Part shown: piece after piece, positions 1-64,000 of the stretch
Layout of the letters: the number at the start of each line of letters is the position of its first letter
How positions within the stretch are numbered: the first letter of the stretch is position 1
Assembly (NCBI GenBank): GCA_963714035.1
Contig: OY970224.1
Span: forward strand, 2,549,831 to 2,613,830
Direction of reading: 5' to 3'
DNA: 64,000 nt
DNA from: an uncultured Acidobacteriota bacterium
GTDB taxonomy: Bacteria > Acidobacteriota > Thermoanaerobaculia > UBA5066 > DATFVB01
Made by a program: the position numbers and the translations under genes
Notes under the pieces: model-generated
What the model saw: the letters and a program-made list of their open reading frames with translations, nothing else
What the model was told of the DNA's origin: nothing
The model's database searches: none

Positions 1-661
1 CGGCGCCGCCGGCGCAGAGTCAGGCGCCTCGAACGCACTTCGGCGGGCGCATCCCCGCCCACGGACCGACCCGTGCACCGGCCAAGGCGGCGCCGGCGCG
101 GCCGGCTCCGGCGAAACCGGCGCCGAGACAGACCGAAACTACCCGGAGCTTTCGGGACCAGCCCGGTCATCCCAGCGCGCCCCACGTCCACGCCAATGAC
201 GAGTGGGTGGGACACAACGAATCCGTGAACGACTCGCGATTCCATCTCTCGCATCCGTGGGAGCACGGCCGAATCCCGGTCGCGATCGGCCCGCAGCAGG
301 TCTTTCGCCTCGGCGGGGGAGCTCCCAATCGGTTCTGGTGCGACGGCTACTACTTCCAGGTCGCGCCGTTCGAATTCACGTACTGCGCGGACTGGATCTG
401 GAACGCCGACGACATCGTGCTCTACGACGACCCCGATCACCCGGGCTGGTATCTGGCCTACAACGTGAGACTCGGGACGTACGTTCACGTTCAATATCTC
501 GGCCCGGGCTAGGGCAGACAGAGAAACCGGACGCCTGTCGAAGCGGCGAGGCTCGACCTCGCCGCTCGAGTCGCGCCGGGGGCGAGGCCTCGAGAGAGGA
601 ACGGCCCACATCGGGTAAAGTCCGAGGGACAAGACTCCCATGGGCGAAAAAGAGGTACCCG

Positions 662-2599
662 ATGAACGTGGTTCCCCGGAAACGGTTTCTCCCCGTCGTT
701 CTCGCGCTTTTCTCGATGGCGGCCGCGCGATCCTCTGTCGCGCTGCACATCGTTCCCGACCATCCCGGCGACTATCACTTCACGGCCGGCCCGTGCCCGA
801 AGATCGTGCCGAAGGACGGCGCGGCCTGTCCGAACGCGGCCGAGGCGTGTCCCGCCTTCTACAACCCGGCCCTCCTTCCGGCCGGCTACGACTCCGTTTC
901 CTACTGCGCCGAGGTTCCCGCCGGCATCGGCTTTCAGATCCCGGGCCTGACGCTGCTGACGATGCCTTTGAACGCTCAGGAGCAGAACGCGTTCCTCATC
1001 GCCGCGAAAAAGGCCGAGTCGTTCGTCAAGGACGACGTGACGGTCGTCATCGAGCCTTACAAGGTCGCCTACCTCGACAGCGACGGAAACAACAACGTGA
1101 TCTTCGGAGGCAACGAATACTGGAACCCCGTATGCGGCTCGGATGCGCTTCTGCCGCCGTACAGCCCGAACGCTCCGACGATCCTCGCGAACCCCGATGG
1201 GAGCTACAGCTACCAGGACCTGCCGGAGACGTACACGACGGTGCTCGAGGCGCTGAAGACCAAGAATGCCTTGAATCGGACTCCGATGAAACTCGTCGAT
1301 TATCTGCCGACGCAGCAGCAGATCGACGTGGAATGGCCCTCGACGTTCGTCGGCTGGCAGGCGGACACGAATTACCTCAGCGACTCGGGGAAGAACTACC
1401 TGGTCGCGGCCTCGGGCGACGTCCCGATCCCTCCGGATGCGAAGCCGTTCACGCTGTGCAGCTCGCCGGCGGCCATGAAAATGCTGGGGCTCGCGCCGCT
1501 CTTCCTGCAGAACGGCCACTGCATCGACGACGTCAACTCGCCGGCCGAGAACATGAACGTCACGCTCGAAGGCACCGACGGAGCGCTCGTGATTCCCGAC
1601 GCCACGGCCTATCCGCCGGTGAACACGATCCGCCCGTGGATCTACGACTCCACCCAGCGCTCGGTCATCAACACGCAGCTCCCCAAGGCGTTCTTCGAAA
1701 AGACATACAACAACCATCTGCCGGACGTCGCCTGCGGCGATCCTTCGCAGTGCCGCTTCCCGTCGGGCGTCGAACCCGGAGCGGATCTCGTCGGAACGAT
1801 GAGCCACGAGATCAACCACGTCCTCGGGATCATGCAGTCGCAGTACTACAAGGCGCGCGGGAACGCGACGTCGCTCGCGCACACGTACGGCACCGCGCTC
1901 TACCTTCTCGATCTGTTCGATCTCGACTCTGACGCCGTCGTGGATGGCTTCGGCTACCCGGGGATCCATTCCTACGGCGACTTCACTCTCGCTCCCCGGA
2001 ACAACGACACCTACGAACCGACGACGATCTACATCGCGCCGCTGCCTTCGGACCTGACGCCCTGGGTCCAGTTCGGGTCGCGGGATCACGTCATGGTGTA
2101 CGACGTGACCGGAGGCGCCGCGCGATACTTTCCGCTCATGAATTATCCCGGCCTCCAGGACCCCGACGGCGACATCCAGCAGCAGTTCGGCTTCGTCGAG
2201 ACGCCGAATCCGGGAAACCTGTTCTTCGTCGATCCGGAGCTCGCGAACATGCCCTCGATGAACGTCGTCCACGGCAACGTGCAGGCGGGCAGCACGCGCT
2301 CGTTGATCGACGTCGATACGATCCGCGAATATTCGGAGCTGGCGGCGCAGGGGTGGGACATCAGGTACTCGACGCTCAGTCCTTCGACGTACACGACCCC
2401 CTCGCCGCTCGCGAAGTGGTATCAGACGTGTTTCGACGCGAACGGAGCGCTGACGACGGCGAGGAACGCGAATTGCCGGTTCAGTGTCCTGCCGGCCGAC
2501 CTGGTGGGAATCTCGCCCGACGAACCGGGCCGCCATCTCGCGACCCCGGTCCCCGAGCCGGCTCCCCCGACGGTGGTTTCTCCCGCACCGGTCCGGTAA
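662..2599 (+). CDS. Secreted Cys-rich putative zinc metalloprotease (HExxH motif HEINHVLG), hypothetical
   Basis: Internal ATG at 662 in the 203..2599 ORF. AAGAGG RBS 8 nt upstream. Signal-peptide-like N-terminus MNVVPRKRFLPVVLALFSMAAARSSVA. HEINH zinc-binding motif. Family not recognised. Confidence 0.6.
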   Translation: MNVVPRKRFLPVVLALFSMAAARSSVALHIVPDHPGDYHFTAGPCPKIVPKDGAACPNAAEACPAFYNPALLPAGYDSVSYCAEVPAGIGFQIPGLTLLTMPLNAQEQNAFLIAAKKAESFVKDDVTVVIEPYKVAYLDSDGNNNVIFGGNEYWNPVCGSDALLPPYSPNAPTILANPDGSYSYQDLPETYTTVLEALKTKNALNRTPMKLVDYLPTQQQIDVEWPSTFVGWQADTNYLSDSGKNYLVAASGDVPIPPDAKPFTLCSSPAAMKMLGLAPLFLQNGHCIDDVNSPAENMNVTLEGTDGALVIPDATAYPPVNTIRPWIYDSTQRSVINTQLPKAFFEKTYNNHLPDVACGDPSQCRFPSGVEPGADLVGTMSHEINHVLGIMQSQYYKARGNATSLAHTYGTALYLLDLFDLDSDAVVDGFGYPGIHSYGDFTLAPRNNDTYEPTTIYIAPLPSDLTPWVQFGSRDHVMVYDVTGGAARYFPLMNYPGLQDPDGDIQQQFGFVETPNPGNLFFVDPELANMPSMNVVHGNVQAGSTRSLIDVDTIREYSELAAQGWDIRYSTLSPSTYTTPSPLAKWYQTCFDANGALTTARNANCRFSVLPADLVGISPDEPGRHLATPVPEPAPPTVVSPAPVR

Positions 2600-2667
2600 G
2601 CGCCGTTCGGCGCGCCGCAGGGAGGCGATTCCTTTGAGCTGATCCTGAACGGGACGGGTGGGCTCGC

Positions 2668-3885
2668 CTAGGAAGTCCGGATCGCCGGCACGTGGCCCGG
2701 ATCGATCACGGGGAGATCGACGGGGACCCATTCGGGAGATTTCAGGCCGGCGCCGGTGTTGAAGAGGACGACGCGATCCTGCGGCTCGAGGAACCCGGTT
2801 TCCGCGAGCCGTTTGTAGGCGGCGTAGGTCGAAGCTCCCTCGGGCGAGAAGAAAAGACCCTCCTGGCTGGCCAGCTCCCGCATGGCTTTGAGCATTTCAT
2901 CGTCGCTCACCGCCACGGCCGTTCCCCGACTGGCGTCGATGTCCTTCAAGATCAGCGAATCGGCGAAGGGGTACGGGACCCGCAGGCCGGACGCGGCGGT
3001 CGTGGCGCCCTCCCAGAATTCCGCGGTCTTCTTTCCCTCCTCGAAGGCCCGGACGACCGGCGCGCAGCCGCTCGCCTGAACGGAGATCATCCGAGGTCGC
3101 GCCGGCCCGATCCACCCGAGCGCTTCGAGCTCGTCGAAGGCCTTCCACATCCCGATGAGGCCGGTTCCTCCCCCGGTCGGATAGAGGATCGCGTCGGGAA
3201 GCTCCCAGTGGAAATGCTCGGCGATTTCGAACCCCATCGTCTTTTTTCCCTCGACCCGATAAGGCTCTTTCATCGTCGAGAAATCGAACCAGACTCCGGA
3301 GGAAGCGAGCTCTCGCACGATCTTTCCGGCGTCGCTGATCAGGCCGCGAACGAGGTAGACCGCGGCTCCGCAAACCGCGGTCTCGACTTTGTTGATCCGG
3401 GGAGCATCCTGCGGGATGAAGACCGCCGTCGAGACTCCCGCCGCCGCGCCGTAGGCGGCCAGAGCGGCCCCGGCGTTCCCGGCCGAAGGGGCGGCGACGT
3501 GCGTGATCCCCAGCTCGACGGCGCGGGACACCGCCGCGGAAAAGCCCCGCGCCTTGAAGCTTCCCGTCGGGTTGCCCCCTTCTTCTTTGACGAACAACGT
3601 CTCGGTTCCGTGGCGCCGGCCGATTCTCGCGATGCGCAGCAGAGGCGTCTGGCCTTCCCCGAGCGTGACGATCCGGTCGTCCCGGCGCACGGGCAGCAGC
3701 TCCCTCCAGCGCCACATCCGGCCGGGTCGCCGCGCCACCTCGTCCCGGTCGAGCTTCCGGAGCGACTCCAGGTCGTATTTCGCGAGCAGGGCTTTTCCGC
3801 AGCGGCGACAGACCGTCTGGATTTCGTCCGCGGAAAAAGTCGCGCCGCACGACGCGCATTCGAGATGAGAAAGGGCGCTCTTCAT
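2668..3885 (-). CDS. thrC: Threonine synthase (PLP-dependent)
   Basis: Translation has GNPTGSFKARG (PLP lysine motif) and overall ThrC-like sequence. Start chosen at MKSALSHLE (ATG 3885). The upstream part of the ORF is GC-rich read-through. Confidence 0.85.
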   Translation of the reverse strand: MKSALSHLECASCGATFSADEIQTVCRRCGKALLAKYDLESLRKLDRDEVARRPGRMWRWRELLPVRRDDRIVTLGEGQTPLLRIARIGRRHGTETLFVKEEGGNPTGSFKARGFSAAVSRAVELGITHVAAPSAGNAGAALAAYGAAAGVSTAVFIPQDAPRINKVETAVCGAAVYLVRGLISDAGKIVRELASSGVWFDFSTMKEPYRVEGKKTMGFEIAEHFHWELPDAILYPTGGGTGLIGMWKAFDELEALGWIGPARPRMISVQASGCAPVVRAFEEGKKTAEFWEGATTAASGLRVPYPFADSLILKDIDASRGTAVAVSDDEMLKAMRELASQEGLFFSPEGASTYAAYKRLAETGFLEPQDRVVLFNTGAGLKSPEWVPVDLPVIDPGHVPAIRTS

Positions 3886-3921
3886 GAGGAGGGAAAACGA
3901 TGCGAAGATCCCATCGCGGGA

Positions 3922-5106
3922 ATGATAACAACGAAGTCGTTTCTCCACCGGAACGGCCTGCTCGTGGGAATCATGGCGGGGGCAATTCTCGGCGCGGCCG
4001 CATTCGCCGTCTTCGGACCGTCGGTCGCGGCGGTTTCGTGGATCGGCGATCTCGTCGTGAAACTCCTCAAGCTCGTCGTGCTTCCCCTCGTCGCGACCTC
4101 TCTGGTCTCCGCGCTGGCGAGGCTCAGGGAACACGGCGGCCTCGCACGGCTCGGCTTTCGGATGATCGCCTATCTCGTCTCGACGACCCTCCTCGCCGCG
4201 GTTGCCGGGTTCGGGGTCGCCGAAACGCTCTGCCGTTGGCTGCCATCCCGACCCCTGTTCTCAGGCGACTCTTCCGCAGGATCGGCCCCGGTTCGTTTCT
4301 CCTTTCTTTCGGGCGGCCTCCTTCCGGTGTTGCTCCTCTCTCTTCTCGCAGGACTGCTCCTGGCGCTCCTCGGGAACCGCGCGCGGCGATTCCGGAACAT
4401 CTTCGACAACCTGAATGCGGTCATGTTGACGCTCGTGCGGGCCCTGATGTGGGTCCTTCCCGCGGGCGTTTTCGGGTTGGTCGCGTCCATGCTCGCCCGG
4501 ACGGTCAGTCTGCGGGCGGACGCGGCGTGGCTCGGGCGCTACCTCGTCGCGGTCCTCGGCGGGATACTTCTCCACGGGTTCGTGGTCATTCCCTTGCTCA
4601 TGGCGTGGCTCGCCCGGCGAAACGCGTATCGATATCTCTTTGCGCTCGCTCCGGCGGTCCTCATGGGCTTTGCGACCGCCTCGTCGGCCGGAACCCTTCC
4701 CGTCACGCTCGATTGCGCCACGCGGCGGGGGCGGGTGCGGCCGGCGATCGCCGCCTTCGTCCTTCCGCTGGCGGTGGCTCTCGAGCGCGAGGGGACGGCG
4801 GTCTGGGCCGCTGCCGCCGCGACTTTCCTCGCGCAGGCGGCGGGCGTGACGCCGGGGATCCGGCTGGGGTTGCTCATCGTGTTGACCGCGGCGCTGGCGG
4901 CCTTCGCCACCACCGGAATTCCCCAGGCGGGAATCGTCACGATTTTTCTCGTTCTGAATGCGGCGGCGATCCCATCCGGCGGCCTCGCTCTGTTGCTTCC
5001 CGTCGATTGGATCGTGGACCGTTTCCGCACGGCGGAGAACGTCTGGGGGCAGGCCGCCGCCGCCGCGGTCGTCGACGCCGGCGGGCCCGATTCCCTGTCA
5101 CCTTAG
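3922..5106 (+). CDS. Dicarboxylate/amino acid:cation symporter (DAACS family, GltP-like)
   Basis: Multi-TM protein starting MITTKSF. Motifs LKLVVLPLVATSLVSALA, ASSAGTLP and VDRFRTAENVWG are typical of the sodium:dicarboxylate symporter family. Divergent from thrC. Confidence 0.7.
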   Translation: MITTKSFLHRNGLLVGIMAGAILGAAAFAVFGPSVAAVSWIGDLVVKLLKLVVLPLVATSLVSALARLREHGGLARLGFRMIAYLVSTTLLAAVAGFGVAETLCRWLPSRPLFSGDSSAGSAPVRFSFLSGGLLPVLLLSLLAGLLLALLGNRARRFRNIFDNLNAVMLTLVRALMWVLPAGVFGLVASMLARTVSLRADAAWLGRYLVAVLGGILLHGFVVIPLLMAWLARRNAYRYLFALAPAVLMGFATASSAGTLPVTLDCATRRGRVRPAIAAFVLPLAVALEREGTAVWAAAAATFLAQAAGVTPGIRLGLLIVLTAALAAFATTGIPQAGIVTIFLVLNAAAIPSGGLALLLPVDWIVDRFRTAENVWGQAAAAAVVDAGGPDSLSP

Positions 5107-5295
5107 CTCTGACTTGCCCGGGAGAGCCACGGGTTGGCGCCGCTGCAGGTGATCACCGAACCGTTTTTTGACGCGTCGAGATGGCCCCAAAAGCGCCGCG
5201 CCGCCGCGGGTTGGGTCACGTCGTGCCGGGTGCTCGTGAGGAATCGAGGCTGTCGGAATCCCCGCATCCACGACCGGGAGGCGTACACTGCGTGA

Positions 5296-5451
5296 ATGGA
5301 CGACAACCGACGATACGTGACGTGGACCTGCGGCAGGTGCGGGCAGCGGTTCCGCTGGGCGGGCGACCGCCCGGATCCCGAGCGGTGTCCCGCGCGCCAG
5401 TGCCGGCGCCTGGACGACTCGGGCGCTACCTCGCGGCTGCGCCGGGCCTGA
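5296..5451 (+). CDS. Small Cys-rich hypothetical protein (51 aa, CxxC...CxxxxC)
   Basis: ATG..TGA ORF MDDNRRYVTWTCGRCGQRFRW...CPARQCRR, not in the ORF track (<60 aa). No clear RBS. It sits immediately upstream of a second small Cys protein. Confidence 0.2.
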   Translation: MDDNRRYVTWTCGRCGQRFRWAGDRPDPERCPARQCRRLDDSGATSRLRRA

Positions 5452-5461
5452 CGGAGGAAGC

Positions 5462-5650
5462 ATGGTCAAGCGGGCGCGGGACGAGGGTTCGGAGTGCCCG
5501 ATCGGCAAGTGCAAGGCGCGGGGATTTCATTTCAAGGAAGAAGCCGTTCAGAACGGTGAGCCGATGACGAACTGGCATTGCCCCGATGGGACGACGCACC
5601 TCCTCCGGCGGGATTGGAATCCCGACGAAGAACGGCCCGCCAAGACGTAG
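5462..5650 (+). CDS. Small hypothetical protein (62 aa, Cys/His-containing)
   Basis: Track ORF MVKRARDEGSECPIGKCKARGFHF...HCPDGTTH. GGAGGAAG lies 5 nt upstream of the ATG. Confidence 0.35.
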   Translation: MVKRARDEGSECPIGKCKARGFHFKEEAVQNGEPMTNWHCPDGTTHLLRRDWNPDEERPAKT

Positions 5651-5744
5651 CCCGTCGTTCCGCGAAGGAGCGGGCCGCATCCGGGAAGCCGCCTTCTCTT
5701 TCGGTGCTACCATTCCTGAAAATCAGAAGGGGAGGTCAAATCTC

Positions 5745-6011
5745 ATGCACCTCGACTCGATGCACGTCATCACCTGGATCATCCTCGGACTCATCGCCGG
5801 ATTCATCGCGGCCCGGATCGTGAACCACAAGGGCGAGGGGGTCATCCTCGACATTCTTCTCGGCATCATCGGAGCGTTCGTCGGAACGTGGGTGTTCGGG
5901 AAGATGGGCATGCACGGCGCGACCGGAGTCAACCTCTACAGCATCATGGTCTCGGCAATCGGCGCGATCCTCGTCCTCGTCATCTACCACGGGATCCGCC
6001 GGGCTATTTAG
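5745..6011 (+). CDS. GlsB/YeaQ/YmgE-family stress-response membrane protein
   Basis: AGGGGAGG RBS then ATG. Translation MHLDSMHVITWIILGLIAGFIAARIV...GIIGAFVGTWVF matches the transglycosylase-associated (YeaQ) family. Confidence 0.75.
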   Translation: MHLDSMHVITWIILGLIAGFIAARIVNHKGEGVILDILLGIIGAFVGTWVFGKMGMHGATGVNLYSIMVSAIGAILVLVIYHGIRRAI

Positions 6012-6262
6012 ATCCCTTCTTTTCCCGGGCCAACGGCGGGCGAGCGACCGATCGAGCATCCTCTGCCGAGGACTCAGCCCATTGGTGCAGAGAAAGAAAA
6101 GGTGAGGCCGGAAGCTCGCCTCGTCCCCGTTTCTTTCATGCGCTTTCAGCTTCCCGCAATCGAATCCACCAGACGCTAAGGATTCAGCGGTTTCCGGTCC
6201 GATCTCTTGCGTCTGCTGCAATCCGGTGAGCCTTTCGCCGGGCGACACTGAACCTCTTCCCG

Positions 6263-6556
6263 ATGACCGGCGGTTCTCCGAGGACCGTTCCCGGCTTCCC
6301 TTCGGACGAAGTCGTCATTCGGTGGGCGGGCGACGGACGCTCGCTTTTCACCTTCAAGCGCAACGAGCTTCCGGCGCGCATCATTCGTCTCGACGTCGAG
6401 ACGGGGGAGAGGAAGCCGTGGCTCGAGCTCATGCCGGCGGATGCGGCGGGCATCTCCCGCATCCCGTCCATCGTCCTGACGCCGGACGGAAAGTCGTACG
6501 CCTACAACATTCAACGCGACCTCTCGGACCTCTACCTCATCCGCGGGCTTCGGTAG
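6263..6556 (+). pseudogene. 3' remnant of a beta-propeller (TolB/WD40-like) protein gene
   Basis: The ORF has no convincing start. The translation ...SIVLTPDGKSYAYNIQRDLSDLYLIRGLR* resembles only the C-terminal blade of TolB-like propellers or Ser/Thr-kinase propeller tails. It lies next to a tRNA gene. Confidence 0.3.
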
Positions 6557-6637
6557 CCGACTCCGAAGACGATCACGAACAAACCAAGATCGAGGATCGG
6601 CGGGGTGACGGGGGCTCAAGCCGGGCTGCAGAAGGCA

Positions 6638-6715
6638 TGGTGCGCCCGGAGGGGTTCGAACCCCCAACCCTCAGATCCGAAGTCTGATGCTCTATCCAGT
6701 TGAGCTACGGGCGCC
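6638..6715 (-). tRNA. tRNA-Arg (anticodon TCG)
   Basis: Reverse complement is GGCGCCCGTAGCTCAACTGGATAGAGCATCAGACTTCGGATCTGAGGGTTGGGGGTTCGAACCCCTCCGGGCGCACCA. The cloverleaf has anticodon stem TCAGA/TCTGA and loop CTTCGGA (anticodon TCG). T-loop GGTTCGAAC. CCA is encoded. Confidence 0.85.
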
Positions 6716-6806
6716 CGCGGCGCAGTCTATCGAATCCGGCCGGGAGTCGAGTTCGTGTATTGTCTGTCCGGCAACCGCCGCCGGGCCCGCCGGATAGAAT
6801 CCCCCC

Positions 6807-7829
6807 GTGGCGCTTTCGGACACGCTCGGCCGCCCTCTCGCGAACCTCCGGGTTTCCGTCACCGACCGGTGCAACCTGCGCTGCGAGTACTGCATGCCCG
6901 AGCGCGACTACGCGTGGCTGCCGCGGAAGGACATCCTCGATTTCGAGGAGATTGCAGTACTCGTCGACGTCTTCGCGGACTGCGGCGTCGATCGCATCCG
7001 GCTGACGGGTGGAGAGCCCCTCGTCCGGCGCGATCTCGCCCGTCTCGTGCGGATGATCGCGGAGAAGCCCGCGATCCGGGACCTGGCGCTCACGACCAAC
7101 GGAATCCTCCTCGCCGAGCAGGCGGCGGAGCTCCGCGCCGCGGGGCTCGGCCGCGTGACGGTGAGTCTGGACACGCTCGATCCGAACCGGTTCCGCGAGC
7201 TGACGCGGAGCGACGGACACGCACGCGTTCTCGCGGGCATCGAGGAAGCCGGACGTCTCGGCTTCGGCGCGCTCAAGATCGACACGGTCGTGATGCGGGG
7301 CGTCAACGACGACGAGCTCGGCGCGCTCCTCGACTTCGGAAAGAGCGCGAATGCGGAGGTCCGGTTCATCGAATACATGGACGTGGGCGGCGCGACCCGC
7401 TGGAGGCCCGAAGTGGTGGTTTCCCGGGCGGAGATCCTCGGCGCGCTCGAACGGCGCTTCGGGCCGATCGGGCCCGAGCCGGCGCCGGGCTCGGCGCCCG
7501 CGGAACGCTTCCGCGCGGCCGACGGGACGATTTTCGGGATCATCGCCTCGACGACCGCGCCGTTCTGCCGATCCTGCGACCGCAGCCGCCTGACGGCGGA
7601 CGGCCTCTGGTACCTCTGCCTCTATGCCGCGAACGGAACGGATCTGCGCGCGCCGCTGCGCGCCGGGGCCTCGCGGGTGGAGCTGAAGGCGATCCTCGAG
7701 AGCGGCTGGCGGGGCCGCGCCGACCGGGGCGCCGAAGAGCGTCTCGCGGTGCGCGACCGGTTTCCGCTCCTTCCCGTCAACGCGCTTCGCCGCGATCCGC
7801 ATCTCGAGATGCACACGCGCGGCGGCTGA
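6807..7829 (+). CDS. moaA: GTP 3',8-cyclase MoaA (radical SAM, molybdenum cofactor biosynthesis)
   Basis: GTG start. CNLRCEYC radical-SAM cluster motif. Overall MoaA-like sequence including a C-terminal second cluster region (CRSCDRSRL). Confidence 0.85.
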   Translation: MALSDTLGRPLANLRVSVTDRCNLRCEYCMPERDYAWLPRKDILDFEEIAVLVDVFADCGVDRIRLTGGEPLVRRDLARLVRMIAEKPAIRDLALTTNGILLAEQAAELRAAGLGRVTVSLDTLDPNRFRELTRSDGHARVLAGIEEAGRLGFGALKIDTVVMRGVNDDELGALLDFGKSANAEVRFIEYMDVGGATRWRPEVVVSRAEILGALERRFGPIGPEPAPGSAPAERFRAADGTIFGIIASTTAPFCRSCDRSRLTADGLWYLCLYAANGTDLRAPLRAGASRVELKAILESGWRGRADRGAEERLAVRDRFPLLPVNALRRDPHLEMHTRGG

Positions 7830-7871
7830 GCCGCCCGCCCCGGGCGCTCGCCGGCGGCCGGCGCGCCGGGC

Positions 7872-8750
7872 CTATTCCCGGACCGTCGGGGAGTGAGCGT
7901 CCGACGGCTCCGGGGACGGTTCCGGAGCGATTCGCGACGGATGCGCATAGACGTTGAACCGGCGGTCGCGAAGGAAACCGACGAGGGTCATTCCGGCCGC
8001 GTCCGCGAGGGCGACGGCGAGGCTCGAGGGAGCGGAAACCGACGCGACGATCGGGATTCCCGCCGCGTTCGCCTTCTGGACGATCTCGAAACCGGCGCGT
8101 CCCGAAACGAGGAGGGCCGACGACGAGAACGGAAAGTCGCCGCGGCGGAAGGCCGCGCCGATCACCTTGTCGGTCGCGTTGTGGCGGCCGATGTCCTCGC
8201 GAACCTCGAGGATCGACCCGCCCGAGTCGAAGAGCGCCGCTCCGTGAAGACCTCCCGTCGCCGCGAAGATCGACTGGCGCGCGCGAAGCCGCTCCGGCAT
8301 GGCGAAGAGGACGTCGGACGAGAGACGGACGCCGCCGGAAAACCGGCGAGGAGCGCGGGCGATCGCGTCCTCGATCGAATCGCTTCCGCAGAGGCCGCAC
8401 GCGGAGCCGATCACGGCTTCGCGGCGGAGGCGCCTCGCCCGCTCGACCGCGGCCGGGACGAGAGTCGCGACGAGCGTGTTCTCTTTCTTCTCGAAGTCCG
8501 GCGCCTCGCCGGCGGACAGCGAGAGGAGATCCGCGGGACCCTCGAGAACGCCTTCGGTGAACAGGAGTCCTGCGGCAAGGTCGCCATCGGCGCCTGGCGT
8601 CCGCATTGTGGTCGCGAATGGCGCCGGCGCCGGTGTCGACGCCGACCGGACGACGATCCGGAGCGGCTCTTCGACGGCGACTCCATCCTCGCGGTCGGTG
8701 ATTCCCTCGTTTCCAAATTCCCGGATGCGCTCCCGGCTGACCGGTTCCAT
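7872..8750 (-). CDS. fdhD: Formate dehydrogenase accessory sulfurtransferase FdhD
   Basis: Translation contains the GRHNATDK motif and an FdhD-like fold sequence. Convergent with moaA. Confidence 0.75.
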   Translation of the reverse strand: MEPVSRERIREFGNEGITDREDGVAVEEPLRIVVRSASTPAPAPFATTMRTPGADGDLAAGLLFTEGVLEGPADLLSLSAGEAPDFEKKENTLVATLVPAAVERARRLRREAVIGSACGLCGSDSIEDAIARAPRRFSGGVRLSSDVLFAMPERLRARQSIFAATGGLHGAALFDSGGSILEVREDIGRHNATDKVIGAAFRRGDFPFSSSALLVSGRAGFEIVQKANAAGIPIVASVSAPSSLAVALADAAGMTLVGFLRDRRFNVYAHPSRIAPEPSPEPSDAHSPTVRE

Positions 8751-8876
8751 GACGGGATCGTACCTCCCGTCGCGAGAGCTGCCGTACCGACTCTCGACCT
8801 TCGACGGATGGACTCGTGACTCGGACGCGGCCGCCGGGAGCCTCGCGCGATCCCTGGACTATGCTTTCGGGGCGGG

Positions 8877-9089
8877 ATGGGCAGTCCGCCGGGAGGTGGG
8901 GACGTGGACGAACGCCATCGGGCGATCCTCGAGCGGATCGGAAAGCTCGCCGGGGAGCTCTTCGAGCTCTCCGCCCGGGCCGGCGAATCCGTTCCCGAGG
9001 AAGATCTTGCCATCCTGACGCGGCGCCTCCAGGCGATTCGCGCAGAGATCGAACGACTCCGGGAAGAGTTTCGTTTGACGCTCAACTAG
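8877..9089 (+). CDS. Small hypothetical coiled-coil protein (70 aa)
   Basis: Track ORF, weak G-rich RBS. It is followed by a long hairpin at 9093-9180. Confidence 0.35.
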   Translation: MGSPPGGGDVDERHRAILERIGKLAGELFELSARAGESVPEEDLAILTRRLQAIRAEIERLREEFRLTLN

Positions 9090-9092
9090 TGT

Positions 9093-9180
9093 CCCGAGTC
9101 AGAAATCGCGTTCGCGTCGTTCGGAGCGCCGCGGGGCGGGATGCAAGGCGGCGCGACGGCGACGAGATTTCTGACTCGGG
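9093..9180. terminator. Long imperfect hairpin (15-bp arms CCCGAGTCAGAAATC / GATTTCTGACTCGGG, ~58-nt loop) between convergent genes
   Basis: The inverted repeat was read directly from the sequence. The loop carries the core motif CGTTCGGAGCGCCGC..GGATGC.AGGCG that recurs at 9680-9730. Confidence 0.4.
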
Positions 9181-9193
9181 ATACTGGCCCGGG

Positions 9194-9568
9194 CTACACG
9201 ACGGGGCGGTACTGGCGCACGGCGTCGAGAACCCTCGACGGATTGACGGGCTTGGCGATCATCTCGTCGACGTGGAGCTCGACCGGATCGACCCGGATCC
9301 GCTGCATCGCCGAAACCACGACGACCGGGATCGAGGCGAGGTCGGGATCGATGATCCGCGCCCGCAGGAAGCGCTCGCCGTCCATCACCGGCATCATCAG
9401 ATCGAGCAGGATCAGGGAAGGGCGAAAACCCGCCTTGATCCGATCGATCGCGTCGCGTCCGTCGGTGGCGCCGACGGCATTCACGCCTTCACTGTCGAGA
9501 AGCAGGACGAGCGCCTCGCGCACGTCGTCGTCGTCCTCGACCACCAGAACGTCGAAAGGGTCGGTCAC
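9194..9568 (-). CDS. Single-domain response regulator (CheY-like receiver)
   Basis: DVLVVEDDDDVRE...LILLDLMMPVMDG... The receiver-domain acidic pocket and phospho-acceptor Asp context are present. Confidence 0.8.
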   Translation of the reverse strand: MTDPFDVLVVEDDDDVREALVLLLDSEGVNAVGATDGRDAIDRIKAGFRPSLILLDLMMPVMDGERFLRARIIDPDLASIPVVVVSAMQRIRVDPVELHVDEMIAKPVNPSRVLDAVRQYRPVV

Positions 9569-9654
9569 CGTGGGGAAATCTTAGCAAGAATCCCCGTCGA
9601 TACCGGGGGCGACTCATGATTGCCGGGCAGGTAGCGCAAGACCGGACGGGACAC

Positions 9655-9931
9655 TAGCAGGCTGCTGAAAAACCGCACGGGTCGCGTTCGGAGCGCCGCC
9701 GAGCCGGATGCGAGGCGACCGCGACGCAGGCGATGCCGGAGTATCGTCGAGGAGCGGCAACGAAGCAGACGGCCCGGCGCCGCCCGAACCCTTTGGGCGC
9801 CCGTACATTGTGAACGATCTCGGCGTTGCTCGTCGAGTCCGATCGCTTTGGCATCTGTCCTCTCCTCGCGCCTTGATTTCGTTCACAAGCCACTGGCGCG
9901 CGATCCGCGGGGTTTTTCAGCAGCCTGCTAG
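9655..9931. repeat. 277-bp element bounded by perfect 21-bp terminal inverted repeats (CTAGCAGGCTGCTGAAAAACC / GGTTTTTCAGCAGCCTGCTAG)
   Basis: Both arms were read directly. The interior shares a ~45-nt core with the loop of the 9093-9180 hairpin. MITE-like. Confidence 0.5.
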
Positions 9932-10584
9932 GACGTGGCGCTGGCGAGAAGCTTCTGAATTCGCGTCGTCGCGCAGGGACGGCAGTATTTGTATTGTCGG
10001 ATCGGCACGACGCGCCCGTACGCGCGGCAGGTGCGACAACGGCCCATTCCCGGCTCGCGGCGCAGTCTTCGGCCATGGGGGTCGGGGACCTCCTCGACCG
10101 TCATCAGGACCTTGAGACCGCGGTACCCGCCCGTCAGCTGAAGCACCTCGCCGAGGCAACGGAAGCAGACGCGAGCTCCCAGGCAGCGGAAGAGAGCGCT
10201 CGCCCGCGTGGAACAACGGCCGCAGAGGTGGGCGTCCCCGCCCGCTTCCCCGCGATCCGGCGAGGAGGCGACCCCGACCGGACGCGCGAAGGCCCTCGGA
10301 TGTTCCAGGAACGATTTCCAGTGGGGGCATTCGCGGCGATGAGCTTCGTCGATGAAATCGTTGGCGAGGCTCGTGCGCGCTTCGTTGACGGGATAGGACC
10401 CGAATTCGCGGCGCAACCCGAATCCGCATCGCTCGCAGAAGATCCCCCGGGAGCTCGGCCCATCGACTCCGGCGAGAACGCCGGTCGCCGACGCGACGTC
10501 GGCGACGCTTTCCCAGTCGCTGTCCGACCAGCTCTCGACGTTTTCGCGGAAGAGATCACCGTCCGAAATCGGGAGGCTTTTCAT
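9928..10584 (-). CDS. Cys-rich hypothetical protein (multiple CxxC pairs)
   Basis: GGGGGGGAAAGC RBS upstream of the ATG. 218 aa with CERCG, CGRC, CFRC, CRTC, CRPC motifs. Divergent from the zinc-ribbon repeat gene. Confidence 0.5.
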   Translation of the reverse strand: MKSLPISDGDLFRENVESWSDSDWESVADVASATGVLAGVDGPSSRGIFCERCGFGLRREFGSYPVNEARTSLANDFIDEAHRRECPHWKSFLEHPRAFARPVGVASSPDRGEAGGDAHLCGRCSTRASALFRCLGARVCFRCLGEVLQLTGGYRGLKVLMTVEEVPDPHGRRLRREPGMGRCRTCRAYGRVVPIRQYKYCRPCATTRIQKLLASATS

Positions 10585-10790
10585 GCTGCTTTCCCCCCCG
10601 CGCGCGGGTCTCCGACCCCCCCCGCCGCACGCGTCATCTTACCGTCGGAATCCGGGGGAGCGATGCGTGGCGAAAAGCAAAAATCGCGCCACAGGCCGGA
10701 CGCTCGAATTCGTTGATTCCCGACGGGAACGGCGGCCGAGCGGGTGGTAGGATTCAGGCAATCTCTGTTTTGGAAACGTGGAGGAGAGCC

Positions 10791-11177
10791 ATGAATACAT
10801 CCGGTAAGTGTCCGAACCCCCGCGGCTGCGACGGCGAGCTCTACGCCCGCGCGGACGCTTCGGGCGAGGAATGGTGTCCCAAGTGCGGCTACCTGCTTCG
10901 CGCCGGCCAGCCGGCGACCCCGGCCCGTCACTGTCCGAATCCCGCGGGCTGCAACGGAGAGCTGTACGCGCGTGCGGATTCCTCCGGAGAGGAATGGTGC
11001 CCGAAGTGCGGGTTCGAGCTGCGCGCCGGCGGGTCGGCGTCATCGCGCCGCCGATGCCCGAACCCGCGGGGCTGCGACGGCGAGCTCTACGCCCGCGCCG
11101 ATGCGACCGGCGAGGAGTGGTGCCCCACCTGCGGATACGTCTTCCGCGCCCCCGTGACTGTGCGGCGCCCCTTCTGA
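10791..11177 (+). CDS. Triple tandem zinc-ribbon repeat protein (3 x CPNPxGCxGELYARADxxGEEWCPxCG)
   Basis: GGAGGAGAG RBS then ATG. There are three ~123-bp tandem nucleotide repeats, each encoding a 4-Cys ribbon. Confidence 0.6.
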   Translation: MNTSGKCPNPRGCDGELYARADASGEEWCPKCGYLLRAGQPATPARHCPNPAGCNGELYARADSSGEEWCPKCGFELRAGGSASSRRRCPNPRGCDGELYARADATGEEWCPTCGYVFRAPVTVRRPF

Positions 11178-11204
11178 CGGCCGGCCTCGTTCATGGCGGC
11201 GATT

Positions 11205-11360
11205 CTCCGCCGCGTTTTCGGCGGCGTTCCCTCGCCGCGTTTTCGGCGGCGTTCCCTCGCCGCGTTCCTCGCGGCGTTCTTCCGCCGCGTTCCTCGCGGC
11301 GTTCTTCCGCCGCGTTCCTGGCGGCGTCTCCCCCGCCGCGTTCTTCCTCAGTGGCGGGGA
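11205..11360. repeat. Tandem array of ~25-bp units (GCCGCGTT[C/T]..CGGCGGCGTTC.., ~6 copies)
   Basis: Direct repeats are visible in the sequence between convergent genes. There are no unique spacers, so this is not CRISPR. Confidence 0.6.
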
Positions 11361-11560
11361 TGTCGAGGCGGGTCGTCCCGAAGATCCGCCTCCGCCGGCT
11401 TCCGGGTGCCGGCCGTCTTGCCGTCGGGCACGCGCGCTCCTTGCGAAGTCTCTCGATCGCGATCGGGGTGATCCGAATCGAACGTGTCGTGTTCCGCGCC
11501 GGTTTCTTCGTCGTCTCTCATGCACCCTCCACAGGCGTCCTGCAGCAGGCCGCGTGCCAC
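11348..11560 (-). CDS. Small acidic hypothetical ORF downstream of the biosynthetic operon (70 aa)
   Basis: GTG start preceded by GAAGGAG. Translation VARGLLQDACGGCMRDDEETGAEHDTFDSDHPDRD... It could be spurious. Confidence 0.2.
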   Translation of the reverse strand: MARGLLQDACGGCMRDDEETGAEHDTFDSDHPDRDRETSQGARVPDGKTAGTRKPAEADLRDDPPRHPRH

Positions 11561-11674
11561 CCGCCTTCGCTCCTTCGGAGCTACGGCGTGACTTGCCCGC
11601 TTTCCTCCTTTGCATGTTCGGCGTGACCCGTCCGCTTCGCGCGTTCGGCGCCACCGGGTAACGCGCCGCGAAGG

Positions 11675-13207
11675 CTAATCCGGCCCGAATCCGCTTCTGG
11701 CCAGAAGCGCGTCGATCTCGGTCGCAGAGGCGTCGAGCTTTTCCGCCGCCGCGCGGAGATCGTCCGCCACGACCGGATACCAGTTCCGACGGGAAGGATC
11801 GAGGAGTCCCGCCACGTTCCACGGCTCGATCTCGCGCCGCACGGACTCCGTCAATCCCGCCGCAGAAGCCTCGCGGGCTTCGGCGAGGGATCGCCCGATC
11901 GCCGAGCGGAGAAGCGGACGATCGGAGCCGAGGAACCCGGGAATCGCGTCGCGCCCGAGCCGGCAGGAGGCTTCCCCGAAACTCGCCGCGGCGAAGTAGA
12001 GCATCGTCGCCGCGCAGAACGCCGGGAAATCATCGAAGCGTTTCCAGAGCGCGGCGACGAGCTCCGCCGCCGTGTCCGCCTCGTCCAGCGTACGGTCCGC
12101 GAGGGCGGCGAGGCGCCGATCGAGGTCCTCGTCGTCCCCCGCTTGTTCGAGGGCTTCGCCGGCGCGCGCCACGCCGAGAAGCGTCAGGGGTATGCCCGTC
12201 GAGAGGAGCGGATCCACGAAGGCGGCGGCCGACGGGAGCATCCACCACCCCGGACCGGAAGCCGCGGCCGTCCGGAACGCGGGGTTCCCGGAAAAGCGAA
12301 ACGGCGAGAGGATCTCCGCCTGCCGGAACTGCCGCCGGATCGCCGGAAACATCGCGATCAGGCGGCGCCACGCCGGCTCGCCCTCCTCCGCCCGCACCTC
12401 GCGGGCGAGGTCGGGAGCGAGCATCGCTCCCGCGCTCACGGTCCCTTCCGAGAACCGGAGCACCCAGATCCACCCGCCCTCGAAGACGTGATGGAGCGCG
12501 GCGTCGTCGACCGGATAGGGAGACCGCTCGGAAAGTGGCGACGTCTCCGCCATCGTCGCGACGCTGCGAAAATGGGTGTAGAGCGCGGCCGTCCGCGGAA
12601 GGCCGCGGAAGTCGCTTTCCGGCAGACCGAGGGCCCGGTGGAGGAAACCCCGCGGCCCGGAGGCGTCGGCCACCCGTCGCGCGTCCACGGACACGCGCGC
12701 CGCGCCGCGCCGGCCGGACAGGCGAACGACCTTCCCGTCGCCGTCGAAGGCGTCGAGGGCGACGCGATCGACGTACTCGGCGCCCGCCGCACGCGCCCGT
12801 TCGAGGAAATGGAGATCGACGTCCGCGCGATACCAGTGCGTGTCGGCGACCCGGGCGTTCGGGCTCGCCGCGACGAGAAGGGGATTGCGCGGGTTGCCGT
12901 CGGCCGGCTCCGCTCCGCGGCGGTGATGGTAGAAGGTGAAGCCGCGCTTGATGCCGCCTTTCACGTTCGGGAAGGCGGCCTGCCAGGTTCCCCATTTCGC
13001 GAAAGGAAGGATTTCCGGGAGGTCGTAGCGAAGCGCGATCCGTTCGAGGAGGAGGTTCGCGAGCGGGGACGTCGACTCGCCGATCGCAAATCGCGGGTGG
13101 GCGTCCTTCTCGAGCAGGACGACGCTCCGGCCGAGACGCCGGGCGACGAGCGCGAGGAGCGAGCCGCCGAACCCCGAGCCGACGATCGCGAGGTCGAACC
13201 GCTTCAT
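11675..13207 (-). CDS. FAD-dependent oxidoreductase, flavin-dependent halogenase-like
   Basis: N-terminal GxGxxG (AIVGSGFGGS), AIGESTSP (cf. halogenase GVGEAT) and GGWIWVL (cf. WxWxIP). Start ATG overlaps the rSAM stop (ATGA). Confidence 0.6.
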   Translation of the reverse strand: MKRFDLAIVGSGFGGSLLALVARRLGRSVVLLEKDAHPRFAIGESTSPLANLLLERIALRYDLPEILPFAKWGTWQAAFPNVKGGIKRGFTFYHHRRGAEPADGNPRNPLLVAASPNARVADTHWYRADVDLHFLERARAAGAEYVDRVALDAFDGDGKVVRLSGRRGAARVSVDARRVADASGPRGFLHRALGLPESDFRGLPRTAALYTHFRSVATMAETSPLSERSPYPVDDAALHHVFEGGWIWVLRFSEGTVSAGAMLAPDLAREVRAEEGEPAWRRLIAMFPAIRRQFRQAEILSPFRFSGNPAFRTAAASGPGWWMLPSAAAFVDPLLSTGIPLTLLGVARAGEALEQAGDDEDLDRRLAALADRTLDEADTAAELVAALWKRFDDFPAFCAATMLYFAAASFGEASCRLGRDAIPGFLGSDRPLLRSAIGRSLAEAREASAAGLTESVRREIEPWNVAGLLDPSRRNWYPVVADDLRAAAEKLDASATEIDALLARSGFGPD

Positions 13208-14118
13208 GGCGGCGCGGCCGCGGAGGGCCGGCAGCGGCACGACACGGGCGAGAGCGCGCCGGTCGCGTTCAGGCGGGCGAGAGCGGCCGCGCGCTCCTCC
13301 CGGCAGGAATCGCAGCCGGGAAGCCGCGGGAGGGACCCGAGCTCCGCGAGGACGACGGCGCCTCCTTCGGCGGCGCAGGCGGCGACGACGTCGAAGTAGG
13401 CTCCGAGCTCGATCTCGGAGAAGTCGCCGGCCGCGCGGAGCCGCTCCATCGGCTCGTGCTCCGAAACGACGGGAAGGAGCGAAACGACCCGCGCTCCGGC
13501 GTCGCGCGCGAGCCGGAACGTCTCGAGCGCGAGGTCGAACGCGCGCGCCGGCGCGACGAACGGCGGCTGGACGAGGACGAAGGCCCGGAGCGAGATTCCG
13601 CTCCTGGCGAGCTCCCGCGCCGCCTTCCGGAACCGTTCGATCGACGTCGGCTTCCCGAGCCGGCGAAGCAGGGAGTCGTCCGCGACCTCGAGACCGATCG
13701 CGACTTCGAGCCCGCCCCGGAGGAGGGAACGGAACGCGGAAGCGCGCCCCGCCTGCTCCGAGCGCGATTCGACGACCACGAGCTCGAGGTCGGCGACCTC
13801 GGCGGCGATCGCGGCGAGATCCCCGGCGGTCTGGCGGATCGACCGCGGCTCGAAGAGCGACGACCCGTTGTACAGCTTGAGACCGGCGACGTCGCCGAGG
13901 CGCGCGCGGGCGGAGCGGATCTGGCGCGCGATCCCGACACCGTCGGCGGCGCCGGGCGACGCCTGCCGGTAGAGCGCGCAGTAGACGCAGGCGAGCGGGC
14001 ACGCGCCGTTTCGCAGGTAGGCCGTTCCGATCACCTGCGGCGTTCCGCCGGGAAAGATCTCGATCTCGCGCGCGATCGCGGCCGGGGGCTCGTCCGGCGC
14101 GCCCGCGCCGGGATTCAT
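13204..14118 (-). CDS. Radical SAM enzyme
   Basis: Start MNPGAGAP. CPLACVYC = CxxxCxxC radical-SAM motif near the N-terminus. C-terminal extra Cys residues (CDSC, CRCRP). ATGA overlap with the upstream asnB-like stop. Confidence 0.6.
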   Translation of the reverse strand: MNPGAGAPDEPPAAIAREIEIFPGGTPQVIGTAYLRNGACPLACVYCALYRQASPGAADGVGIARQIRSARARLGDVAGLKLYNGSSLFEPRSIRQTAGDLAAIAAEVADLELVVVESRSEQAGRASAFRSLLRGGLEVAIGLEVADDSLLRRLGKPTSIERFRKAARELARSGISLRAFVLVQPPFVAPARAFDLALETFRLARDAGARVVSLLPVVSEHEPMERLRAAGDFSEIELGAYFDVVAACAAEGGAVVLAELGSLPRLPGCDSCREERAAALARLNATGALSPVSCRCRPSAAAPP

Positions 14119-15503
14119 GCGAAGGCGGGGAAGGGGAGCGCTCCCGGCTCGCGGCGCTCCGGATCCTCCGCGGGAACCGGTCCGAATCGCTTCTCGTGGA
14201 TCGCGCGGAGCTCCGCGCGAGACGCGGCGAGCGCGCGGAAATGCTCCGGAGACACGGCGCCGTGCTGAAACCGACGTTTTTCCGCGATCGGCAGCCGCAC
14301 GCCCCGCGATTCGAGGCCCGCTTCGACGACCCGGCGCTTGAGCGCCGCGAGGCGTTCCGGATCTTCTCCGACGAGCTCGCGCAGAGGCGCGGCGAGCGCG
14401 GCCGCGATCGCCGGGCGCATCGCGTGCGGGGAGAGCGCCCGGAAGCCGAACGCGCGGGCCGGCGCGAACCCGCGGGTCACGCCGCGGGAGAACCCGCCCG
14501 AATACGTGAGCGAATGTTTGATCGATTCGATTCCCCACCCCTCGTGGTAGAGGAGCGGGTTGTTCAGAACGCTCTTGATCGTCAGCTCCGAGTCCCCCAG
14601 CGGATACGACTTCCAGTTCTCGTCTCCCCCGTCGCCATCGAAGAGCGCGACGAGGTCCGGCTCCGCCCGCCGGAGGTTCCGCGCGAACGCCATGGCCGCC
14701 GCCGCGCACTGCACGTCGAGCGGGCGGTAGTCCTCGATCGCCGCGACGGCCGCGGGGAGCGACAGGTCTTCCGGCGACGCTTCGACCGTCCGCCAGGAGT
14801 CCAGAGCGCCGAGCGCGCCGGCGACCTCCCGGGCGGAGCGCGCGTCCTCGGCGTCGCCGACGGCGAGCGTGAACAGGCGGACGCGCTCTCCGCGGCCGGC
14901 GGCCCGCGCGGCCGAAAGGACCGCCCACGCGGTGAGCGAGGAGTCCGTGCCCCCCGAGAGCGCGACGCCAATTTTCTCCTCGGCGGGGATCTCGCGAAGG
15001 ATCGCGGCCGCCGTCTCCTCGATCGCCGCGACGTAGCGCTCTCCCAGCGCCCGGGGATCCGCGGCGCCGCGCCCCGCCTCGGGCGCGAAGAAGCGCCGGT
15101 AACGCGGGTTCGGGTCCGGGCAGCCGATCTGGTCGAGCTCGACCATGTGATGGGCCGGCACCATGCGCGTGTACGAGGGATGGAACTGCTCGGAGATTTC
15201 CTGCTCGGCGCAGTACCGGCCGATCGCGTCGATCCGATCCGCCACGACGAGATAGGGCCCCGTCGAGCGCTTGGCGACGAAGTAGCGGAGGGGCCGCCCG
15301 ATCGTGCGCGCGAGACGGATCGTGACGCCCTCCTGCGCGACGGCGGCGAACGCGCCTCCGATTCCGGCGAGCGCCTCGACGTCGCCCACTCGCAGAGCGC
15401 CTGTCAGCTCCTCGCGCGTGCCGCCGATGAGGACGTCGGCGGAAGGATCGGAGAGGTCGACGAGTTTCGGTTCGGTGAGTCCGGGCGTGAACGGGAACGG
15501 CAT
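14115..15503 (-). CDS. Asparagine synthetase-like ATP pyrophosphatase (AsnB C-domain homologue lacking the glutaminase Cys; lasso-cyclase/beta-lactam-synthetase-like)
   Basis: SGGTDSS PP-loop motif. No N-terminal Cys2. 462 aa. Confidence 0.65.
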   Translation of the reverse strand: MPFPFTPGLTEPKLVDLSDPSADVLIGGTREELTGALRVGDVEALAGIGGAFAAVAQEGVTIRLARTIGRPLRYFVAKRSTGPYLVVADRIDAIGRYCAEQEISEQFHPSYTRMVPAHHMVELDQIGCPDPNPRYRRFFAPEAGRGAADPRALGERYVAAIEETAAAILREIPAEEKIGVALSGGTDSSLTAWAVLSAARAAGRGERVRLFTLAVGDAEDARSAREVAGALGALDSWRTVEASPEDLSLPAAVAAIEDYRPLDVQCAAAAMAFARNLRRAEPDLVALFDGDGGDENWKSYPLGDSELTIKSVLNNPLLYHEGWGIESIKHSLTYSGGFSRGVTRGFAPARAFGFRALSPHAMRPAIAAALAAPLRELVGEDPERLAALKRRVVEAGLESRGVRLPIAEKRRFQHGAVSPEHFRALAASRAELRAIHEKRFGPVPAEDPERREPGALPFPAFA

Positions 15504-15571
15504 GGGCGCCTCCGAGCGCAGATCCTACCGCGCCCTTCGCGGCGAGGTTGACCCGCCGGGGAGAACGGCGC

Positions 15572-15585
15572 GATCCTCGAGGATC
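15572..15585. promoter_or_regulatory. Perfect 14-bp palindrome GATCCTCGAGGATC in the 154-bp gap between the peptide gene and the asnB-like gene
   Basis: Read directly from the sequence. A possible operator or attenuator. Confidence 0.3.
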
Positions 15586-15657
15586 CCGAATGGGAAGCAC
15601 GATGAAGCGCGGCGAGGCGCGCCCGTAGTCGCTCGATGTATCGCCGCGTTTGCTACT

Positions 15658-15867
15658 TCAGGCGCGGCGCCGGGTGACCATGCATATATCCGGCGAGTCG
15701 TCTTCCTTCGTCCGACGGTGGAGGTATCGCGTGGAGTCGCCGCCGGGTCCCTGGGACTGCTTGAGCCCGTTGCGGCCGCAGGCCGGGCAGATCGCGATGA
15801 CGCCGCTGCGGTTGTCGACGGTTTCGCCGAACTCCAAACCGGTGTAATCGAATTCCTCGGAAGCCAC
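15658..15867 (-). CDS. Small peptide gene (69 aa), candidate precursor peptide of the downstream modification operon
   Basis: GGAGGTG RBS with 7-nt spacer to the GTG start. Translation MASEEFDYTGLEFGETVDNRSGVIAICPACGRNGLKQSQGPGGDSTRYLHRRTKEDDSPDICMVTRRRA. It is hidden inside a long antisense ORF of the PQQ-dehydrogenase gene. Confidence 0.45.
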   Translation of the reverse strand: MASEEFDYTGLEFGETVDNRSGVIAICPACGRNGLKQSQGPGGDSTRYLHRRTKEDDSPDICMVTRRRA

Positions 15868-15993
15868 GCTCGCACCTCCGGAACCGATGGGGGACCGAGA
15901 CGATGGCGGGATTGTAGCACCGTGCGGCATCGGCCTTGCACCCTCGGAGCCCACGTTCCGGTGTGGTCCGGAACGACCTCGGAGGGAGACACG

Positions 15994-18900
15994 GTGCTTT
16001 TCCGAAGCCGATACCGGATTCTCGCCGGCCTGGCGTTTTCGCTGGCCGCCGCTTTCCCGCGCCCCTTGGCCGCCCAGAGCGAGACGCTTCCGCCCGGCTT
16101 TCACGACTCGATCGTGATCAGCGGCCTCATTCGCCCGACGGTCGTCCGTTTTTCTCCGGACGGGCGGATCTTCGTGGCCGAGAAGAGCGGAATCGTGAAG
16201 GTGTTTCCGAGCCTCACCGCGACGACGCCGACGATCTTCGCGGACCTGACCACCAACGTGGACAACTACTGGGACCGCGGCTTGCTCGGGATGGCGCTCG
16301 ATCCGGCATTTCCCTCGAACCCCTACGTCTACGTTCTTTATGCGTACGACGCTCCGATCGGCGGAACGGCGCCGGTCTGGAACGACGGGTGTCCCACGCC
16401 GCCGGGACCCAACACCGACGGCTGCGTCATCAGCGGACGGCTCTCCCGGCTGACCGCGAACGGGAACGTGATGACGGGCGCGGAAAACGTCCTGATCAAC
16501 GCCTGGGGGCAGCAGTTCCCCAGCCACTCTCTCGGCGCGCTCCAGTTCGGCGCGGACGGCGCCCTGTACGCGAGCGACGGCGACGGCGCGAGCATGGGGA
16601 CCGTGGATTACGGCCAGTTCGGCGGGAACCCGCTCGGCGACCCTCCGGGCGGGGTCGGCGGAACGATGCAGCCCCCCTGGGCCGAGGGAGGAGCGCTTCG
16701 CGCCCAGAGCCTGCGCCGCCAACCGGGCGAGCCCGCGGTGTTGAACGGAACGGTCGTCCGGGTCGATCCCTCGACCGGCAACGGCCTTCCCGACAATCCG
16801 CTCGCGTCGAGCTCCGATCCGAACGCGCGCCGGATCGTCGCCGAGGGCCTCCGGCAGCCGTTCCGCTTCACGTTCCAACCGAACACGAACAAGCTCTGGA
16901 TCGGCGACGTGGGCAACGAGGTCTGGGAAGAGATCGACGTCGCGCCGAGCCCCACGAGCGAGGTCCGGAATTTCGGCTGGCCGTGCTACGAAGGTCCGGA
17001 CCAGGAGCCCGACTGGGTCAGCGCTCAGGTCAACATCTGCATGAACGATCTCTACAAGAATCCGTCGGTCGTGACGGCCCCTTTTCTCGGGTACCGCCAC
17101 AGCGACAGCGTGGTCTCCGGCGACGGCTGCGCGACGGGCGGCTCGTCGATCACCGGGATGGCGTTCTACAACGGCGGGAGCTACCCGTCCCAGTACGACG
17201 GAGCGCTCTTCTTCGCCGATCACACCCGGAACTGCGCCTGGGTGCTCTTCCCGGACGCGAGCGGCCAGCCGAACGCGTCGAACCGCGCCCTCTTCATCGG
17301 CGCCGCGTCCTATCCCGTGGACCTCGAGATCGGTCCCGGCGGCGATCTCTTCTACGTCGATCACGAAGGGGGAGCCATCCACCGCATCCAGTACATGACT
17401 CCCGCGGCCCTCGCGACGGCGACGCCGCAGTCCGGCGCGCCGCCGCTCTCGGTGCAGTTCGACGGCAGCGGGTCTCACGGAGCTTCCCCGGGCGACACGC
17501 TGACATACGCCTGGGACCTGACCGGCGACGGCCTCTTCAACGATTCGACCGCAGTATCGCCCGCGAAAACCTTTTCGGTCGCCGGGCAGTACACGGTGCG
17601 GCTGAAGGTCACCGACGAGCACGGCGTCTCGGGGGTGAGCGATCCGCTGACGGTGACCGTCTCGCAGGGCGCGCCGTCGCCCGTGATCGACGCGCCGGCG
17701 TCCTCGCTGACCTGGAAGGTCGGAGACCCGATCTCGTTCTCCGGACACGCGACCGATCCGCAGGACGGCGCGCTCCCGGCGTCGGCCCTGACGTGGACGC
17801 TCATCATGCATCACTGCCCGTCCAACTGTCACACGCACGAGATCCAGACGTTCGCCGGCGTTTCGAGCGGATCCTTTTCCGCGCCCGATCACGGCTACCC
17901 GTCGTTCCTGGAGCTCCAGCTGACCGCCACCGATTCACTCGGGCTCACCGGCACGACGAGCGTCCTCCTCCAACCGAAGACGGTGGTCCTGAAATTCGCC
18001 GCGTCCCCTTCCGGACTGCTCCTGGATGCGGGCAACGGGAAGATCGCGACGCCGTTCTCGGAGACGGTGATCGTCGGTTCGACGAACACGATCAGCGCGG
18101 CGTCCCCCGAGAGCCTGAACGGATCGGCCTACTGGTTCGACGGGTGGTCCGATAGCGGGGCGCAGACGCACTCGATCGTCGCGGGCGCGGGCTCCGTCAC
18201 GTACACCGCCACGTACATATCCCAGGGGGACGTCATGGCCCCTCAAAGCGCGATGGTGGAAGGAAGGTCGCCGTATCCGCCCTCGACGACCGAGCCCAAC
18301 GGCGTGGCCGAGTCGGGCGAGACGGTGCCCTTCGCTCCCTCCTGGAAGAACACCAGCGACGGCACGGTCGCCGGAACGACGGGCACGATCACGTCGTTCA
18401 CCGGGCCCGCCGGCGGAGGGGCGGCGTACACGGTGGTAGAGGGAAACGCCTCGTACGGGGACATCGCGGCGGGCGCGACGGCGTCGGCCACGGGATACCA
18501 GCTCAAGGTGACGGCGAACGCGCGGCCGGCCGACCACTGGGACGCCACGGTTTCCGAGGCGCTCGACACCTCGGAAGCGCACGACTGGACGCTGCACATC
18601 GGCAGGAGTTTCAGCGACGTGCCACCGGCGAACACCTTCTATTCGGACATCGAGACGATCCTGCACCACGGGGTGACCGTCGGCTACGGGAACCGCGTCT
18701 TCGGACCGCTGGATACCACGCCGCGGGACCAGATGAGCGCTTTCATTTCGCGGGCGCACACCGGCGGCGACCAGAACGTGCCGGTGTCGGGATCGGTGCC
18801 CGGGCTCGGGACGTACAACTGCAAGTCGGGCGGCCACAGCCTGTTTTCCGACGTCGCGCCGACCGCGGAATTCTGCAAGAACATCCACTGGATCGTGGCG

Positions 18901-19263
18901 CACGGGCTGTCCTACGGCTGCACCGACGGCACGCAGTTCGGCTCGACGTTCTGTCCGTCCACGACGATGACCCGTCGAACCATGGCGGTCATGATCGCCC
19001 GCGATCTGGCCGGCGGCGACTCCTCCGTGCCCTCAAAGCTCGCCGATCCCGGCAACGGCCGCGGCTACGACTGCACCGACGGCGGCGCCAACGCATTCTC
19101 CGACGTTCCCGATTCCGACGCCGCCTGCAAATACATCTATTTCATCTGGTCCAAGAACGTCGTGGACGGGTACGCCAACGGACAGTACGGACCGGAGAAC
19201 TCCGTCGAGCGCGGCGAGATGGCGAAATACCTCACGAACGCCTACAACCTCACGCTTCAGTAG
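15994..19263 (+). CDS. Large secreted PQQ-dependent sugar (glucose/sorbosone) dehydrogenase-like beta-propeller protein with PKD domain and three C-terminal SLH domains
   Basis: GGAGGGAG RBS then GTG. Signal peptide. SGDH-like motifs (IRPTVVRFSPDGRIFVAEKSG). PKD-like segment (TYAWDLTGDG). Three SLH-like repeats (F.D....W..). Confidence 0.65.
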   Translation: MLFRSRYRILAGLAFSLAAAFPRPLAAQSETLPPGFHDSIVISGLIRPTVVRFSPDGRIFVAEKSGIVKVFPSLTATTPTIFADLTTNVDNYWDRGLLGMALDPAFPSNPYVYVLYAYDAPIGGTAPVWNDGCPTPPGPNTDGCVISGRLSRLTANGNVMTGAENVLINAWGQQFPSHSLGALQFGADGALYASDGDGASMGTVDYGQFGGNPLGDPPGGVGGTMQPPWAEGGALRAQSLRRQPGEPAVLNGTVVRVDPSTGNGLPDNPLASSSDPNARRIVAEGLRQPFRFTFQPNTNKLWIGDVGNEVWEEIDVAPSPTSEVRNFGWPCYEGPDQEPDWVSAQVNICMNDLYKNPSVVTAPFLGYRHSDSVVSGDGCATGGSSITGMAFYNGGSYPSQYDGALFFADHTRNCAWVLFPDASGQPNASNRALFIGAASYPVDLEIGPGGDLFYVDHEGGAIHRIQYMTPAALATATPQSGAPPLSVQFDGSGSHGASPGDTLTYAWDLTGDGLFNDSTAVSPAKTFSVAGQYTVRLKVTDEHGVSGVSDPLTVTVSQGAPSPVIDAPASSLTWKVGDPISFSGHATDPQDGALPASALTWTLIMHHCPSNCHTHEIQTFAGVSSGSFSAPDHGYPSFLELQLTATDSLGLTGTTSVLLQPKTVVLKFAASPSGLLLDAGNGKIATPFSETVIVGSTNTISAASPESLNGSAYWFDGWSDSGAQTHSIVAGAGSVTYTATYISQGDVMAPQSAMVEGRSPYPPSTTEPNGVAESGETVPFAPSWKNTSDGTVAGTTGTITSFTGPAGGGAAYTVVEGNASYGDIAAGATASATGYQLKVTANARPADHWDATVSEALDTSEAHDWTLHIGRSFSDVPPANTFYSDIETILHHGVTVGYGNRVFGPLDTTPRDQMSAFISRAHTGGDQNVPVSGSVPGLGTYNCKSGGHSLFSDVAPTAEFCKNIHWIVAHGLSYGCTDGTQFGSTFCPSTTMTRRTMAVMIARDLAGGDSSVPSKLADPGNGRGYDCTDGGANAFSDVPDSDAACKYIYFIWSKNVVDGYANGQYGPENSVERGEMAKYLTNAYNLTLQ

Positions 19264-19386
19264 ACGCCCGGCGCGAACGCCCGTCGTTGCAGAGGGTTGA
19301 ACGCGGGCACGTGTCTTGCTCTTCCTCCCTTTCGGAGGTGGCGAGTGAACAGACTCGGCACACCTCAAGCAAAGGGGATGATGAAA

Positions 19387-21333
19387 GGACTTTCGCTCAC
19401 TGCCCGCCCGACGTGTCGAGTTCGAGGGATCTCGGCGGCGTGGATCGTGTGCGCGGCTCTCGCGGCGCCGGCGGCGGCGGCCGTCGGCAAGTGGTCGAGC
19501 CTCGGGCCGGAAGGCGGACTCGTCAGCGCGCTGCTGCCGGATCCCGCCTCGCCGTCGGTCGTGTGGGAAGGGACGTACGGCGGCGGCCTCTTCGTCAGCC
19601 GCGACTCGGGCTCGAGCTGGTCGCGGATTCCGACCGGAGGCGCGGGAGCGGTCGTCAACGGCCTGGCCGCCGGCGCCCCGGGCCTCTTCGCCGCGACCGA
19701 CGACGGGATCCTTCTCTCGGTCGACGGAGGAAAATCGTGGGCGCTCGCCAATTCGGGCCTTCCCGAGGCGACCGTGTATTCGGTCGCCGTGGACGCGGGA
19801 GGAATCGCGTACGCGGGCACCCAATCGAGCGGCGTCTTCCGGTCGGCCGATGGCGGACGGTCCTGGTCGGCGACCGCCGCGCCGGCGGCGCAGGCGGTCT
19901 ATGCGCTCGCGACCGACCCGGCCCACGCGGGGCGGATCTGGGCGGGCACCGCGGGCGCCGGCGTGTTCGGCAGCGCGGACGGCGGTGCGAGCTGGACGGC
20001 GGCCGCCGGGCCGATCGCGTCGGCCTTCGTCCTGGGCCTGGAAATCGATCGGTCGAATCCTTCGACCCTGTGGGCAGCGACATTCGGAGAGGGCGTCTGG
20101 AAGAGCGACGACGGTGGTACGACATGGACGCCCTCCGCTTCTCCTTTTTCTTCGGCGAGCGTCTACGCGGTCGCCGCGGATGCAGGCGCGCCGGGAACGG
20201 TCTGGGCCGGTACGCTCGACGGAGGCGTCTGGCGGAGCGACGACGGCGGGACGAACTGGCGGGCCGCCGCGCCCGCGACGTCGCGTGCCACGGTCTTCGC
20301 TCTCGGGACTGATCCCCGGTCTCCGGGAACGCTCTGGGCGGGAACGAACCTCGGCACGTTTCGAAGCGCCGACGGCGGCGCGACGTGGACGGCCGGCAAC
20401 CGCGGAATGAACGGCACCGTCGTCAACGCGATCACGGCGACCCCGGGGGCCGTGTACGCGGCGACCGGAGGAAGCGGGATCCTGCGCAGCGAAGACGGCG
20501 GCGCCACCTGGCAGCCCGTGGAGATCGGCGCGTTGACCGTATTCGCGCTGTCTCGCGCCGGTGTGGCGATGTACGCGGGCACCGATCAGGGGCTCTGGAC
20601 GTCTTCCGACGGGGTGTCCTGGAGCGCTTCCGCGGGAATTCCCGGAACGAACAACGTGTATTCGGTCGCCGTCGATCCGGCCAATCCGGCCGTCGTGTAC
20701 GCGGGGACCTACCTCGGCGGACTGATGCGGAGCGTCGACGCCGGCGCGAGCTGGTCGGCGGTGACGCTCGGTTCGGCAAACGAGACCGTGTTTTCGATCG
20801 CGATCGCTCCGGGCGGCGGATTCCTCTACGCGGGCACGGGCCATGGACTGTTTCGCAGCATGGATCACGGCGTCAGCTGGACGGCCATTCAAAACGGCTT
20901 CACCGGCTCCGTCTTCTCGATCGCGCTGGACCCGAGCGATCCGTCGCGAGTCTTCGCGGCCGTGGACGGCGGCGGGGTCTGGGCGAGCATCGACGGCGGC
21001 CAGACCTGGCGCTCGTCGGGCGCGGGAATGCCCGGCAGCGTCTACAGCCTCGCTTTCGATCCTTCCGGGGAAGCGCTCTACGCGGGGACGGCGGGCGGCG
21101 GCGTCTTCCGGAGCTCGAACGGCGGTTCGAGCTGGACGGCCGTCAACGCGGGCCTCACCAACCCCACCGTCTTCTCGCTCGCCTTCGACCCCGCGGCGCC
21201 GTCGATCCTCTACGCGGGGACGTACGGCGGCGGAGTCTTCGGATACGAGCCCGCGGCGGCGGCGCCGCCGCCCCGCCGCTCCGTCGCGCCGGCGGTTCGT
21301 CCCCTCGCCTCCGAGATTTCCGGCCGGCGTTAG
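19387..21333 (+). CDS. Secreted BNR/Asp-box repeat protein (sortilin/VPS10-like or photosystem-II-stability-factor-like beta-propeller)
   Basis: AAAGGGG RBS, MMKGLS start, signal peptide. More than 12 repeats of S.DGG.SW. Confidence 0.65.
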   Translation, partial: GLSLTARPTCRVRGISAAWIVCAALAAPAAAAVGKWSSLGPEGGLVSALLPDPASPSVVWEGTYGGGLFVSRDSGSSWSRIPTGGAGAVVNGLAAGAPGLFAATDDGILLSVDGGKSWALANSGLPEATVYSVAVDAGGIAYAGTQSSGVFRSADGGRSWSATAAPAAQAVYALATDPAHAGRIWAGTAGAGVFGSADGGASWTAAAGPIASAFVLGLEIDRSNPSTLWAATFGEGVWKSDDGGTTWTPSASPFSSASVYAVAADAGAPGTVWAGTLDGGVWRSDDGGTNWRAAAPATSRATVFALGTDPRSPGTLWAGTNLGTFRSADGGATWTAGNRGMNGTVVNAITATPGAVYAATGGSGILRSEDGGATWQPVEIGALTVFALSRAGVAMYAGTDQGLWTSSDGVSWSASAGIPGTNNVYSVAVDPANPAVVYAGTYLGGLMRSVDAGASWSAVTLGSANETVFSIAIAPGGGFLYAGTGHGLFRSMDHGVSWTAIQNGFTGSVFSIALDPSDPSRVFAAVDGGGVWASIDGGQTWRSSGAGMPGSVYSLAFDPSGEALYAGTAGGGVFRSSNGGSSWTAVNAGLTNPTVFSLAFDPAAPSILYAGTYGGGVFGYEPAAAAPPPRRSVAPAVRPLASEISGRR

Positions 21334-21578
21334 TGTCCCGTCCCGAAAATAACTCCGGCGTCGCGCCCGCGCTTGCGGACGAGGTTAAGGCGCCGCGCAA
21401 CGCCGAGATCGTTCGCAATGCGCTGGCGCCAGGGGGTTCGGGCGGCGCAGGGCAATCGGCGGTGTTGCCGCGGCTAGACGATGGAAAGCCATCGCCTTCG
21501 CCGCGTCGCCTGGCCGCTTACCCCGCGGCGCTCCGAACGACGCGAAAGCTATTTCCGGGACGGGACACTAGCGCCGGT

Positions 21579-22076
21579 TCAGCGGCGCGCGGCGTCGGCC
21601 GCGAGCGCCCGGATCTCGGGCGCCTCGAGCGAATACCTCAGCCATTCCCGATGCTGGCGGGCGCCGAGCCGGTGATAGAAATCGAGCGCCCGCTCGTTCC
21701 AGTCGAGGACCGCCCATTCCATCCGGCCGCAGCCGCGGCTCTCGGCGACGCGCGCGAGCTCGGCCATGAGAGCCCGTCCGACGCCGTCGCCCCGCGCGGC
21801 GTTCGAAACGACGATGTCTTCGAGGTAGAGGCCGGGCCGCGCACGGAACGACGTCGGGAAGAAGAAATAGATCGCGATTCCCACGATCGCGCCGTCGCGC
21901 TCGGCGACGAGCGCATGGAACCGCTCCTCGTCGAAGATCCAGGAGAGGAGGCGCGCTCCCTCCGTTTCCGACGGCCCCTCGAGGCGTTCGAAGTCGGCGA
22001 GCTCGCGTTCGAGCGTCAGGATCGCCGCCCCGTCCGCGCGGTGCGCTTCCCGAACGGAGACGGCCGGCCGAACCAT
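21579..22076 (-). CDS. GNAT family N-acetyltransferase
   Basis: Acetyl-CoA binding motif region (ARGDGVGRALM) and typical GNAT size. Confidence 0.75.
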   Translation of the reverse strand: MVRPAVSVREAHRADGAAILTLERELADFERLEGPSETEGARLLSWIFDEERFHALVAERDGAIVGIAIYFFFPTSFRARPGLYLEDIVVSNAARGDGVGRALMAELARVAESRGCGRMEWAVLDWNERALDFYHRLGARQHREWLRYSLEAPEIRALAADAARR

Positions 22077-22153
22077 GTCTCGATGCTATCGCAGCCAAAA
22101 AAAAGCGGCGGGGAAAACCCCCGCCGCCTGGGACCGGATCCGGGAAGGAGTCC

Positions 22154-22597
22154 TTACTTGATTCCGAGGAGCTCGACGTCGAAGACGAGCGTCGCGTTCG
22201 GGGGGATGACGCCGCCCGCTCCCCGCGAGCCGTAGGCGAGCTCCGGCGGAATCGTGAGCTTGCGCTTCCCGCCGACTTTCATCGTCGCGACACCTTCGTC
22301 CCAGCCCTTGATGACGTGCCCTTCGCCGAGGGCGAACTCGAAAGGCTTGCCGCGATCGACGGAGGAGTCGAACTTCTTTCCGTTCGTGAGCCAGCCGGTG
22401 TAGTGGACGACGACGGTCTGCCCGGTCTTCGGTTCGGCGCCGTCGCCGACCTTGAGGTCTTCGTACTGCAGTCCGTCGTGCAAACGCACCACCTTTCCTT
22501 CATCGCCCGATTTCGCGGGTTTGTCGTCGGCCCGAACCGGACCGGCGCAAAGCGCCGCCGCTCCCAGGACCGCCGCGCTCCAGAGGAATTTTTTCAT
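22154..22597 (-). CDS. FKBP-type peptidyl-prolyl cis-trans isomerase (secreted)
   Basis: Signal peptide followed by an FKBP domain ([16 protein letters not shown]...[15 protein letters not shown]...LVFDVELL). Confidence 0.85.
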
Positions 22598-22622
22598 CGT
22601 TCTTCCTTTTCGTCGGACCCGA

Positions 22623-23702
22623 TCAGAGGACGTTGCCGGTCATCGGCACGTCGATCTCCGGGCGATCCTTGTCGGAGGTGTAGATCTTCAGCATTCCCGA
22701 GAACTCGCCCTTCTTCAGGTCGTTCTTCGGCTTGAGCACGATCGTGTAGTTGACGCCCTCGGTCATCGGGACGAGCTCGGCCGACATGCCGGAGACGGTG
22801 CTTTCGACCTTCTGGACGCGGACGGCCTGGGCCGGCTTGTTGTTCGTGAAGATCACGTTGCGCGAGATGACGTCCTTCCCCGGAGTGAAATTGCCGAACA
22901 CGATCGACGCGGGCGTGACGCTGATCCGGTCGCGGACGATTCCGGAGACGCGGATGTCCATGTCGGGCTGCTTCGCGACACCGGTCTTGACGTGGATCGG
23001 GGCGTTCAGCACCCCGACCGGCGCGTTGGCCTGGAGCGTGACGTGGAGCTTGTACTGGGCGCCCGTCTTCCCCTCGATCTTCTCCTTGTCGGCCGCCGGC
23101 GAGATCTGCGCCTGGACGTACGGCTGAGACGATTCGCCGACCGTCGGGTGGAAGTCCGGCTCGGCCGAGAAGAGGATCAGGTCCTGGGTCGCCGTGTCTC
23201 CCTTGATCGCCGAGAACCGGACGAACTCCTGCGGGGCGACCTCGACGTACGGCTTGACGATCGCCTTGATCGTCAGCGCGAGCTGGGGGTTCTCGGGATC
23301 GTTCGAGACGACCGAGACGGTCTTCGTGATCGGGCCCGAGAAATTCTTCGTGTCGACCGCCGCCGTGATCTTTCCGGTCTGGCCCGGCTTGATCGTGCGG
23401 TCGAACGACGCGACGGTGCATCCGCACGAAGGGCGCGCGTCCGAGATGACGAGGTCCTGCGTGCCGGAATTCTTCACGATGAAGACCGCCTCGACGTGGT
23501 CTCCCTTGGCGACGGTGCCGGCGTCCTTCATCATGGGATCGATCGAGATCTTCGGGGTGCCGACCTTCTCGTCGGCCCTGGCGGGAGTCGTGGCGGCGGG
23601 CTTCTTCGTGTCCGGGGCCGCGGCCCGAACGGTCGAAGATCCGAGGGCGACCGCCCCGGCCACGATCACCGGAACGGCCGCGCGGGTCAGAAATCGGCGC
23701 AT
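22623..23702 (-). CDS. DUF1573 domain-containing secreted protein
   Basis: Signal peptide. SCGCT motif characteristic of DUF1573. Ig-like repeats. Confidence 0.6.
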
Positions 23703-23818
23703 GGTTCTTCCTTTCTCCTCAAATGGTCAAACAAACGGAGAAAACTAGCATTCGGGACGGCTTTATTTCAAGTTTCTGCGGCGGGGGCGCGTTCGCGAAT
23801 ACCCGGCCGTGAGGCAGA

Positions 23819-25234
23819 ATGGCGAACGTGGGCGGGGAAAAGCTTTATTTCATCGCGGTCGGGGGCACCGCCATGGCGCCGCTCGCCGTCCTCCTTTCGG
23901 GCCGCGGTTACCGCGTGAGCGGGTCCGATACGGCGCTCTATCCGCCGATGTCCGATCTCGTCGCGCGGGCGCGGATTCCCGTCCTTCCGGGGTTCCGGGC
24001 CGAAAACGTGCCGGCCGACGCCGACGCCGTCGTCGTCGGCAACGCCGTCCCGCGCACGAACCCGGAGGTCGTCCGCATGATGGAGCTCGGGCTTCCGTAC
24101 GTCTCTCTTCCGCAGGCGATCCGGCGCTGGCTGCTCCCCGGACGGCATTCGGTCGTCGTGACCGGGACGCACGGAAAGACGACGACCTCGGCGCTCCTCG
24201 CGTGGCTCCTGACGGACGCGGGGCGCGATCCCGGGTTCCTCATCGGCGGCGAGCTCAAGAACTTCGGCGCGGGATTCCGGGACGGCGCGGGCACGCACTT
24301 TCTTCTCGAAGGAGACGAGTACAACGCGGCGTTCTTCGACCGCGGGCCGAAATTCCTCCACTACGAGCCGAGAACGCTCCTCGTCAACAACGTCGAGTTC
24401 GACCACGCCGATCTGTACCCGGACGTGGCGGCCGTCGAGGACGCTTTTCACCGCGTCATCGAGGTCGTGCCTCCGGACGGCGTCTGCGTCGCCAACGGGG
24501 ACGATCCCCGGGTGCGCCGCCTCGCGGGCGCCTCGCGGGCGCCGGTCGTCTTCGTCTCCCTCGAAGCGGACGCGGACTTCGCGGTCGCCGACGTTTCCGT
24601 CGACGGCGCCGGGACGACGTTCACCGTGGCCGAACGTTCCGGTGAAAAGACCGGGCTCCGGTCGCCCCTTTTCGGGCGACACAACGTGAGGAACGCGGCA
24701 ATCGCCTTCGCCGCGGCGCGGCGGCTGGGGCTCTCGGCCCGCGAGATCGCCGCGTCCCTTCCCCGGTTTGCCGGGGTGAAGCGGCGTCTCGAGGTGATCG
24801 GCACCCGGGCGGGCGTCCTCTACGTCGACGATTTCGCGCATCATCCGACGGCCGTCTTCGAAACGCTCTCCGCCGCGCGGCAGCGGTGGCCGGGCCGGCG
24901 GGTCTGGGGTCTCTTCGAGCCCCGTTCGATCACCGCGGGACGAAAATTCTTCGAGAAGGAGTACGAGCGCGCCCTCGCGGCCGCCGACTGCGTCGTGCTC
25001 GCGCCCGTCTTCCACGCCGGGCGGTTCGCCCCGGACCAGCTCATCGACCGCGAGGCGGTGCGGCGGACCCTCGTCGCCCAGGGCCGGAAGGTCTTCCTCC
25101 CGGACCGGGTGGAGGAGATCGAGCCGCTCCTGGATCGCGAGGCGCGGCCCGAGGACGTCGTTCTCCTGATGTCTTCGGGAGATCTCGCGGGTCTTCGCCA
25201 GCGCGTCGCCGACGATACGGGGCCTGCCACCTGA
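23819..25234 (+). CDS. mpl: UDP-N-acetylmuramate:L-alanyl-gamma-D-glutamyl-meso-DAP ligase (Mpl, Mur ligase family)
   Basis: Mur-ligase P-loop TGTHGKTTT. MurC/Mpl-like N-terminus (YFIAVGGTAM). 471 aa. Confidence 0.75.
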   Translation: MANVGGEKLYFIAVGGTAMAPLAVLLSGRGYRVSGSDTALYPPMSDLVARARIPVLPGFRAENVPADADAVVVGNAVPRTNPEVVRMMELGLPYVSLPQAIRRWLLPGRHSVVVTGTHGKTTTSALLAWLLTDAGRDPGFLIGGELKNFGAGFRDGAGTHFLLEGDEYNAAFFDRGPKFLHYEPRTLLVNNVEFDHADLYPDVAAVEDAFHRVIEVVPPDGVCVANGDDPRVRRLAGASRAPVVFVSLEADADFAVADVSVDGAGTTFTVAERSGEKTGLRSPLFGRHNVRNAAIAFAAARRLGLSAREIAASLPRFAGVKRRLEVIGTRAGVLYVDDFAHHPTAVFETLSAARQRWPGRRVWGLFEPRSITAGRKFFEKEYERALAAADCVVLAPVFHAGRFAPDQLIDREAVRRTLVAQGRKVFLPDRVEEIEPLLDREARPEDVVLLMSSGDLAGLRQRVADDTGPAT

Positions 25235-25396
25235 CGAAATCGTGCACCCCTCCCGGGAATAGAAAACGACATGTTTGAGGGGAAAGGATTTCGGCTGGCA
25301 CCGTTCTGGCATACCTCTTTCAATCTCCTGTCCGGTGTGAGGTTGTGGCCCCCGCCTCGAATGAAAAAGAGGGTCCGTGTATTTAGGAGGTGTTCG

Positions 25397-25837
25397 TTGA
25401 AGAAGAATTGGATGGCTCTCTCGGCCGCGGCGATCTTTGCGTTCGCGTACTCGGCGGCCGCGCAGACGTCGGACTCGACGGCGACCGGCGACAAGACGAT
25501 GGCCCAGACGACCGAGACCAAGCACACGGGTCCCGGGCCCAACACGAAGAGCAAGGGCAAGACCGTCATCGGGACGGTGAAGACCCTCGACGCCGGCAAG
25601 AAGATCGTTGTCACCGGCCCCAAGGACAAGGACTACAGCTTCGCCCTCGACGACAAGGACATGACCGCCACCGTCGATCCGGCCGTCGCGGTCGGCAACA
25701 AGGTCAAGGTCCACGAGTCGACGGACGACTCGGGCAAGAAGATGGTGACGGTGTCGCCTTACACCGCGAGCTCCACGATGCATCACCACAAGAAGGGCAC
25801 CAAGACGACCGAGCCGGCTCCCAGCACCAGCAAGTAA
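25397..25837 (+). CDS. Small secreted Lys/Thr-rich hypothetical protein
   Basis: AGGAGG RBS, TTG start, signal peptide MKKNWMALSAAAIFAFAYSAAAQ. It is followed by an intrinsic terminator. Confidence 0.55.
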   Translation: MKKNWMALSAAAIFAFAYSAAAQTSDSTATGDKTMAQTTETKHTGPGPNTKSKGKTVIGTVKTLDAGKKIVVTGPKDKDYSFALDDKDMTATVDPAVAVGNKVKVHESTDDSGKKMVTVSPYTASSTMHHHKKGTKTTEPAPSTSK

Positions 25838-25865
25838 GAACGCCGAGTCCCGGACGAATCCGAAC

Positions 25866-25891
25866 AGCGCCCCTTCGGGGGCGCTTTTTTT
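25866..25891 (+). terminator. Rho-independent terminator (AGCGCCCCTTCGGGGGCGCT + T7)
   Basis: GC hairpin with TTCG loop followed by a T-tract. Confidence 0.75.
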
Positions 25892-25899
25892 GGGTCCCA

Positions 25900-26235
25900 C
25901 CCCCGGAGCTTCGACCGAGATCCCTCCCGCCTTCGCCGAGGCTTCGGCGCGGCAGGCCGTCGCTTCCGCCTTCGCTCTCCGAGCTACGGCGGACGAGTCG
26001 CTCCTCGGGATGACCTGCTTCTGAGGTCTGCGATGTGGGAGGCTGCGTGGTTCCAGCGGAGCGCGCCACGCGGCCAGGGTATTTCCGGGCCCCGGTCGGG
26101 CCCCGGAGCGGTCGAGGGCTCAGCCCGAGCCGCGGAGGCACCGCGCGATTAGTCTCCGCGAAGTAACCGAGCGGAGGAGGATTGCGCGGTGGGAGGCCGC
26201 AGCGTTCCAGCTGCGAAGCAGCGCGCGCGAGGCCG
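25900..26235. repeat. Mosaic of dispersed repeat families A (..GCCTTCGCCGAGGCTTCGGCGCGGCAGGC..CTCCTCGGGATGAC) and B (GGAGCGGTCGAGGGCTCAGCCCGAGCCGCGGAGG..)
   Basis: Near-identical segments recur at 29455-29625, 33300-33790, 37540-37960 and 46905-47000. Confidence 0.6.
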
Positions 26236-26239
26236 ACGG

Positions 26240-27379
26240 TTACTGGAAAGGCTTTGCCACCGCCTCCGGCGACGCCATCCCCACGTTCCCGCTCTTATCG
26301 ACCGGTCGAACCGTGTACCGGTAGGTTCGGCCGGGGGAGACGGTTTCGTCGTCGAATTCGGTCCGGTCGGCCGGCGTCTTCCCGAGGAGAACGGGCGCCG
26401 CGTCTCCCTCGCTCCGGAAGATCCGGTACTCGGCGAGATCGGCCGCTTCGACCGCCGTCCAGGAAAGCCGGACGCGGGTTTCCTCGGGGAGAGCGTCCAC
26501 GCGCTCGACCGCGGGAGGGGGGAAGACGTCGCGGTATTCGACTCCGAACTGGATCGCGGGCGGCCCTTCCGCTTTCGCCCGATCTTTCGCGATCGCCGTG
26601 ACGGTGTACACGTACGTCGAGCCGTAAGCGGCGCTCGTGTCGGCGAAATCGGCGGAGGCGACGGGATCGGCGGTCAGGGGGGCGCCGTAGTCGGGGTCGG
26701 AAAGCAGCCGCCGGTAGACCCGGTATCCCGCGATCTCGACCGCGGCGCCCGAGAGGTCCTTCTCGGGAGCGCGCCACTCGAGGCAGATCCGGTCCGGCTC
26801 CGCGTCGGCCAGGAGGTCCTCGGGCGCCAGCGGAGGAACGGCCGGCGTGAGTGTCGCGATGTTCGAGACCTCGCTTCGCTCGCCGTTTCGCCGGACGGTC
26901 ACGACGGCCCAGGCGAGCGGCGGCGGATGGGGGAGCGAAAGGAACGGGCGGAGATCGTCCCGCCACACCATGCGGCTTCCGCGGGTCGCGGCGGAGAAGA
27001 GATCCGAGGGGATCGTCGCGACGCGCCGCGACGCCGCGACGATCTGTTCTTCCCGCCGCCGCTCCGCTTCGGCCTTCCGCCGCTCGCCCGAGATCGGCGC
27101 CCGGTCCGAACGGGCCCCGGTCGTGACCGTCTCCGCCGTGAGCGCGGGCGAGGGACTCTCCATCCGATAGACGTCGATCTCGACCAGGTCGCGGAGGGGA
27201 GCGCCGTCGACGCGCGTCGAGGGAAACGCGAAGGAAAGCTCGGCGGATTCCCCCTGCTGCTCGACCGCAAGATCGCGGGTCCGCGCGGGGCGCGTCGGGA
27301 GCGGAGGCAACGGGTCGCCCTTCTTGCCGCACGCGGCCGCGGCGAGGGCGAAGAGAAGGACTCCCGCGCGGCGTTTCAC
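26240..27379 (-). CDS. Lipoprotein with fibronectin type III-like domains
   Basis: GTG start giving MKRRAGVLLFALAAAACGK (lipobox LAAAAC). FN3-like repeats. It lies immediately downstream of hslU. Confidence 0.55.
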   Translation of the reverse strand: MKRRAGVLLFALAAAACGKKGDPLPPLPTRPARTRDLAVEQQGESAELSFAFPSTRVDGAPLRDLVEIDVYRMESPSPALTAETVTTGARSDRAPISGERRKAEAERRREEQIVAASRRVATIPSDLFSAATRGSRMVWRDDLRPFLSLPHPPPLAWAVVTVRRNGERSEVSNIATLTPAVPPLAPEDLLADAEPDRICLEWRAPEKDLSGAAVEIAGYRVYRRLLSDPDYGAPLTADPVASADFADTSAAYGSTYVYTVTAIAKDRAKAEGPPAIQFGVEYRDVFPPPAVERVDALPEETRVRLSWTAVEAADLAEYRIFRSEGDAAPVLLGKTPADRTEFDDETVSPGRTYRYTVRPVDKSGNVGMASPEAVAKPFQ

Positions 27380-27389
27380 GGGTCGCGGT

Positions 27390-28781
27390 TCACAGCACGT
27401 AGCGGGAGAGGTCTTCGTTCTTCGCGAGATCGGCGACACGCGCCCGGACGGTCGCGGCGTCGATCGAAAGCGTCTTCCCCGAGAGCTCGGGCCCGTCGAA
27501 CGAGATGTCCTCGAGCAGCCGCTCGAGGATCGTGTGGAGGCGGCGGGCGCCGATGTTCTCGAGCTGGCGGTTGACGCGCTCGGCCCACTTCGCGATCTCC
27601 GCGACCGCCTCCGGGGCGAACTCGAGGACGACGCCCTCGGCCGAAAGGAGCGCCCGGTACTGCTTCGTGAGCGCGTTCTCCGGCTCCGTGAGGATCCGCA
27701 CGAAATCCTCCTCGGAGAGGGAGTCGAGCTCGACCCGCACCGGGAAACGTCCCTGGAGCTCGGGAATGAGGTCCGCCGGCTTCGAGACGTGGAACGCGCC
27801 GGCGGCGATGAACAGGACGTGATCGGTCCTGACCGTTCCATGCTTCGTGTGGACCGGGGTCCCTTCGACGATCGGAAGGAGGTCGCGCTGGACGCCTTCC
27901 CGCGAAACGTCGGGACCGCCGCGGTTTCCCTCCCGGCCCGCGACCTTGTCGATCTCGTCGAGAAAGACGATGCCGGAAGACTCCGCGCGGGCGACGGCCT
28001 CGCGCGCGAGCTGCTGGGGATCGATCAGCCGCGACTCCTCCTCCGTGCGAAGGATCTCCCGCGCTTCGGAGATCGGCACGGATCGGTTCTTCTTCTTTCC
28101 GCCGAAGATGTTCGGGAGCATGTCCTTCAACGACACGTCCATCTCCTCGGCGCCCTGATTCGTCATGATCTGAAACGAGGGGAAGGCCTGCTCCGTCACC
28201 TCGACCTCGACCGTCCGGTCGTCGAGCTTTCCGTCGCGGAGCAGCGTTCGGAGCTTCGCGCGCGTTTCCGCCGCCTCTTCCGGGGCGACCTTCGGGAGGA
28301 GGAGATCGAGCAGCCGCTCTTCCGTTCGCTCCTCCGCCTGGGCGGCGATCTCGCGCGTCTTTTCCTCGCGGACGAGCCCGACCGCGGCTTCCGTCAGGTC
28401 CCGCACGATCGATTCCACGTCGCGGCCGACGTAGCCGACCTCCGTGAACTTCGACGCTTCGACCTTCAGAAACGGCGCGCGCGCCAGGCGCGCGAGGCGT
28501 CGGGCGATCTCGGTCTTTCCGACGCCGGTCGGACCGATCATCAGGATGTTCTTCGGCAGGATTTCCCGCGCGACTTCCGGAGGCAGCTGCAGACGTCTCC
28601 AGCGGTTCCGCAGGGCGACCGCGACGGCGCGCTTGGCTTTGTTCTGCCCGATGATGAACTTGTCGAGCTCGGCCACGATCTGGCGCGGCGTGAGATCGTC
28701 TCCCGCGACCCGGGCGGGGGCGCCCGCCGCCGGCGCGGCCGATCGCTCCTCCGAGACGTCGCCCGGCATCAGGAAGACCAT
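27390..28781 (-). CDS. hslU: ATP-dependent protease ATPase subunit HslU
   Basis: AAA+ Walker A GPTGVGKT. HslU intermediate domain. C-terminal ...DLSRYVL. Start is uncertain (ATG 28781 or 28769). Confidence 0.85.
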
Positions 28782-28801
28782 CAGCCCGCACCGTTCACGG
28801 G

Positions 28802-29350
28802 CTACAGCTCCTCGACCTTGATCCGGTCGTTCGTGTAGATGTCGATGCCCGCCGCGATCATCAGCGCTTCCCGGGCGAGATCGGGGGCCGCGAGCGCGGT
28901 GTGGGCGAGAAGCGCGCGCGCCGCGGCGAGGGCGTAGGGGCCGCCGGAGCCGATCGCGAGAAGCCCTTCGTCGGGAGAGATCAGGTCGCCCGTGCCGGAG
29001 ATCAGGAGCGAGATTTCCCGGTCGGCGACGATGAGCAGCGCCTCGAGCTGCCGGAGGATCTTGTCGGTGCGCCAGTCCCGGGCGAGCTCGATCGCCGAGC
29101 GTTCGAGGTTTCCGCGGTACTCCTCGAGCTTGTGCTCGAATTTCGAGAAGAGCGCGAAAGCGTCCGCCGACGTGCCCGCGAACCCCGCGAGCACGCGCCC
29201 GTCGTAGAGCCGCCGGATCTTCGCCGCGCCGGTCTTCATGACGGTCGTCCCCATCGTGACCTGCCCGTCGCCGGCGATCGCGACACGTTCGTCGCGGCGG
29301 ACGCAGAGGACCGTCGTGGAACGCCACTGGCGGGATCGCAGGGAGGCCAT
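28802..29350 (-). CDS. hslV: ATP-dependent protease subunit HslV
   Basis: N-terminal TTVL (Thr nucleophile after Met removal). GDGQV and GSGG motifs. Confidence 0.9.
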
Positions 29351-29454
29351 CGAAAAACTCTAGCATGCGCGGCGATGCATCGAGCCGGGCGGGCGCCTGA
29401 CACGTCGGCCTCGCGCGCGCCGCTTCGCGGCTGGAACGCGGCGGGGCCCGGGGT

Positions 29455-29625
29455 TTTTGTTCCGGGGCTCTGGTCGGGCGCCGGAGCGGTCGAGGGCTCA
29501 GCCCGAGCCGCGGAGGTCACATCGCGGAAAGTCTCGCCGAAGTAACCGAGGCGAGGAGGTCTGCGATGTGGGAGGCCGCGCGGTTCCAGCGGAGCGTGCC
29601 GCGCGGCCGACGGGGTCGCGTGCTA
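29455..29625. repeat. Dispersed repeat family B copy
   Basis: ~150 bp nearly identical to 26090-26230. Reverse copy at 46915-46995. Confidence 0.6.
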
Positions 29626-29638
29626 TCTTCCGCCCCGC

Positions 29639-30250
29639 TTGATCGGAAAGCTCGTCACCCTCGTCTCGCATTTCGTCCTCGCCACGATCCAGTCGGGCGG
29701 GTACGCGGGCGTCGCGGGCCTGATGGCGATCGAGTCCGCCTGCATCCCGCTTCCCTCCGAGCTCATCATGCCGTTCGCGGGGTTCCTCGCCTCGCAGGGG
29801 CGCTTCTCGGTCGGCTGGCTCGGGTTCTTCGGCGCGGTGGGCTGCGTCGTCGGATCGATTCCCGCCTACTACCTCGGGCTCTACGGCGGCCGGCCGCTGA
29901 TCGAGAAGTACGGCAAATGGGTGCTCCTTTCGAGCCACGACCTCGATCTCGCCGACCGACTCTTCCAGAAGCACGGCGAGCCGGTCGTCTTCGTCGCGCG
30001 TCTTCTGCCGGTCATCCGCACGTTCATCGCGTTTCCGGCGGGCGTATCGCGCATGAACCTGCGCCGCTTCGTCGTCTACACGTTCGCGGGGTCGCTCCCG
30101 TGGTGCCTCGGGCTCGCCTGGATCGGCTCGAAGCTCGGCCAGCACTGGACCGTGCTCGGCGCGTACTTCCACAGGTTCGACGCGGCGATCGGGGCGATCA
30201 TCATTCTGGGAGTTCTGTTGTATGTCTGGCGCCACGTGCGTCGCGATTAG
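29639..30250 (+). CDS. DedA family membrane protein
   Basis: TTG start. SNARE-associated/DedA motifs (ESACIPLPSE...LLPVIRTFIAFPAG). Confidence 0.75.
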   Translation: MIGKLVTLVSHFVLATIQSGGYAGVAGLMAIESACIPLPSELIMPFAGFLASQGRFSVGWLGFFGAVGCVVGSIPAYYLGLYGGRPLIEKYGKWVLLSSHDLDLADRLFQKHGEPVVFVARLLPVIRTFIAFPAGVSRMNLRRFVVYTFAGSLPWCLGLAWIGSKLGQHWTVLGAYFHRFDAAIGAIIILGVLLYVWRHVRRD

Positions 30251-30254
30251 GGGG

Positions 30255-30400
30255 CCGACCATGCATCGAGCGAATACGGGCGCGTCCCGCCCGCGCCGCC
30301 CTCAACGTACGCTTTTCGGTACGCCTCGAGACGGCGCGGCCGGCCCGCATCCCGTCTCGCTCGCGCCTGGCCGCGCCTGACCGTCTTTCGAGCGAGAAGG
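30255..30400. repeat. Dispersed repeat family D-like copy (..CAACGTACGC..GGTACGCCTC..)
   Basis: Related segments at 33165-33300 and 37395-37515. Confidence 0.4.
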
Positions 30401-30483
30401 CGACCGGCCGCATTTCCGTTGAACGCTCTCAAGGGAGTTCGTGTCCGTGCCGGCCCCGCGATGGGGCTGCTAGACTCGACTCG

Positions 30484-33159
30484 GTGGCCGAAAGGAAACG
30501 TCCGCTCCTCTATCTCGTCGACGGATCGAACGCCCTCCACCGCGCGTTTCACGCGATCCGCTCGCTCAACAACTCGAAGGGTTTTCCCACCAATGCCGTC
30601 TACGGTTTCGCCGCGATCCTGAGGAAGCTCGTCCGCGAGCACAAACCGACGCACGTCGGCATCGCGTTCGACGTCTCGGGGTCCATCGCGCGCAAGGAGG
30701 CTTACGCCGACTACAAGGCGCAGCGAAAACCGATGGCGGACGATCTGGCGGTCCAGATTCCGTACATCCGCCGTCTCTGCGAGGCCTTCCGGATGCCGGT
30801 TCTCGAGCTGCACGGGTTCGAGGCCGACGACCTGATCGCGACACTTGCGACGAAAGCGGCGGAGCAGGGGATCGACGTCGTGCTTTTCACGACGGACAAG
30901 GACTTCCTCCAGCTCGTCGGGCCGCGGATCCGCATGTACCACGCGATGCGGGAGAAGATGCTCGACGCGGCGGGCGTCGAGGAGTTCTTCGGAGTTCCCC
31001 CCGAGCGCGTCGGCGACGTGCTCGCGATCATGGGCGACGCTTCCGACAACGTGCCCGGAGTGCCGGGGATCGGGGAAGTCGGCGCGCGAAAGCTCGTCCA
31101 GCAGTACGGTTCGCTCGAGGACGTCCTCGCGCACGCCTCCGAAGTCGCCGCGAAGAAGACGCGCGAAGCGCTCCTCTCGGGCGCCGAGAGCGCCCGGCTG
31201 TCGCGGCGTCTGATCGAGCTCGGGCGCACTCTCCCCGTCGAGCTCGACATGGAGGCGCTGAAGCTCGATCCCGCCGATCCGGAGAAGCTGAAGGCGCTCT
31301 ATTCGGAGCTCGAATTCCACTCGCTCGTCGAGGAGCTCGAAGCGGCCGCCCCCGGCTCCGTCGAGGAAGTCGCGTTCCGGAAGGTCGGCGGGGGAGAGAC
31401 CTTCGCGCCCGCTGCGGGATGCGAGACGCTCGGGGTCTCGATCGTCGCGCTCGGCGGCGACGCGGCGCCCGAGCCGGCGGCGGAGGGCGAGTCGGGGAAC
31501 CTTCCGCTCGGGCGCGCGTCCGAAGCGCCGGAAAAGGCGAGTTTTCTCTTCGCGATTTCCGACGGCGCCGACACGATCGTCGGGCAGGAGTCGGGCGAAG
31601 AGCTCGCCCGGCGCCTTTCGAAGATGCGCGGCGCCGCCTGGGTTTCGCCGGACGCGAAAGGCGTCGACGCGTTCCTCCTGCGGCACGGCGTCGACGATCT
31701 TCCGGCGATCTTCGACCCGTGCGTGGCACGGTACGTCCTCGCGAGCGGAACGGCGAACCCGGAGTTCGAGGCGATCGCGCTCGACCTCTTCCGCCGGAAG
31801 GCCTCGACGGCGAAGGAGGCGGGATTTCCGCCGGGCTCGATCGCGACGGGCGCGCGTTATGCGGCCGAGCGCGCCCGCTGGGCGCTCGAGATGCGGGAGA
31901 AGCTCGGCGCCGAGCTCGACGCGAAGCCGAACCTCCGCCGCGTCTTCGACTCGATCGAAACGCCGCTCACGCCGGTGCTCGCGCGGATGGAAGCGGCGGG
32001 CGTCCTCGTGGACGTGCCTTATCTGCGAGCGCTGTCGGAGCGCATGGCCGGCGACGTCGCGCGCCTCGAATCGGAGATCTTCTCGGAGGCGGGCGAGTCG
32101 TTCAACGTGGCCTCGCCTCCGCAGCTCTCGCGGATCCTTTTCGAGAAGATGAATCTCCCGGCCGGAAAGCGCACGGCGAAGACGAAGTCCTACTCGACGG
32201 GCGTCGAGACCCTGCAGGGGCTCGCCGCGCAGGGACACCGGATCGCCTCGCTCCTGATGGAGCACCGCGAGATCTCGAAGCTGAAGGGCACGTATGCCGA
32301 CGCCCTTCCGCAGCTCGTCGACGCGGAGAACCGCATCCACGCGAGGTTCAACCAGACGGTCGCGGCGACCGGGCGCCTCTCGTCCTCCGATCCGAACCTG
32401 CAGAACATTCCGATCCGCACCGGGGCGGGCCGGGAGATCCGGCGCGGGTTCATCGCGGCGGAAGGGCACCGGCTCCTCGCCGCCGATTACTCGCAGATCG
32501 AGCTCCGGATCCTCGCCCACGTCTCCGGCGACGCCGCGATGATCCAGGCCTTCGCGGAGGGACAGGACGTTCACCGCGCGACGGCGGCGAAGGTCTTCGG
32601 CGTTTCGCCCGACCTCGTCACGCTCGAGATGCGGATCGCGGCCAAGCGGATCAACTTCGGTCTGCTCTACGGAATGGGAGCGTTCTCGCTCGCCAAAGAC
32701 CTGGGGGTTCCGACCGGCGAGGCGAAGCAGTTCATCGAGGCGTATTTCGCTCAGTTTCCGGGTGTTCGCGCGACTCTCGAATCGGTCGTCGAAGGGGCGC
32801 GCCGCGAAGGGCTCGTCACGACGATCTTCGGCCGCGAGCGGCCGATCCCCGAGATCCGGTCGAGCAACGGCATGGTGCGCGCCAATGCCGAACGGATGGC
32901 GCAGAACGCGCCCTTCCAGGGCTCGGCCGCCGACATCGTGAAGCTCGCGATGATCGCCGTCGACGGGGAGCTCCGCGAGGTGAAGATGCGCACGCGGATG
33001 CTGCTCCAGGTGCACGACGAGCTCCTGTTCGAGGTACCGGAAGACGAGCTCGACGACGCGCGGAAGCGGATCGTCGCGGGGATGGAAGGCGCGGCAACGC
33101 TGGCGGTGCCGCTCAAGGTCGACGTCGGCGTCGGAAAGAACTGGTTGGAAGCGAAGTAG
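30484..33159 (+). CDS. polA: DNA polymerase I
   Basis: 5'-3' nuclease domain (LYLVDGSNALHRAFHA...). Polymerase motifs A (DYSQIELRILAH) and B (RRxAKxxNFGxxYG), motif C QVHDEL. The middle 3'-5' exo region appears degenerate (no clear DxE). GTG start is uncertain. Confidence 0.85.
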   Translation: MAERKRPLLYLVDGSNALHRAFHAIRSLNNSKGFPTNAVYGFAAILRKLVREHKPTHVGIAFDVSGSIARKEAYADYKAQRKPMADDLAVQIPYIRRLCEAFRMPVLELHGFEADDLIATLATKAAEQGIDVVLFTTDKDFLQLVGPRIRMYHAMREKMLDAAGVEEFFGVPPERVGDVLAIMGDASDNVPGVPGIGEVGARKLVQQYGSLEDVLAHASEVAAKKTREALLSGAESARLSRRLIELGRTLPVELDMEALKLDPADPEKLKALYSELEFHSLVEELEAAAPGSVEEVAFRKVGGGETFAPAAGCETLGVSIVALGGDAAPEPAAEGESGNLPLGRASEAPEKASFLFAISDGADTIVGQESGEELARRLSKMRGAAWVSPDAKGVDAFLLRHGVDDLPAIFDPCVARYVLASGTANPEFEAIALDLFRRKASTAKEAGFPPGSIATGARYAAERARWALEMREKLGAELDAKPNLRRVFDSIETPLTPVLARMEAAGVLVDVPYLRALSERMAGDVARLESEIFSEAGESFNVASPPQLSRILFEKMNLPAGKRTAKTKSYSTGVETLQGLAAQGHRIASLLMEHREISKLKGTYADALPQLVDAENRIHARFNQTVAATGRLSSSDPNLQNIPIRTGAGREIRRGFIAAEGHRLLAADYSQIELRILAHVSGDAAMIQAFAEGQDVHRATAAKVFGVSPDLVTLEMRIAAKRINFGLLYGMGAFSLAKDLGVPTGEAKQFIEAYFAQFPGVRATLESVVEGARREGLVTTIFGRERPIPEIRSSNGMVRANAERMAQNAPFQGSAADIVKLAMIAVDGELREVKMRTRMLLQVHDELLFEVPEDELDDARKRIVAGMEGAATLAVPLKVDVGVGKNWLEAK

Positions 33160-33164
33160 CGGTT

Positions 33165-33800
33165 GGTATCGGGCTTGCGATACGCACCGTTATACGGGTC
33201 CGTGCGGCTTGCCCGCGGGATCAACGTACGCGACGGTACGCCTCACCCGCGGGCCAAGCCGCCCGAACCCGTCTTCCAGCACGTCTCGCTTCGCCTCGTC
33301 GTCCTTCCTGAGGCGTCGCTCACTCCGTCATCGCGAACGACTTGTCACGCCGTAGGCCTTGGCGAAGGCGGAAGTGAAGCGTCTCCGAGGTTCGGCGTGC
33401 CTCCCCACCCCTGTCATCCTGAGGAGTGAAACGACCAAGGATCTGCCCCGTTGGGCCCGGAGCAGATCCTTCGCTGCGCTCAGGATGACAAAAAGGCACT
33501 GAACACGGCGATTGAGGGCATCGCGATCGACTTGTCACGCCGTAGCCTTGGCGAAGGCGGAAGCGAAGCGATCCCCAAAGTTTGGCGGACTCCCTGGCTC
33601 CGTTGCCCTGAGGTCTTCCCGCCCTCGTCATCCTGAGGAGTGGCTTGCCCGCCGAAGCCTTGGCGAAGGCGGGAAACGACGAAGGATCTGTCCCCGTTGG
33701 GTTCCGAGCAGATCCTTCCCGCCTTCGCCAAGGCTTCGGCGCGGCAGGCTGCTGCGCTCAGGATGACGGAAGGGGGGTCCAGGGTGGCAGAGAGAACCGC
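33165..33800. repeat. Cluster of dispersed repeat elements (family D then family A, with GTCATCCTGAGGAG / CTCAGGATGAC inverted termini and the palindrome GAAGGATCTGCCCCGTTGGGCCCGGAGCAGATCCTTC)
   Basis: Internal inverted repeats were read directly. The same motifs occur at 25900-26000, 37540-37960, 46035-46320 and 61995-62290. They generate spurious ORFs. Confidence 0.65.
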
Positions 33801-33865
33801 TGACTCGCGACTTGCTAACTCGTCACCCGCGGCTCGCCGAGGCCGCGTATCGCGAGCTTGCGAAA

Positions 33866-34696
33866 CTAGGGTGCGAACCCGATCGACTTCTTGATGGACG
33901 CCGCGCGCACGAGCGACACGTCGTAGCTGATCGTCCCGTCGAGCTCGAGCGCCGCCCAGCACGTAATCGCCTTCCCGTCCTTGCGAGCCGGCGTGAACGT
34001 CCAGCGGCCGATCGCGCGCGAGAGATAAGGCAGCAGCGCCGCGTCCTTCACGTCGACCGGAGCGATCCTCTCCGCGTGCCCCGTCGCGCCGATCTCGACC
34101 CAGAGCTTCACGGCGAGCGGGCCCTTGTAGCGGTCCGCGTACCACTTCGTCCGCTTGGGGAGAGCAGGCTGATCCAACACGTCGGCGGATTCCGCCCCTT
34201 TCAGGTCCGCGAGAGCCGGCGCGGTCGTCAGCCACGATTCGTCCCAGCGCTCCGCCCGGGCCGCCGGAACGGGGTCGGTAGGAGCTACGGGGACGAGGTT
34301 CGCCCGGGTGATCTGCGGGCGGGAATACTCGAATTTGAGATCGAGCTCGATCGTCGCCCACCCGGCGACGGGCACGCCCCCCTTTTTCGGAGGGAGGAAT
34401 TCCCACTTCTGGAACGACTGGCGCTCCTGCGGCTCGAGCGACGGAATCGGGTCATGGACGAGGAGGACTTCTTCGATCGCCCCCGTCGCGTTGACCCGCA
34501 CGGCGGCAAACGCCGGGATCGTGACTTCGATGCCGGACGGGAAGTCGCGCGTCACGATGCCCCCGGGCGTGTCGGCGCCGCAGGCGAGAGGATTCGCCTC
34601 CGGCATCGGCAGGAGGGTGATCGGAGCCTCCGGCGCGTCGGCCGCGAGCAGAGGAACAGCGATCGCGAGACAGAGGACCGCCGGAATGCGTTTCAT
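33866..34696 (-). CDS. Secreted hypothetical protein
   Basis: Signal peptide MKRIPAVLCLAIAVPLLAADA. No recognised catalytic motifs. Confidence 0.5.
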   Translation of the reverse strand: MKRIPAVLCLAIAVPLLAADAPEAPITLLPMPEANPLACGADTPGGIVTRDFPSGIEVTIPAFAAVRVNATGAIEEVLLVHDPIPSLEPQERQSFQKWEFLPPKKGGVPVAGWATIELDLKFEYSRPQITRANLVPVAPTDPVPAARAERWDESWLTTAPALADLKGAESADVLDQPALPKRTKWYADRYKGPLAVKLWVEIGATGHAERIAPVDVKDAALLPYLSRAIGRWTFTPARKDGKAITCWAALELDGTISYDVSLVRAASIKKSIGFAP

Positions 34697-34870
34697 CTGG
34701 GCGGGAATGGTAGCCGATTTTCGATTCGGCGGCGCCAGAGGAAAGAGGGTTGCGGAAAATTCGCCCCCGAAAGGAATCCCGCGCATTCTGAGCCGCTTTC
34801 GCCTGTCCCTCGCGCCGGCATCCCCGGTTTTTCGGGCCTATAATCGCGAACCGAAAGGGGGAATTCAGGC

Positions 34871-35950
34871 ATGGTCCTTGCGGCCTCCGGATCCGACGTG
34901 CCGACGCCGGTCGAAAGTCCGTGGATCAAGAGTCGAGGATTCGACCTCGGATTCCTCACGCTTTCCGCCGTGCTGGTCTTCCTGCCGTATGTGAGCTACG
35001 GCTTCCTGCAGCGGCTCGGGATATCGGTGGCGACGGCTTCCCTGATCGTCGGCCTTTCGGTGACCGTCCTGATCGGCGGGCCCCACATGTATTCGACGTA
35101 CCTCCGCACGGCCCTCGAGCCCGGTTTCCGCCGGCGATTCGGCTGGCTCGCGTACCTCCCGCTCCTGCTGATTCCGGCGCTCGTGATCCTGGGTTCGATG
35201 TACGCCTTCCCGATTCTCCTCACCGCCTTCTTCTTCTGGGCCTCGGTGCACGTCACCCATCAGGCCCAGTTCATCTCGGAGGCCTATCGGCGGAAGTACC
35301 AGGAGGTCTCGGCGGTCGACCGTCTCCTCGACGCGGCCGTGATCCTGGGCGCGCTCTACACGATGGCGATGTTCAAGTTCGTCCGCGGCGAGTTCGTCAT
35401 CGGCTCGCAGCCGCTGCTCTTCCCGAAGATCCTGCGCTTCGAGCGGCTGCCGTACGTTTTCGCGGCGGGCTTCGCGGCCCTCTTCCTCTTCTACGCCGTC
35501 CGGACGGCGGGGGAGATCCGCCGCGGCGTCGCCGGATGGCCCCGGCTCCTCTTCATGGCGCTCACGATCGGGATGGCGTTCATCGTGCCGATCTTTCACA
35601 ACCTCGACGTCTCGTTCCAGGGCTTCAACACGTGGCATTCGTTCCAGTACCTCGCTCTCACCTGGTTCATCCTCGACGGAAAGGCGCAGCGGGGCGAGAT
35701 CGGATCGGGATTCGTGCGGAACATTTCCGGGCGCGCGAAGACCGCGCGGTACTACGGCGCGATGATCGGGTTCACGCTCGCCTCCGGGCTCGTCTATCTC
35801 TTCCTCTGGCGGGGGCTCGGCTTCCCGCAGGATCAGTGCTACTACGTCGTCGTGCTTTCCTTCCTCCTGATCCATTACTTCTACGACCACATCCTCTTCT
35901 CGGAGTTCGCGATCGGACCGGCGCGCGCGCCGCGTCCCGCGACGACGTAG
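34871..35950 (+). CDS. Polytopic integral membrane protein, hypothetical
   Basis: GAAAGGGGG RBS then ATG. 8-10 predicted hydrophobic helices. Confidence 0.6.
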   Translation: MVLAASGSDVPTPVESPWIKSRGFDLGFLTLSAVLVFLPYVSYGFLQRLGISVATASLIVGLSVTVLIGGPHMYSTYLRTALEPGFRRRFGWLAYLPLLLIPALVILGSMYAFPILLTAFFFWASVHVTHQAQFISEAYRRKYQEVSAVDRLLDAAVILGALYTMAMFKFVRGEFVIGSQPLLFPKILRFERLPYVFAAGFAALFLFYAVRTAGEIRRGVAGWPRLLFMALTIGMAFIVPIFHNLDVSFQGFNTWHSFQYLALTWFILDGKAQRGEIGSGFVRNISGRAKTARYYGAMIGFTLASGLVYLFLWRGLGFPQDQCYYVVVLSFLLIHYFYDHILFSEFAIGPARAPRPATT

Positions 35951-36121
35951 ACGGCGGCTGACGCCGTCTCAGTCGCGAGTTTCGAGTTCACGAGTTGAGA
36001 GTCGAGAGGGAGGAAGCCCGCGGCGGGCTCCTAACTCCCCAGGTCGTAACCCGTAACCCGCAACTCGCAACCCTCAACTCGTAACCCCGGGCGCGCTGCG
36101 CCCGGCATAGAATCCCCGGCC

Positions 36122-37390
36122 ATGGAAATTCATCCTTTTCGCGCCCTGCGCTACGCCCCGAAAACCATCGAGGAACGCGGTCTCGACAACCTCGTCGCTC
36201 CTCCGTACGACCGCGTCACACCGAAGATCCGCGAGGAGCTCTACGCGCGCGCGCCCGAGAACATCGTCCGGTTCGACGCCCGCAAGGAAGAGGGCGGAGA
36301 CGTCTATGCGGAGGCGAACGGGCAGCTGAAGGAGTGGCTCGAGACGGGCGCGATGTACCACGAGAGGTCCGCGGCCGTCTGGATCCACCAGGTCGTCTTT
36401 CCGGGGCGCGACGGCACGATGAAGGCCCGCCGCTCGCTCGTGGCGCTCGTCCGGCTCGAGCCGTACGAAGGAGGATCGATCCGCCCCCACGAGCGCACGC
36501 TCGCCAAGGCGAAAGAGGACCGCTTGAACCTCCTTCTCGCCTCGCACGCCGATTTCGGGATGGTGTTCCTGCTCTCCCGCGCGCCGCTCGATCCCGCGCT
36601 CCAGACGCGGCGCGCGCCCGACCTCTCCTGCCACGATCTCGCCGGGAACCGTCACGACGTCTGGCGCATCGAGGACACGTCCGAGCACGTGCGTTTCGAG
36701 CGGCTGCTCTCGACGGCAGGATCGCTCATCGCCGACGGGCATCACCGCTACGAGACGGCGCTCAAATTCTCGAAGATACCGGAAGCGGAGAAGCTGCCGA
36801 CGGCGGCGTTCAAGCTCTGCGCAATCGTCGACGTGGCGTCCCCGGGGCTCGAGGCGTTCGCGATTCCGCGCGCGGTTTCGGGTCTCCCCGGTTTTTCCGG
36901 CGACGCGACGTTCCGGAAAGCGGAAGCGTTCTTCGAAACGATGGCCTGCGGCAGCCCGGAGGAGGGCAGGGCCCTTCTCGAGGGGGTCCCGCGCGGCCGC
37001 TCCGGCTTCCTCGTCGTCACGAAGGACTCGACACGGCTCCTGACGCTCCGGGAAGGGGCGCCCGTCGCGTGGCCGGACGAGAAGAGCGCCGCCTGGCGCC
37101 GGCTCGACGTTTCGACGCTCGAGATCGCGTTCCTCCGCGGCGTGCTCGGGATCGAGCCCGGGCAGATCGAGCGCGGGGAGCACGTCTCGTTCCCCAAGGA
37201 CGAAGACGCCGCGGTCGAGCTCGTGCGTTCGGGCGCAGCGCAGATGGCGATCCTGCTCCGCCCCACGCCGATCGACGCGGTGCAGGAGGTCGTCGCCCAG
37301 GGAGAGGTGTTGCCGCAGAAATCCACGCTCTTTGAACCAAAGATGATCTCGGGATTGTTCGGTGTTTCTTTAGAAGATCCGATAACTTAG
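36122..37390 (+). CDS. DUF1015 family protein
   Basis: Conserved GHHRYE motif (IADGHHRYETAL) and overall DUF1015 length. Confidence 0.6.
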   Translation: MEIHPFRALRYAPKTIEERGLDNLVAPPYDRVTPKIREELYARAPENIVRFDARKEEGGDVYAEANGQLKEWLETGAMYHERSAAVWIHQVVFPGRDGTMKARRSLVALVRLEPYEGGSIRPHERTLAKAKEDRLNLLLASHADFGMVFLLSRAPLDPALQTRRAPDLSCHDLAGNRHDVWRIEDTSEHVRFERLLSTAGSLIADGHHRYETALKFSKIPEAEKLPTAAFKLCAIVDVASPGLEAFAIPRAVSGLPGFSGDATFRKAEAFFETMACGSPEEGRALLEGVPRGRSGFLVVTKDSTRLLTLREGAPVAWPDEKSAAWRRLDVSTLEIAFLRGVLGIEPGQIERGEHVSFPKDEDAAVELVRSGAAQMAILLRPTPIDAVQEVVAQGEVLPQKSTLFEPKMISGLFGVSLEDPIT

Positions 37391-37394
37391 CGGG

Positions 37395-37965
37395 CGCGGA
37401 CCATACGCACCGTTATACGAACGCGCCGGACCGGGCGGCGGGATCAACGTACGCCCCGGTGCGCCTCACCCGCCGCCCCGCCCCGGCGCGTCCGTCTTCC
37501 AGCACGTCTGGCCGCGCCTCGTCGTTAGTTTCAGTCGAGTGGCGGCCTTCGCTTTCGTGTTCGTCATTGCGAGGAGCGCAGCGACGAAGCAATCCCCAGA
37601 ACTTGCGTTTGGAGATTGCTTCGCTCTGCTCGCAATGACGGAGGGAAGGCGCGAGGACACGGATTTGAGCCTTCGTCGTCATCCTGAGGAGCAAAGCGAC
37701 GAAGGATCTGCCCACGTGGGCCCCGGAGCAGATCCTTCCCGCCTTCGCCAAGGCTTCGGCGCGGCAGGCTGCTGGCGCTCAGGATGACAGTACAGGGCGC
37801 GGGGATGACAGAAGCGGCCCCCGTTTCGAATCGTGTGTACCGCACTGTCGTCATTGCGAGCGAAGCGAAACAATCCCCAGACTCAACAGACCCCGACTTG
37901 GAGATTGCTTCGTCGCTTCGCTCCTCGCAATGGCAGAAGCGGCCCCGTTTTAAATTTCGTGTATT
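37395..37965. repeat. Cluster of dispersed repeat elements (families D, A and a GCAATGACGG/CGTCATTGCGAG family)
   Basis: GTCATCCTGAGGAGC...CTCAGGATGAC and CGTCATTGCGAGGAGCG...CGCAATGAC hairpin-forming units. Shared with 33300-33800. Confidence 0.65.
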
Positions 37966-38016
37966 GTGAGAATTCGGATCTGTTTCGAGTTTAGAGCTTC
38001 GGATTTCGGATTTGAA

Positions 38017-38679
38017 TTACATCCTTATCCCGAAGGCCAGTCCCTCGACCGTCGGCACGAACGTGGTGAAGAACTCTCCTCCTCCCGCCAGCTCCCGGTT
38101 GAACAGGTCGAGCGCCTCGACGCTCTCCCGGCTCCATCCTTCCTGCGGGCCGAACGCGGCGCGAAAGACGTTGTCGGCGAGCAGCACGCCGCCGCGGCGG
38201 AGGTTCGCGACGGACCAGCGGTAATAGTCGGGATAGCCGCCCTTGTCGGCGTCGACGAAGACGAGGTCGTAGGGTCCGTGTTTCTCGATTTCGGGGAGCT
38301 TTTCGACCGCGCGGCCGACGTGGATGCGCACCCGGTCGGCGAGCCCGGCGCGCCGGAACGACTCCGCCGCGACGTCGGCGTGCTTCGGCTCGTACTCGAA
38401 CGTGTCGAGCGTCCCGCCCGCCGGCAGCGCGCGGGCCAGACAAACGCCGGAGTAGCCTCCCAATGTCCCGATCTCGACGATCTTCCTCGCGCCGCAGGCA
38501 CGCGCGATCGCCTCGAGGTGCCTCCCGTCGAGGCGCGCGACCTGGATTTCGGGAAGGCCCGCGGCCCGGGAACGCTCCCGGATCTCCGCGAGGACCGCGT
38601 CCTCCGGGCCCAGGACCGACTCGAGGTAGCCGCCGACGGCGGGATCGCTCTGTCCGATGCCGCCCGGATCGTTGCCCAT
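38017..38679 (-). CDS. Class I SAM-dependent O-methyltransferase (caffeoyl-CoA OMT/YrrM-like)
   Basis: GAGGAG RBS. SAM-binding motif VEIGTLGGYS, DADK motif (LVFVDADKGGY). Start overlaps the rph stop. Confidence 0.75.
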   Translation of the reverse strand: MGNDPGGIGQSDPAVGGYLESVLGPEDAVLAEIRERSRAAGLPEIQVARLDGRHLEAIARACGARKIVEIGTLGGYSGVCLARALPAGGTLDTFEYEPKHADVAAESFRRAGLADRVRIHVGRAVEKLPEIEKHGPYDLVFVDADKGGYPDYYRWSVANLRRGGVLLADNVFRAAFGPQEGWSRESVEALDLFNRELAGGGEFFTTFVPTVEGLAFGIRM

Positions 38680-39491
38680 CAGGAGCTCCTCCGAAACGCT
38701 TCTTCCGAAAGATGCAGGCCGGCGATCGCCGGCTCGATGGCCGCGCGCTGGATCGCGAAGAGCGAGGCGAGGCCGACGTTTCCGAGCTCGAGGAACTCGT
38801 CGAGGTCCTTTCGCGTGAACGGCTCCCTTTCCGCCGTCCCTTGGATCTCGACGAACCGGCCCGACGCGGTGCCGACGAGGTTGCAGTCGACCTCCGCGGC
38901 GGAGTCCTCCTCGTAGCGCAGGTCGAGGAGCGCCGTCTTCTCGTGCCGGCCGACGGAAACGGCCGCGACCAGCTCCCGGACCGGCCAGTGCCGCAGGAAG
39001 TGCTGGTCGGCGACCTTCGCGAACGCGTGCGCGAGCGCGACGCACGCGCCCGTGATCGACGCGCAGCGCGTGCCGCCGTCGGCCTGGAGCACGTCGCAGT
39101 CGAGCGTGAACGTCCGCTCGCCGAACGCCGTGAGGTCGACGATGCTCCGGAGCGCGCGCCCGATGAGCCGCTGGATCTCCATCGTGCGCCCGCCCTGCTT
39201 TCCCTTCGCGGCTTCGCGGGCCGAGCGCGTGTGGGTGGCGCGCGGCAGCATTCCGTATTCCGCGGTGACCCAGCCGGTCCCCGAGCCCTTCAGGAACGGC
39301 GGGACCTTGTCCTCGACCGACACGGTGCACAGGACGCGCGTCTCCCCCTGGTGGATGAGGGCCGAGCCCTCCGCCCAGCGGGATGGGCCGGTTTCGATCG
39401 TGACGGGACGGAGCTCGTTCGCGGCGCGTCCGTCGCCGCGGCCCTCGCGGGGCGGCGCGTCGGCCTTCTCCTCACGGCGATGCTTCTTCAC
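38679..39491 (-). CDS. rph: Ribonuclease PH
   Basis: LRPVTIETG...[15 protein letters not shown]...[17 protein letters not shown] matches RNase PH. GTG start. C-terminal extension of ~30 aa. Confidence 0.85.
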
Positions 39492-40282
39492 ACGTTTCCC
39501 GTGATCTCGACGTGCTCGAGCCGGTCGATCGGCCGGCCGAGGAATCTCTCGGCCACACCCCGAAAACGCTCCGCCGCATCGGTCACGCAGACATGGTATT
39601 CCGAATCCTCCTCGTTCCGCCGGGCCGGTGTGAGGAGCGGCCGGACGGCTTCGCAGACCGCGTCGGCCGAGTCGACGAGCGCCGCGTCGGGCAACGTCGC
39701 CGCGATCGTTTCCTTGAGCAGCGGGTAGTGCGTGCATCCGAGGACGAGCGCGTCGATTCTTCCCCGGAGGGGCGCGAGGTAGATTTCCGCCGTTTCGCGC
39801 GCGACCGCGTTGTCGGTCCAGCCCTCTTCGGCGAGCGGGACGAATAGAGGGCAGGCACGAGCGATGACTTCCCGGTCGGCCGCGCGGCGGGCGATCGCGC
39901 GGACGTACGCGCCCGAGGCGATCGTCGCTTCCGTCCCGATGACGCCGATGCGCCGGTGACCGGTCGCGACCGCCGCTTCCGCCCCCGGCTCGATCACGCC
40001 GACGACGGGGACCGGCGAGATCGCCTCGATCGAGTCGAGCGCCAGCGCCGAGGCGGTGTTGCAGGCGACGACGAGGAGCTTGACGTCCCGGGCGAGGAGG
40101 AACCTCACGTTGGCGAGCGAATAGCGCTCGACCGTTTCGGGCGATTTCGTTCCGTAGGGGAGCCGGGCGGTGTCCCCGAGGAACAGGAACGACTCCCGCG
40201 GGAACTCTTCGCGGAGACGCCGCACGACGCTGAGGCCTCCCACGCCGGAATCGAAGACGCCGATGGGCCGCGGATCGCTCAT
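39488..40282 (-). CDS. murI: Glutamate racemase
   Basis: [13 protein letters not shown] and VVACNTAS...GCTHYP catalytic Cys motifs. Confidence 0.9.
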
Positions 40283-41049
40283 CGCGGCTTTCCCGGCGGA
40301 GGGGGCCGCGGCGCCGAGGTGGCCGCGGGTGGAGGCGCGGTGGTCGTCGCGGGTGGAGGCCCGGTGGTCGCCGGGGACGGAGGCGCGGTGCCGGTCGCCG
40401 GCGCGTCGGCTGCGGGAGTTTCGACGGCCCCGCCCAGAACGTCCTTCATCGCGGGAATCGGCCGGGAGAGGTCCACGTGGCCGGCGAGCGTTTCGACGGC
40501 GCTCCCGTTGACGAGGATCTGCACCCGGTCGGTCCGCGCGATGTTCTGCAGCATGGCGTTGACGACCGCGCCGACGCAGGCGAGCTCTTCGCCCGATCCG
40601 GCCGCGCGCGCCCACGCGGGGTCGACGTTCACGTCGACGACGACGCGTCCGTCGCCGGGCACGAAGGCGTTTCGAAGCGTCATCCCCGACGGCAGCGCCG
40701 ACAGGAGGAGAGGGTCCTTCGGCCCCGCGATCTCTTCCCGCATGATCGCCCGCGCGAATCCGACGGCGTCCGTTGGCTTGTCGACGTCGCGTTCTTCGGG
40801 GCGCAGGGTCCCGTCGTCCCGGGCGACGAAGAAGAGAGTCACGCGGGTCTTCTCCGCGGGCGGCGGCGGAAGGGGAGCGGGCGCGAGACGGAGCGGCGCG
40901 GCGGATCGGGACCGCACCACCTGTCCCAGGCCCTGCCGCCGCCGGCTCTCGGCGCGCTCGCGCGCGAAAACGAAGAGCAGCACGACCGCCGCGGCGGAGA
41001 GAATCAGCAGCGCCCAGGCTCCCTTCTTACCCACGGATGCTTCCTTCAC
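40279..41049 (-). CDS. GerMN domain-containing protein (Pro/Thr-rich C-terminus)
   Basis: N-terminal TM. GerMN-like segment ([12 protein letters not shown]...). Commonly adjacent to amidase and murI. Confidence 0.55.
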
Positions 41050-41145
41050 CTCTCCCGGCGGGAGACCGCGTCGCGCCGCAGCCTCCGGCGAAGGCGGAGG
41101 TCGACGAGCGAAGCGAGGCGGGTGAGGGAGCCATCAGCGGGTTTC

Positions 41146-42621
41146 CTACGCCGGCGGCGCCGCGGGATGGCTCTGCAGATACGACGCGATCGCGCGGGCG
41201 ATTGCCTCGGCGATGCTCTGCCGGAAATCCGGTGTCGCGAGCTTCTTCGCCTCTTCCGGGTTCGAGATGAACGCGGTCTCGACGAGGATCGCCGGCATCG
41301 TGGCGCCGACGAGCACCCGGAAGGGCGCCTGCTTGATCCCGCGGTTTTCGGTGTGGAGGAGGGTATTGAGCTCGTTCTGGGTCGATTCGGCGAGCGCGGA
41401 GGACTCCTTCAGGTGCGCCGACTGCGCCATGTCCCAGAGGATGAAGTCGAGATCCGCGGGAGCGGAGGCCTCGCCCGCCGGGCCTGCGGTCGGCGCCGCG
41501 GTGTTTTCGTCCCGGGCGACCGCCGCCGAGACCGGGTCGGTCGCCCCGAGGGAGAGATAGTAGGTCTCCGACCCGTGCGCTCCCGGCGCTCTCGACGAAT
41601 TCGCATGGATCGAAACGAAGACCGCCGCCTTCTCGTGATTGGCGATCGCGGCGCGTTCGTCGAGGGAAACGATCGTGTCGGTCGTCCTCGTCAGGACGGG
41701 CCGCACCGCGGGATCCCGGGCGAGGATCGCCGAGAGGCGGGAAGCGATGTCGAGCGTGATGTCCTTCTCGACGACGTTTCCGGGACCGATCGCTCCGGTT
41801 TCGTCGCCGCCGTGGCCCGCGTCGATCACGACCGCGCGCGGCGCGGGAGCGGGGGCAAGCGGAATCGGCGCCTCGGGGGCGGGCGCCGGATGGGTTCCCG
41901 GAGCGGCGGCCGCGCTCTCGGGGCGCGTGATCTCGAGGACGAGGCGATCGGGCGCCTTCAGGGGATACGCGTTGACGGCGAGCCCCGGCTCCCGGAACAC
42001 GATGGCGGCCGTGTTGGCGGCGATGTGCACCCGCGAGACGAACGGATCCTCGAACGAACGATCGGCGGTCACCGCGACGATCGGCCGTTTGAACGTGACG
42101 GTGAAGCCGTCGCGGGAGCTCGACGTTTCGTAGTCGACGGGCGCGCTCTCGCGGAACACGACCTGGGTCATCTTCGCGAGATGCACGAGCGCGACGTCGA
42201 CCGTCGCCCCCCCGGCGGCTTCGGAGTGGACGCGGATGCGCCGGCCGGCGCGGTCGTAATCGGCCGAAATTCCGACCGCGGGGAGCAGCGTCTTTTCGAA
42301 GAATTCCCAGGGCGCGTAGAGCGTGCCGGAAAACGCCCGGGTCGGATGCGAGAGGACGACGACGCGGTCGTCGAAGGCGACGGTCGCGACACCGTCCGCC
42401 GCGACGATCCGGTGGCCCGAGATTTCGACCGCCAGGGCGGCCCCCGGCTGCGCCTGGGCGCGTCCGCCGAGGCCGGCGGCGAAATCCGGAATCGACAGGA
42501 GGCCCCCTCCCTCGGCCGCCGCGACCGGAAAGGTTTTCGCGCCGGCCGTCACGGTGACGGTCGTCGGATCGGGCGCGGCGATCGCCAGGAACGCCGCGGC
42601 GAGGATGTGAGGGAGGAGCAC
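41146..42621 (-). CDS. N-acetylmuramoyl-L-alanine amidase (AmiC-like, N-terminal AMIN domains)
   Basis: Amidase_3 motifs VIDAGHGG...VSIHAN..., C-terminal LVETAFISNPEE. Start is uncertain (GTG 42621 giving signal peptide LLPHILAAAFLAIAAP). Confidence 0.75.
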   Translation of the reverse strand: MLLPHILAAAFLAIAAPDPTTVTVTAGAKTFPVAAAEGGGLLSIPDFAAGLGGRAQAQPGAALAVEISGHRIVAADGVATVAFDDRVVVLSHPTRAFSGTLYAPWEFFEKTLLPAVGISADYDRAGRRIRVHSEAAGGATVDVALVHLAKMTQVVFRESAPVDYETSSSRDGFTVTFKRPIVAVTADRSFEDPFVSRVHIAANTAAIVFREPGLAVNAYPLKAPDRLVLEITRPESAAAAPGTHPAPAPEAPIPLAPAPAPRAVVIDAGHGGDETGAIGPGNVVEKDITLDIASRLSAILARDPAVRPVLTRTTDTIVSLDERAAIANHEKAAVFVSIHANSSRAPGAHGSETYYLSLGATDPVSAAVARDENTAAPTAGPAGEASAPADLDFILWDMAQSAHLKESSALAESTQNELNTLLHTENRGIKQAPFRVLVGATMPAILVETAFISNPEEAKKLATPDFRQSIAEAIARAIASYLQSHPAAPPA

Positions 42622-42813
42622 GCCGCATTGTAAACGGGGCGCGCGGGGGCTGCGGCGGTGCCAGTTTCGACTCGCGCGTCGCGAGCGGGGAAGTCGAAAG
42701 TCGAACCGGAGATTGTTTCGCCTCTCCCGGCGGGAGAGGCCGGCCGAAGGCCGGGTGAGGGAGCTGCCTTCCGATCCGCTGGTGGGGAGAGTGTCTGGTA
42801 CAATATATAGATT

Positions 42814-43416
42814 GTGGATAAATACCTTGCCGACGCTTTGAAGCTCCGGCCCGGCGTCGAGCGCACCGCTGCGCTGGTTGCCTGGTTTCAGGGGCTGTTC
42901 CCGCCGGATTTCCCTGTGCCGGTCCTCGTCGGCGGGGCGGCAGTGGAGCTCTATACGGGAGGGGCCTGTACCACCGGCGACCTGGACTTCGTGGGCGACA
43001 TTCCCCGGCGGGTGGCGGACGCGCTGAGGGTCTCCGGTTTCCGGAAAGAAGGTCGTCATTGGATTCTCGAAGCCGGCGAAGTGTTCATCGAAATGCCCGG
43101 ATCCTCGCTGGAGCCCGATGAGCCCGCCGTTCAAATCCAGGTCGGCGGTAGATCGGTGATCGCGGCGAGCCCGGAGTCGATGCTCGTCGATCGGCTCTCG
43201 TCCTGGCAGTTCTGGAGATCGTCGGTCGACGGCGTCAACGCGTATCTGTTGTGGAAAGCTCAGGAAAAACGAATGGACGGCGATCGAATTGCCGCGCTCG
43301 CAAGAAAACAGAGCGTCGAGAAAGCGCTCGAAAGCCTGACTTCGTTCGTGGCCGAGTGGCGCGGGCGGACCCCTGCCGACCGTGATCTCGAGGTTTGGGC
43401 AGCAAGGTTCCCGTGA
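42814..43416 (+). CDS. Nucleotidyltransferase-fold-like hypothetical protein
   Basis: GTG start. GG..(n)..GDLDFVGD resembles the minimal NTase motif. 200 aa. Confidence 0.4.
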   Translation: MDKYLADALKLRPGVERTAALVAWFQGLFPPDFPVPVLVGGAAVELYTGGACTTGDLDFVGDIPRRVADALRVSGFRKEGRHWILEAGEVFIEMPGSSLEPDEPAVQIQVGGRSVIAASPESMLVDRLSSWQFWRSSVDGVNAYLLWKAQEKRMDGDRIAALARKQSVEKALESLTSFVAEWRGRTPADRDLEVWAARFP

Positions 43417-43931
43417 GGATCTTCAAGCCCGGGAAGCCCGGGCCCGCGACCGGTCTTCGTCTTCGGCTCCGGAGGACTCGACCTCGCGTCTACGAAGAAT
43501 GGAAGGCCCTCCGGCGATGGGGCAAGCTTCCGGACTGGGAGTCGAGCCCGGCCGGTTACCTGCTTCGGCTCACCCGCGAAGAGGCAAGTCTCACGCAGGC
43601 CGAGTTGGCGAAAGCTCTTCACCGCTCGCAGCAGGCGGTGGCGCAGGCGGAGCGCTGGGCGAGCAATCCGACGCTCGCATTCGTTCACCGATGGCGACAG
43701 GCCTGCGGGGTGCGTCGGCCGCTGGAGAGCGGCTTCGCCGAGCGGGGGACGTATGGGGAAGACAGAGCCGTCGAATCGATTCGGCTCGATCCGGACCTTG
43801 CCGTTCGATTCAAGACGTCGAGCGCGGTAAACCGAGCTCTTCGCGCCTTTGTCTTCGAACACGGGCGGAGGCGCCGGTCGGTGACGAAGGGATCGAAAAC
43901 CCGTTCGAGCAGGGCCGCCGAAAGGCGTTGA
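43413..43931 (+). CDS. XRE-type helix-turn-helix DNA-binding protein
   Basis: GTG start overlaps the upstream stop (GTGA). HTH LTQAELAKALHRSQQAVAQAE. The 3' end overlaps the convergent DoxX ORF, so the true C-terminus is uncertain. Confidence 0.45.
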   Translation: MRIFKPGKPGPATGLRLRLRRTRPRVYEEWKALRRWGKLPDWESSPAGYLLRLTREEASLTQAELAKALHRSQQAVAQAERWASNPTLAFVHRWRQACGVRRPLESGFAERGTYGEDRAVESIRLDPDLAVRFKTSSAVNRALRAFVFEHGRRRRSVTKGSKTRSSRAAERR

Positions 43932-44403
43932 CTCGCAACTCGCCGACTCGCGACTGGTCCTTCGGCATCGTCCGCCCGATCCCGCCGTCCACGGACAACG
44001 GCCCCGGTCCGACGAGCAGCAGGAAGAGTCCGCCCGCGAGCATGCAGAAATCCGTCCGCGCCTCGTGCACCGCCGGCCAGAAGCCGGAATGAACGAGCAT
44101 CGGGATCTTCGTGGTCGCGATAGCGACCGAGATGTCGATCAGCAGCGGAATGACCGCGAGCCGCGTCGCCATGCCGAAGACCACGAGACCGCCGCAGACG
44201 ATCTCGACGAAGCCCACGAACGGCGCCGAAAGGGACGGCACCGGGATCCCGATCTTCGCGAATCGCCCGATTCCGAGCGCGTCGGGGAAGAGGAACTTCT
44301 GGATTCCCTCCGCGAGGAACACCCCGCCGACGAGGAGGCGAACGAGGATCGTGGCGGCCGGGGCGGAATTGTCGAGATCCGATGTTTCGCCGCGCCCGCT
44401 CAT
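43810..44403 (-). CDS. DoxX family membrane protein
   Basis: DoxX-like TM pattern (LVRLLVGGVFLAEGIQKF...). ATGA overlap with the upstream hemerythrin gene. Low-complexity C-terminal tail. Confidence 0.6.
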   Translation of the reverse strand: MSGRGETSDLDNSAPAATILVRLLVGGVFLAEGIQKFLFPDALGIGRFAKIGIPVPSLSAPFVGFVEIVCGGLVVFGMATRLAVIPLLIDISVAIATTKIPMLVHSGFWPAVHEARTDFCMLAGGLFLLLVGPGPLSVDGGIGRTMPKDQSRVGELRVNAFRRPCSNGFSIPSSPTGASARVRRQRREELGLPRSTS

Positions 44404-45119
44404 TTCGGCGGCGCGGGCGCCGTGAACTGCGCCAGGTCCGCGAGCCCCAGCTTCTCCTCGATGTCGGAGATCTTCTTTTCTGCGTCCCCGAACCCGTCGT
44501 GCCCGAACATCCTGTGCTCGATCTCCTCGAACTCGTCTCCCTTTTCGTCGAGCTGCTTGTTCGTGAAGCCCGATTTCCAGGCCGGGAAGACGATCGTGTC
44601 CTCCCGCGCGGCATGGTTCTCGTACATCCGGTCGAGCGCGTCGAAGGCGCCGGCGAGATCCGCGCCGGCCGACGCCGCGACTTTGCCGTTCCGTGTGGTA
44701 GCGAGGATGTACTGCGTGATTTCCCGGCCGCGGCGATGCTGCGCGACGAGGATGTCCGCCGCCGCGGCGGCGCGCCCGCCCCGCTTCTTGACGACCGGGA
44801 AGATGTGCGCTTCCTCGAGGAGCTTCTCGTGGTACTCCTCGCCGAACGTGCGGAAGAGCCGGGCGGCGTCGGCGATCGCCGCCGCGTCGACGCTCGCGGC
44901 GTCGCGGCGCAAACGGACGGCCGATTCCCGGTAGACGAGCAGGACGCGGCGCAGGATGCCGTGCTCGCGCATCAGGTCTTCGGCTGCCGTGACTTCGGGT
45001 TCGTCATCGTCGTTGCCGGTCGCGGTCTTTTTGGGCTCCGTCAGCGCCGGGAGGGTCAGGAAAGCCGCTCCGGCGGCGAGCGAAGAAGCCAGCAGGGATC
45101 GGCGGGAAGAGTGATTCAT
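44400..45119 (-). CDS. Hemerythrin HHE cation-binding domain protein (signal peptide/Tat-like N-terminus)
   Basis: GAAAGGAGC RBS. MNHSSRRSLLASSLAAGAAFLTLPA, then H..E/H motifs (MREHGILRR, EEYHEKLLEEAHIFP, ENHAAREDTIVFP). Confidence 0.65.
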   Translation of the reverse strand: MNHSSRRSLLASSLAAGAAFLTLPALTEPKKTATGNDDDEPEVTAAEDLMREHGILRRVLLVYRESAVRLRRDAASVDAAAIADAARLFRTFGEEYHEKLLEEAHIFPVVKKRGGRAAAAADILVAQHRRGREITQYILATTRNGKVAASAGADLAGAFDALDRMYENHAAREDTIVFPAWKSGFTNKQLDEKGDEFEEIEHRMFGHDGFGDAEKKISDIEEKLGLADLAQFTAPAPPK

Positions 45120-45260
45120 CCGCGCTCCTTTCAACGAGTTCCGGATTGCCTGCAAAAAACGTGCGGAAGGCCCGCGGCGCAGCATCCTGCACCCGGAAAG
45201 GTCGTCATTGCCGAATTTACGCCGACGGCTCTTCTGGCGGACGCGTATAATTTTGCCGTG

Positions 45261-45476
45261 ATGCATCGCTATACGGTGGTTCTCGAACCCGAAACCGACG
45301 GCACCTTCCACGCCTTCGTGCCTGCGTTGAAGGGTTGTCACACGACCGGATCGACTGAAGCAGAAGCTCTCTCCAATGCGGAGGAAGCCATTTCCGTCTA
45401 CCTCGAGAGTCTGACCGCCCGCGGCGAACCGATTCCTGCCGAAGATCTGATCTTTCGCCCCGTCGAAGTGGCGTGA
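45261..45476 (+). CDS. hicB: HicB-like antitoxin (UPF0150 family)
   Basis: MHRYTVVLEPETDGTFHAFVPALKGCHTTGSTEAEALSNAEEAISVYLESL matches HicB N-domain proteins. Confidence 0.7.
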   Translation: MHRYTVVLEPETDGTFHAFVPALKGCHTTGSTEAEALSNAEEAISVYLESLTARGEPIPAEDLIFRPVEVA

Positions 45477-45705
45477 GTCCAAAGAGTCCGCTCGTGACCG
45501 CGGACGAACTCGTCCGCGGTAGTCCGACGACTCGGATTCGAGCTTGATCGGCAGAAAGGGAGTCACGCCGTCTATCGCCGGGAATCCGACAGGGCCCGGG
45601 TCGTCATCGCCATGCACCCCGGTCGGGCCATCCCTCCGAAAACACTGGCGGCTATCCTCGATGACCTGGGCATCTCGGTGGAGGAGCTCAGGAACCTGCT
45701 CTAGG
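45473..45705 (+). pseudogene. hicA: hicA toxin gene interrupted by a single-nucleotide frameshift
   Basis: GTG overlaps the hicB stop. Frame A reads VSPKSPLVTADELVR then stops. Frame +1 continues VVRRLGFELDRQKGSHAVYRRESDRARVVIAMHPGRAIPPKTLAAILDDLGISVEELRNLL (HicA C-terminal motif GSH..). One extra G in CGCGGTAG causes the shift. Confidence 0.6.
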
Positions 45706-45716
45706 ATCGACTTGCG

Positions 45717-45956
45717 ATGAAAACGGCTAAACCGCGTCAGAAGGCGGCGTCTTTCAGAGAACAGTACGATTTCTCGAAGGGCGAAAGGGGTCGCTACGCT
45801 CGAGAGCCCTTCGTCGAGATTCCCGCGCGTGAACAGTGGCTGTACGAGAATCCCTCGGCTCTGGAGAGCGTCAAGCGCGGCCTTCGCCAGTCGAGAACGG
45901 GCGACACGATCCCGCTCGGCTTCGCTTCGCGGCAGGCGCGCAAACGAAAGAAGTGA
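45717..45956 (+). CDS. Small conserved hypothetical protein, possible TA-system antitoxin-like (EQYDFSKGERGRYA motif)
   Basis: Track ORF. The YDFSKG.RG.Y motif recurs in small antitoxin-like proteins. Assignment is tentative. Confidence 0.4.
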   Translation: MKTAKPRQKAASFREQYDFSKGERGRYAREPFVEIPAREQWLYENPSALESVKRGLRQSRTGDTIPLGFASRQARKRKK

Positions 45957-46034
45957 GGTTTAGTCTTCGCCTCACGCAGGAGTCGAGGTTGGGTCCGCCG
46001 CTCTGATCCGCCTCTGTCCACCTGGAAAATCGAC

Positions 46035-46320
46035 GTGAGCGCCATCCTCCCACTGTCATCCCGAGGAGCTAGCGGCGATCGAGGGATCTCGGTCGCGGTG
46101 AGAGGTCGTACCCGCCCCTCTCCACCTGGGGCAGCGCGTCAAACGCGGGGAGGTCGCCGGTCCGCCTTTTCCGCCCCAACCTTCAACCCGCAACCAGGAA
46201 CTCGCCACTGGCGGCGGCGGCGCGCCCGCCGCCGTGATCCGCCCCTCCCCACCTGGAGAGGGGCAGCGCGTCGAGCGCGGGGTGAGGTTTCACGCCCGGC
46301 GCGGTTGCGCTGGGCGTGTT
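46035..46320. repeat. Dispersed repeat family A-like copies (GTCATCCCGAGGAGC...)
   Basis: Shares termini with 33300-33800 and 61995-62290. Confidence 0.5.
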
Positions 46321-46342
46321 AAAATACCCTTCGATCTTTGAA

Positions 46343-46703
46343 GGGGGCGAAACGGTTTCGACGGGGTCGCCTGGTCGAAACGTCGCATGCCGAGGTTCAC
46401 TCGCCTCGTAAAATAGGGTGAAAAAAATAGTTGCGAACAGCAACCTCGCACTGGCCGCCTAATTAAAAACTAGGTAATGGTCACGTCCTTCCCGGAGCGC
46501 GCCCATCGCGCTGGAAAAGGGCGTCGCAAACATGGGCTCGTTCGGCAGGGTCCCCCGGCCCGGCCGGAGACACCAATTCGGGGCAGGGTCGGCGCGTTTG
46601 GTTCCTCTTTGAGCGCCGGCCCGAGATCAAAGAGGAACTGAGCATGGAGTGGCGTTCCGTTCCACTTCTCCGGACGCGGGTTCGACTCCCGCCGCCTCCA
46701 CCA
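46343..46703 (+). ncRNA. ssrA: tmRNA (SsrA), tag peptide ANSNLALAA
   Basis: 5' GGGGGCGAAACGGTTTCGACGGGG...GCATGCCGAGG...CTCGTAAAATAGG (tRNA-like domain and PK1 match the E. coli ssrA pattern). Tag reading frame GCGAACAGCAACCTCGCACTGGCCGCCTAA. 3' GGACGCGGGTTCGACTCCCGCCGCCTCCACCA T-arm/acceptor/CCA. Confidence 0.85.
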
Positions 46704-46904
46704 TCCGCCTTCGCCCTGCCAATCGCTGCGCGATTGACGACGCTACGGCGCGATTGAAGAGACCGCCGATGACACCGGAAAGCGAAGGCGGATGTCACGC
46801 CATAGCTCGCCGCCTTCAGCGAAGGCGGAAGACGAGCGACGGCGGACCATCCACCGTCGGCCGCGCGCCACGCTCCGCTGGAACCGCGCGGCCTCCCACC
46901 GCGC

Positions 46905-47700
46905 AATCCTCCTCCGCTCGATTACTTCGCGGAGACTAATCGCGCGGTGACCTCCGCGGCTCGGGCTGAGCCCTCGACCGCTCCGGCGCCCCACCAAAGA
47001 GAGGCACGTCGCGACCTCGCGGAGCTCGGATCGCGAGCTTGCCTCATAGCAGTAGCGCTCGCGGGATATCCAGCGCCTTCCGTCGCTTGGCGACGGAGTT
47101 GCCACGGAGTGGCGGGCGCGCCAGCGCAGGCGCGTCGATCGACAAGCACGCCAGTGTGAAGTCCATCGCCGCGCGATTTCCGCAGCGGCCGCCAAATACA
47201 CGAATACAGGGCCGTCCCCACGCCGATCTCCCCACGCCGATTCAGGACCGCCCCAAAGCCCCGTGACGACAGCGACCGTGCGGCACAACCGCGGAGGGGG
47301 AACCCCAAGGTGCAAAATAAAGATCTGACCCCAGACCTCTCCCGTGACGGTCCCCGCGGCGGGCCTCCCGGCACTCATCGTTCTGGGACTGGCTCTCGCC
47401 GCCGCGGGCGCCGTTCGATTCTCCCGAATCTCCTGATTTCAGCGCTTCCAGGGTGAAGCACCGAAGCCTCTTGCTCGCCAAGGCGACCGGCGCGCTTGGC
47501 GCTGACGCGCCGGCCGCTTCGCGGCTGCGACTCACGTCGCGCGCTGGAATTTCTTCGGCGAGACTTTTCGCGTCGCGACCTCCGCGGCTCGCTTTCTCGG
47601 CTCGACCTCAGCGGTGCCCCACCCACCAAAGAAAGACAACTCGTGACCGCGAAATACATGAAAACAGGGCCGTCCCCAGAGTTCCTCCACATCCCAATTC
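46905..47700. repeat. Repeat-rich spacer (family B copy in reverse orientation at 46915-46995, partial copy ~47570-47625) between ssrA and the low-GC island
   Basis: TTACTTCGCGGAGACTAATCGCGCGGTGACCTCCGCGGCTCGGGCTGAGCCCTCGACCGCTCCGGCGCC is the reverse complement of the family B core. No convincing gene. Confidence 0.5.
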
Positions 47701-48005
47701 CATCCGCCAATTCCATCCTCGGCGTTGGCTTGATCTCAAACCGATTGACACGGCGGGGGCGGCGTGAGGCGAGGGTATTGGATGAGAGACCCGAAAGATG
47801 TGGCGTACGGTGCCCGCCTGCCCCCAAAGTTCACCACTCCCGATGGGAAGGTCGTGGGGTAGGATTTGTCCACAATCTGGGAGGCACGCATGCCCGTCCC
47901 ACAACTGGGTCAGCTGAAGAAGGCCGATCTCCGAACGATGAGGGTCGCGAGATGAGATTAGTTTATGGAACGACTTGGGTCTTAGCCGCCTAGTCTCCTT
48001 AAGAA

Positions 48006-49721
48006 ATGACTGAGCTAGCTTGGGTCGGAAAGAAGGCGGTCGAGAACCATCATCGGGAGGTTCCATACCGACTCCTGAAGTGCGATCCATCGCTCTCCGT
48101 GGGTGACCCGGAGGACGGCAACCTCCTTGTCGAGGGAGACAATCTCGAAGCCCTGAAGGCCTTACTTCCCTTCTATCGCGGCCAGGTCAAGTGCATCTAC
48201 ATCGACCCGCCGTACAACACCGGTCAGGACGAGCGCGACTCCGAAGGGCGCAGGACGGGGTGGATCTATAGCGACAACCTCAATAGCCCAGAGATACGTG
48301 AGTGGCTTGGACGCGTAGTGGGGAGTGAGGCCGACGATCTTTCCCGGCACGATAAGTGGCTCTGCATGATGTATCCAAGACTCTCTCTCCTTAAGGACTT
48401 CCTGCGTTTGGACGGCGCACTCTTCGCCAGCATCGACGAAAATGAGTATGCCAACTTGCGAGCCTTACTCGACGAGATATTTGGAATCAGGAACCGGGTT
48501 GGAACTATCGTGTGGAAGAACGCTACGGACAATAACCCCACAAATATCTCTCTGGAGCACGAGTACGTTCTTTGCTATGCGCGGGACAAGGCCCACCTTC
48601 CTGCGGAGTGGAAGTCAGAAACACTCGCGGTAAAACAGCGGCTCTTGAAGGTCTCGCAAGATTTCCTTGACTCGTTTCCCGACTCGGCTGATCGACAACG
48701 GGCATATTCGACTTGGCTCCGCGACAATAAGGCCTACCTCTGGCCCCTTCAGGACTACAAGTTCATCGACGATGGCGGGGTATTCACTGGGATGCGAGCC
48801 GTGCACAACCCCGGCAAAGAAGGTTACCGATACGACGTCATCCATCCGCGAACCGGCAAGCCATGTGCCCAGCCGTTGATGGGATACCGTTTCCCCGAAG
48901 AAACGATGAAACGACTCCTTGGAGAGGGACGAATTATTTTCGGCGAAGACGAAAGCAAGATCGTCGAACTGAAGGTGTATGTTAAGGAGTACCGGGCGAA
49001 ACTCTCAAGCGTCTTCGAGTTGGACGGTCGCGTGGGGACAAATGAGCTCAAGGAGATCTTTCCAGAGAATCGGCGTCCGTTCGACTTTCCGAAGCCCACA
49101 GCCTTGATCGAGGAACTCATCAGCTTCACGTCGACCGAAGACGATCTTATCCTTGATTCGTTTGCCGGAAGTGGAACCACCGGGCACGCAGTCCTTAAGC
49201 TTAATAAAGCGGATGGAAAGCGCCGCAGGTTCATCCTCGTTGAAATGAAGCCGGAGATCTCGCGTGAAATCACCGCGGAACGCGTGAAGCGCGTCGCTGA
49301 GGGCTACGTTAACGCAAAGGGTGACCGGATCGAGGGCCTGGGGGGTGGCTTCCGATATTGCAGGCTTGGGGACGGGCTCTTTAGTTCGGACGGCCAGATC
49401 ACGGACTCGGTCTCGTTTGCCGATCTTGCACGCCACGTCTTTTTCGTGACGACCGGTCAGCCGTCTCAAAACGGCGGCAAGAAATCCAGCCCGTTCATAG
49501 GTGCCCACGGCGAGACAGCCGTCTACCTCCTCTACAACGGAATACTCGGCGACAGACGACCAGGAAGCGGCAACGTGCTCACTGGAAGGGTTCTAGCAGA
49601 ACTCCCTGAGCATTCTGGCCGGCGAGTGGTTTTCGGGGAGGCAACGACGCTGTCGCGGGCGCGTCTTCGTCGTGAAAACGTCGAGTTCCGGCAGATCCCA
49701 TACGACGTGAGGTCCTGCTAA
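48006..49721 (+). CDS. mod: Type III restriction-modification system methyltransferase (Mod; N6-adenine, beta class)
   Basis: Motif IV IYIDPPYNTG precedes motif I FAGSGTTG. Region GC content visibly lower than flanks. Confidence 0.8.
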   Translation: MTELAWVGKKAVENHHREVPYRLLKCDPSLSVGDPEDGNLLVEGDNLEALKALLPFYRGQVKCIYIDPPYNTGQDERDSEGRRTGWIYSDNLNSPEIREWLGRVVGSEADDLSRHDKWLCMMYPRLSLLKDFLRLDGALFASIDENEYANLRALLDEIFGIRNRVGTIVWKNATDNNPTNISLEHEYVLCYARDKAHLPAEWKSETLAVKQRLLKVSQDFLDSFPDSADRQRAYSTWLRDNKAYLWPLQDYKFIDDGGVFTGMRAVHNPGKEGYRYDVIHPRTGKPCAQPLMGYRFPEETMKRLLGEGRIIFGEDESKIVELKVYVKEYRAKLSSVFELDGRVGTNELKEIFPENRRPFDFPKPTALIEELISFTSTEDDLILDSFAGSGTTGHAVLKLNKADGKRRRFILVEMKPEISREITAERVKRVAEGYVNAKGDRIEGLGGGFRYCRLGDGLFSSDGQITDSVSFADLARHVFFVTTGQPSQNGGKKSSPFIGAHGETAVYLLYNGILGDRRPGSGNVLTGRVLAELPEHSGRRVVFGEATTLSRARLRRENVEFRQIPYDVRSC

Positions 49722-52310
49722 GTGGAGCTCAAGGGCTACCAGTCTCGTTCGCTGGAACGGCTGGGCGACTTCCTTACGAAAGCCAAGGAAAGAAACCCGA
49801 AACTCGCTTTTATTGAGATGACCGAGAGGCCGTATGTAACCGCGGCGCTCCCGGCAGAACTTCGAGATATACCCTACGTCTGTGTGCGCGTCCCGACGGG
49901 CGGTGGAAAGACGTTCATGGCCACTCACGCGATCCCCATCGCGGCAAAGCGATATCTCGAGCGCGAATATCCTCTGACTGTCTGGCTGGCTCCCACAAAT
50001 ACGATCGTCTCTCAAACGCTCCGAGCCTTGAAGAACCCAAGGCATCCTTATCGGCAAGTGTTGGATGGTGCTTTCGCCGGGAACGTTTCGCTTATGACAC
50101 TAGTTGAGGCGCTGTCGGTCACGCCTTCGACGATCGCTGGTAGCGCAACCGTTATCGTGTCAACGCTCGCCGGCCTTAGGACCGAAGACACCGACGGCCG
50201 AAGAGTGTATGAGCAGAACGGTGCTCTTCAGGCCCATTTTTCCGAGCTAACTGCCGGGGAGCGAGCGAGGCTCGAACGAGACGGCGATGGGCTTGCGTCG
50301 ATGAGTCTTGCTAACGTCTTGCGTCTCCACCGCCCGCTCGTAATCGCCGATGAGGCGCACAATGCGCGAACCGCCCTATCCTTCGAGATGTTTAGACGGA
50401 TCGCGCCCGCCGCGATCGTGGAGTTCACGGCGACGCCGGACCAGGAACGGAACCCAAGCAATGTGCTCTGCCATGTCTCCGCCTTAGAACTGAAGGCGGA
50501 GAAGATGATCAAGTTGCCAATTCGGCTCGTGACGCGCGAAGAGTGGCGGGACGCCGTCACTGACGCGATTGGGAAGGTCGAGGGGCTTCAAGAGGCGGCA
50601 AACGAGGTGCAAAGGGAGACCGGGGAATACATCCGTCCGATCGTCCTCCTTCAAGCGCAGCCGAGGAACGAGACGCGGGAAACAGTTACGATCGAAGTTC
50701 TGAAGGCCTCTCTCATCAAGGACTTTCGGGTCCCTGAAGACCAGATTGCGGTAGCGACCGGCGAAACGGACGACCTCCCCGATGACATCCTCGACCCCTC
50801 GTGCCCGGTACGCTTCGTCCTTACGGTACAAAAGCTTCGTGAGGGATGGGATTGCCCGTTCGCCTATGTCCTCTGCAGCGTGTCTCACATCTCAACAGCA
50901 AGGTCGGTTGAGCAGGTGCTGGGCCGGATTCTTCGCATGCCGCGCGCCGAGACCAAGAGCCGGGAAGAACTGAACCGGGCATATGCCTTTGTCACATCCT
51001 CGGATTTCTCCGGAGCGGCCCGATCCCTGGAGGACGCGCTCGTCGAAAGCGGGTTCGAGAGATTTGAGGCTGCAAAAATGATCGAAGGCGGCCCTCCCCC
51101 CCTGTTCCCATTTCCGGAAATCGTCGTCGACGAGGAATTTGAAGAGGCGCCAAGGATCGATCGGCTCTCGGCGAGCCTTCGAAACCGCCTCCGTATCGAA
51201 AATAACCCGTCGGGTTCGGGCGCGCGGGTCGTTTACACAGGCCCAGGCCTGACTGGCCTTGAGGAACGAGAATTGTGCTCGGCAGCTCATGGCGATACCG
51301 GCATGGTGTCTGCGATCAAACTCGCCAGAAAGAGCCGTGGCCAACCAGTCTTTCCCGCTGCGATGGGTGTCGAGCTTTCGATTCCTCAACTTTCGATTCG
51401 CATGGGCAATAGGCTCGAGCTATTTGAGGACCAATTTGCGGGCGTGCCACCCGAACTCGACCCGGAGGATGCGAAGTTGGACGACGACGCCTTCCCTCGA
51501 TACGAAGGGCCAAGACCGGCGCTGGACATCGACATCGACGACCGCGGTTCGGTTGCCGGCTCCGTTCAGTCCGTTGTGTTCGATCGCCCATTGCCGTATT
51601 TTGGTCTCGGTCAGCCGACCCCGGCGGCGCTGGCGGTCTGGCTAGACCGAAACATCCCTCATCCGCTGGTTCCCGCGAGGAAGAGTGAGCCGTTTATGAG
51701 GGAGGTCATCGAATACCTCACAGCTGGGAGAGGCATACCGTTTGAGGAGCTCAAGGCTTCGCAGTTTCGGCTTCGCGACGCCGTTGAGCGTCGGCTGACC
51801 CAGATTCAAGACAAGGCGCGCGGACAGGCTTTCCTTGAGTTTGTTGAGGCAAGCGGGGCGGCCAGCCTCACGGTCGATCCTTCGATCTGTTTCTCGTTTG
51901 ACCGGAATGGCTATCCCGCCAACCAGCTTTACACCGCGACGACGTTCCGAAATCACTACTACGAGCGCCCGGGAGACATGAATGCAGAGGAGGCCAACTG
52001 TGCCCTCACCATCGATTCACTTCGGGAGATTGACGTGTGGGTTAGAAACCTGGAACGGCGGGAGAGGTTTTCTTTTTGGCTTCCGACCTCGACCGATCGC
52101 TTCTATCCCGATTTTGTTGGTCGGTTAAGGGACGGCCGGTTTCTGGTGGTCGAGTACAAGGGCGCTCACCTCATGGACACTTCGGATACCAGAGAAAAGA
52201 AAATGGTCGGCGAGCTGTGGCAGGAAAAGAGTCAGGGAAAATGCCTTTTTCTTCTCGTTGGAGGAGACACCTTGAGTCGGATAGCTCTTGCGGCTCGTTC
52301 TGCCCGGTGA
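49722..52310 (+). CDS. res: Type III restriction endonuclease Res subunit (SF2 helicase-nuclease)
   Basis: GTG start directly after the mod stop. Walker A PTGGGKTF, DEAH-box IADEAHN, helicase C-terminal motifs. Confidence 0.8.
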   Translation: MELKGYQSRSLERLGDFLTKAKERNPKLAFIEMTERPYVTAALPAELRDIPYVCVRVPTGGGKTFMATHAIPIAAKRYLEREYPLTVWLAPTNTIVSQTLRALKNPRHPYRQVLDGAFAGNVSLMTLVEALSVTPSTIAGSATVIVSTLAGLRTEDTDGRRVYEQNGALQAHFSELTAGERARLERDGDGLASMSLANVLRLHRPLVIADEAHNARTALSFEMFRRIAPAAIVEFTATPDQERNPSNVLCHVSALELKAEKMIKLPIRLVTREEWRDAVTDAIGKVEGLQEAANEVQRETGEYIRPIVLLQAQPRNETRETVTIEVLKASLIKDFRVPEDQIAVATGETDDLPDDILDPSCPVRFVLTVQKLREGWDCPFAYVLCSVSHISTARSVEQVLGRILRMPRAETKSREELNRAYAFVTSSDFSGAARSLEDALVESGFERFEAAKMIEGGPPPLFPFPEIVVDEEFEEAPRIDRLSASLRNRLRIENNPSGSGARVVYTGPGLTGLEERELCSAAHGDTGMVSAIKLARKSRGQPVFPAAMGVELSIPQLSIRMGNRLELFEDQFAGVPPELDPEDAKLDDDAFPRYEGPRPALDIDIDDRGSVAGSVQSVVFDRPLPYFGLGQPTPAALAVWLDRNIPHPLVPARKSEPFMREVIEYLTAGRGIPFEELKASQFRLRDAVERRLTQIQDKARGQAFLEFVEASGAASLTVDPSICFSFDRNGYPANQLYTATTFRNHYYERPGDMNAEEANCALTIDSLREIDVWVRNLERRERFSFWLPTSTDRFYPDFVGRLRDGRFLVVEYKGAHLMDTSDTREKKMVGELWQEKSQGKCLFLLVGGDTLSRIALAARSAR

Positions 52311-52357
52311 CATGACGAAGCGCCGCCCCCGCGTGGGCCGGTTACGATAGGTCACCG

Positions 52358-55300
52358 ATGCAAGTCGAGCATTCGGCTCTCCAGCTGTCGGCCTCCGATC
52401 TTGGCCGCTTCCTTTCCTGCCGGCACTGCACAGCGCTCGACGTGGAGGTTGCGGCGGGTACTCGGGCCGCGCCCTTTTTCGCCGATCCGTTCCTCGAAAT
52501 GCTTGCGAAGCGGGGGCTGGAACACGAGAAGAAGTACCTCACCTCGATCAACGATAGCAGTGATAAAGTCCTTAATCTCGCAGGTCTTTCACATGCAGAG
52601 GCCGAAGATCGGTGCCTTGAAGCGATGCAAACAGGACGGAGGGCAATCGCGCAGGGTGTTCTTCGCAGCCGCGAGCTCTTGGGGGTGCCCGACGTCCTCC
52701 AGCGGGTCGAAACCCCCAGCGGTCTCGGTTCGTGGTCCTACGAGGTTTACGACACGAAACTAGCGCGGGAGACACGCGGCACGACCATTCTTCAGCTCTC
52801 GCTTTATTCGGAGCTCCTCGGGGAAACGCAGGGACTCCTTCCGGATAGCTTTCACGTCATCACCCCCAATCCATTGAAGCCGCGTCAATCGTTCCGAGTC
52901 GCGGACTACGCGGCGTTCTACCGATTCGTTCTGCGAGGATTGAAGGAGATGGTCGGTCAAGAGTCATCCAAGCTGCTCGACGCGAACTATCCGGAGCCGG
53001 TCGACTATTGCGACGTTTGCCGCTGGGGAGGCCAGTGCGACAAGCGGCGCCGCAAGGACGACCATCTCTCGCTCGTCGCGGGCATGACGCGGCTCCAGCG
53101 GCGGGAGTTGGAACCGCGCGGCATCATCACGCTCGCGGCATTGGGCCGACTTCCCGTTCCGCTGGCCTTCAAACCTCAACGCGGCTCGAAGGAGTCGATC
53201 GAGCGGGTCTGCAACCAGGCGCGCGTGCAGCTCGAGGAGAGGGAGATCGGAAAGCCCGTGCGGGAGCTGCTCGAGCCGATCGAGGCCGGCCGCGGCCTCG
53301 CAACCCTTCCGCTCCCTTCGATCGGCGATGTCTTCCTCGATCTCGAAGGCGACCACTTTGCGCGCGAGGGCGGACGAGAGTATCTCTTCGGTCTCACGAT
53401 CCTCGAGGCTGGCGGGAGGACGCGACACGTCAAGCTCTGGGGGCATTCGGATACTGAAGAGAAGGCCGCGTTCGAGAAGACCGTGGACGAGATCCTGACT
53501 TCGTGGGCGGCCCACCACCAGATGCACGTCTATCACTACGCTCCGTACGAACCGTCCGCGTTCAAGCGCCTCATGGGCCGGCACGTGACGCGGGGGACGG
53601 ACATCGACAAGATGCTGCGGTCGCGACTCTTCGTAGACCTCTACGCTGTGGTCAGGCAGGGTCTCCGGGCGAGTGTCGAGAAATACTCGATCAAGGATCT
53701 CGAAAAGTTCTACGGCTTCGAGCGCCAGGCGAAGCTTTTCGATGCCGGCGCTGCGCGTCGATTCATCGAGCAAGCGCTCGAGGCTGAGGACCCGGAGAGC
53801 ATTCCGGCTGAAATCCGAACGCTCGTCGAGAACTACAACGAGGAAGACTGCGTGTCGGCTCTCTGGCTGCGGGATTGGCTCGAGAGTCTGCGAAAGGAGC
53901 TCGAAGAGGGGGGCACGGCTGTTCCGCGGCCGCTCCCCGGCGACGGCGAGATTTCGGAAAAGGCGGAGGAGAGAAACGCCGAGGTCCAGGCCGCCATGGA
54001 CGCGCTCCTGGCCGGAGTGCCCGCCGAGAAGAACGAGCGAAGCCGCGAAGAGCATGCGAAGTGGCTGCTCGCCCACATGCTCGAATTTCATCGCCGCGAA
54101 GACAAGGTCACGTGGTGGGAGTTCTTCCGGCTGAGCGACCTCGTGGAAGAAGACGACCTGTTGGACGAGCGGGCCGCCGTCGCCGGATTGGTGTTTGTCC
54201 AGCGACTTCCGCTCAAGGGCAGGGAGAAGACGCCGGTCGATCGTTACACCTTCCCGCCCCAGGAGTTCGAGGCGGACAAGAAAGACAAGCTCTACGTCCA
54301 CGGTGGAACGATGCTCGGCACCGTCGTGGCGTTCGATGCGGCATCCCGTTCGGTGGACGTCAAGAAGACAATAGCCAGCGCCCAAAACCACCCCCGGTCG
54401 GCTTTCATTCATTCCCGGTTTCCTCCCGACACGATGGAAACAGCGCTCATGCGGCTCGCGAGCCAGGTGATCGCTAGCGGACTCGACAGTGTGGCAAGCG
54501 CGGCGCGCGACTTGTTGCTCGGCAACGCTCCGCGTTTGAAGAGCGGGACCCATGCCCGGAAAGACGGCGAGGACCGTGTCGAGTGGGCGAAGCGGACCGT
54601 CCTCGATCTCGATCGTTCCATTCTTCCGATCCAGGGGCCGCCGGGAGCGGGGAAGACTTACACCGGCGCGCGAATGATCCTGGATTGCGTCCGAAATGGC
54701 TTGAAGGTCGGCGTGACGGCCGTGAGCCACAAGGTCATCGAGAATCTGCTCCGAGCCACCCGAAAGGCGGCCGCCGACGCCGGCGTTCCGTGGACGAGCA
54801 TTCGGAAAGTGTCGGATCTGAGCGAGGTGCCCGAGCCCGGGATCGACGAAACGACCGATGCCGCCGAAGTGCGCGCCGCGCTCGACGCCGGCCGCGCCCA
54901 GGTCGGCGCAGGCACCGCCTGGCTCTGGGCGCATGTGGACTTCGCAGACTTCCTCGACGTCCTGTTCGTCGATGAAGCGGGGCAGGCATCGCTCGCAAAC
55001 GTCCTCGCCATGGCGCAGTCGGCAAAGAGTGTCGTTTTGCTGGGTGATCCGCAGCAGCTTCAGCAACCTCAGCGCGGCACGCACCCGGATGGCGTCGATG
55101 CATCGGCTTTGCAGCACCTGCTGGGCGACGAGAAGACGATTCCCGACGAGAAGGGAATCTTCCTTGAAGAGACCTGGCGGCTGGCGCCGTCGATCTGCCG
55201 GTTCACATCCGACCTCTTTTACGAAGACCGGCTCAAACCGAGACCGGGGCTCGATCGGCTCTCGCTCTCAGGCGTACCTCCGTATGAAGGCACCGGCCTG

Positions 55301-55786
55301 TGGTTCGCTCCGGTAGAACACGACGGCAACCGCGATGTGTCGCCCGAGGAAGTGGCCGCCGTCGAGGCCATCGTCGGTCGCCTTCTCGCCGAGGGGAGCG
55401 TATGGACGAACGAGAAGGGCGAGACGAAACCGCTTGGCGCGCGGGACATTCTCGTCGTTGCTCCGTTCAACCGCCACGTCAACCGGCTGCAGGAGGCTAT
55501 CCGCAGCCGCGGCGTGAGCGTCGGCACCGTGGACAAGTTCCAAGGGCAGGAGGCCGCCGTCGTGATCTATTCGATGGCGACTTCGCGCCCGGAGGATGCC
55601 CCGCGTGGAATGGAATTCCTCTATAGCCTCGACCGATTCAACGTCGCCACTTCTCGGGCCCGCTGCGCCTGCATTCTCGTCGCGAGCCCGCGGCTCCTCG
55701 AGCCGGACTGCAAGACGCCTCGTCAGATGCGGTTGACCAACGCCCTCTGCCGGTATGCGGAACTGGCGCACGTGGTCTACTTGTAA
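52358..55786 (+). CDS. Nuclease-helicase fusion: TM0106-type RecB-like nuclease + RNase H-like (YprB-type) 3'-5' exonuclease + SF1 Upf1/Dna2-like helicase
   Basis: N-terminal SASDLGRFLSCRHC (RecB/Cas4-like), Cys cluster YCDVCRWGGQCD, DLEGD exonuclease motif. C-terminal Walker A GPPGAGKT, Walker B VDEAGQ, GDPQQL, VDKFQGQE and ATSRAR motifs. Confidence 0.7.
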   Translation: MQVEHSALQLSASDLGRFLSCRHCTALDVEVAAGTRAAPFFADPFLEMLAKRGLEHEKKYLTSINDSSDKVLNLAGLSHAEAEDRCLEAMQTGRRAIAQGVLRSRELLGVPDVLQRVETPSGLGSWSYEVYDTKLARETRGTTILQLSLYSELLGETQGLLPDSFHVITPNPLKPRQSFRVADYAAFYRFVLRGLKEMVGQESSKLLDANYPEPVDYCDVCRWGGQCDKRRRKDDHLSLVAGMTRLQRRELEPRGIITLAALGRLPVPLAFKPQRGSKESIERVCNQARVQLEEREIGKPVRELLEPIEAGRGLATLPLPSIGDVFLDLEGDHFAREGGREYLFGLTILEAGGRTRHVKLWGHSDTEEKAAFEKTVDEILTSWAAHHQMHVYHYAPYEPSAFKRLMGRHVTRGTDIDKMLRSRLFVDLYAVVRQGLRASVEKYSIKDLEKFYGFERQAKLFDAGAARRFIEQALEAEDPESIPAEIRTLVENYNEEDCVSALWLRDWLESLRKELEEGGTAVPRPLPGDGEISEKAEERNAEVQAAMDALLAGVPAEKNERSREEHAKWLLAHMLEFHRREDKVTWWEFFRLSDLVEEDDLLDERAAVAGLVFVQRLPLKGREKTPVDRYTFPPQEFEADKKDKLYVHGGTMLGTVVAFDAASRSVDVKKTIASAQNHPRSAFIHSRFPPDTMETALMRLASQVIASGLDSVASAARDLLLGNAPRLKSGTHARKDGEDRVEWAKRTVLDLDRSILPIQGPPGAGKTYTGARMILDCVRNGLKVGVTAVSHKVIENLLRATRKAAADAGVPWTSIRKVSDLSEVPEPGIDETTDAAEVRAALDAGRAQVGAGTAWLWAHVDFADFLDVLFVDEAGQASLANVLAMAQSAKSVVLLGDPQQLQQPQRGTHPDGVDASALQHLLGDEKTIPDEKGIFLEETWRLAPSICRFTSDLFYEDRLKPRPGLDRLSLSGVPPYEGTGLWFAPVEHDGNRDVSPEEVAAVEAIVGRLLAEGSVWTNEKGETKPLGARDILVVAPFNRHVNRLQEAIRSRGVSVGTVDKFQGQEAAVVIYSMATSRPEDAPRGMEFLYSLDRFNVATSRARCACILVASPRLLEPDCKTPRQMRLTNALCRYAELAHVVYL

Positions 55787-55875
55787 CACCAACATGACCA
55801 TTAGAAGAACTATGAAGCCAGACTGCACCACGAGTGCGCGCCTCTAGACTGGGAGGAACGGAAAGGAGTGGGAGG

Positions 55876-56580
55876 ATGACGGAATTCTGGGATCCCTTCT
55901 GCGGTTACTATACACAGCCTCTCCTCGAGGTAAATCGTGAAATCGAAAAGTGGAGCACTGAGAATAGCGTCCACAACTATGCCTCGACAACATTGCATTT
56001 TGAGAGAATTCTCGGGAAGCTCGAGGGAGATCGCGCGGGAAGACTGCTTATACTCTTGGAGTCGCCATCCACACCGTTTCCAGTTCAGAGCTGCGACTCA
56101 GATCCACAGGACGAAGGCAACGGAGCATTTCGCTACTTTTGCTTAACTGCTGGTGACTGGGAGATGCTTCGCCTGGAGAAGCTAGGGCCACGACCAAAAT
56201 GGCCGTCGGAATTTGACAATGAAGCGTATTGGGCCGCCTATGCAAGAAGCTTGGCAGACCTTCCGTACAATGGGCTGATTGCGTTCGTGTTATGGCGCCT
56301 CATGCCCGCTGCGGCCTACGTTACGAATCTTTTTAAAAGCCCGAAGGGCCGCGTTCCGGAGAGCTTCTTTGCTAGGGAGTTCGGGTACTTTCGGCCGACG
56401 AAGGTGTTGAGTCTGACGCCGACTTACGTAAAAACTGTCGAGCAGCTGGCGCAGCATCTAGGCAACGCTTTCAGCCTAAAGGAAATCAGATTTGACTATT
56501 CGTGGCATCCTACCTCTCGAAAGAGTTCTGCAGAACGAAGCGGCCGCCTGAAATCAGCCTTAGCCGCCCTCGCGGATTGA
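55876..56580 (+). CDS. Hypothetical protein, low-GC (island cargo)
   Basis: GGGAGG RBS then ATG (MTEFWDPFCGYY...). AT-rich codon usage unlike the host. No recognisable motifs. Confidence 0.5.
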   Translation: MTEFWDPFCGYYTQPLLEVNREIEKWSTENSVHNYASTTLHFERILGKLEGDRAGRLLILLESPSTPFPVQSCDSDPQDEGNGAFRYFCLTAGDWEMLRLEKLGPRPKWPSEFDNEAYWAAYARSLADLPYNGLIAFVLWRLMPAAAYVTNLFKSPKGRVPESFFAREFGYFRPTKVLSLTPTYVKTVEQLAQHLGNAFSLKEIRFDYSWHPTSRKSSAERSGRLKSALAALAD

Positions 56581-56599
56581 TGCGGCGCCTCTGGGGGCG

Positions 56600-57125
56600 G
56601 TCTTCCATTCATTCTCTGGGGCCAGATCCGGGGGCTTCATCAGATCTGTGTTTTCCGCTGTGGGTATCGGGATGATGATGCCCCCGAACTTGTCACCGGG
56701 AGGTCTTGGGGTCAGATCTTTATTATGCATTGAGGTGGATTGGCCAGCCCTTCGGCCGGTATCGCGAACACTGATAAACGATTAGAAGGCCGTCCCCATC
56801 GGGTCCACGCCCCGAAACGCCAGAATGATCGCGCGAGCTATCGCTTCAGCAGAACCCCCGCTCCGGCCAGGAGTGCCGCGAGGAGCAGGTGGCTTAGGGG
56901 TCAGATCTGTGTTTTCCACTATGGCATCGGGACGCGGATTCCCCTACGGATGAGAACTCGCGTCCCATCCAGGCCGGATGTCGACGCATCGCGAACGCTT
57001 AATGATTAGAGGACGGTCCCCGTCGTCCCCATCGGGTCCACGCCCCGAAACGCCCAGAATGATCCCGCGAGCTATCGCTTCAGCAGAATCCCCGCTCCGG
57101 CCAGGAGTGCCGCGAGGGCGATGAG
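56600..57125. repeat. Tandem duplication (~250-bp unit x2) that includes a copy of the 3' end and downstream region of the 57072..57626 gene
   Basis: CCCCATCGGGTCCACGCCCCGAAACGCC.AGAATGATC.CGCGAGCTATCGCTTCAGCAGAA.CCCCGCTCCGGCCAGGAGTGCCGCGAGG occurs at ~56795-56885 and ~57030-57120. Each is preceded by GGGGTCAGATCTGTGTTTTCC.CT.TGG.ATCGGGA. Confidence 0.6.
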
Positions 57126-57626
57126 AGCGACGGGCCTCACCGGCACGCTCATCGGAGGGGCAGGGGTGACGGGCGTTTCGACGGTCGAGGTGTTGTCCGA
57201 CGGATCATCTTCGGTCCCGGAATTCGACACGACCGCCGTATTGAATGTCTCGAGCGGAACGAACTCAGGGAGGATCGTGACCGATAGCGTGAACGTCGCC
57301 GATGCGCCGGTATCCATGTTCTGGAAGCTGCACTGGACCGTTCCGCCCTGGTCGACGGGCGGCGTCGAGCACGCCCATCCGGACGGCGCGCTCAAGGAGT
57401 TGAAGATCGATTTCGTGTCGATGTCGTCGTTCAGGTTGACGGTCGGCGCAAGGGCGCCCGTGTTCGACACGACGATCTGGTAGACGATCGGGACGCCGGG
57501 ATGGGCCGGGCTCGAGGAGAGCAGCGTCTTTACGACCTTCATGTTCGCGGCGTGGAGCGCGGTCGGCGCGGCAGCGATCGAGATTGCGACGATCCCGGCG
57601 GCGACAGCGCGTGGGATGAGGTTCAT
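57072..57626 (-). CDS. Secreted DUF11/conserved-repeat-domain-like protein with C-terminal hydrophobic anchor plus basic tail (sorting-signal-like)
   Basis: GGGAGGA RBS then ATG (MNLIPRAVAAGIVAISIAAAPTALHA signal peptide). C-terminus PVRPVALIALAALLAGAGILLKR resembles PEP-CTERM-type sorting tails without the PEP motif. Confidence 0.55.
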   Translation of the reverse strand: MNLIPRAVAAGIVAISIAAAPTALHAANMKVVKTLLSSSPAHPGVPIVYQIVVSNTGALAPTVNLNDDIDTKSIFNSLSAPSGWACSTPPVDQGGTVQCSFQNMDTGASATFTLSVTILPEFVPLETFNTAVVSNSGTEDDPSDNTSTVETPVTPAPPMSVPVRPVALIALAALLAGAGILLKR

Positions 57627-57837
57627 CGTGATCCTCCCTGTCCGCGGTTGACGATAGCACGACCTCTCGGAACGTCGATGGGGGCGGTTCGTCGTTTCAT
57701 GCATTATTTGCGCAAGACTGGTCTTGCGGTCAGCTGTTCCTGGGGTCAGTTCTTTATTTATGCATTAGCGGAGAAGGATTTGGGCTCAGCCGTGGCTTTG
57801 TTTTTCCCGCGCAACGGGAAACGGGCGCCGGGAGTCG

Positions 57838-59904
57838 TCAAATCGACAGTCCAGCGTCGCCTTCGAGAACCGATGTCTTCAGCTGCGGGCGCTCTCCGCT
57901 CTTCCACATTGCAGCGGTGTGTAATACACGATACCGGAGTGGCCCGCCGTCCGGTTTGTCGCTGCGCTCGATGGGGCGCGGGATGCAGACGAACTCGGTG
58001 CGCATCTCATCGGCCGTCAGCCTTACCTTCGCGTACCCGTGTCCGCCGAGATCGACGAACTCGAGGTGCGGCGCGAGATCCGGGTTGGACAGGGCCCTCG
58101 CGCGCTTCAGGTCGAAGCTCTTCGCATACTCGAGGCACGAACGGACGCCGTGCCGGAGCAGCATGTTGTGGGTCCAGTCCAGCGGCCCCGCCGTCTTGTC
58201 CGCGAGAAACAGCGGTCGGAGCGGAGCGTCCTTCGGGAGATTGTGCTCCTGCGCCTCCATGGTGCCGGCACTGGAGAGAGACGCGCCGACGAAGCTCAAG
58301 CCGACCGGCTCGAACTTGCCGGGGGGAAGCTCGGCGGCCGCATAGCCGGCCCAGAAGCTGTGGAGGTCGCCCGAGACGATGGCGAAGCCCGTGATCTTCG
58401 CGTCGCGAACGAGATTGTAGAGCTCGGCGCGCTCCACGAACGCGGCGCCGTAGTCACCGCCGCCCATGGATGCGTACCCGCCGTCCGCAGGCCAGGCTTC
58501 CCTGGTGAGACCCGGGGGCAGGTTCTGCGGGTCGGCGCGTGGGTCGAGCGTGCCCTCGGAGTTGGCCCAGATCTTCCACGCCGCCGTCGAGCTCCGGAGC
58601 TTCTCCTTGAACCACGCCTTCTGTTCCGCCCCGAGGATCGTCTGCGGCGGCGCGTTCCGTTGCGGGTTGGGAACGTGCGCATCGTTGAAGCGAATTTCCG
58701 CAGGAGGATTGCCGCCGTTGAAGGCGCGCCCGCCGTCCAGGATCCGCATGCCAGACTCGGGAAACATTCCGATGAACTCGTCGCCGCCGAGCTTTTCGAG
58801 CGACGGATCGCTGAAGCAATCCGCGCTGCGATAGCTGTGCTGGTCGGTGATGATCACGTCCAGGTGCCGGCCATAGCGCAGCGCCCGGTAGCCTTTGAGG
58901 CTGTTGATCGCCGTCAGGTTGTTCAGCTCCATCCCCAGCCCGTTGCCGTCGAACTCCTTGATGGGAACACCGTCCTTCACGACGGGCGGACCGAACTGGT
59001 CGAGCGAACCGCTCGGCGGCGCGACGCGCGCGGGGAGGTATTCGAACCAGGCTTGATTCGCCGCGATCTTGACGCTCGGGAGGGGCTGCTCGAACTTTCC
59101 CGCCTTGACAGTGCTCTGCCAGCCTTGCCACGAGAATTCGTGGTTGTCCCACATGGCGACGAACGGCCAGCGCGCGCGAGCGTCCTGGAGGTCGGGATCG
59201 GCGAGATAGCCTTTGTAAACGGCCCGATAGCCGTCGACCGTCAGCGGGAAATGAAAATGGCCAACCTGGCCCCCGTCCGGGATGCGCGCGACCTCATAGA
59301 TCGTGCGGTCGTAGCGTGTCTTGACCTCGTCGGGATACTCGACGACCTCGTAGATGAAATCGCCGAGGTGCAGAACGAAGCCGAGCTGTTCGGCGGCAGG
59401 AGCGCGTTCATCTTCGTAAATCATCCGGCGATAGGCGTTGAGCTTGCCCTCGTTGACGTCCTGACAGCTCACGAACGCGAAGTTCACCGCGCGGGGATCG
59501 TTCGGCAACGGCGCCGTGATCGTGCGGCCGACCCGGCTGCCGTTTCCGTCGGCGTCGGTGAACCGATACCAGTACGTGCGCGCCGGCTCGAGTCCGCCGA
59601 TCAGAACGCGCGCGGTCCAGTCCGAGGCGCTCGAGACCGGCGCCGGCGCGTGCGCAACGACCCGGAGGAAGGCCTCATCCTCGGCGACCTCGACGGTGAG
59701 GATCTCGCGTGTGCCCCGGTCAAACGGATGCCTCGTCCACAGGATGACGCTGTGCGGATCGGGATCGCCCGAGGCGACCCCGTGGGGATAGAGATCACGC
59801 CGCTCCTTCCAATGGACACGCGAACCTCGAGCCGGTTCGACCCAGGCGAACGAGGCCCCGATTGTTGCTGCAGCTTTGAGAAAGGATCGGCGGTTGATCG
59901 TCAT
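57838..59904 (-). CDS. phoD: Alkaline phosphatase PhoD family (Tat-secreted)
   Basis: Twin-arginine signal MTINRRSFLKAAATIGAS. PhoD-like metallophosphatase motifs (GDFIY, WDNHEF). Confidence 0.8.
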   Translation of the reverse strand: MTINRRSFLKAAATIGASFAWVEPARGSRVHWKERRDLYPHGVASGDPDPHSVILWTRHPFDRGTREILTVEVAEDEAFLRVVAHAPAPVSSASDWTARVLIGGLEPARTYWYRFTDADGNGSRVGRTITAPLPNDPRAVNFAFVSCQDVNEGKLNAYRRMIYEDERAPAAEQLGFVLHLGDFIYEVVEYPDEVKTRYDRTIYEVARIPDGGQVGHFHFPLTVDGYRAVYKGYLADPDLQDARARWPFVAMWDNHEFSWQGWQSTVKAGKFEQPLPSVKIAANQAWFEYLPARVAPPSGSLDQFGPPVVKDGVPIKEFDGNGLGMELNNLTAINSLKGYRALRYGRHLDVIITDQHSYRSADCFSDPSLEKLGGDEFIGMFPESGMRILDGGRAFNGGNPPAEIRFNDAHVPNPQRNAPPQTILGAEQKAWFKEKLRSSTAAWKIWANSEGTLDPRADPQNLPPGLTREAWPADGGYASMGGGDYGAAFVERAELYNLVRDAKITGFAIVSGDLHSFWAGYAAAELPPGKFEPVGLSFVGASLSSAGTMEAQEHNLPKDAPLRPLFLADKTAGPLDWTHNMLLRHGVRSCLEYAKSFDLKRARALSNPDLAPHLEFVDLGGHGYAKVRLTADEMRTEFVCIPRPIERSDKPDGGPLRYRVLHTAAMWKSGERPQLKTSVLEGDAGLSI

Positions 59905-60206
59905 TGTCTCACTCCGTCGGCGTTCGCAACGCCGTGGGCCGCGGGTACGGGCATCGGTGTCTCGTGCGACCTTCGTGACCGCCCTGCAGGATCGGTGAGT
60001 GGGCCAAAAGGATCGCGGCGATGACTCCGTAGCGCGTCATGCCCGGCAGAATACGCCGTTCATCGCTCCGGCAAAAGATCATTCGTCGTATTCGTGGCGT
60101 TACGCCTCACTAACGACTTGAAAGAGCAATTTTCTATCAAAGTTATGGTTCAGGCCGCGGCGGACCGGGGGCGGTCCTATGTTTTAAATGTTCGCGAAGG
60201 CCGGGC

Positions 60207-61664
60207 TCATTTGAGATAAATCGCGCCGCTGATCGCGCCTCCCAGGTCACCCAGCTTGCCACCCTCTCTCTTGTGTCCGGTAATGTCGATCGAGCCCCTG
60301 GGCCCGCCATGACATGTGAGGCACGATGCTTCGTAGTATTCGGGGATCAGCACGCGATACGCTCGTTTGCCGTCGAGCAGGGCTTCCTGCTCTACGAACC
60401 GGCCCTTTGCCCAGGTCCCGGACAGAAAATTTCTTTTGATGATGCGATCTTCCCAGTCATCCGGCAAGTTCGAGGGGTGGCGAACCAGCTCCGACGGCGC
60501 GGTCAATTTCAAATAGCTGATCTTTCCGACTTTCCGGTTGAAGCGTTCCGCCACGCGGTACGCGAAGACCGCGGGAAGAAATCCCTTGAAGCCGCGTTTT
60601 GGATCGTTGATGAGCGGCTGCGCCTCGTCCATGACCTCTTGCATCGCGTCCAGCTCGGATTGAAGCATTTGCCCTTCCGAGGAGGTCGGATCGAGATTGG
60701 GAACGGGGTGGCCGGTCTGCTCGGCATATTTCGCTGTCGCCTGCTCGATCAGCTTCCGGGCGCTCAAAGCTTTGCCCGTCCCCGGTTGGTTGATGAGATC
60801 CTGCTGATCGGAAATGACCTGACGGGCCGAACGCAGCAGGGTCGTCAGATGGACGAGTACGGAGTGGTCGATTTCGTCCTGACCGGCCGCTTCCTCCGGC
60901 ATGACCTGGTTGAGCAGGTCCGGTTTCACGGAAACCGCTCCGCTGAAGGGGCGGTCGTGTGAGGCGATCAGCAGAATCGACACCGCGACTCCGGTCGCGA
61001 AAATCGTCATTGCCGCGGCGGCGCCGCCGCGATTGTCGCTGTGGACCATGGCGATCGCGGTCAACGTGCAGATCGCTTGCAGGAGGAGCGCGGCCCATTT
61101 GACCCAACTGACCCTCGACCGGCTGATGATGATTCGCTGGCCGCGGGCATCGATCGCGTTTTCGAGCGCGCTCACGATGTCGCGCTGCGCCGTGATCTGT
61201 CCTTCGCTGTGGGGCGTGACGGCCAGGATCGATTGCAGCGCCTCGGCGAGCGAAAGCGGCGTGATCCTCAGGGACGCCGATTGTTGCGCCATTCTGGGCC
61301 ATTCGTACGCCACGGCTTCCTGAATATGGCGACGAGTCAGGTCGCGCAACCGCGTTTCCGGCTCTCCCGGAAAGCTGGCCGACAGAAGGACCACCGTGCT
61401 CAGCGCGTTGGCTTCCCTGTTGACGGCCGCCTTCGCGCGATCGATGTCGTTCCAGACCTGAGCGGCGACAAACGCGACGAACAGGCCGAAGATGATGCCC
61501 AGGGGAGGAAGCATCCCCGTGGACACTCCTTTGAACGCCCGGCCCCGCTCCCCGGTCGCGAGACGCATGACGACGGCGAAGATTCCCCACGTCCCAAGAT
61601 AAGTGACGGCAAAGGTCGCGAGAGCCATGACACCCAGCGGGAGGTTGTAGAGCCATTCGCTCAA
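60207..61664 (-). CDS. Membrane protein with N-terminal DUF4239-like TM domain and C-terminal CxxCH (c-type haem-binding-like, DUF3365-like) domain
   Basis: Hydrophobic N-terminus. C-terminal YYEASCLTCHGGPRG motif. Confidence 0.5.
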   Translation of the reverse strand: MSEWLYNLPLGVMALATFAVTYLGTWGIFAVVMRLATGERGRAFKGVSTGMLPPLGIIFGLFVAFVAAQVWNDIDRAKAAVNREANALSTVVLLSASFPGEPETRLRDLTRRHIQEAVAYEWPRMAQQSASLRITPLSLAEALQSILAVTPHSEGQITAQRDIVSALENAIDARGQRIIISRSRVSWVKWAALLLQAICTLTAIAMVHSDNRGGAAAAMTIFATGVAVSILLIASHDRPFSGAVSVKPDLLNQVMPEEAAGQDEIDHSVLVHLTTLLRSARQVISDQQDLINQPGTGKALSARKLIEQATAKYAEQTGHPVPNLDPTSSEGQMLQSELDAMQEVMDEAQPLINDPKRGFKGFLPAVFAYRVAERFNRKVGKISYLKLTAPSELVRHPSNLPDDWEDRIIKRNFLSGTWAKGRFVEQEALLDGKRAYRVLIPEYYEASCLTCHGGPRGSIDITGHKREGGKLGDLGGAISGAIYLK

Positions 61665-61994
61665 GAGATCTCCTGATCGTCCGGCAACGCACGCCGATTC
61701 GCTTTTCGAGTTCTTGACTTCAGATGATACAGGGTTCGCGTCGGTGGCGTCGGTATGAGAAGCGCCGCGGCCGGCTACCGAGCGAGGTTGGGGACGGTCC
61801 TACGTTGTCTATGTTGTTAAGCGGCCGCGTACGCGTTTACGTACGTGGTGTCAACGCCGGGAGGAGTGCGTCGTCTGTGCGCCGCTCGGGCCCGATGCGC
61901 CGCTTCCTTTCGTCCGGCTCGGGTTGAGCGTCACCGTGACGCACCCGGCGAACGTCAGGAGGAGAACGGCGAGAAGGACTTTCGCGGTTTTCGT

Positions 61995-62290
61995 GGGGTC
62001 AGGGTAGCACCACTCGTGCCCCCTTTGTCATCCCGAGGAGCGACTTGACCACTGTAGCTCGGAGAGCGGAGGCGGAAGCGACGAGGAATCTCGGTCGAAT
62101 CGTTCCCCGGGGAGGTCGATGCCGCGCTTCGCGGACCCCAGAAGCCGCGACCGAGATGGCTCGCGCACTTGCGTGCGCGGCGATTGACGCGCCCGCGCTA
62201 TGCGCCACCGCTCCGCGGTGAGCCCGTTCAGCAACGGGCGGCGCTTAATTCCTCGCTGCGCTCGGGATGACAACCGGAAAGAGAAGACGC
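61995..62290. repeat. Dispersed repeat family A-like element (GTCATCCCGAGGAGCGA ... GCTCGGGATGAC inverted termini)
   Basis: Inverted termini ~250 bp apart. Same termini as 46035-46320. Confidence 0.55.
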
Positions 62291-62324
62291 CTTGGAACTT
62301 GGGAGCGGTGCTCCTCCGGACGAG

Positions 62325-62816
62325 CTACCCTCGTTTTCGGAACTCGATTACCCAATGAATCCGCCATGTTTTTCCGCCGTCGGAGGAACGCGAGCTCTCC
62401 CAGTGCGCGGAATCGCCGGTGATCTCCGACCAGGTCAGGCGCGAGCGCACCGGGCGGCCGTCGGCCTCGGTCCACGAACCGACGAGGTCGATCTTCCCGT
62501 CCCGGAATTCGCCTTTCCAGACATGGAAGTTCCCCGGCTCGAGGCTGTCCGTCCAGGTGTGCTCCCATTGCCGGGTCTCGCGGTTGAACGCCCGGAGCCC
62601 CAGGCCCTGAAGCCGTCCGCCGTGGTAGATCCCTTCGAAGCGTTCGATGAAGACTCTGCCATCGAGGGCGCGGGTCGCGATCAGCGAGCCTGGCGCTTCC
62701 GTCCAGCCGTCTTCCGCCGGGACGCGGCAGGTTGCGTCCCAGCTCCCTTCGAGAAAATCGAATTCATGCTCCGCCTCCGTGGCGGCGTGCTCGCTTTCCT
62801 TCATCATCGTGCTCAT
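62325..62816 (-). CDS. Hypothetical protein (DUF1579/lipocalin-like fold suspected)
   Basis: Track ORF, 163 aa. No catalytic motifs. A paralogous-looking ORF is at 63609-63968. Confidence 0.45.
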   Translation of the reverse strand: MSTMMKESEHAATEAEHEFDFLEGSWDATCRVPAEDGWTEAPGSLIATRALDGRVFIERFEGIYHGGRLQGLGLRAFNRETRQWEHTWTDSLEPGNFHVWKGEFRDGKIDLVGSWTEADGRPVRSRLTWSEITGDSAHWESSRSSDGGKTWRIHWVIEFRKRG

Positions 62817-62824
62817 CGCTCTCC

Positions 62825-62990
62825 TCCTAACGGGCTATCCGACGGTCGCGCTAACGGGCTATTCAGTTTTCGCGCTATCGGGCCATTCAGTTCTCGCGCT
62901 ATCGGGCCATTCAGTTCTCGCGCTATCGGGCCATTCAGTTCTCGCGCTATCGCGCGATTCAGTTCTCGCGCTAACGCGCGATCGAGAACT
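62825..62990. repeat. Tandem array of 24-bp unit GCTATCGGGCCATTCAGTTCTCGC (~6 copies, degenerate ends) between two same-strand genes
   Basis: Read directly. No spacers, so not CRISPR. The last unit overlaps the stop of the DUF2911 gene and can pair GTTCTCG/CGAGAAC. Confidence 0.65.
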
Positions 62991-63612
62991 TCACGAGCGC
63001 CTCGGTCGTCTCCCATTCCATGGCGAGCGTTCCGCCGGACTCCGTCATGTCGAGGAACGAGAAGGTGAACTGCTCGACGGAGTGCGGGAGGCGCGACAGA
63101 GTCATCGGGGCTCGAAGGACGTCCCACTTCGGGTCGTAGCCGAAGGATCCCCACATCGCGACTTTCTCGTTCGGGTCGTATTTGTCCTGGGTCTTCTGCG
63201 TGGACAGGATGAGCGTCCAGCCGGACTCCTTCAGATCCACCAGGACGTCGTACGTGCCGGGCGCGAGCGCCTTGCCGGCGATGACGATCGGGACTTCCGT
63301 CGAGAGCTTCGTGGTCGGCCCGGCGCCCGCGCGCCACACGGGCGCTCCCGCGTCGACGCCCTTTCCGTAGTCCGCGCCGGCGCCGAAGATGTTCTTTCGT
63401 CCGCGGAGGATCGGGCGGCCGTAATCGACTTCGATCCACTTTCCGCCGGAATACTGAGGGCCGCCGCCGCCCGAGGCCGCCGTCCACGAGCCGCCGACCT
63501 GTGCCGAAGCCGTGCCGGGCGGGGAGAGCGGCTTCGTCTGCTGCTGTGCCCACACCGCGGCGGCGAGAGATGCCAGTGCCAGGACCAGAATCGTCGTGCT
63601 CGTTCTCTTCAC
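62971..63612 (-). CDS. DUF2911 domain-containing secreted protein
   Basis: GTG start, signal peptide VKRTSTTILVLALASLAAAVWAQ. GGKWIEVDYGRP...PVWRAGAGPTT pattern typical of DUF2911. Confidence 0.55.
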   Translation of the reverse strand: MKRTSTTILVLALASLAAAVWAQQQTKPLSPPGTASAQVGGSWTAASGGGGPQYSGGKWIEVDYGRPILRGRKNIFGAGADYGKGVDAGAPVWRAGAGPTTKLSTEVPIVIAGKALAPGTYDVLVDLKESGWTLILSTQKTQDKYDPNEKVAMWGSFGYDPKWDVLRAPMTLSRLPHSVEQFTFSFLDMTESGGTLAMEWETTEALVKFSIAR

Positions 63613-63968
63613 TTGTCCTCCTTGACGCGAGCGTCGGTCGCGATCCAGTTCGGTTCCCAGGTCTTTCCGCCGTCGATCGAGAACGCCTGCTCGAACCGGC
63701 ACGAATCCACGCCCGTCGGCATGATGACGAATCGCACGAAGACCGCGCGGCCGTCGAACGTCTCGAAGTCGTAGAACTCCCCGCGGCCTTTCGCGAATTC
63801 GCCAACCGTCGGAGGCGAGAGCGACCCGCTCGCGCTGTTGGCGAAGTTCAAGCTCCACTGGCGGGAGCGCGGATCGTAGAGGCGCAGGCTCAGCCCTTCG
63901 AGATGTCCCTCCGGGCCGTCCACCTCGAGCTCGACGAGGTTCGCCCGCCCCTCCCAGACCTTGCGCAC
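63609..63968 (-). CDS. Hypothetical protein (3' part; the ORF may extend beyond the window)
   Basis: Track ORF. GTGA overlap with the downstream DUF2911 start. Confidence 0.35.
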   Translation of the reverse strand: MRKVWEGRANLVELEVDGPEGHLEGLSLRLYDPRSRQWSLNFANSASGSLSPPTVGEFAKGRGEFYDFETFDGRAVFVRFVIMPTGVDSCRFEQAFSIDGGKTWEPNWIATDARVKEDK

Positions 63969-64000
63969 GACGGTGGTGCCCGCGTAATCGACCCACTGCG

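Follow-up and report, generated by a model that had tools for sequence, protein, structure and literature searches.

Several described enzyme systems resemble parts of the locus analyzed here. Beta-lactam and carbapenam synthetases have a two-domain asparagine synthetase (AsnB) fold with a PP-loop ATP site and have lost the catalytic Cys, and lasso cyclases (the C proteins) are likewise AsnB-fold, ATP-dependent and amide-forming enzymes with no glutaminase function. AsnB-like enzymes that act on peptides include lasso cyclases, TsrC, and PesC in nitrilobacillins (PMC13060819). The archaeal radical-SAM enzyme RaSEA works with a C-N bond-forming partner, ArcS, and PltM (phloroglucinol halogenase) and CtcP (tetracycline 7-halogenase) are halogenases of small molecules. 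What is new at our locus is that three well-known enzyme superfamilies are joined in one operon: the combination of an AsnB-like enzyme, a radical-SAM enzyme and a halogenase is described neither in curated families nor in the searchable literature; the original prediction had likewise placed it in no described RiPP class.

The window (a 64,000-nucleotide stretch from an uncultured Acidobacteriota bacterium) encodes the three enzymes on the minus strand. The operon starts with the gene of an AsnB-like synthetase (14115-15503; 462 aa, GC3 0.88), followed by a radical-SAM gene (13204-14118; 304 aa) and a gene for a flavin-dependent halogenase homolog (11675-13207; 510 aa). Each downstream start overlaps the preceding stop in an ATGA, at exactly 14115-14118 and 13204-13207, and GC3 is uniform across the three genes (0.85-0.91). 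Because of these overlaps and the uniform GC3, we are fairly confident that the trio is a translationally coupled three-enzyme operon, with an uncharacterised function. The original prediction had described four genes chained by overlaps, the first of them encoding the peptide of a candidate RiPP-type cluster. Its sequence-level details (coordinates, both ATGA overlaps, motifs, a GGAGGTG, a 154-nt gap and a palindrome) were all reproduced, and the chain holds only for the three enzyme genes, the small gene standing apart as its own unit. None of the three enzymes reaches a curated NCBIfam cutoff, and none of the four locus proteins matched a PADLOC anti-phage defence model.

The AsnB-like protein matches Pfam Asn_synthase over residues 167-307 (1e-12), carries the PP-loop SGGTDSS at residue 183, and begins with MPFPFT, with no Cys2, so that its earlier identification as an AsnB-domain homologue without the glutaminase Cys stands. 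Cys2 is missing in 119 of 120 homologs, and SGGxDS is kept in 119 of 120. According to its AlphaFold model (pLDDT 82), the protein is predicted to have the full two-domain asparagine-synthetase/beta-lactam-synthetase fold with the PP-loop intact. Foldseek against the PDB ranked beta-lactam synthetase 1mc1 first (6e-14, ~470 columns aligned), followed by AsnB, human ASNS, CarA and TsnB9, with both domains aligned, and the fold matches 1ct9 and ASNS. The N-terminal Ntn-type domain is degenerate and lacks the Cys nucleophile, and since this Cys is missing family-wide, the protein cannot hydrolyse glutamine. With only 41 bits against the cutoff of 267 for the top NCBIfam match (asn_synth_AEB), it is not an equivalog of glutamine-dependent AsnB (TIGR01536). 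Unlike its best structural match, to which it is only ~19% identical, it has no clavulanate or carbapenem context, has a radical-SAM partner and occurs in hundreds of non-actinobacterial species. A lasso cyclase identity was also rejected: the cyclase model NF033561 does not match the window's protein at E <= 0.1, and within the family 13 of 18 members are matched weakly (best 3.9e-6), less well than by AsnB models.

The radical-SAM protein (Pfam Radical_SAM, 2.5e-8) has its CxxxCxxC motif as CPLACVYC at residue 40, as had been read from the sequence earlier, and three conserved C-terminal cysteines (C269, C272 and C294). Among curated families it comes closest to archaeal RaSEA (TIGR01210), the best match in 27 of 27 members, at 58 bits for the window's protein against a cutoff of 212; the enzyme is a member of a sister group to archaeal RaSEA. 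It is not RaSEA proper, being bacterial, far below the cutoff and without an ArcS/PUA gene in the neighborhood, and it is not a SPASM/twitch, RRE-dependent RiPP maturase, as no SPASM, twitch or RRE domain was found in it. As for RaSEA, its gene is accompanied by that of an enzyme that forms C-N bonds, here AsnB-like instead of ArcS. This resemblance brings in a nucleic-acid or 7-deazapurine modification similar to archaeosine synthesis, in which the PP-loop enzyme would activate a carboxylate that belongs to a nucleoside or base, and nitrogen transfer would be finished by the RaSEA-like enzyme. We consider this very unlikely, given the low TIGR01210 score, the lack of ArcS, TGT, QueD/E and of PUA/THUMP and other tRNA-related domains in the enzymes or their neighbors, and the halogenase that is often attached, a partner that to our knowledge has no precedent in nucleic-acid modification.

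By sequence, the third enzyme is a putative PltM/CtcP-type flavin-dependent halogenase (Pfam Trp_halogenase, 5e-9); searching PDB sequences gave PltM (1.1e-42) and tetracycline 7-halogenase (3e-40) over ~410 residues. It has the FAD motif GxGxxG in common with them (GSGFGG at residue 10), and it contains the AIGESTSP and GWIWVL that had led to its first annotation as halogenase-like, which we confirmed. The catalytic Lys87 of PltM is aligned to K87 (in GIKRGF), and every one of 31 operon-linked homologs has Lys at this position. In place of the WxWxIP of PltM and CtcP it has WIWVLR (WxWxLR family-wide; both Trp conserved, I to L and P to R), and its gene sits in the AsnB-like/radical-SAM operon rather than in a pyoluteorin or tetracycline pathway. 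Its NCBIfam matches all fall well short of their cutoffs (CmlS, for example, at 74 bits where 900 are required).

The operon is widely distributed. AsnB-like homologs fall into more than 7,900 clusters, the family itself being compact (just 99 representatives pass E <= 1e-30 among 1.84 billion clusters), and the gene is found in at least 563 GTDB species-representative genomes of six or more phyla, with loci in Acidobacteriota, Armatimonadota, Planctomycetota, Verrucomicrobiota, Bacteroidota and Rhodothermales. Of 74 informative loci, 55 have the radical-SAM gene next after the AsnB-like gene, and 32 of 65 have a halogenase gene downstream in the same order. The conserved core is the AsnB-like/radical-SAM pair, and the halogenase is a frequent accessory. 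The three-enzyme operon is conserved in six or more phyla at 43-50% identity and is likely to be ancient or widely transferred. It has no consistent association with a carrier protein, a transporter or a regulator, and neither a riboswitch (Rfam) nor a pathway-specific neighbor (neighborhood domains) points to a metabolite.

One alternative is that the pair, with or without the flavoenzyme, matures a larger protein encoded elsewhere or nearby, e.g. a secreted beta-propeller, or forms a protein-derived cofactor as QhpD/QhpG and LodB/GoxB do. Genes of the FG-GAP/UnbV_ASPIC type are neighbors of the operon in 22 of 80 loci, which come from five or more phyla, and in Bacteroidota they lie directly upstream on the same strand; in the window's clade the divergent neighbor is a secreted GSDH/PKD/SLH beta-propeller gene; the strong conservation of the AsnB-like protein would suit a conserved macromolecular substrate; and the flavoenzyme also matches the protein-cofactor maturases QhpG (7e-18) and GoxB (3e-12). 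However, the flavoenzyme is far closer to PltM/CtcP (1e-42) than to QhpG and keeps the halogenase Lys, FG-GAP/UnbV genes are absent in the window and its relatives and are multi-copy in these phyla (so that adjacency may partly reflect chance or shared synteny), and none of the candidate substrate genes accompanies the operon everywhere. We regard protein maturation as unlikely.

The small gene (15658-15867, minus strand; 69 aa) was found by the gene caller. It is the 3' end of a 744-aa ORF (15658-17892), the rest of which is antisense to a real plus-strand gene; the original prediction was right that it had been overlooked inside this artefact and that it has a GGAGGTG ribosome binding site (15873-15879), although the start codon, 5 nt further on, is GTG and not ATG. 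GC3 is 0.83 for the small gene vs 0.63 for the remainder of the ORF. The protein is 85-90% identical in the related loci L082, L083 and L085 with many synonymous changes, and pN/pS is 0.14-0.20, vs 0.22-0.38 for the AsnB-like gene. An extended -10 box (TGcTACAAT, 15911-15919, minus strand) lies further upstream, and TGnTA[CG]AAT and GGAGGTG are kept in four of four syntenic relatives while flanking bases vary. The pN/pS, the GC3 and the gene's own TGnTACAAT box establish it as a genuine gene with its own putative promoter and ribosome binding site. Its product has invariant C27, C30, H50 and C62 and is probably a zinc-binding mini-protein, of a family with 21 clusters, all Thermoanaerobaculia-like.

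Between the small gene and the AsnB-like gene lies the 154-nt 5' region of the operon (15504-15657, minus strand). It contains a -10-like TAGGAT (15522-15527, minus strand) and a GGAGG before the AsnB-like gene (15509-15513, minus strand), and GATAGGATC...GGAGG is conserved in L082, L083 and L086. The blocks GGCGATACATCGAGCGACTACGGGCGCG and CGCTTCATCGT of this gap are also found in L086, which is without the small gene. The palindrome GATCCTCGAGGATC (15572-15585) is not conserved among relatives, the RNA fold of the gap is unexceptional (z = -1.1), Rfam gave no match, and neither a consensus sigma-70 promoter nor an intrinsic terminator was detected.

In five of six close relatives examined from the window's own clade, among them L082, L083, L085 and L089, the small gene and the operon are syntenic. 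The closest relative, L086 (88% AsnB identity), does not have the small gene, no small ORF is found at the AsnB-like loci L090 or L002, and neither a profile HMM nor unbiased small-ORF clustering found homologs in 80 diverse loci of other lineages, where the operon is not accompanied by a conserved small ORF of any family. Divergent homologs occur in an unrelated context, between Metallophos and SLT genes, and within one assembly, GCA_050747885.1, the contig with the small gene (L087) is not the one with the trio (L090). Given its own box and ribosome binding site, the gap blocks in L086, these absences and the lack of linkage in GCA_050747885.1, we think it likely that the small gene is an independent, clade-restricted neighbor rather than a conserved part of the operon; a clade-specific functional link is formally conceivable.

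These observations bear directly on the RiPP cluster originally predicted, in which the 69-aa protein would be the precursor, the AsnB-like enzyme would form a macrolactam or amide, the radical-SAM enzyme would introduce a crosslink and the product would be halogenated. In its favor, the small gene is genuine, sits immediately upstream in the same orientation and is syntenic in four relatives, no terminator was detected in the gap, and AsnB-like enzymes are known to act on peptides. Against this, at least 563 species carry the operon without the peptide, whose co-occurrence with AsnB-like homologs is limited to a narrow Thermoanaerobaculia clade; the small gene and the operon have separate conserved upstream signals; and conservation is uniform along the protein, with an invariant Cys3His as in a folded mini-protein and no leader/core pattern. 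The original prediction had named missing conservation of the small ORF upstream of AsnB-like homologs as grounds for its rejection, and by that standard its RiPP reading fails. The radical-SAM protein lacks the domains of RiPP maturases, and our Pfam searches found no exporter or protease gene at the locus and no lasso B protease (transglutaminase-like), PqqD/RRE or SPASM domain in the window's genes and the syntenic contigs. Without these, and with no precursor conserved beside the enzyme and no cyclase-model match, the locus is not a canonical lasso peptide cluster, a point on which the original prediction was correct. The locus is probably not a RiPP cluster at all, and the specific scheme above appears highly improbable. 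A false RiPP lead is thereby removed, and the adjacent small ORF should not count as a precursor in genome-mining pipelines.

By analogy with known enzymes, our analysis suggests that the most probable role of the operon is to make or modify a small molecule, rather than a ribosomal peptide from the adjacent gene. In a three-step scheme whose details we offer tentatively, the AsnB-like enzyme would adenylate a substrate carboxylate and join it to an amine, either intramolecular or from a donor, giving an amide or lactam; the RaSEA-like enzyme would carry out a radical step on the adduct, which by analogy with ArcS/RaSEA may be a C-N cleavage that leaves the nitrogen behind; and the halogenase, where present, would chlorinate or brominate an electron-rich (phenol- or enol-like) position of the free substrate. 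A more speculative version, which we think rather unlikely as it stands, is that the pair is a bacterial glutaminase-independent nitrogen-transfer module, in which an amino-acid amine would be ligated to the adenylated carboxylate and the donor C-N bond cleaved, leaving a primary amide or related nitrogen function on a widely conserved metabolite; in Acidobacteriota, Rhodothermales and some Planctomycetota this metabolite would also be halogenated. If this were true, ArcS/RaSEA chemistry would reach from archaeal tRNA to a new, widespread bacterial pathway. The host phyla of the operon dominate soils and waters; what it makes may prove to be a novel metabolite or cofactor, perhaps a halogenated one, and RaSEA-type radical chemistry may have a new role in bacteria. 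Once the product is identified, thousands of genes that now bear the label 'asparagine synthase-related' would gain a function.

The window has a GC content of about 68% and long spurious ORFs abound in it; real genes were told from artefact ORFs by codon-position GC. All three minus-strand enzyme genes are real: the AsnB-like gene (14115-15503, 462 aa) has a GC3 of 0.88, the radical-SAM gene (13204-14118, 304 aa) 0.91, and the flavoenzyme gene (11675-13207, 510 aa) 0.85. The original prediction described four genes chained by ATGA stop/start overlaps; the two overlaps are exactly at 14115-14118 and 13204-13207 and chain the three enzyme genes, while the small gene (15658-15867) lies outside the chain. 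The motifs quoted for the enzymes are all present. The genes flanking the operon in the window encode a response regulator, FdhD, MoaA and a GNAT protein, none of them apparently pathway-related. Long ORFs encountered when domain fusions were sought in homologous loci were upstream-extension artefacts, and one 761-aa protein (P0300) was ruled out as a fusion (low-complexity, frameshift-like read-through).

Convergent with the halogenase gene is an ORF of about 128 aa (10791-11177, plus strand) with three tandem 41-aa zinc-ribbon repeats (repeat unit: CPNPxGCxGELYARADxxGEEWCPxCG[YF]), seen by Tandem Repeats Finder as a 123-nt x 2.7 DNA repeat. Between these two genes are about 6.4 copies of the 25-nt unit GCCGCGTTTTCGGCGGCGTTCCCTC (11184-11344), each a short GC hairpin whose loop is T-rich; the array may represent bidirectional terminators or a REP-like element. 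The zinc-ribbon gene sits between the operon and a gene (9928-10584, minus strand) whose product, about 217 aa long and rich in Cys, has several CxxC pairs and no Pfam domain. Close relatives have a syntenic counterpart downstream of their operon, at 52-65% identity (L083 9397-10050; L082 11062-11721; L089 about 11268-11921). Elsewhere in the window, 48000-58000 has a GC of 0.56-0.61 as compared to about 0.68 for the rest, and may be a horizontally acquired segment.

All three enzymes score below cutoff for every curated family. For the AsnB-like protein, Pfam covers the synthetase half only (Asn_synthase, 1e-12), and every NCBIfam match is far under cutoff (e.g. TIGR01536, 41 bits vs 267). 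With both domains of its AlphaFold model (pLDDT 82) aligned, beta-lactam synthetase is the best structural match (E 6e-14), followed by E. coli AsnB, human ASNS, carbapenam synthetase and TsnB9; lasso-cyclase models match the family weakly. The expectation of a PP-loop enzyme without the glutaminase Cys holds across the family: Cys2 is absent in 119 of 120 homologs and SGGxDS is kept in 119/120, so these are AsnB-fold adenylating enzymes that would be unable to use glutamine.

The radical-SAM protein has the anticipated CxxxCxxC motif and conserved C-terminal cysteines, and no SPASM or RRE domain was found in it. RaSEA (TIGR01210) is the best curated family for 27/27 members tested (best E 1.6e-30), and JGI names for the homologs are 'TIGR01210 family' or 'archaeosine synthase beta-subunit'. 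All members are under the TIGR01210 cutoff, the window protein being related to RaSEA yet scoring only 58 bits vs 212, and we regard a nucleic acid or deazapurine as a very unlikely target of the operon. The flavoenzyme matches PltM at 1e-42 and CtcP at 3e-40, and its K87 aligns with the catalytic Lys87 of PltM, in a column that is Lys in 31/31 operon-linked homologs. The suggestion that it is halogenase-like was correct; by these alignments it is a true flavin-dependent halogenase homolog, in whose family the WxWxIP of halogenases is replaced by a family-specific WxWxLR.

Homologs of the AsnB-like protein form more than 7,900 clusters, and among GTDB species representatives there are at least 563 loci; those listed come from Acidobacteriota, Armatimonadota, Planctomycetota, Verrucomicrobiota, Bacteroidota and Rhodothermales (43-50% identity). 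Cultured carriers include Singulisphaera sp. PoT (L022) and strains of Terracidiphilus and Chthonomonas. The family is compact: a search of 1.84 billion clusters at 50% identity gave 99 representatives at E <= 1e-30. No homolog was found in the plasmid collection. Among 80 fetched loci, the radical-SAM gene is directly 3' of the AsnB-like gene in 55 of the 74 with sufficient downstream sequence, and the halogenase gene is next in order in 32/65, adjacency counts that are not phylogenetically independent. Presence of the halogenase is patchy by group (Acidobacteriota 13/13, Rhodothermales 4/4, Planctomycetota 8/16, other Bacteroidota 0/8). Therefore, the AsnB-like/radical-SAM pair is the core and the halogenase is accessory.

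In 22/80 loci from at least five phyla (e.g. L056 2692-16909; L036, L040, L059, L060, L066, L075; also L045, L062, L065, L068, L072, L081; L022, L042, L018, L070), the operon is flanked by FG-GAP/UnbV_ASPIC (CRTAC1-family) genes, some of which encode TPR-containing forms of about 1190 aa; none is found in the window. In Bacteroidota the gene is on the same strand directly upstream, 31-59 nt from the AsnB-like start, and in Acidobacteriaceae two copies and an RnfD-like membrane protein gene are convergent, downstream of the operon.

The 69-aa ORF (15658-15867, minus strand) is, as claimed, hidden in a 744-aa antisense artefact and preceded by a GGAGGTG RBS; it starts with GTG 5 nt after this site. 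Its GC3 is 0.83, compared with 0.63 for the rest of the 744-aa ORF, which is antisense to a real plus-strand gene (15997-19263) for a secreted GSDH/PKD/SLH protein, and an independent gene caller also predicted the 69-aa ORF. It is a real protein-coding gene. Orthologs of 71-72 aa in L082, L083, L085 and L089 are 85-90% identical, and synonymous changes are abundant (pN/pS 0.14-0.20, below 0.22-0.38 for the AsnB gene). A TGnTACAAT box and the RBS are conserved upstream, promoter assignments that rest on what is conserved when four or five related contigs are compared. The family (21 clusters, Thermoanaerobaculia names only) is conserved over the whole length of the protein with C27, C30, H50 and C62 invariant, which is in line with a putative folded mini-protein that binds zinc, not with a precursor made up of leader and core.

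The small gene had been proposed to encode the precursor of a RiPP cluster, and its linkage to the operon breaks repeatedly. In the closest relative (L086, 88% AsnB identity) an acyl-CoA dehydrogenase gene is upstream and there is no small ORF; in GCA_050747885.1 the small gene is on contig 23 (L087) and the trio on contig 250 (L090), with a histidine-kinase gene 24 nt upstream of the latter. Divergent family members (P0139 and P0140) have a metallophosphoesterase gene on one side and an SLT gene on the other. Neither tBLASTn with the peptide nor a 22-member family HMM found a conserved small ORF by the operon in the 80 diverse loci, and unbiased clustering of all flanking 20-95 aa ORFs in these loci gave none either; the clusters obtained were rejected as shadows that neighbouring genes cast in an alternate frame or antisense. 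This is the outcome that the original prediction had named as refuting it. With the small ORF missing upstream of the AsnB-like gene in L086, L090 and the 80 loci, and a small protein conserved throughout with no leader/core pattern, the 69-aa product as precursor is the most improbable of the readings considered. A trans-encoded protein as substrate is unlikely, though less so.

L086, lacking the small ORF, keeps the GATAGGATC...GGAGG motif along with sequence blocks of the window's 154-nt gap (15504-15657), which places this gap with the operon. The palindrome GATCCTCGAGGATC is located at 15572-15585; because it is not conserved in relatives, it was set aside as a functional element. A riboswitch or leader RNA in the gap was rejected (no Rfam match; fold z = -1.1): scanning 9000-17000 against Rfam gave only two sub-threshold chance matches, including malK-III RNA at 9661-9751 on the plus strand (25.6 bits vs a gathering score of 50, E 0.031; probably chance). 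A consensus promoter/terminator scan of the gap found nothing. The corresponding gaps in L082 (5701-6000) and L083 (4708-4941) hold short, AT-richer repeats (GAAATCCGAAAT type) that the window's gap lacks.

The trio is a biosynthetic operon of known superfamilies in an undescribed combination: in agreement with the original prediction, full-text literature searches found no description of it, and PADLOC defence-system models gave no match. A recent survey ties lasso cyclases, TsrC, ScdTA and PesC, all PF00733 enzymes, to RiPP elements and contains no operon like the trio (PMC13060819). We consider it probable that the target of this conserved operon is not the small protein encoded beside it and is most likely a small molecule; free phenolics are the substrates of PltM-type halogenases, which favours such a target by analogy. 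Beta-lactam synthetase and lasso cyclases join an adenylated carboxylate to an amine, and the AsnB-fold enzyme, without glutaminase, would either do likewise, with an amine of the substrate or of a donor, or use free ammonia. Its obligate-looking partner, the radical-SAM protein, is related to RaSEA. Archaeal RaSEA complexes with lysine-transferring ArcS and turns the lysine adduct into the amidine (PMC11298593). By analogy to RaSEA/ArcS, the pair might add nitrogen taken from an amino-acid donor and then break a C-N bond by radical chemistry, a specific mechanism that we offer only tentatively. The RiPP claim falls, and what remains is a widespread pathway.

Follow-up and report, generated by a model that had tools for sequence, protein, structure and literature searches.

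A defence island, probably built piecewise, in a variable region downstream of ssrA with a Type III R-M cassette, a nuclease-helicase gene and a UDG-fold gene

The region from ~47.04 to 56.8 kb of the window, as we call the whole 64-kb stretch of DNA analysed here, is probably a defence island that was put together from three or more modules circulating independently and that lies downstream of the tmRNA gene ssrA of a Thermoanaerobaculia-like soil acidobacterium, in a variable stretch littered with repeats and prone to recombination. The mosaic of modules, the varied cargo carried by relatives and the loss of synteny ~335 bp past ssrA together point to such piecewise construction in a plastic region, and they lend no support to a classical element integrated at ssrA. 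The block comprises four genes on one strand, as the preliminary description had noted (48006-56580, all on +), which start 1.3 kb from ssrA rather than immediately 3' of it. Taken as a whole, the locus is a defence island of an ordinary kind, set in a part of the chromosome that is variable, and it serves as a caution that proximity to the tmRNA gene and low GC are not by themselves indicative of an integrase-borne island. Two of its parts merit attention, the gene with the glycosylase fold and the nuclease-helicase associated with R-M.

The tmRNA gene was confirmed as complete by ARAGORN and Rfam (RF00023, 190 bits, model positions 1-374) at positions 46343-46703 of the + strand. It encodes the tag peptide ANSNLALAA and is 89-93% identical to the ssrA genes of the related loci L002-L006 and L026. 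The gene-poor, repeat-rich DNA reported behind it was also recovered, as an interval of 1302 bp (46704-48005) that consists mostly of dispersed and local repeats and in which no ORF matched Pfam or NCBIfam. The part abutting ssrA (46704-47040, +) is a composite dispersed repeat, recognised from its copies elsewhere in the window and its homology to the closest relative, L006. A ~146-nt structured (REPIN-like) element lies within it at 46855-46999, with further copies in the window at 26094-26238 and 29468-29612; RNAalifold predicted 33 pairs for this element, nine of them with compensatory changes, and no credible Rfam family (E<=1) was found in the repeat zone. Positions 46846-47036 are the orthologue of the sequence that immediately follows ssrA in L006 (L006 5474-5280, 81%), and the match includes a 3' extension that is present only in the two ssrA-adjacent copies. 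After this common ~190-bp repeat element, homology to L006 ends at ~47040. The segment common to the window and L006 belongs to a dispersed repeat family.

The remaining left border zone (47041-48005), characterised by repeat search, blastn self-matches and ORF profile searches, has no recognisable gene. It displays a local duplication with a ~630-bp period (46921-47220 resembling 47549-47678), and the TIR-like motif described below occurs in it once. Promoter and terminator scans of both island borders gave nothing above shuffled expectation. Two candidate att remnants were considered, a degenerate ssrA-end repeat at 46807-46822 (13/16) and a microrepeat, 'ACCATCC', that occurs at 46699 and again at 46848. 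They were rejected because on our estimate about two such matches are expected by chance, and because the 142 bp in between proved to be part of a repeat that also occurs near 25.9 kb.

The block had been described as visibly lower in GC than its flanks. Measured GC is 0.679 at positions 1-46342 versus 0.576 in mod-res, 0.634 in the nuclease-helicase gene and 0.534 in the gene for the 234-aa protein. With the 33 other genes of the window as reference, the z-scores for GC3 are -3.0 (mod), -3.3 (res), -0.9 (nuclease-helicase) and -4.9 (234-aa gene), and those for codon usage are -3.4, -3.7, -1.2 and -6.2 in the same order. From these scores, the GC drop is genuine for mod, res and the 234-aa gene, while the nuclease-helicase gene is not distinct from the host. 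The mod-res cassette is clearly foreign (GC3 z about -3), and the nuclease-helicase, being host-like in composition, could predate the arrival of the R-M cassette as a resident gene. Composition and gene identities together uphold the view of a defence island of foreign composition.

The same figures bear on a different reading, in which the locus is ancestral and the lower GC reflects gene-specific composition or normal variance. It is in keeping with the nuclease-helicase, which falls within host variance (z about -1), and with the right third of the window, which is somewhat GC-poorer overall (0.639), but in both GC3 and codon usage, mod, res and the fourth gene stand 3-6 SD away from the genes of the host. 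Res is moreover patchy in distribution: its closest other homologue is 75% identical and all the following ones are <=51%, in contrast to PhoD, for which all of the 120 clusters listed are >=82% identical. The four genes do not follow ssrA in any of the five relatives with amidase-ssrA synteny, and this absence rules out the ancestral locus that the preliminary description had itself named as the counter-case; we regard this reading as highly improbable.

By gene identity, mod and res are an intact Type III R-M cassette. mod (48006-49721, +; GC3 0.67) encodes a 571-aa beta-class N6-adenine methyltransferase, as judged from PADLOC (MTase_III, 5.9e-169, residues 1-569), Pfam (N6_N4_Mtase, 1.3e-33) and its motifs, DPPY at residue 67 being followed by FAGSG at 386 in the expected beta-class arrangement. 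The co-oriented res (49722-52310, +; GC3 0.66) follows without a gap, its GTG start codon at 49722 coming straight after the mod stop codon, which ends at 49721. The 862-aa restriction subunit matches PADLOC REase_III (1.7e-135, residues 44-846) and Pfam ResIII, and contains the motifs PTGGGKT, DEAH at 210 and a C-terminal PD...EYK at ~796-813. The few Res matches with a taxon label belong to Acidobacteria, Planctomycetota, Armatimonadetes and Brocadiia. The cassette with the 75% identical Res (L055-L057) adjoins a KAP NTPase gene and is 72% identical to the window in nucleotides, with the homology restricted to 48021-52231; no nuclease-helicase gene is present 3' of its res in the 0.6 kb to the contig end.

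The third gene (52358-55786, +; GC3 0.77) starts 47 bp after res and encodes a COG2251/TM0106-type nuclease-helicase of 1142 aa, identified from TIGR03491, Pfam, PDB and motif evidence. The TIGR03491 match (3.4e-65, residues 11-508, 220.8 bits with the cutoff at 97.45), together with the PADLOC matches of Mod and Res, bears out the cargo as first described. The protein unites a Cas4-like PD-(D/E)xK nuclease, which has a Cys cluster, with a 3'-5' exonuclease of the PolB-like kind (RNase_H_2) and a helicase of the SF1B Upf1/Dna2-like type. Pfam assigned RNase_H_2, AAA_11, AAA_12 and AAA_30, the helicase region resembles IGHMBP2, Upf1, Sen1 and Dna2 in the PDB, and the motifs CDVCRWGGQC, GPPGAGKT and DEAGQ lie at residues 218, 760 and 872, respectively. 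Membership of Mokosh, Dpd or another helicase-nuclease defence system of PADLOC 2.0 was rejected: the hits of MkoA and MkoC (residues 867-1130) and of DpdJ (758-1116) cover just the helicase region, and no partner genes of Mokosh- or Dpd-type PADLOC systems were found at the locus. With PADLOC hits confined to the helicase region, for the most part to its C-terminal half, the protein belongs to none of Mokosh, Nhi, Hachiman and Dpd.

Fourteen loci with homologues of the nuclease-helicase (48-71% identity) were compared. None carries the 234-aa gene of the window, and a Mod, distant at 30%, occurs in one (L041). In three loci (L031, L034 and L035) hsdM lies downstream, in L041 SNF2, PLD, Mod and Res genes lie downstream, and a gene for a WYL-WCX regulator lies upstream in L035, L036, L038 and L041. 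The association with R-M genes counts ~7 independent loci within one clade of close homologues. No relative of the nuclease-helicase was found in a scan of viral contigs. COG2251 is a widespread, uncharacterised family, for which the placement beside WYL and R-M genes provides a concrete functional hypothesis.

The fourth gene (55876-56580, +) is preceded by a GGAGG ribosome-binding site and encodes 234 aa, or 248 aa if GTG at 55834 is the start. Its presence was confirmed, and the label 'hypothetical' under which it had been listed can be replaced, as the protein, from a rare unannotated family, is assigned an alpha/beta UDG-superfamily fold. On its own it stays below the PF03167 threshold; the profile of its family aligns to the ITNxxKC region of the family-4 UDG 1ui0. 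The family consensus reads LFQDPR ... ITNxAKC ... HPAAR versus LLESPS ... VTNLFKS ... HPTSR in the window protein, which retains the His, Pro and Asn, has the Asp replaced (E-S-P for Q-D-P) and has lost the family cysteines, suggesting that it could be catalytically altered. The family comprises ~30 clusters among 1.84 billion representative proteins. Its homologues at three loci lie in housekeeping or nondescript neighbourhoods without linkage to R-M or nuclease-helicase genes, and the family may therefore act in repair rather than defence. No relatives were found in the viral-contig scan, and Foldseek against viral structures gave no significant match. Membership of the Brig1 family by sequence was rejected, since hhalign of the family profile against Brig1 returned a probability of 0.2% and E 0.34; the comparison covered Brig1, with its sequence taken from the supplement of PMC11078745.

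The right boundary of the island was set by composition alone. Within the right border zone (56581-57071), repeat search and blastn revealed a degenerate relative of the TIR-like motif at 56627-56684 and copies of the motif itself at 56692-56729 and 56888-56924. In addition, 56791-56883 duplicates the 3' end of the next gene and the DNA just beyond it (57024-57117; blastn 96.8% over 94 bp). This next gene, the first to the right of the island (57072-57704, -), encodes a DUF11-domain protein (Pfam 2.2e-09) and is host-like, with GC3 (0.82) and codon score (0.30) both in the host range. Identical-protein look-ups of the nuclease-helicase and Res had as sole return an identical 8.6-kb Logan contig (L001) that ends in the flanking repeats, at window position 56820 inside the DUF11-end repeat; those of Mod, PhoD and DUF11 gave no records.

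The left copy of the TIR-like motif, gtcacNggagaggtctGGGGTCAGATCTttattttgca (47311-47348, -), reads away from the island and is the inverted partner of 56692-56729. This 38-nt pair, 79% identical without gaps in the repeat search and 90% over 39 columns by blastn, brackets the four genes, and the motif core occurs four times in the window, always no more than 1.2 kb from the block, the chance expectation being 0.48. A local duplication accompanies each motif copy. In L006, again in the region downstream of ssrA, a Y1 transposase gene is flanked by perfect inverted repeats of 22 bp formed by the core. It could thus be supposed that the owner of the GGGGTCAGATCT terminal motif, an IS200-like Y1 (RAYT-like) transposase system, mobilised the block or rearranged the locus, and that its ends now bracket the island. 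The window motifs, however, face outward, opposite to those around the L006 Y1 gene, further copies in the same orientation are present at 56897 and 57742, and the motif has no convincing hairpin. No Y1 homologue was found in the window (best tblastn E 0.41), and Y1 transposases of the IS200/IS605 and REP/RAYT kinds are not known to carry a 9-kb cargo between inverted ends. We therefore consider a Y1-driven origin improbable.

ssrA is a classical target of islands and prophages. The preliminary description had proposed an old, decayed or non-canonical insertion at this gene; as a model, this would be a single island integrated at the ssrA 3' end via a tyrosine or serine integrase, with integrase and attR later lost by decay. 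To compare the locus, relatives were sought by a genome scan with the amidase upstream of ssrA, which gave five with amidase-ssrA synteny (L002, L003, L004, L006 and L026); these offer 2.8-9.1 kb beyond ssrA and in no case reach the right-flank genes. The four-gene block is absent after ssrA in all five, with other cargo in its place: an HNH endonuclease and the Y1 transposase in L006, terminase, Mom and an SLFN/NB-ARC protein in L002, and GT87 and toxin-antitoxin genes in L003 and L004. The prophage genes (terminase, Mom) directly after the L002 ssrA, the divergence of all relatives 0-15 nt from the ssrA end and the start of the block only 1.3 kb away accord with integration at ssrA. No integrase lies beside ssrA in any of the five relatives over the available sequence, however, and the first ~335 bp after the window ssrA include the element common to L006, which puts the break at ~47040.

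Within the window itself, the absences recorded earlier were reproduced: no ORF between 46.5 and 57.1 kb has a recombinase domain, the ssrA 3'-terminal 26-mer with <=3 mismatches matches only itself, and the last 70 nt gave a best same-strand match of 10 nt, the chance level, in the 17.3 kb downstream. A repeat of the ssrA 3' end was likewise found in none of the relatives. Nor does a single insertion fit the three modules, which differ in composition and are each seen elsewhere without the other two. Gene order is fluid in the clade, with PhoD in four different contexts, so a variable region beside ssrA is weak evidence for ssrA-targeted integration. The right flank (DUF11, PhoD) is syntenic in no relative, and because the context of PhoD differs in every genome, no right junction can be defined; an empty site was found in no strain or relative. 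With nothing positive in favour of an integrase-type insertion, we judge it unlikely, if less so than the Y1-driven origin.

For the island built from separate modules, a division of labour may be proposed from the protein families and their likenesses. In the first module, Mod (N6-adenine) would mark the host DNA, and Res would cleave incoming DNA that lacks the methylation, once sites have communicated in an ATP-dependent manner. The COG2251 protein of the second module may be a defence-associated, ATP-driven processor of DNA ends that degrades or processes foreign DNA, by analogy with Dna2 or AddAB, a role proposed because of its architecture and because, in other genomes, it is repeatedly found beside R-M genes and WYL regulators of the BrxR type. 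The UDG-fold protein of the third module would be a putative DNA glycosylase that, like Brig1/Brig2, excises a base that is unusual or modified from the DNA of an invader; phages that escape the R-M system through their base modifications would thereby be covered. Acquisition would most likely have proceeded by recombination into the plastic intergenic zone. More speculatively, and with the balance in our opinion tilted against it, the 234-aa protein may found an undescribed anti-phage glycosylase family that would act like Brig1 or Brig2 yet has no sequence relationship to Brig1; independently of this, or as well, the COG2251 protein may be an unrecognised defence effector, typically under BrxR-type WYL control, which acts alongside R-M, for example by processively destroying restriction-cut DNA.

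Like the defence islands and hotspots beside tRNA or tmRNA genes, the locus presents a defence cluster of foreign composition next to ssrA, with different cargo in relatives. It differs from them in having no integrase and no att duplication, in a junction displaced from the ssrA end by ~335 bp, and in modules of unlike composition that occur separately. The cassette shares with the EcoP15I/EcoPI-type Type III systems the order mod-then-res, with the res start right after the mod stop, a DPPY beta-class methyltransferase and a Res composed of an SF2 ATPase and a C-terminal PD-(D/E)xK domain; the enterobacterial enzymes are only distant (NCBIfam PRK15483, 29.7 bits against a cutoff of 564), and unlike those systems the window cassette has two more same-strand genes downstream. 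The short, lineage-specific repeats piled up in intergenic DNA recall REP/REPIN sequences with their RAYT (IS200-like Y1) transposases, as do the repeat inverted around the L006 Y1 gene and the presence of a second repeat type, the ~146-nt hairpin element. Unlike such systems, the window lacks a Y1 gene, and the island-adjacent motif lacks a clear hairpin and has outward-facing copies.

The nuclease-helicase has the same domain architecture as COG2251/TIGR03491 (family F.13 in PMC3985635), in which a DUF83-type PD-(D/E)xK nuclease is joined to a PF13482 exonuclease-like domain and tandem AAA helicase domains. By analogy, eukaryotic Dna2 likewise pairs a cysteine-cluster nuclease with an SF1B helicase, the similarity to the window protein being confined to the helicase C-terminus. 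Brig1 (PMC11078745) and Brig2 (10.1101/2025.10.29.685425) are UDG-fold anti-phage enzymes encoded in defence islands beside restriction systems. Unlike these two, the other members of the 234-aa family occur outside obvious defence contexts. The window protein nevertheless resembles both in its small, single-domain UDG-superfamily fold, its annotation as hypothetical and the position of its gene beside a restriction system within a defence island of low GC, and if the family defends against phage, it would be an addition to the small and recently found class of anti-phage DNA glycosylases.

All four genes of the block lie on one strand, as first described, namely the forward strand, and their identities, intact motifs and operon-like arrangement could be shown. 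PADLOC Type III profiles span nearly all of Mod (48006-49721; 5.9e-169) and Res (49722-52310; 1.7e-135), and the mod stop codon directly abuts the GTG of res. DPPY lies ahead of FAGSG in Mod, the order of the beta class, and Res carries PTGGGKT, DEAH and a C-terminal PD...EYK. From what is known of these families, Mod would methylate one strand at an asymmetric site, and unmodified DNA would be cut by Res after ATP-dependent site-to-site communication. The third gene (52358-55786), encoding a 1142-aa nuclease-helicase, matches TIGR03491 (TM0106-family RecB-like nuclease) over residues 11-508 with 220.8 bits against a curated cutoff of 97.45, and also contains PF13482 and SF1 helicase domains, the helicase being similar to IGHMBP2, Upf1, Sen1 and Dna2; a CxxCx5C cluster, GPPGAGKT and DEAGQ were found in its sequence. 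This COG2251 architecture has been called uncharacterised (PMC3985635). Membership of the MkoA, MkoC or DpdJ systems was considered and rejected because the PADLOC matches span the helicase region alone.

The fourth gene (55876-56580; 234 aa, or 248 aa from a GTG at 55834) gave no match itself in Pfam, NCBIfam, PADLOC or PDB sequences, and only 30 relatives (E<=1e-3) emerged when 1.84 billion representative proteins were scanned exhaustively with HMMER. PF03167 (UDG) is touched by 20 of the 26 aligned family members (best E 3.6e-07), and the family profile aligned onto the ITNxxKC region of family-4 UDGs. An AlphaFold2 model built from the family alignment was confident (pLDDT 89, pTM 0.89). 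The protein retains the Asn and His-Pro of the family motifs, shows E-S-P where its relatives have Q-D-P, and lacks the family cysteines. Gene 4 is a UDG-fold orphan gene.

Composition was assessed gene by gene, with 33 further genes from the window as the reference set (GC3 mean 0.820, sd 0.049). GC is 0.679 across the 46 kb upstream of the tmRNA, 0.576 over the mod-res cassette (48006-52310), 0.634 over gene 3 (52358-55786), 0.534 over gene 4 (55834-56580) and 0.639 from 57072 to 64000. Foreign composition is seen in three of the four genes, mod (GC3 z -3.0, codon-usage z -3.4), res (-3.3 and -3.7) and gene 4 (-4.9 and -6.2), whereas gene 3 scores only -0.9 and -1.2, so that the low GC originally ascribed to the whole block holds for the former three but is not distinct for the nuclease-helicase. 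Given that GC3 is host-like (0.82-0.83) in the adjacent DUF11 and PhoD genes, the anomaly is real, yet uneven over the block.

The three modules, namely the mod-res cassette, gene 3 and gene 4, are mutually independent. The nearest relative of mod-res (75% protein and 72% nucleotide identity) is homologous to window positions 48021-52231 only and adjoins a KAP NTPase; the 0.6 kb from its res to the contig end contains no nuclease-helicase. All remaining Res homologues are at most 51% identical, the few with taxon labels coming from Acidobacteria, Planctomycetota, Armatimonadetes and Brocadiia. Homologues of gene 3 were compared at 14 metagenome loci (48-71% identity), none of which has the window's gene 4 beside it, and a Mod, distant at 30%, was found near the homologue in locus L041 only. 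Type I hsdM lies downstream of the homologue in L031, L034 and L035, and SNF2, PLD, Mod and Res do so in L041; a WYL-WCX regulator gene is located upstream in L035, L036, L038 and L041. The surroundings of gene 4 relatives were inspected at three places, one within a housekeeping region, one beside an IS3-type transposase and one among hypothetical genes, none linked to restriction-modification or to gene 3. Neither gene 3 nor the gene 4 family was found in a scan of viral contigs.

The gene order WYL-WCX regulator, COG2251 nuclease-helicase and restriction-modification system recurs in L035 (7577-22262), L036, L038 and L041 (7841-22596), the last part being either Type I or SNF2, PLD and Type III, and in some cases a gene of Fic or Xre type intervenes. 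In L035, HsdR bears a C-terminal Peptidase_S24 domain. In L031 (4964-5056) and L032 (1-72), a fragment matching nuclease-helicase residues 6-36 precedes the intact gene by about 2.5 kb, with small ORFs in the gap, a layout suggestive of insertion or duplication at the 5' end of the gene.

The complete tmRNA was placed at 46343-46703 on the forward strand by ARAGORN and Rfam in agreement, confirming the end previously estimated. ssrA and mod are 1302 bp apart, and no ORF in this interval has a Pfam or NCBIfam match. A domain search of 46.5-57.1 kb revealed no recombinase, tyrosine or serine, and a 26-mer of the ssrA 3' end with up to three mismatches found itself alone, the best same-strand partial match in the 17.3 kb downstream being 10 nt; both absences reported in the preliminary description were therefore upheld. 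Acidobacterial MAGs were retrieved via the amidase gene upstream of ssrA, and amidase-ssrA synteny was retained at five loci (L002, L003, L004, L006 and L026). The preliminary description had considered that relatives might carry the same genes at ssrA; mod, res, gene 3, gene 4, DUF11 and PhoD are absent after ssrA in all five, and neither an integrase nor a repeat of the ssrA end was seen there, in the 2.8-9.1 kb of sequence that extends past ssrA. In the closest relative, L006 (80% identity in the amidase), another low-GC stretch follows, coding for an HNH endonuclease and an IS200-like Y1 transposase; L002 carries a terminase, Mom and an SLFN/NB-ARC protein at this place, and L003 and L004 carry GT87 and toxin-antitoxin genes. 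The site downstream of ssrA is variable among relatives. Window positions 46846-47036 are 81% identical to the DNA directly after ssrA in L006, with a 3' extension exclusive to these two copies, and homology is lost at about 47040. Synteny thus breaks about 335 bp past ssrA, not immediately 3' of it as had been proposed.

The L002 protein (596-3892; 1098 aa) combines SLFN/AlbA_2, a weak NB-ARC match and Big_7 beside the terminase and Mom, and its gene is a candidate for NLR-like defence at the corresponding site. L003, L004 and L026 are three separate amidase-ssrA contigs within one bin (MAG MFD05513.bin.1.255), L003 and L004 having 15 nt in common after ssrA before diverging and L026 resembling L003, which reflects either strain heterogeneity at the site or a mixed bin. 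Between amidase and ssrA lie a gene with a hemerythrin domain (window 44400-45617, reverse strand) and a short gene for a HicB-like antitoxin (about 45270-45476, forward strand). This spacer is about 3.2 kb in the window and L006 and much shorter in L002-L004, so the upstream side of ssrA varies too.

The DNA after ssrA is indeed rich in repeats and poor in genes, and two lineage-specific repeat families account for the repeats. The first is an intergenic element of about 146 nt, with full copies at 46855-46999, 26094-26238 and 29468-29612, partial copies at 47549-47623 and 26023-26075, and two full copies in L006 (5316-5460 and 14812-14958); among about 810 kb of sequence it is restricted to the window and L006. 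No Rfam family corresponds to it. Its predicted long hairpin comprises 33 pairs, 9 of which differ between copies at both positions in a compensatory way, and it may represent either a REPIN-like element or a small structured RNA. The second consists of the motif core GGGGTCAGATCT and an AT-rich tail, found at 47321, 56708, 56897 and 57742 in the window and at 1216, 1338 and 2338 in L006. All four window copies, against 0.48 expected by chance, lie within 1.2 kb of the four genes, and these genes are enclosed by the best two (47311-47348 and 56692-56729), which are inverted relative to each other. In L006, GGGGTCAGATCT forms perfect 22-bp inverted repeats flanking the Y1 transposase gene, whereas the window copies are solo, at the island edges and outward-facing, the reverse of that arrangement; no Y1 gene was found in the window. 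The L006 transposase is fused to a DnaA_C-type HTH. No convincing hairpin was predicted for the motif, and adjacent DNA is locally duplicated in tandem beside each copy (periods of about 122, 233 and 630 bp). These border repeats are interpreted as marking a zone prone to recombination rather than as the proven carrier of the island.

On the right flank, PhoD is highly conserved, at least 82% identical in all 120 clusters listed, and the three relatives compared all place it among different neighbours; in the nearest of them, homology ends 30 bp beyond the stop codon, at 57808. No empty site could be reconstructed. The PhoD gene (57838-59904) is 87-93% identical in nucleotides across L045, L046 and L047, with homology ending at the gene borders. 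A bestrophin-like gene (60207-61664), 97% identical in L045, follows PhoD there and precedes it in the window on the same strand, an order change that indicates local gene shuffling. A 93-bp duplication (56791-56883 and 57024-57117, 97% identity), which is among the local duplications that accompany the motif copies, covers the last 15 codons of DUF11 (57072-57704, reverse strand), a hydrophobic C-terminal tail, and 48 bp past the gene, so that a remnant of the gene end sits in the border zone.

Taken together, the data confirm what was first observed and partly support the interpretation put on it: the block is a horizontally acquired defence island, patchwork in make-up, in a plastic region near ssrA. 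Of the original interpretation, the acquired defence island stands, but nothing positive points to ssrA-targeted integration, given the lack of an integrase and an att repeat and the patchwork of modules. The main interest of the locus lies in the UDG-fold orphan gene and in the association of COG2251 with restriction-modification and WYL genes. Judging from architecture and neighbourhood, gene 3 may act in defence by processing DNA ends in the manner of Dna2 or AddAB. Brig1 (PMC11078745) and Brig2 (10.1101/2025.10.29.685425) are glycosylases attacking modified phage DNA and, although gene 4 and Brig1 are unrelated in sequence (hhalign probability 0.2%), the same considerations suggest that gene 4 could be a DNA glycosylase that may attack such DNA in a similar way.

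Follow-up and report, generated by a model that had tools for sequence, protein, structure and literature searches.

A gene in the 64,000-nucleotide stretch of DNA that we analysed (the window) encodes a 1142-aa nuclease-helicase that we regard as a plausible single-gene, DNA-end-degrading defence candidate, its role in defence being suggested by gene context. We favour, at somewhat better than even confidence, the explanation that the protein is a machine for processing DNA ends, which works alone as a single polypeptide and is carried as island cargo. It consists of three parts: a Cas4/Dna2-type Fe-S PD-(D/E)xK nuclease is followed by a DEDDy 3'-5' exonuclease-like domain (PF13482) and then by an SF1B Upf1/Dna2-like helicase, and all of their catalytic residues are intact.

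A low-GC island adjoining a tmRNA gene

The locus is a low-GC, horizontally acquired defence island that adjoins a tmRNA gene, and the nuclease-helicase gene is part of its cargo. The island has the following features:

46343..46703, plus strand: tmRNA gene, left edge of the low-GC island (ARAGORN; Rfam RF00023, 190 bits)
47311..47348, minus strand: left-hand copy of the "GGGGTCAGATCT..." element, in the opposite orientation to the copies on the right
48006..49721, plus strand: Type III R-M methyltransferase, Mod (PADLOC MTase_III 5.9e-169; Pfam N6_N4_Mtase)
49722..52310, plus strand: Type III R-M restriction subunit, Res (PADLOC REase_III 1.7e-135; Pfam ResIII)
52358..55786, plus strand: nuclease-helicase gene (TM0106/COG2251 family with C-terminal helicase), confirmed ORF, 1142 aa
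55876..56580, plus strand: orf234, divergent UDG-superfamily gene (AF2; Pfam UDG matches of its relatives)
56692..56924, plus strand: right-hand copies of the "GGGGTCAGATCT..." element, core copies at 56692-56729 and 56888-56924

The ORF at 52358, the motifs quoted for it, and its neighbours were all found where a sequence-only reading of this DNA had placed them, and the Type III R-M pair and defence island which that reading had described were borne out. The start of res abuts the stop of mod, and the nuclease-helicase gene follows the end of res in the same orientation after a 47-bp gap, in which no terminator-like site above chance was found. Between 48 and 57 kb, the GC content drops from about 0.68 to 0.53-0.63; the individual values are 52.8% for orf234, 56.3% for mod, 58.5% for res, and 63.4% for the nuclease-helicase gene, and the flanks have about 68%. 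In a 38-nt inverted repeat (I1), 47311-47348 is 79% complementary to 56692-56729. A 12-mer of this repeated element occurs in the 64-kb window only at 47321, 56708, 56897, and 57742, and between its right-hand copies lies a duplicated 3' tail of a DUF11 gene (56820-56883, matching 57054-57117).

Family and domain architecture of the nuclease-helicase

The protein belongs, at full length, to the TM0106/COG2251 family: it matched NCBIfam TIGR03491, "TM0106 family RecB-like putative nuclease", over aa 11-508 with 220.8 bits (cut-off, 97.45 bits). It represents the long, helicase-fused form of this family (TIGR03491; COG2251; RNase H-like family F.13, Majorek et al. 2014) and can be aligned over its whole length with hundreds of homologues of about 1,140 aa so named by NCBI, with no structural differences from them; more than 7,500 homologue clusters were found at this full length. 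The architecture of a DUF83/Cas4-like PD-(D/E)xK nuclease, PF13482, and a tandem AAA/helicase was already described in 2014 (PMC3985635). The family is large and uncharacterised, and our literature search did not find a paper on its function.

The three-part domain reading made from the sequence was upheld by matches to TIGR03491, PF13482, and AAA_11/AAA_12. The gene is divided as follows, all on the plus strand:

52358..53062: N-terminal Cas4/AddB/Dna2-type "iron-staple" PD-(D/E)xK nuclease domain, aa 1-235 (TIGR03491, alignment)
53330..53881: RNase H-fold DEDDy 3'-5' exonuclease-like domain, aa 325-508 (PF13482, alignment)
53882..54592: central helical segment, small beta-barrel, and stalk, aa 509-745 (AF2 secondary structure)
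54593..55765: SF1B Upf1/Dna2-like helicase core, aa 746-1136 (Pfam, alignment, PDB sequence matches, Foldseek)

Conservation was assessed with an alignment of 20 homologues (54-71% identity). In the N-terminal nuclease domain, which contains SASDLGRFLSCRHC at aa 11-24, the residues D112, D132-T-K134, and Q146...Y150, as well as C21, C218, C221, and C227, were invariant or nearly so. The second domain matched Pfam RNase_H_2 (PF13482) at aa 325-508 with an E value of 1.1e-17, contains DLEGD (aa 328-332) and HVYHYAPYE (aa 390-398), and showed invariant D328-x-E330, D427, and Y493-x3-D497. PF13482 has been grouped with predicted 3'-5' exonucleases akin to the PolB exonuclease domain (PMC3985635). 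The helicase core matched Pfam AAA_30/AAA_11/AAA_12 at aa 746-1110, and its Walker A motif GPPGAGKT (aa 760-767), DEAGQ (aa 872-876, within VDEAGQ at aa 871-876), and motifs III, V, and VI were invariant; DPQQL, FQGQE, and ATSRAR lie at aa 897-901, 1061-1065, and 1097-1102, respectively.

In a PDB sequence search, the protein matched the helicase cores of Ighmbp2 (3.7e-15), Upf1, Sen1, and Dna2. The AF2 model of the whole protein (pLDDT 71.4, pTM 0.58) had Dna2 (5EAN) as its top Foldseek match in the PDB, over about 1,070 columns, followed by Ighmbp2, Upf1, and Sen1. Its central segment consists of helices at 534-580, strands at 612-669, and helices at 692-749, parts of them at low confidence, and may correspond to the Dna2/Upf1 barrel and stalk. 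The pLDDT is low in the loops that bear the Cys residues, which is to be expected because the Fe-S cluster was not part of the model, and since the model is only moderately confident, the domain arrangement should not be trusted in detail.

Distribution and neighbours of the homologues

The phylum spread of the nuclease-helicase is patchy (Acidobacteriota, Alphaproteobacteria, Bacteroidota, Chloroflexota, and others), and 59 full-length copies lie on plasmids, while no copies were found in the phages searched. All five of the nearest relatives with usable context (63-70% identity) adjoin Type I or Type III R-M or BREX: P0008 lies beside Type I R-M and SIR2, 14 nt upstream of hsdM; P0013 beside BREX and a WYL regulator; P0016 beside BREX, GmrSD, and a BrxC_BrxD/DEAD helicase set; P0006 beside a Hhe-like helicase, Type I R-M, TIR, and Mrr; and P0011 beside SNF2, Type III R-M, and SIR2. 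Three of these five contexts (L091, L095, and L097) represent one chromosomal hot spot in related genomes and therefore are not independent samples. WYL regulators can also govern damage responses.

Among more distant relatives (55-57% identity; plasmid copies, 36-48%), the neighbours included an integrase, PLD-SNF2, Abi, HEPN, SIR2-ATPase, a Ubl/E2/E1 operon, and dynamin. A defence-type gene lay within four genes at 24 of the 80 distant genome loci and was absent at the other 56, as scored with a limited reference set; the density of such genes was 7.1% at positions 1-4 and 3.4% farther out (Fisher p=0.011). The immediate neighbours at distant loci also included housekeeping genes (peptidases, MFS transporters, and TonB receptors), and no conserved neighbour was found across the 80 loci. 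Two nuclease-helicases that are 44% identical each lie directly upstream of a SNF2 and Type III R-M cassette of the same kind, whose proteins are 66-74% identical between the two loci. Overall, the homologues recur near R-M, BREX, SIR2, TIR, HEPN, Abi, PLD-SNF2, Hhe-like, and ubiquitin-like systems and on plasmids; an even spread across core genomes outside defence islands, the pattern that the sequence-only reading had set against its own proposal, was not seen.

orf234, the downstream gene

The 234-aa product of orf234 (MTEFWDPF...), for which the sequence-only reading had recognised no family, is a member of a divergent and rare clade within the UDG superfamily. The low GC content noted for the gene was confirmed. 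Its ATG is preceded at 7 nt by AAGGAG. About 30 relatives were found among 1.84e9 representatives, and 20 of 26 relatives matched Pfam UDG (PF03167), whereas the window protein itself did not; its AF2 model has a pLDDT of 87.9. The nearest glycosylases are of the family-4/UdgX/BdiUNG type, and the motifs "QDP", "ITNxxKC", and "HPAA" appear in the consensus of the family along with four Cys, as in Fe-S UDGs. The window copy is without the family CxxC, has KS for KC and ESP for QDP, and misses about 40 C-terminal aa. It is thus probably degenerate, and its glycosylase activity is doubtful.

Proposed mechanism and alternatives

For each of the three activities, we infer polarity and substrates by homology. 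The SF1B motor would load where a free 5' single strand or a single-strand/double-strand junction is available and move 5'-to-3', as Dna2 and the bacterial Dna2-like Bad do. The N-terminal Fe-S PD-(D/E)xK domain would cut the tracked strand, and the DEDDy domain would trim the displaced 3'-ended strand; one protein could therefore shred linear or nicked foreign DNA. Its likely substrates would be restriction fragments, from the adjacent Type III R-M or from Type I R-M or BREX in relatives, together with the ends of phage genomes and intermediates of rolling-circle or recombination processes. A circular chromosome would give no entry point, which would discriminate self from non-self, and the protein may be a portable RecBCD/AddAB-like "finisher" of invading DNA.

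An alternative that we consider possible, if rather unlikely, is that the protein is a DNA repair or recombination enzyme, either a Dna2/AddAB-like one for double-strand-break resection or flap processing or an analogue of the MrfA helicase and MrfB(YprB) exonuclease, which serves the host or the carrier mobile element and whose island location merely reflects accessory status. Among solved structures Dna2 comes closest, MrfB/YprB has the PF13482 fold, and the YprA/MrfA helicases paired with MrfB/YprB are described as DNA repair-related. Rv1251c of M. tuberculosis may be relevant here. The imuA-imuB-dnaE2 and dinB genes next to the copy on a Rhizobium plasmid and the SbcD/SbcC-like genes next to those on Sphingobium plasmids likewise suggest DNA repair, and many distant loci have housekeeping neighbours. 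However, there is neither conserved synteny nor a conserved partner, the distribution is patchy and includes plasmids, the window copy lies inside a low-GC island, and defence-type genes are enriched nearby, with the neighbours of the nearest relatives being overwhelmingly R-M, BREX, and other immune genes. It is less probable still that the methylation-based system next to the gene has the protein as an obligate accessory subunit, with mod, res, and the nuclease-helicase gene as the unit of a new unwinding and degrading restriction enzyme of the kind that Wilkinson et al. put forward for Bad. The close, co-oriented placement behind res, the 14-nt spacing of P0008 from hsdM, the Type III R-M adjoining the gene at two further loci, and the constant presence of the Bad gene beside a Type III-like methyltransferase in Geobacilli (PMC7430649) would all fit, but the neighbouring system varies in type (Type I, Type III, or BREX) and side even among close relatives. 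Moreover, the window Mod shares only 34% identity with the L097 Mod and the window Res had no BLAST match at E<=1e-10, the nuclease-helicases of the two loci being 69% identical. No methyltransferase lies close to the gene at most of the distant loci or in most of the plasmid copies, and the window Type III pair is complete by itself.

We hold it to be very improbable that the target is RNA, as proposed for some Upf1-like helicases of defence systems such as Mokosh and CoCoNuT, and that the DEDDy domain is an RNase. The helicase core has Mokosh MkoA and MkoC as its best PADLOC matches and the RNA helicases Ighmbp2, Upf1, and Sen1 as its nearest solved cores by sequence, yet the N-terminal Fe-S Cas4/AddB/Dna2-type domain belongs to a DNA nuclease family, the best whole-protein structural match is Dna2, PF13482 groups with the DNA polymerase B proofreading exonucleases (PMC3985635), and the neighbours are DNA-directed systems. 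Least credible to us is the two-gene system that had been proposed from the sequence, in which the orf234 protein would be a sensor or partner. The two genes are co-oriented, 89 bp apart, and in the same island, but co-occurrence contradicts their partnership: no orf234 homologue was found at any of 95 other helicase loci (tblastn E<=0.01; also phmmer), and no nuclease-helicase was found at the five loci carrying orf234 relatives, whose contexts are unrelated. The GC contents of the two genes also differ (52.8% and 63.4%), and the window orf234 looks degenerate. orf234 is independent island cargo and not a partner of the nuclease-helicase.

Comparison with known systems

Dna2 and Bad of Geobacillus stearothermophilus (Wilkinson et al. 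2020, PMC7430649) resemble the 1142-aa protein in that a single chain begins with an iron-staple Fe-S RecB-type nuclease and ends with an SF1B helicase. Bad, a bacterial Dna2-like protein, was demonstrated to translocate 5'-3' and to act as an ssDNA endonuclease; its gene adjoins one for a Type III-like methyltransferase, and its authors suggested a new restriction enzyme (PMC7430649); the 1142-aa gene likewise follows Type III R-M. However, the central domain of Bad, compared here by description, was reported as unrecognisable, and Bad proteins are relatively few according to its authors (PMC7430649), whereas our protein has a DEDDy exonuclease-like domain and its TM0106-type family more than 7,500 clusters. 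Dna2 lacks the DEDDy domain found here between nuclease and helicase, and its sequence similarity is confined to part of the helicase.

Nhi of Staphylococcus epidermidis, a single nuclease and helicase polypeptide that degrades phage DNA replication intermediates (PMC11084316, PMC10732053), follows the same general logic as that proposed here. However, the "Nhi/Hna-like" label did not hold as membership: the PADLOC Nhi model was not matched, the PADLOC matches were confined to the helicase core (MkoA, MkoC, and DpdJ), and the N-terminal 747 aa matched nothing in PADLOC even at E<=10. Neither the extra DEDDy domain nor the Fe-S Cas4-like nuclease is known to be a feature of Nhi. Hna of Sinorhizobium meliloti and E. 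coli is a single helicase and nuclease abortive-infection protein that confers phage resistance (PMC10732053). It resembles the 1142-aa protein in combining both domain types in one chain, although a PADLOC Hna match was absent. In Hna, an SF2-type helicase is N-terminal and the nuclease C-terminal, so that the domain order is reversed and the helicase superfamily different. By its PADLOC matches, the 1142-aa protein is a member of neither Nhi nor Hna.

RecBCD, AddAB, and AdnAB perform helicase-coupled dual-strand degradation of linear DNA, as proposed for the 1142-aa protein, and RecBCD destroys restriction fragments and phage DNA. AddB carries a nuclease of the same iron-staple type (PMC7430649). 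These enzymes differ from the 1142-aa protein in being multi-subunit and Chi-regulated, with SF1A UvrD-like motors (plus RecD), C-terminal nucleases, and genes that belong to the housekeeping core.

Domain architecture and predicted active sites of the nuclease-helicase

The open reading frame at 52358-55786 on the forward strand is real, and its product has 1,142 amino acids. The sequence-only reading had divided this protein into a TM0106-type nuclease start, an RNase H-fold exonuclease signature, and an Upf1/Dna2-like helicase core. Every motif that it quoted was found in the translation, and the three-part reading was borne out by HMM searches (TIGR03491, PF13482, and AAA_30/AAA_11/AAA_12). 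The distances to the neighboring genes are 47 bp upstream and 89 bp downstream. The NCBIfam model TIGR03491, "TM0106 family RecB-like putative nuclease," matched residues 11-508 over model positions 2-462 of 462, with 220.8 bits against a curated cutoff of 97.45. Within this region, Pfam RNase_H_2 (PF13482) matched residues 325-508 (E = 1.1e-17). Closer to the C terminus, AAA_30, AAA_11, and AAA_12 matched residues 746-1110. The closest solved sequences were the Upf1-like SF1B cores of Ighmbp2, Upf1, Sen1, and Dna2.

We aligned the protein with 19 homologues of 54 to 71% identity (alignment A1) and found the following residues to be invariant or nearly so: the PD-(D/E)xK residues D112 and D132-x-K134 of the Cas4/DUF83 type, the RecB/Cas4-specific QxxxY motif (Q146...Y150), four "iron-staple" cysteines (C21 and C218-x2-C221-x5-C227), the DEDDy residues D328-x-E330, D427, and Y493-x3-D497, and the SF1 helicase motifs GPPGAGKT (760-767), DEAGQ (872-876), LLGDPQQL, TVDKFQGQE, and VATSRAR. 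By this conservation, the window copy has kept all three of its predicted active sites intact. AlphaFold2, run on A1, gave a model of moderate quality (pLDDT, 71.4; pTM, 0.58), with low confidence in the cysteine loops and part of the linker. Its top PDB match in Foldseek was Dna2 (5EAN; E = 9.8e-20 over about 1,070 aligned columns, with a TM-score of only 0.34 to 0.37), followed by Ighmbp2, Upf1, Sen1/SETX, and nsp13. The best description of the protein is a Dna2-like Fe-S nuclease and an SF1B helicase that are separated by an inserted DEDDy exonuclease-like domain.

Size and spread of the TM0106/COG2251 family

The nuclease-helicase is a member of the TM0106/COG2251 family and showed every family feature for which it was tested. 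A word-indexed search, with 8,000 scored candidates, returned at least 7,522 protein clusters at E ≤ 1e-3. The best 120 of these 7,522 clusters had 1,095 to 1,267 residues, the same Pfam set, and a query coverage of 89 to 100% (97% or more in 114 of them). A scan of one genome per species gave 80 loci with homologues of 40 to 55% identity in the Acidobacteriota, Alphaproteobacteria, Bacteroidota, Chloroflexota, Planctomycetota, Myxococcota, and other phyla. On plasmids, tblastn found 59 full-length copies, 26 of which were on conjugative plasmids; NCBI labels the plasmid homologues "TM0106 family RecB-like putative nuclease." In one of them, on Rhizobium johnstonii pRlX2 (locus L083, 9001-12397), the homologue is annotated as two overlapping coding sequences, a "TM0106 family nuclease" (9001-11049) and a "DEAD/DEAH box helicase" (10958-12397), pointing to a frameshifted or split copy. 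No homologue was found in phage records, and the sole PHROGs match was to the helicase core, of unknown function; a phage origin was rejected. Rv1251c of M. tuberculosis may be a member of the family.

Majorek et al. (PMC3985635) had described the architecture in 2014. Their family F.13 corresponds to COG2251; it combines PF13482 with a DUF83 PD-(D/E)xK domain and, frequently, AAA domains in tandem, and was classed with predicted 3′-5′ exonucleases. Our literature search found no functional study of the TM0106/COG2251 family. [quoted passage not shown]

The island in the window

The nuclease-helicase gene lies in an island of lower GC content with the following features:

46343-46703, +: tmRNA gene (ARAGORN; Rfam, 190 bits; tag peptide ANSNLALAA)
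48006-49721, +: mod, Type III R-M
49722-52310, +: res, Type III R-M
52358-55786, +: nuclease-helicase gene
55876-56580, +: orf234, encoding 234 amino acids
57072-57704, -: DUF11 gene, with the border element in its upstream region
47321 (-); 56708, 56897, 57742 (+): 'GGGGTCAGATCT...' element, present on both strands and confined to the island borders and the upstream region of the DUF11 gene
47311-47348 (-); 56692-56729, 56888-56924, 57733-57763 (+): 'GGGGTCAGATCTTTATT(A/T)TGCA' copies of the same border element

The pair upstream of the nuclease-helicase gene is a complete Type III R-M system (PADLOC MTase_III, 5.9e-169; REase_III, 1.7e-135), in which the start of res abuts the stop of mod. 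The GC content changes stepwise from 0.563 in mod to 0.585 in res, 0.634 in the nuclease-helicase gene, and 0.528 in orf234, with flanks of about 0.68, and the unequal values of the four genes suggest a mosaic acquired in pieces by separate events. The tmRNA gene lies directly to the left of the island, and such genes are classic insertion sites of islands. The window has neither an integrase or transposase nor a remnant of WYL, and the 3′ end of the tmRNA gene is not repeated, so that a classical integrase-type island was rejected.

Copies of the border element flank the mod-res-helicase-orf234 block as an imperfect inverted repeat of 38 nt. We considered these repeats as transposon ends and discarded this explanation, as no target-site duplication was visible and the DUF11 gene also has the element in its upstream region. 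The copies are more likely to be remnants of the 5′ region of a gene, because of this position and because part of the 3′ end of the DUF11 gene is itself duplicated (56820-56883) within a duplication of about 115 nt (56767-56883 versus 57000-57117). The C terminus of the DUF11 protein has a hydrophobic stretch and a basic tail and appears to resemble a PEP-CTERM-type sorting signal. In the Logan assembly, this locus is interrupted immediately 3′ of orf234. A scan for promoters and terminators gave nothing above shuffle expectation and is therefore uninformative on cotranscription.

Defense genes near the nuclease-helicase and its relatives

The interpretation of the locus as part of a defense island gained support from its genomic context. 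R-M or BREX genes adjoin all five of the nearest relatives for which context was available. The gene of relative P0008 (70% identity) is followed 14 nt downstream by hsdM and then by hsdS, SIR2_2, hsdR, and HepT/MNT. That of P0006 (69%) overlaps a DUF4011-AAA_11/12-nuclease (Hhe-like) gene, after which Type I R-M, TIR, and Mrr genes are found, while SNF2, Type III Mod, RhuM, Type III Res, and SIR2_2 genes lie downstream of P0011 (69%). Both P0013 (64%) and P0016 (63%) have BREX genes downstream (BrxB, BrxC, PglX, and PglZ for P0013); upstream, the former has a WYL-WCX regulator and DUF2779, and the latter has NERD-UvrD, three BrxC_BrxD genes, a DEAD helicase, and GmrSD. Two more distant relatives have an integrase 1.4 kb upstream with PLD and SNF2 genes downstream (P0040) or a PLD-SNF2 fusion directly upstream (P0109).

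The neighbors of the plasmid copies included SIR2, an ATPase, and KTSC on two plasmids and, on others, a multiubiquitin/E2/E1/DUF6527 operon; a restriction endonuclease together with dynamin and WYL; Abi and DUF4011; HEPN and DUF3883; or VapBC, an integrase, and HNH. In total, about 15 of 18 annotated contexts (the window, seven genome or metagenome contigs, and 10 plasmids) had recognizable defense genes within 10 kb. Among the 80 genome loci, matches of the defense type lay at most four genes away in 24. Their density was 7.1% (37/520) at positions 1 to 4 versus 3.4% (16/466) further out (Fisher p = 0.011), in a comparison of near with far neighbors within these loci, which were searched with a home-made reference set drawn from annotated neighbors. 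Since this set is incomplete, the counts of defense neighbors are lower bounds.

Three loci (L091, L095, and L097) represent one chromosomal hot spot in related genomes and are not independent samples; they share the left flank and helicase genes of 86 to 91% DNA identity, and the defense cargo downstream differs in each. An SNF2-Mod-Res cassette is common to L097 and another locus, L053, with proteins 66 to 74% identical, and the adjoining nuclease-helicases are only 44% identical. The nuclease-helicases of the window and L097 share 69% identity, yet the Type III pair in front of the window gene is of quite another kind. Association with such systems thus recurs in a modular way. All-against-all clustering of four genes on each side across the 80 loci ruled out a conserved partner gene, the largest neighbor family being present in only nine. 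This family is a DEAD/Cas3-like helicase with PADLOC matches to SngC, DpdF, and BrxHI, often together with BrxC_BrxD-type ATPases. The direct neighbors were mixed, with helicases, Mrr, GmrSD, PIN, and a TrwC relaxase as well as ordinary housekeeping genes, among them peptidases, MFS transporters, and TonB receptors. Overall, the nearest relatives give a strong context signal, and the function is proposed through guilt by association.

Several neighbor sets recur. At least five loci (L095, 5728-9735; L105 [H33], 14269-19393; L019; L023; L057) encode a second Upf1-like helicase-nuclease no more than three genes away from the TM0106-helicase, whose stop codon it overlaps in one. It consists of DUF4011, AAA_11/12, and an MTES_1575 nuclease, which is the "Hhe" architecture. 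WYL(-WCX) regulator genes are found beside the nuclease-helicase in L092/L093 (3433-6010), L095 to L097 (a WCX remnant), L036 and L078 (position -1), L086 (7898-8881), and L090. DUF2779 (PF11074), which comes after the WYL gene in L092, is a sister family that has the same PD-(D/E)xK and RNase H-like architecture without the helicase. The WCX fragment of L095 and L097 has 93% DNA identity to part of the L092 gene; the helicase genes have only about 72%. The same set of SIR2 and an ATP-binding protein of about 600 residues (plus KTSC) is present on two rhizobial plasmids (L083, 13632-16858; L087, 12717-15805) and in Shimia (L029, positions +1 and +2). In five loci (L009, L015, L020, L024, and L094, 1911-8065), one or more BrxC_BrxD-type ATPase genes and then a DEAD/Helicase_C/Cas3-like_C helicase gene of about 730 codons, whose product matched SngC, DpdF, and BrxHI in PADLOC, lie beside the nuclease-helicase gene; this set is possibly an unnamed multigene system. 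On a Phenylobacterium plasmid (L089, 5618-8975), a multiubiquitin/E2/ThiF-E1/DUF6527/hypothetical operon ends 19 nt before the nuclease-helicase gene; L058 and L019 likewise have homologues of E2 and E1 close to this gene.

orf234, a divergent gene of the UDG superfamily, and the two-gene proposal

The downstream gene orf234 starts with the ATG at 55876, behind AAGGAG, and encodes a protein of 234 residues (MTEFWDPF...). This protein had no match in Pfam, NCBIfam, PADLOC, or the PDB sequences, and a word-indexed search returned one distant relative only. When 1.84 billion representatives were scanned exhaustively with HMMER, 30 proteins reached E ≤ 1e-3, the majority with 200 to 400 residues. 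Their alignment (A3) has the consensus GSYAS..HFE, LFQDPR, HRYFCLT, AYITNLAKCH, and HPAAR and four conserved cysteines. Pfam UDG (PF03167) matched 20 of 26 relatives (best, 3.6e-7), with the window copy unmatched. The best PDB matches of the family profile were family 4 uracil-DNA glycosylases, at a weak E of 0.04 to 0.9, and a confident AlphaFold2 model of orf234 (pLDDT, 87.9; pTM, 0.88) showed weak agreement with the UDG superfamily in Foldseek. The orf234 family is a clade of the UDG superfamily and has the UDG fold. In A3, the window copy has a deletion of about 19 residues that takes out the CxxC, with loss of the cysteine ligands, as well as the changes of KC to KS and of motif A from QDP to ESP; motif B (HP) is retained, and the C-terminal ~40 residues are absent. 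The gene is probably in decay or changed in function. Two giant proteins, P0123 (2,924 residues) and P0147 (2,123 residues), have 13 and 4 stretches, respectively, matching orf234 residues ~97-153, a segment that seems to exist as a tandem repeat elsewhere.

The sequence-only reading had proposed that the two genes form a possible two-gene system. This proposal found no support, because the orf234 relatives are located elsewhere without the helicase (0 of 5 loci) and the other helicase loci are without orf234 (0 of 95). The contexts of the relatives were unrelated, with one among housekeeping genes, one beside an rve transposase, and one among hypothetical genes.

Proposed function and alternatives

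The analysis gave three intact catalytic modules in a Dna2-like arrangement, encoded by an accessory, mobile, and island-associated gene. SF1B helicases move 5′ to 3′, the iron-staple nucleases of Cas4, AddB, and Dna2 cut single-stranded DNA, typically the 5′ strand, and DEDDy domains are 3′-5′ exonucleases. The nuclease-helicase would enter at free ends or nicks and then unwind the DNA, with the tracked strand being cut by the Fe-S nuclease and the displaced 3′ strand being digested by the DEDDy domain, so that linear or broken foreign DNA would be destroyed. The chromosome would be spared by having no ends, and, where present, a neighboring methylation-based system would make the first cut. 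We consider a defense role of this DNA-end-shredding kind to be somewhat favored and regard the protein as a single-polypeptide nuclease-helicase defense candidate from a family that is known to databases and functionally uncharacterized. We suggest only tentatively the broader proposal that long TM0106/COG2251 proteins are a very widespread, hitherto unrecognized single-gene immune effector. Such a portable, Chi-independent "DNA shredder," repeatedly recruited beside methylation-based systems, would combine a 5′-3′ motor, an Fe-S 5′-strand nuclease, and a 3′-5′ exonuclease and would destroy DNA marked or nicked by Type I R-M, Type III R-M, or BREX.

A serious rival is that mobile elements carry the protein as an enzyme of repair or resection. 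The further neighbors of plasmid copies include imuA-imuB-dnaE2 with dinB and SbcD/SbcC-like genes, and R-M or BREX genes adjoin the nearest relatives; we judge this rival rather unlikely. It is improbable that the adjacent R-M or BREX system has the protein as an obligate subunit, acting as a new restriction enzyme as suggested for Bad, the Dna2-like enzyme of Geobacillus stearothermophilus (PMC7430649); these systems are next to all five nearest relatives with context and vary in type from locus to locus. An RNA target, to which the Upf1-like helicase core could point, is very unlikely beside two predicted DNA nuclease modules, and a two-gene system with orf234, adjacent in the window and missing at the other helicase loci, is the least credible of all.

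If the family is a defense effector, more than 7,500 protein clusters from many phyla, now described only as "putative nuclease," would gain a function, and defense catalogues would gain a new single-gene system whose nuclease half is unmatched in PADLOC v2. The DNA-shredding reading, if true, would also answer the open question of the Bad study on the purpose of bacterial Dna2-like enzymes, which would be to complete the destruction of DNA that R-M or BREX has attacked. Should the repair reading hold instead, mobile elements would be spreading a new end-resection enzyme. As a compact enzyme with three activities in a single chain, the protein could interest work on coupled unwinding and degradation. 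The negative result with orf234 means that adjacency within an island is no evidence for a shared system.

Comparison with known systems

The sequence-only reading had likened the protein to Nhi and Hna, a label that found no support, as PADLOC searches at E ≤ 0.01 and E ≤ 10 gave matches to the helicase core only. With PADLOC-DB v2.0.0, the strong matches were limited to MkoA, MkoC, and DpdJ, with mad8, RecD, and PDC-S37 at E > 0.01, and the N-terminal 747 residues had zero matches even at E ≤ 10. There was no match to an Nhi model, the presence of which in this library is unconfirmed. Hna was not matched either; it has an N-terminal helicase and a C-terminal nuclease, whereas the order here is nuclease, exonuclease, and helicase. 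The matches to Mokosh (MkoA/MkoC) were limited to the helicase core (residues 867-1130), and the PLD domain is absent from the nuclease-helicase. The PADLOC models place it outside Nhi, Hna, and Mokosh.

An N-terminal iron-staple Fe-S RecB nuclease and a C-terminal SF1B helicase are shared with Dna2 and Bad, as seen in the motifs, the cysteine pattern, and the top match to 5EAN, and this combination defines the Dna2-like class (PMC7430649). The phmmer match to Dna2 was confined to residues 1029-1112 (E = 1.9e-8), and the central domain of Bad, compared by description only, differs from that of the nuclease-helicase. Mycobacteria have a "second class" of Dna2-like proteins (PMC7430649). By analogy, the mode of action of the nuclease-helicase may resemble that of Dna2 and Bad and, in concept, that of Nhi or RecBCD.
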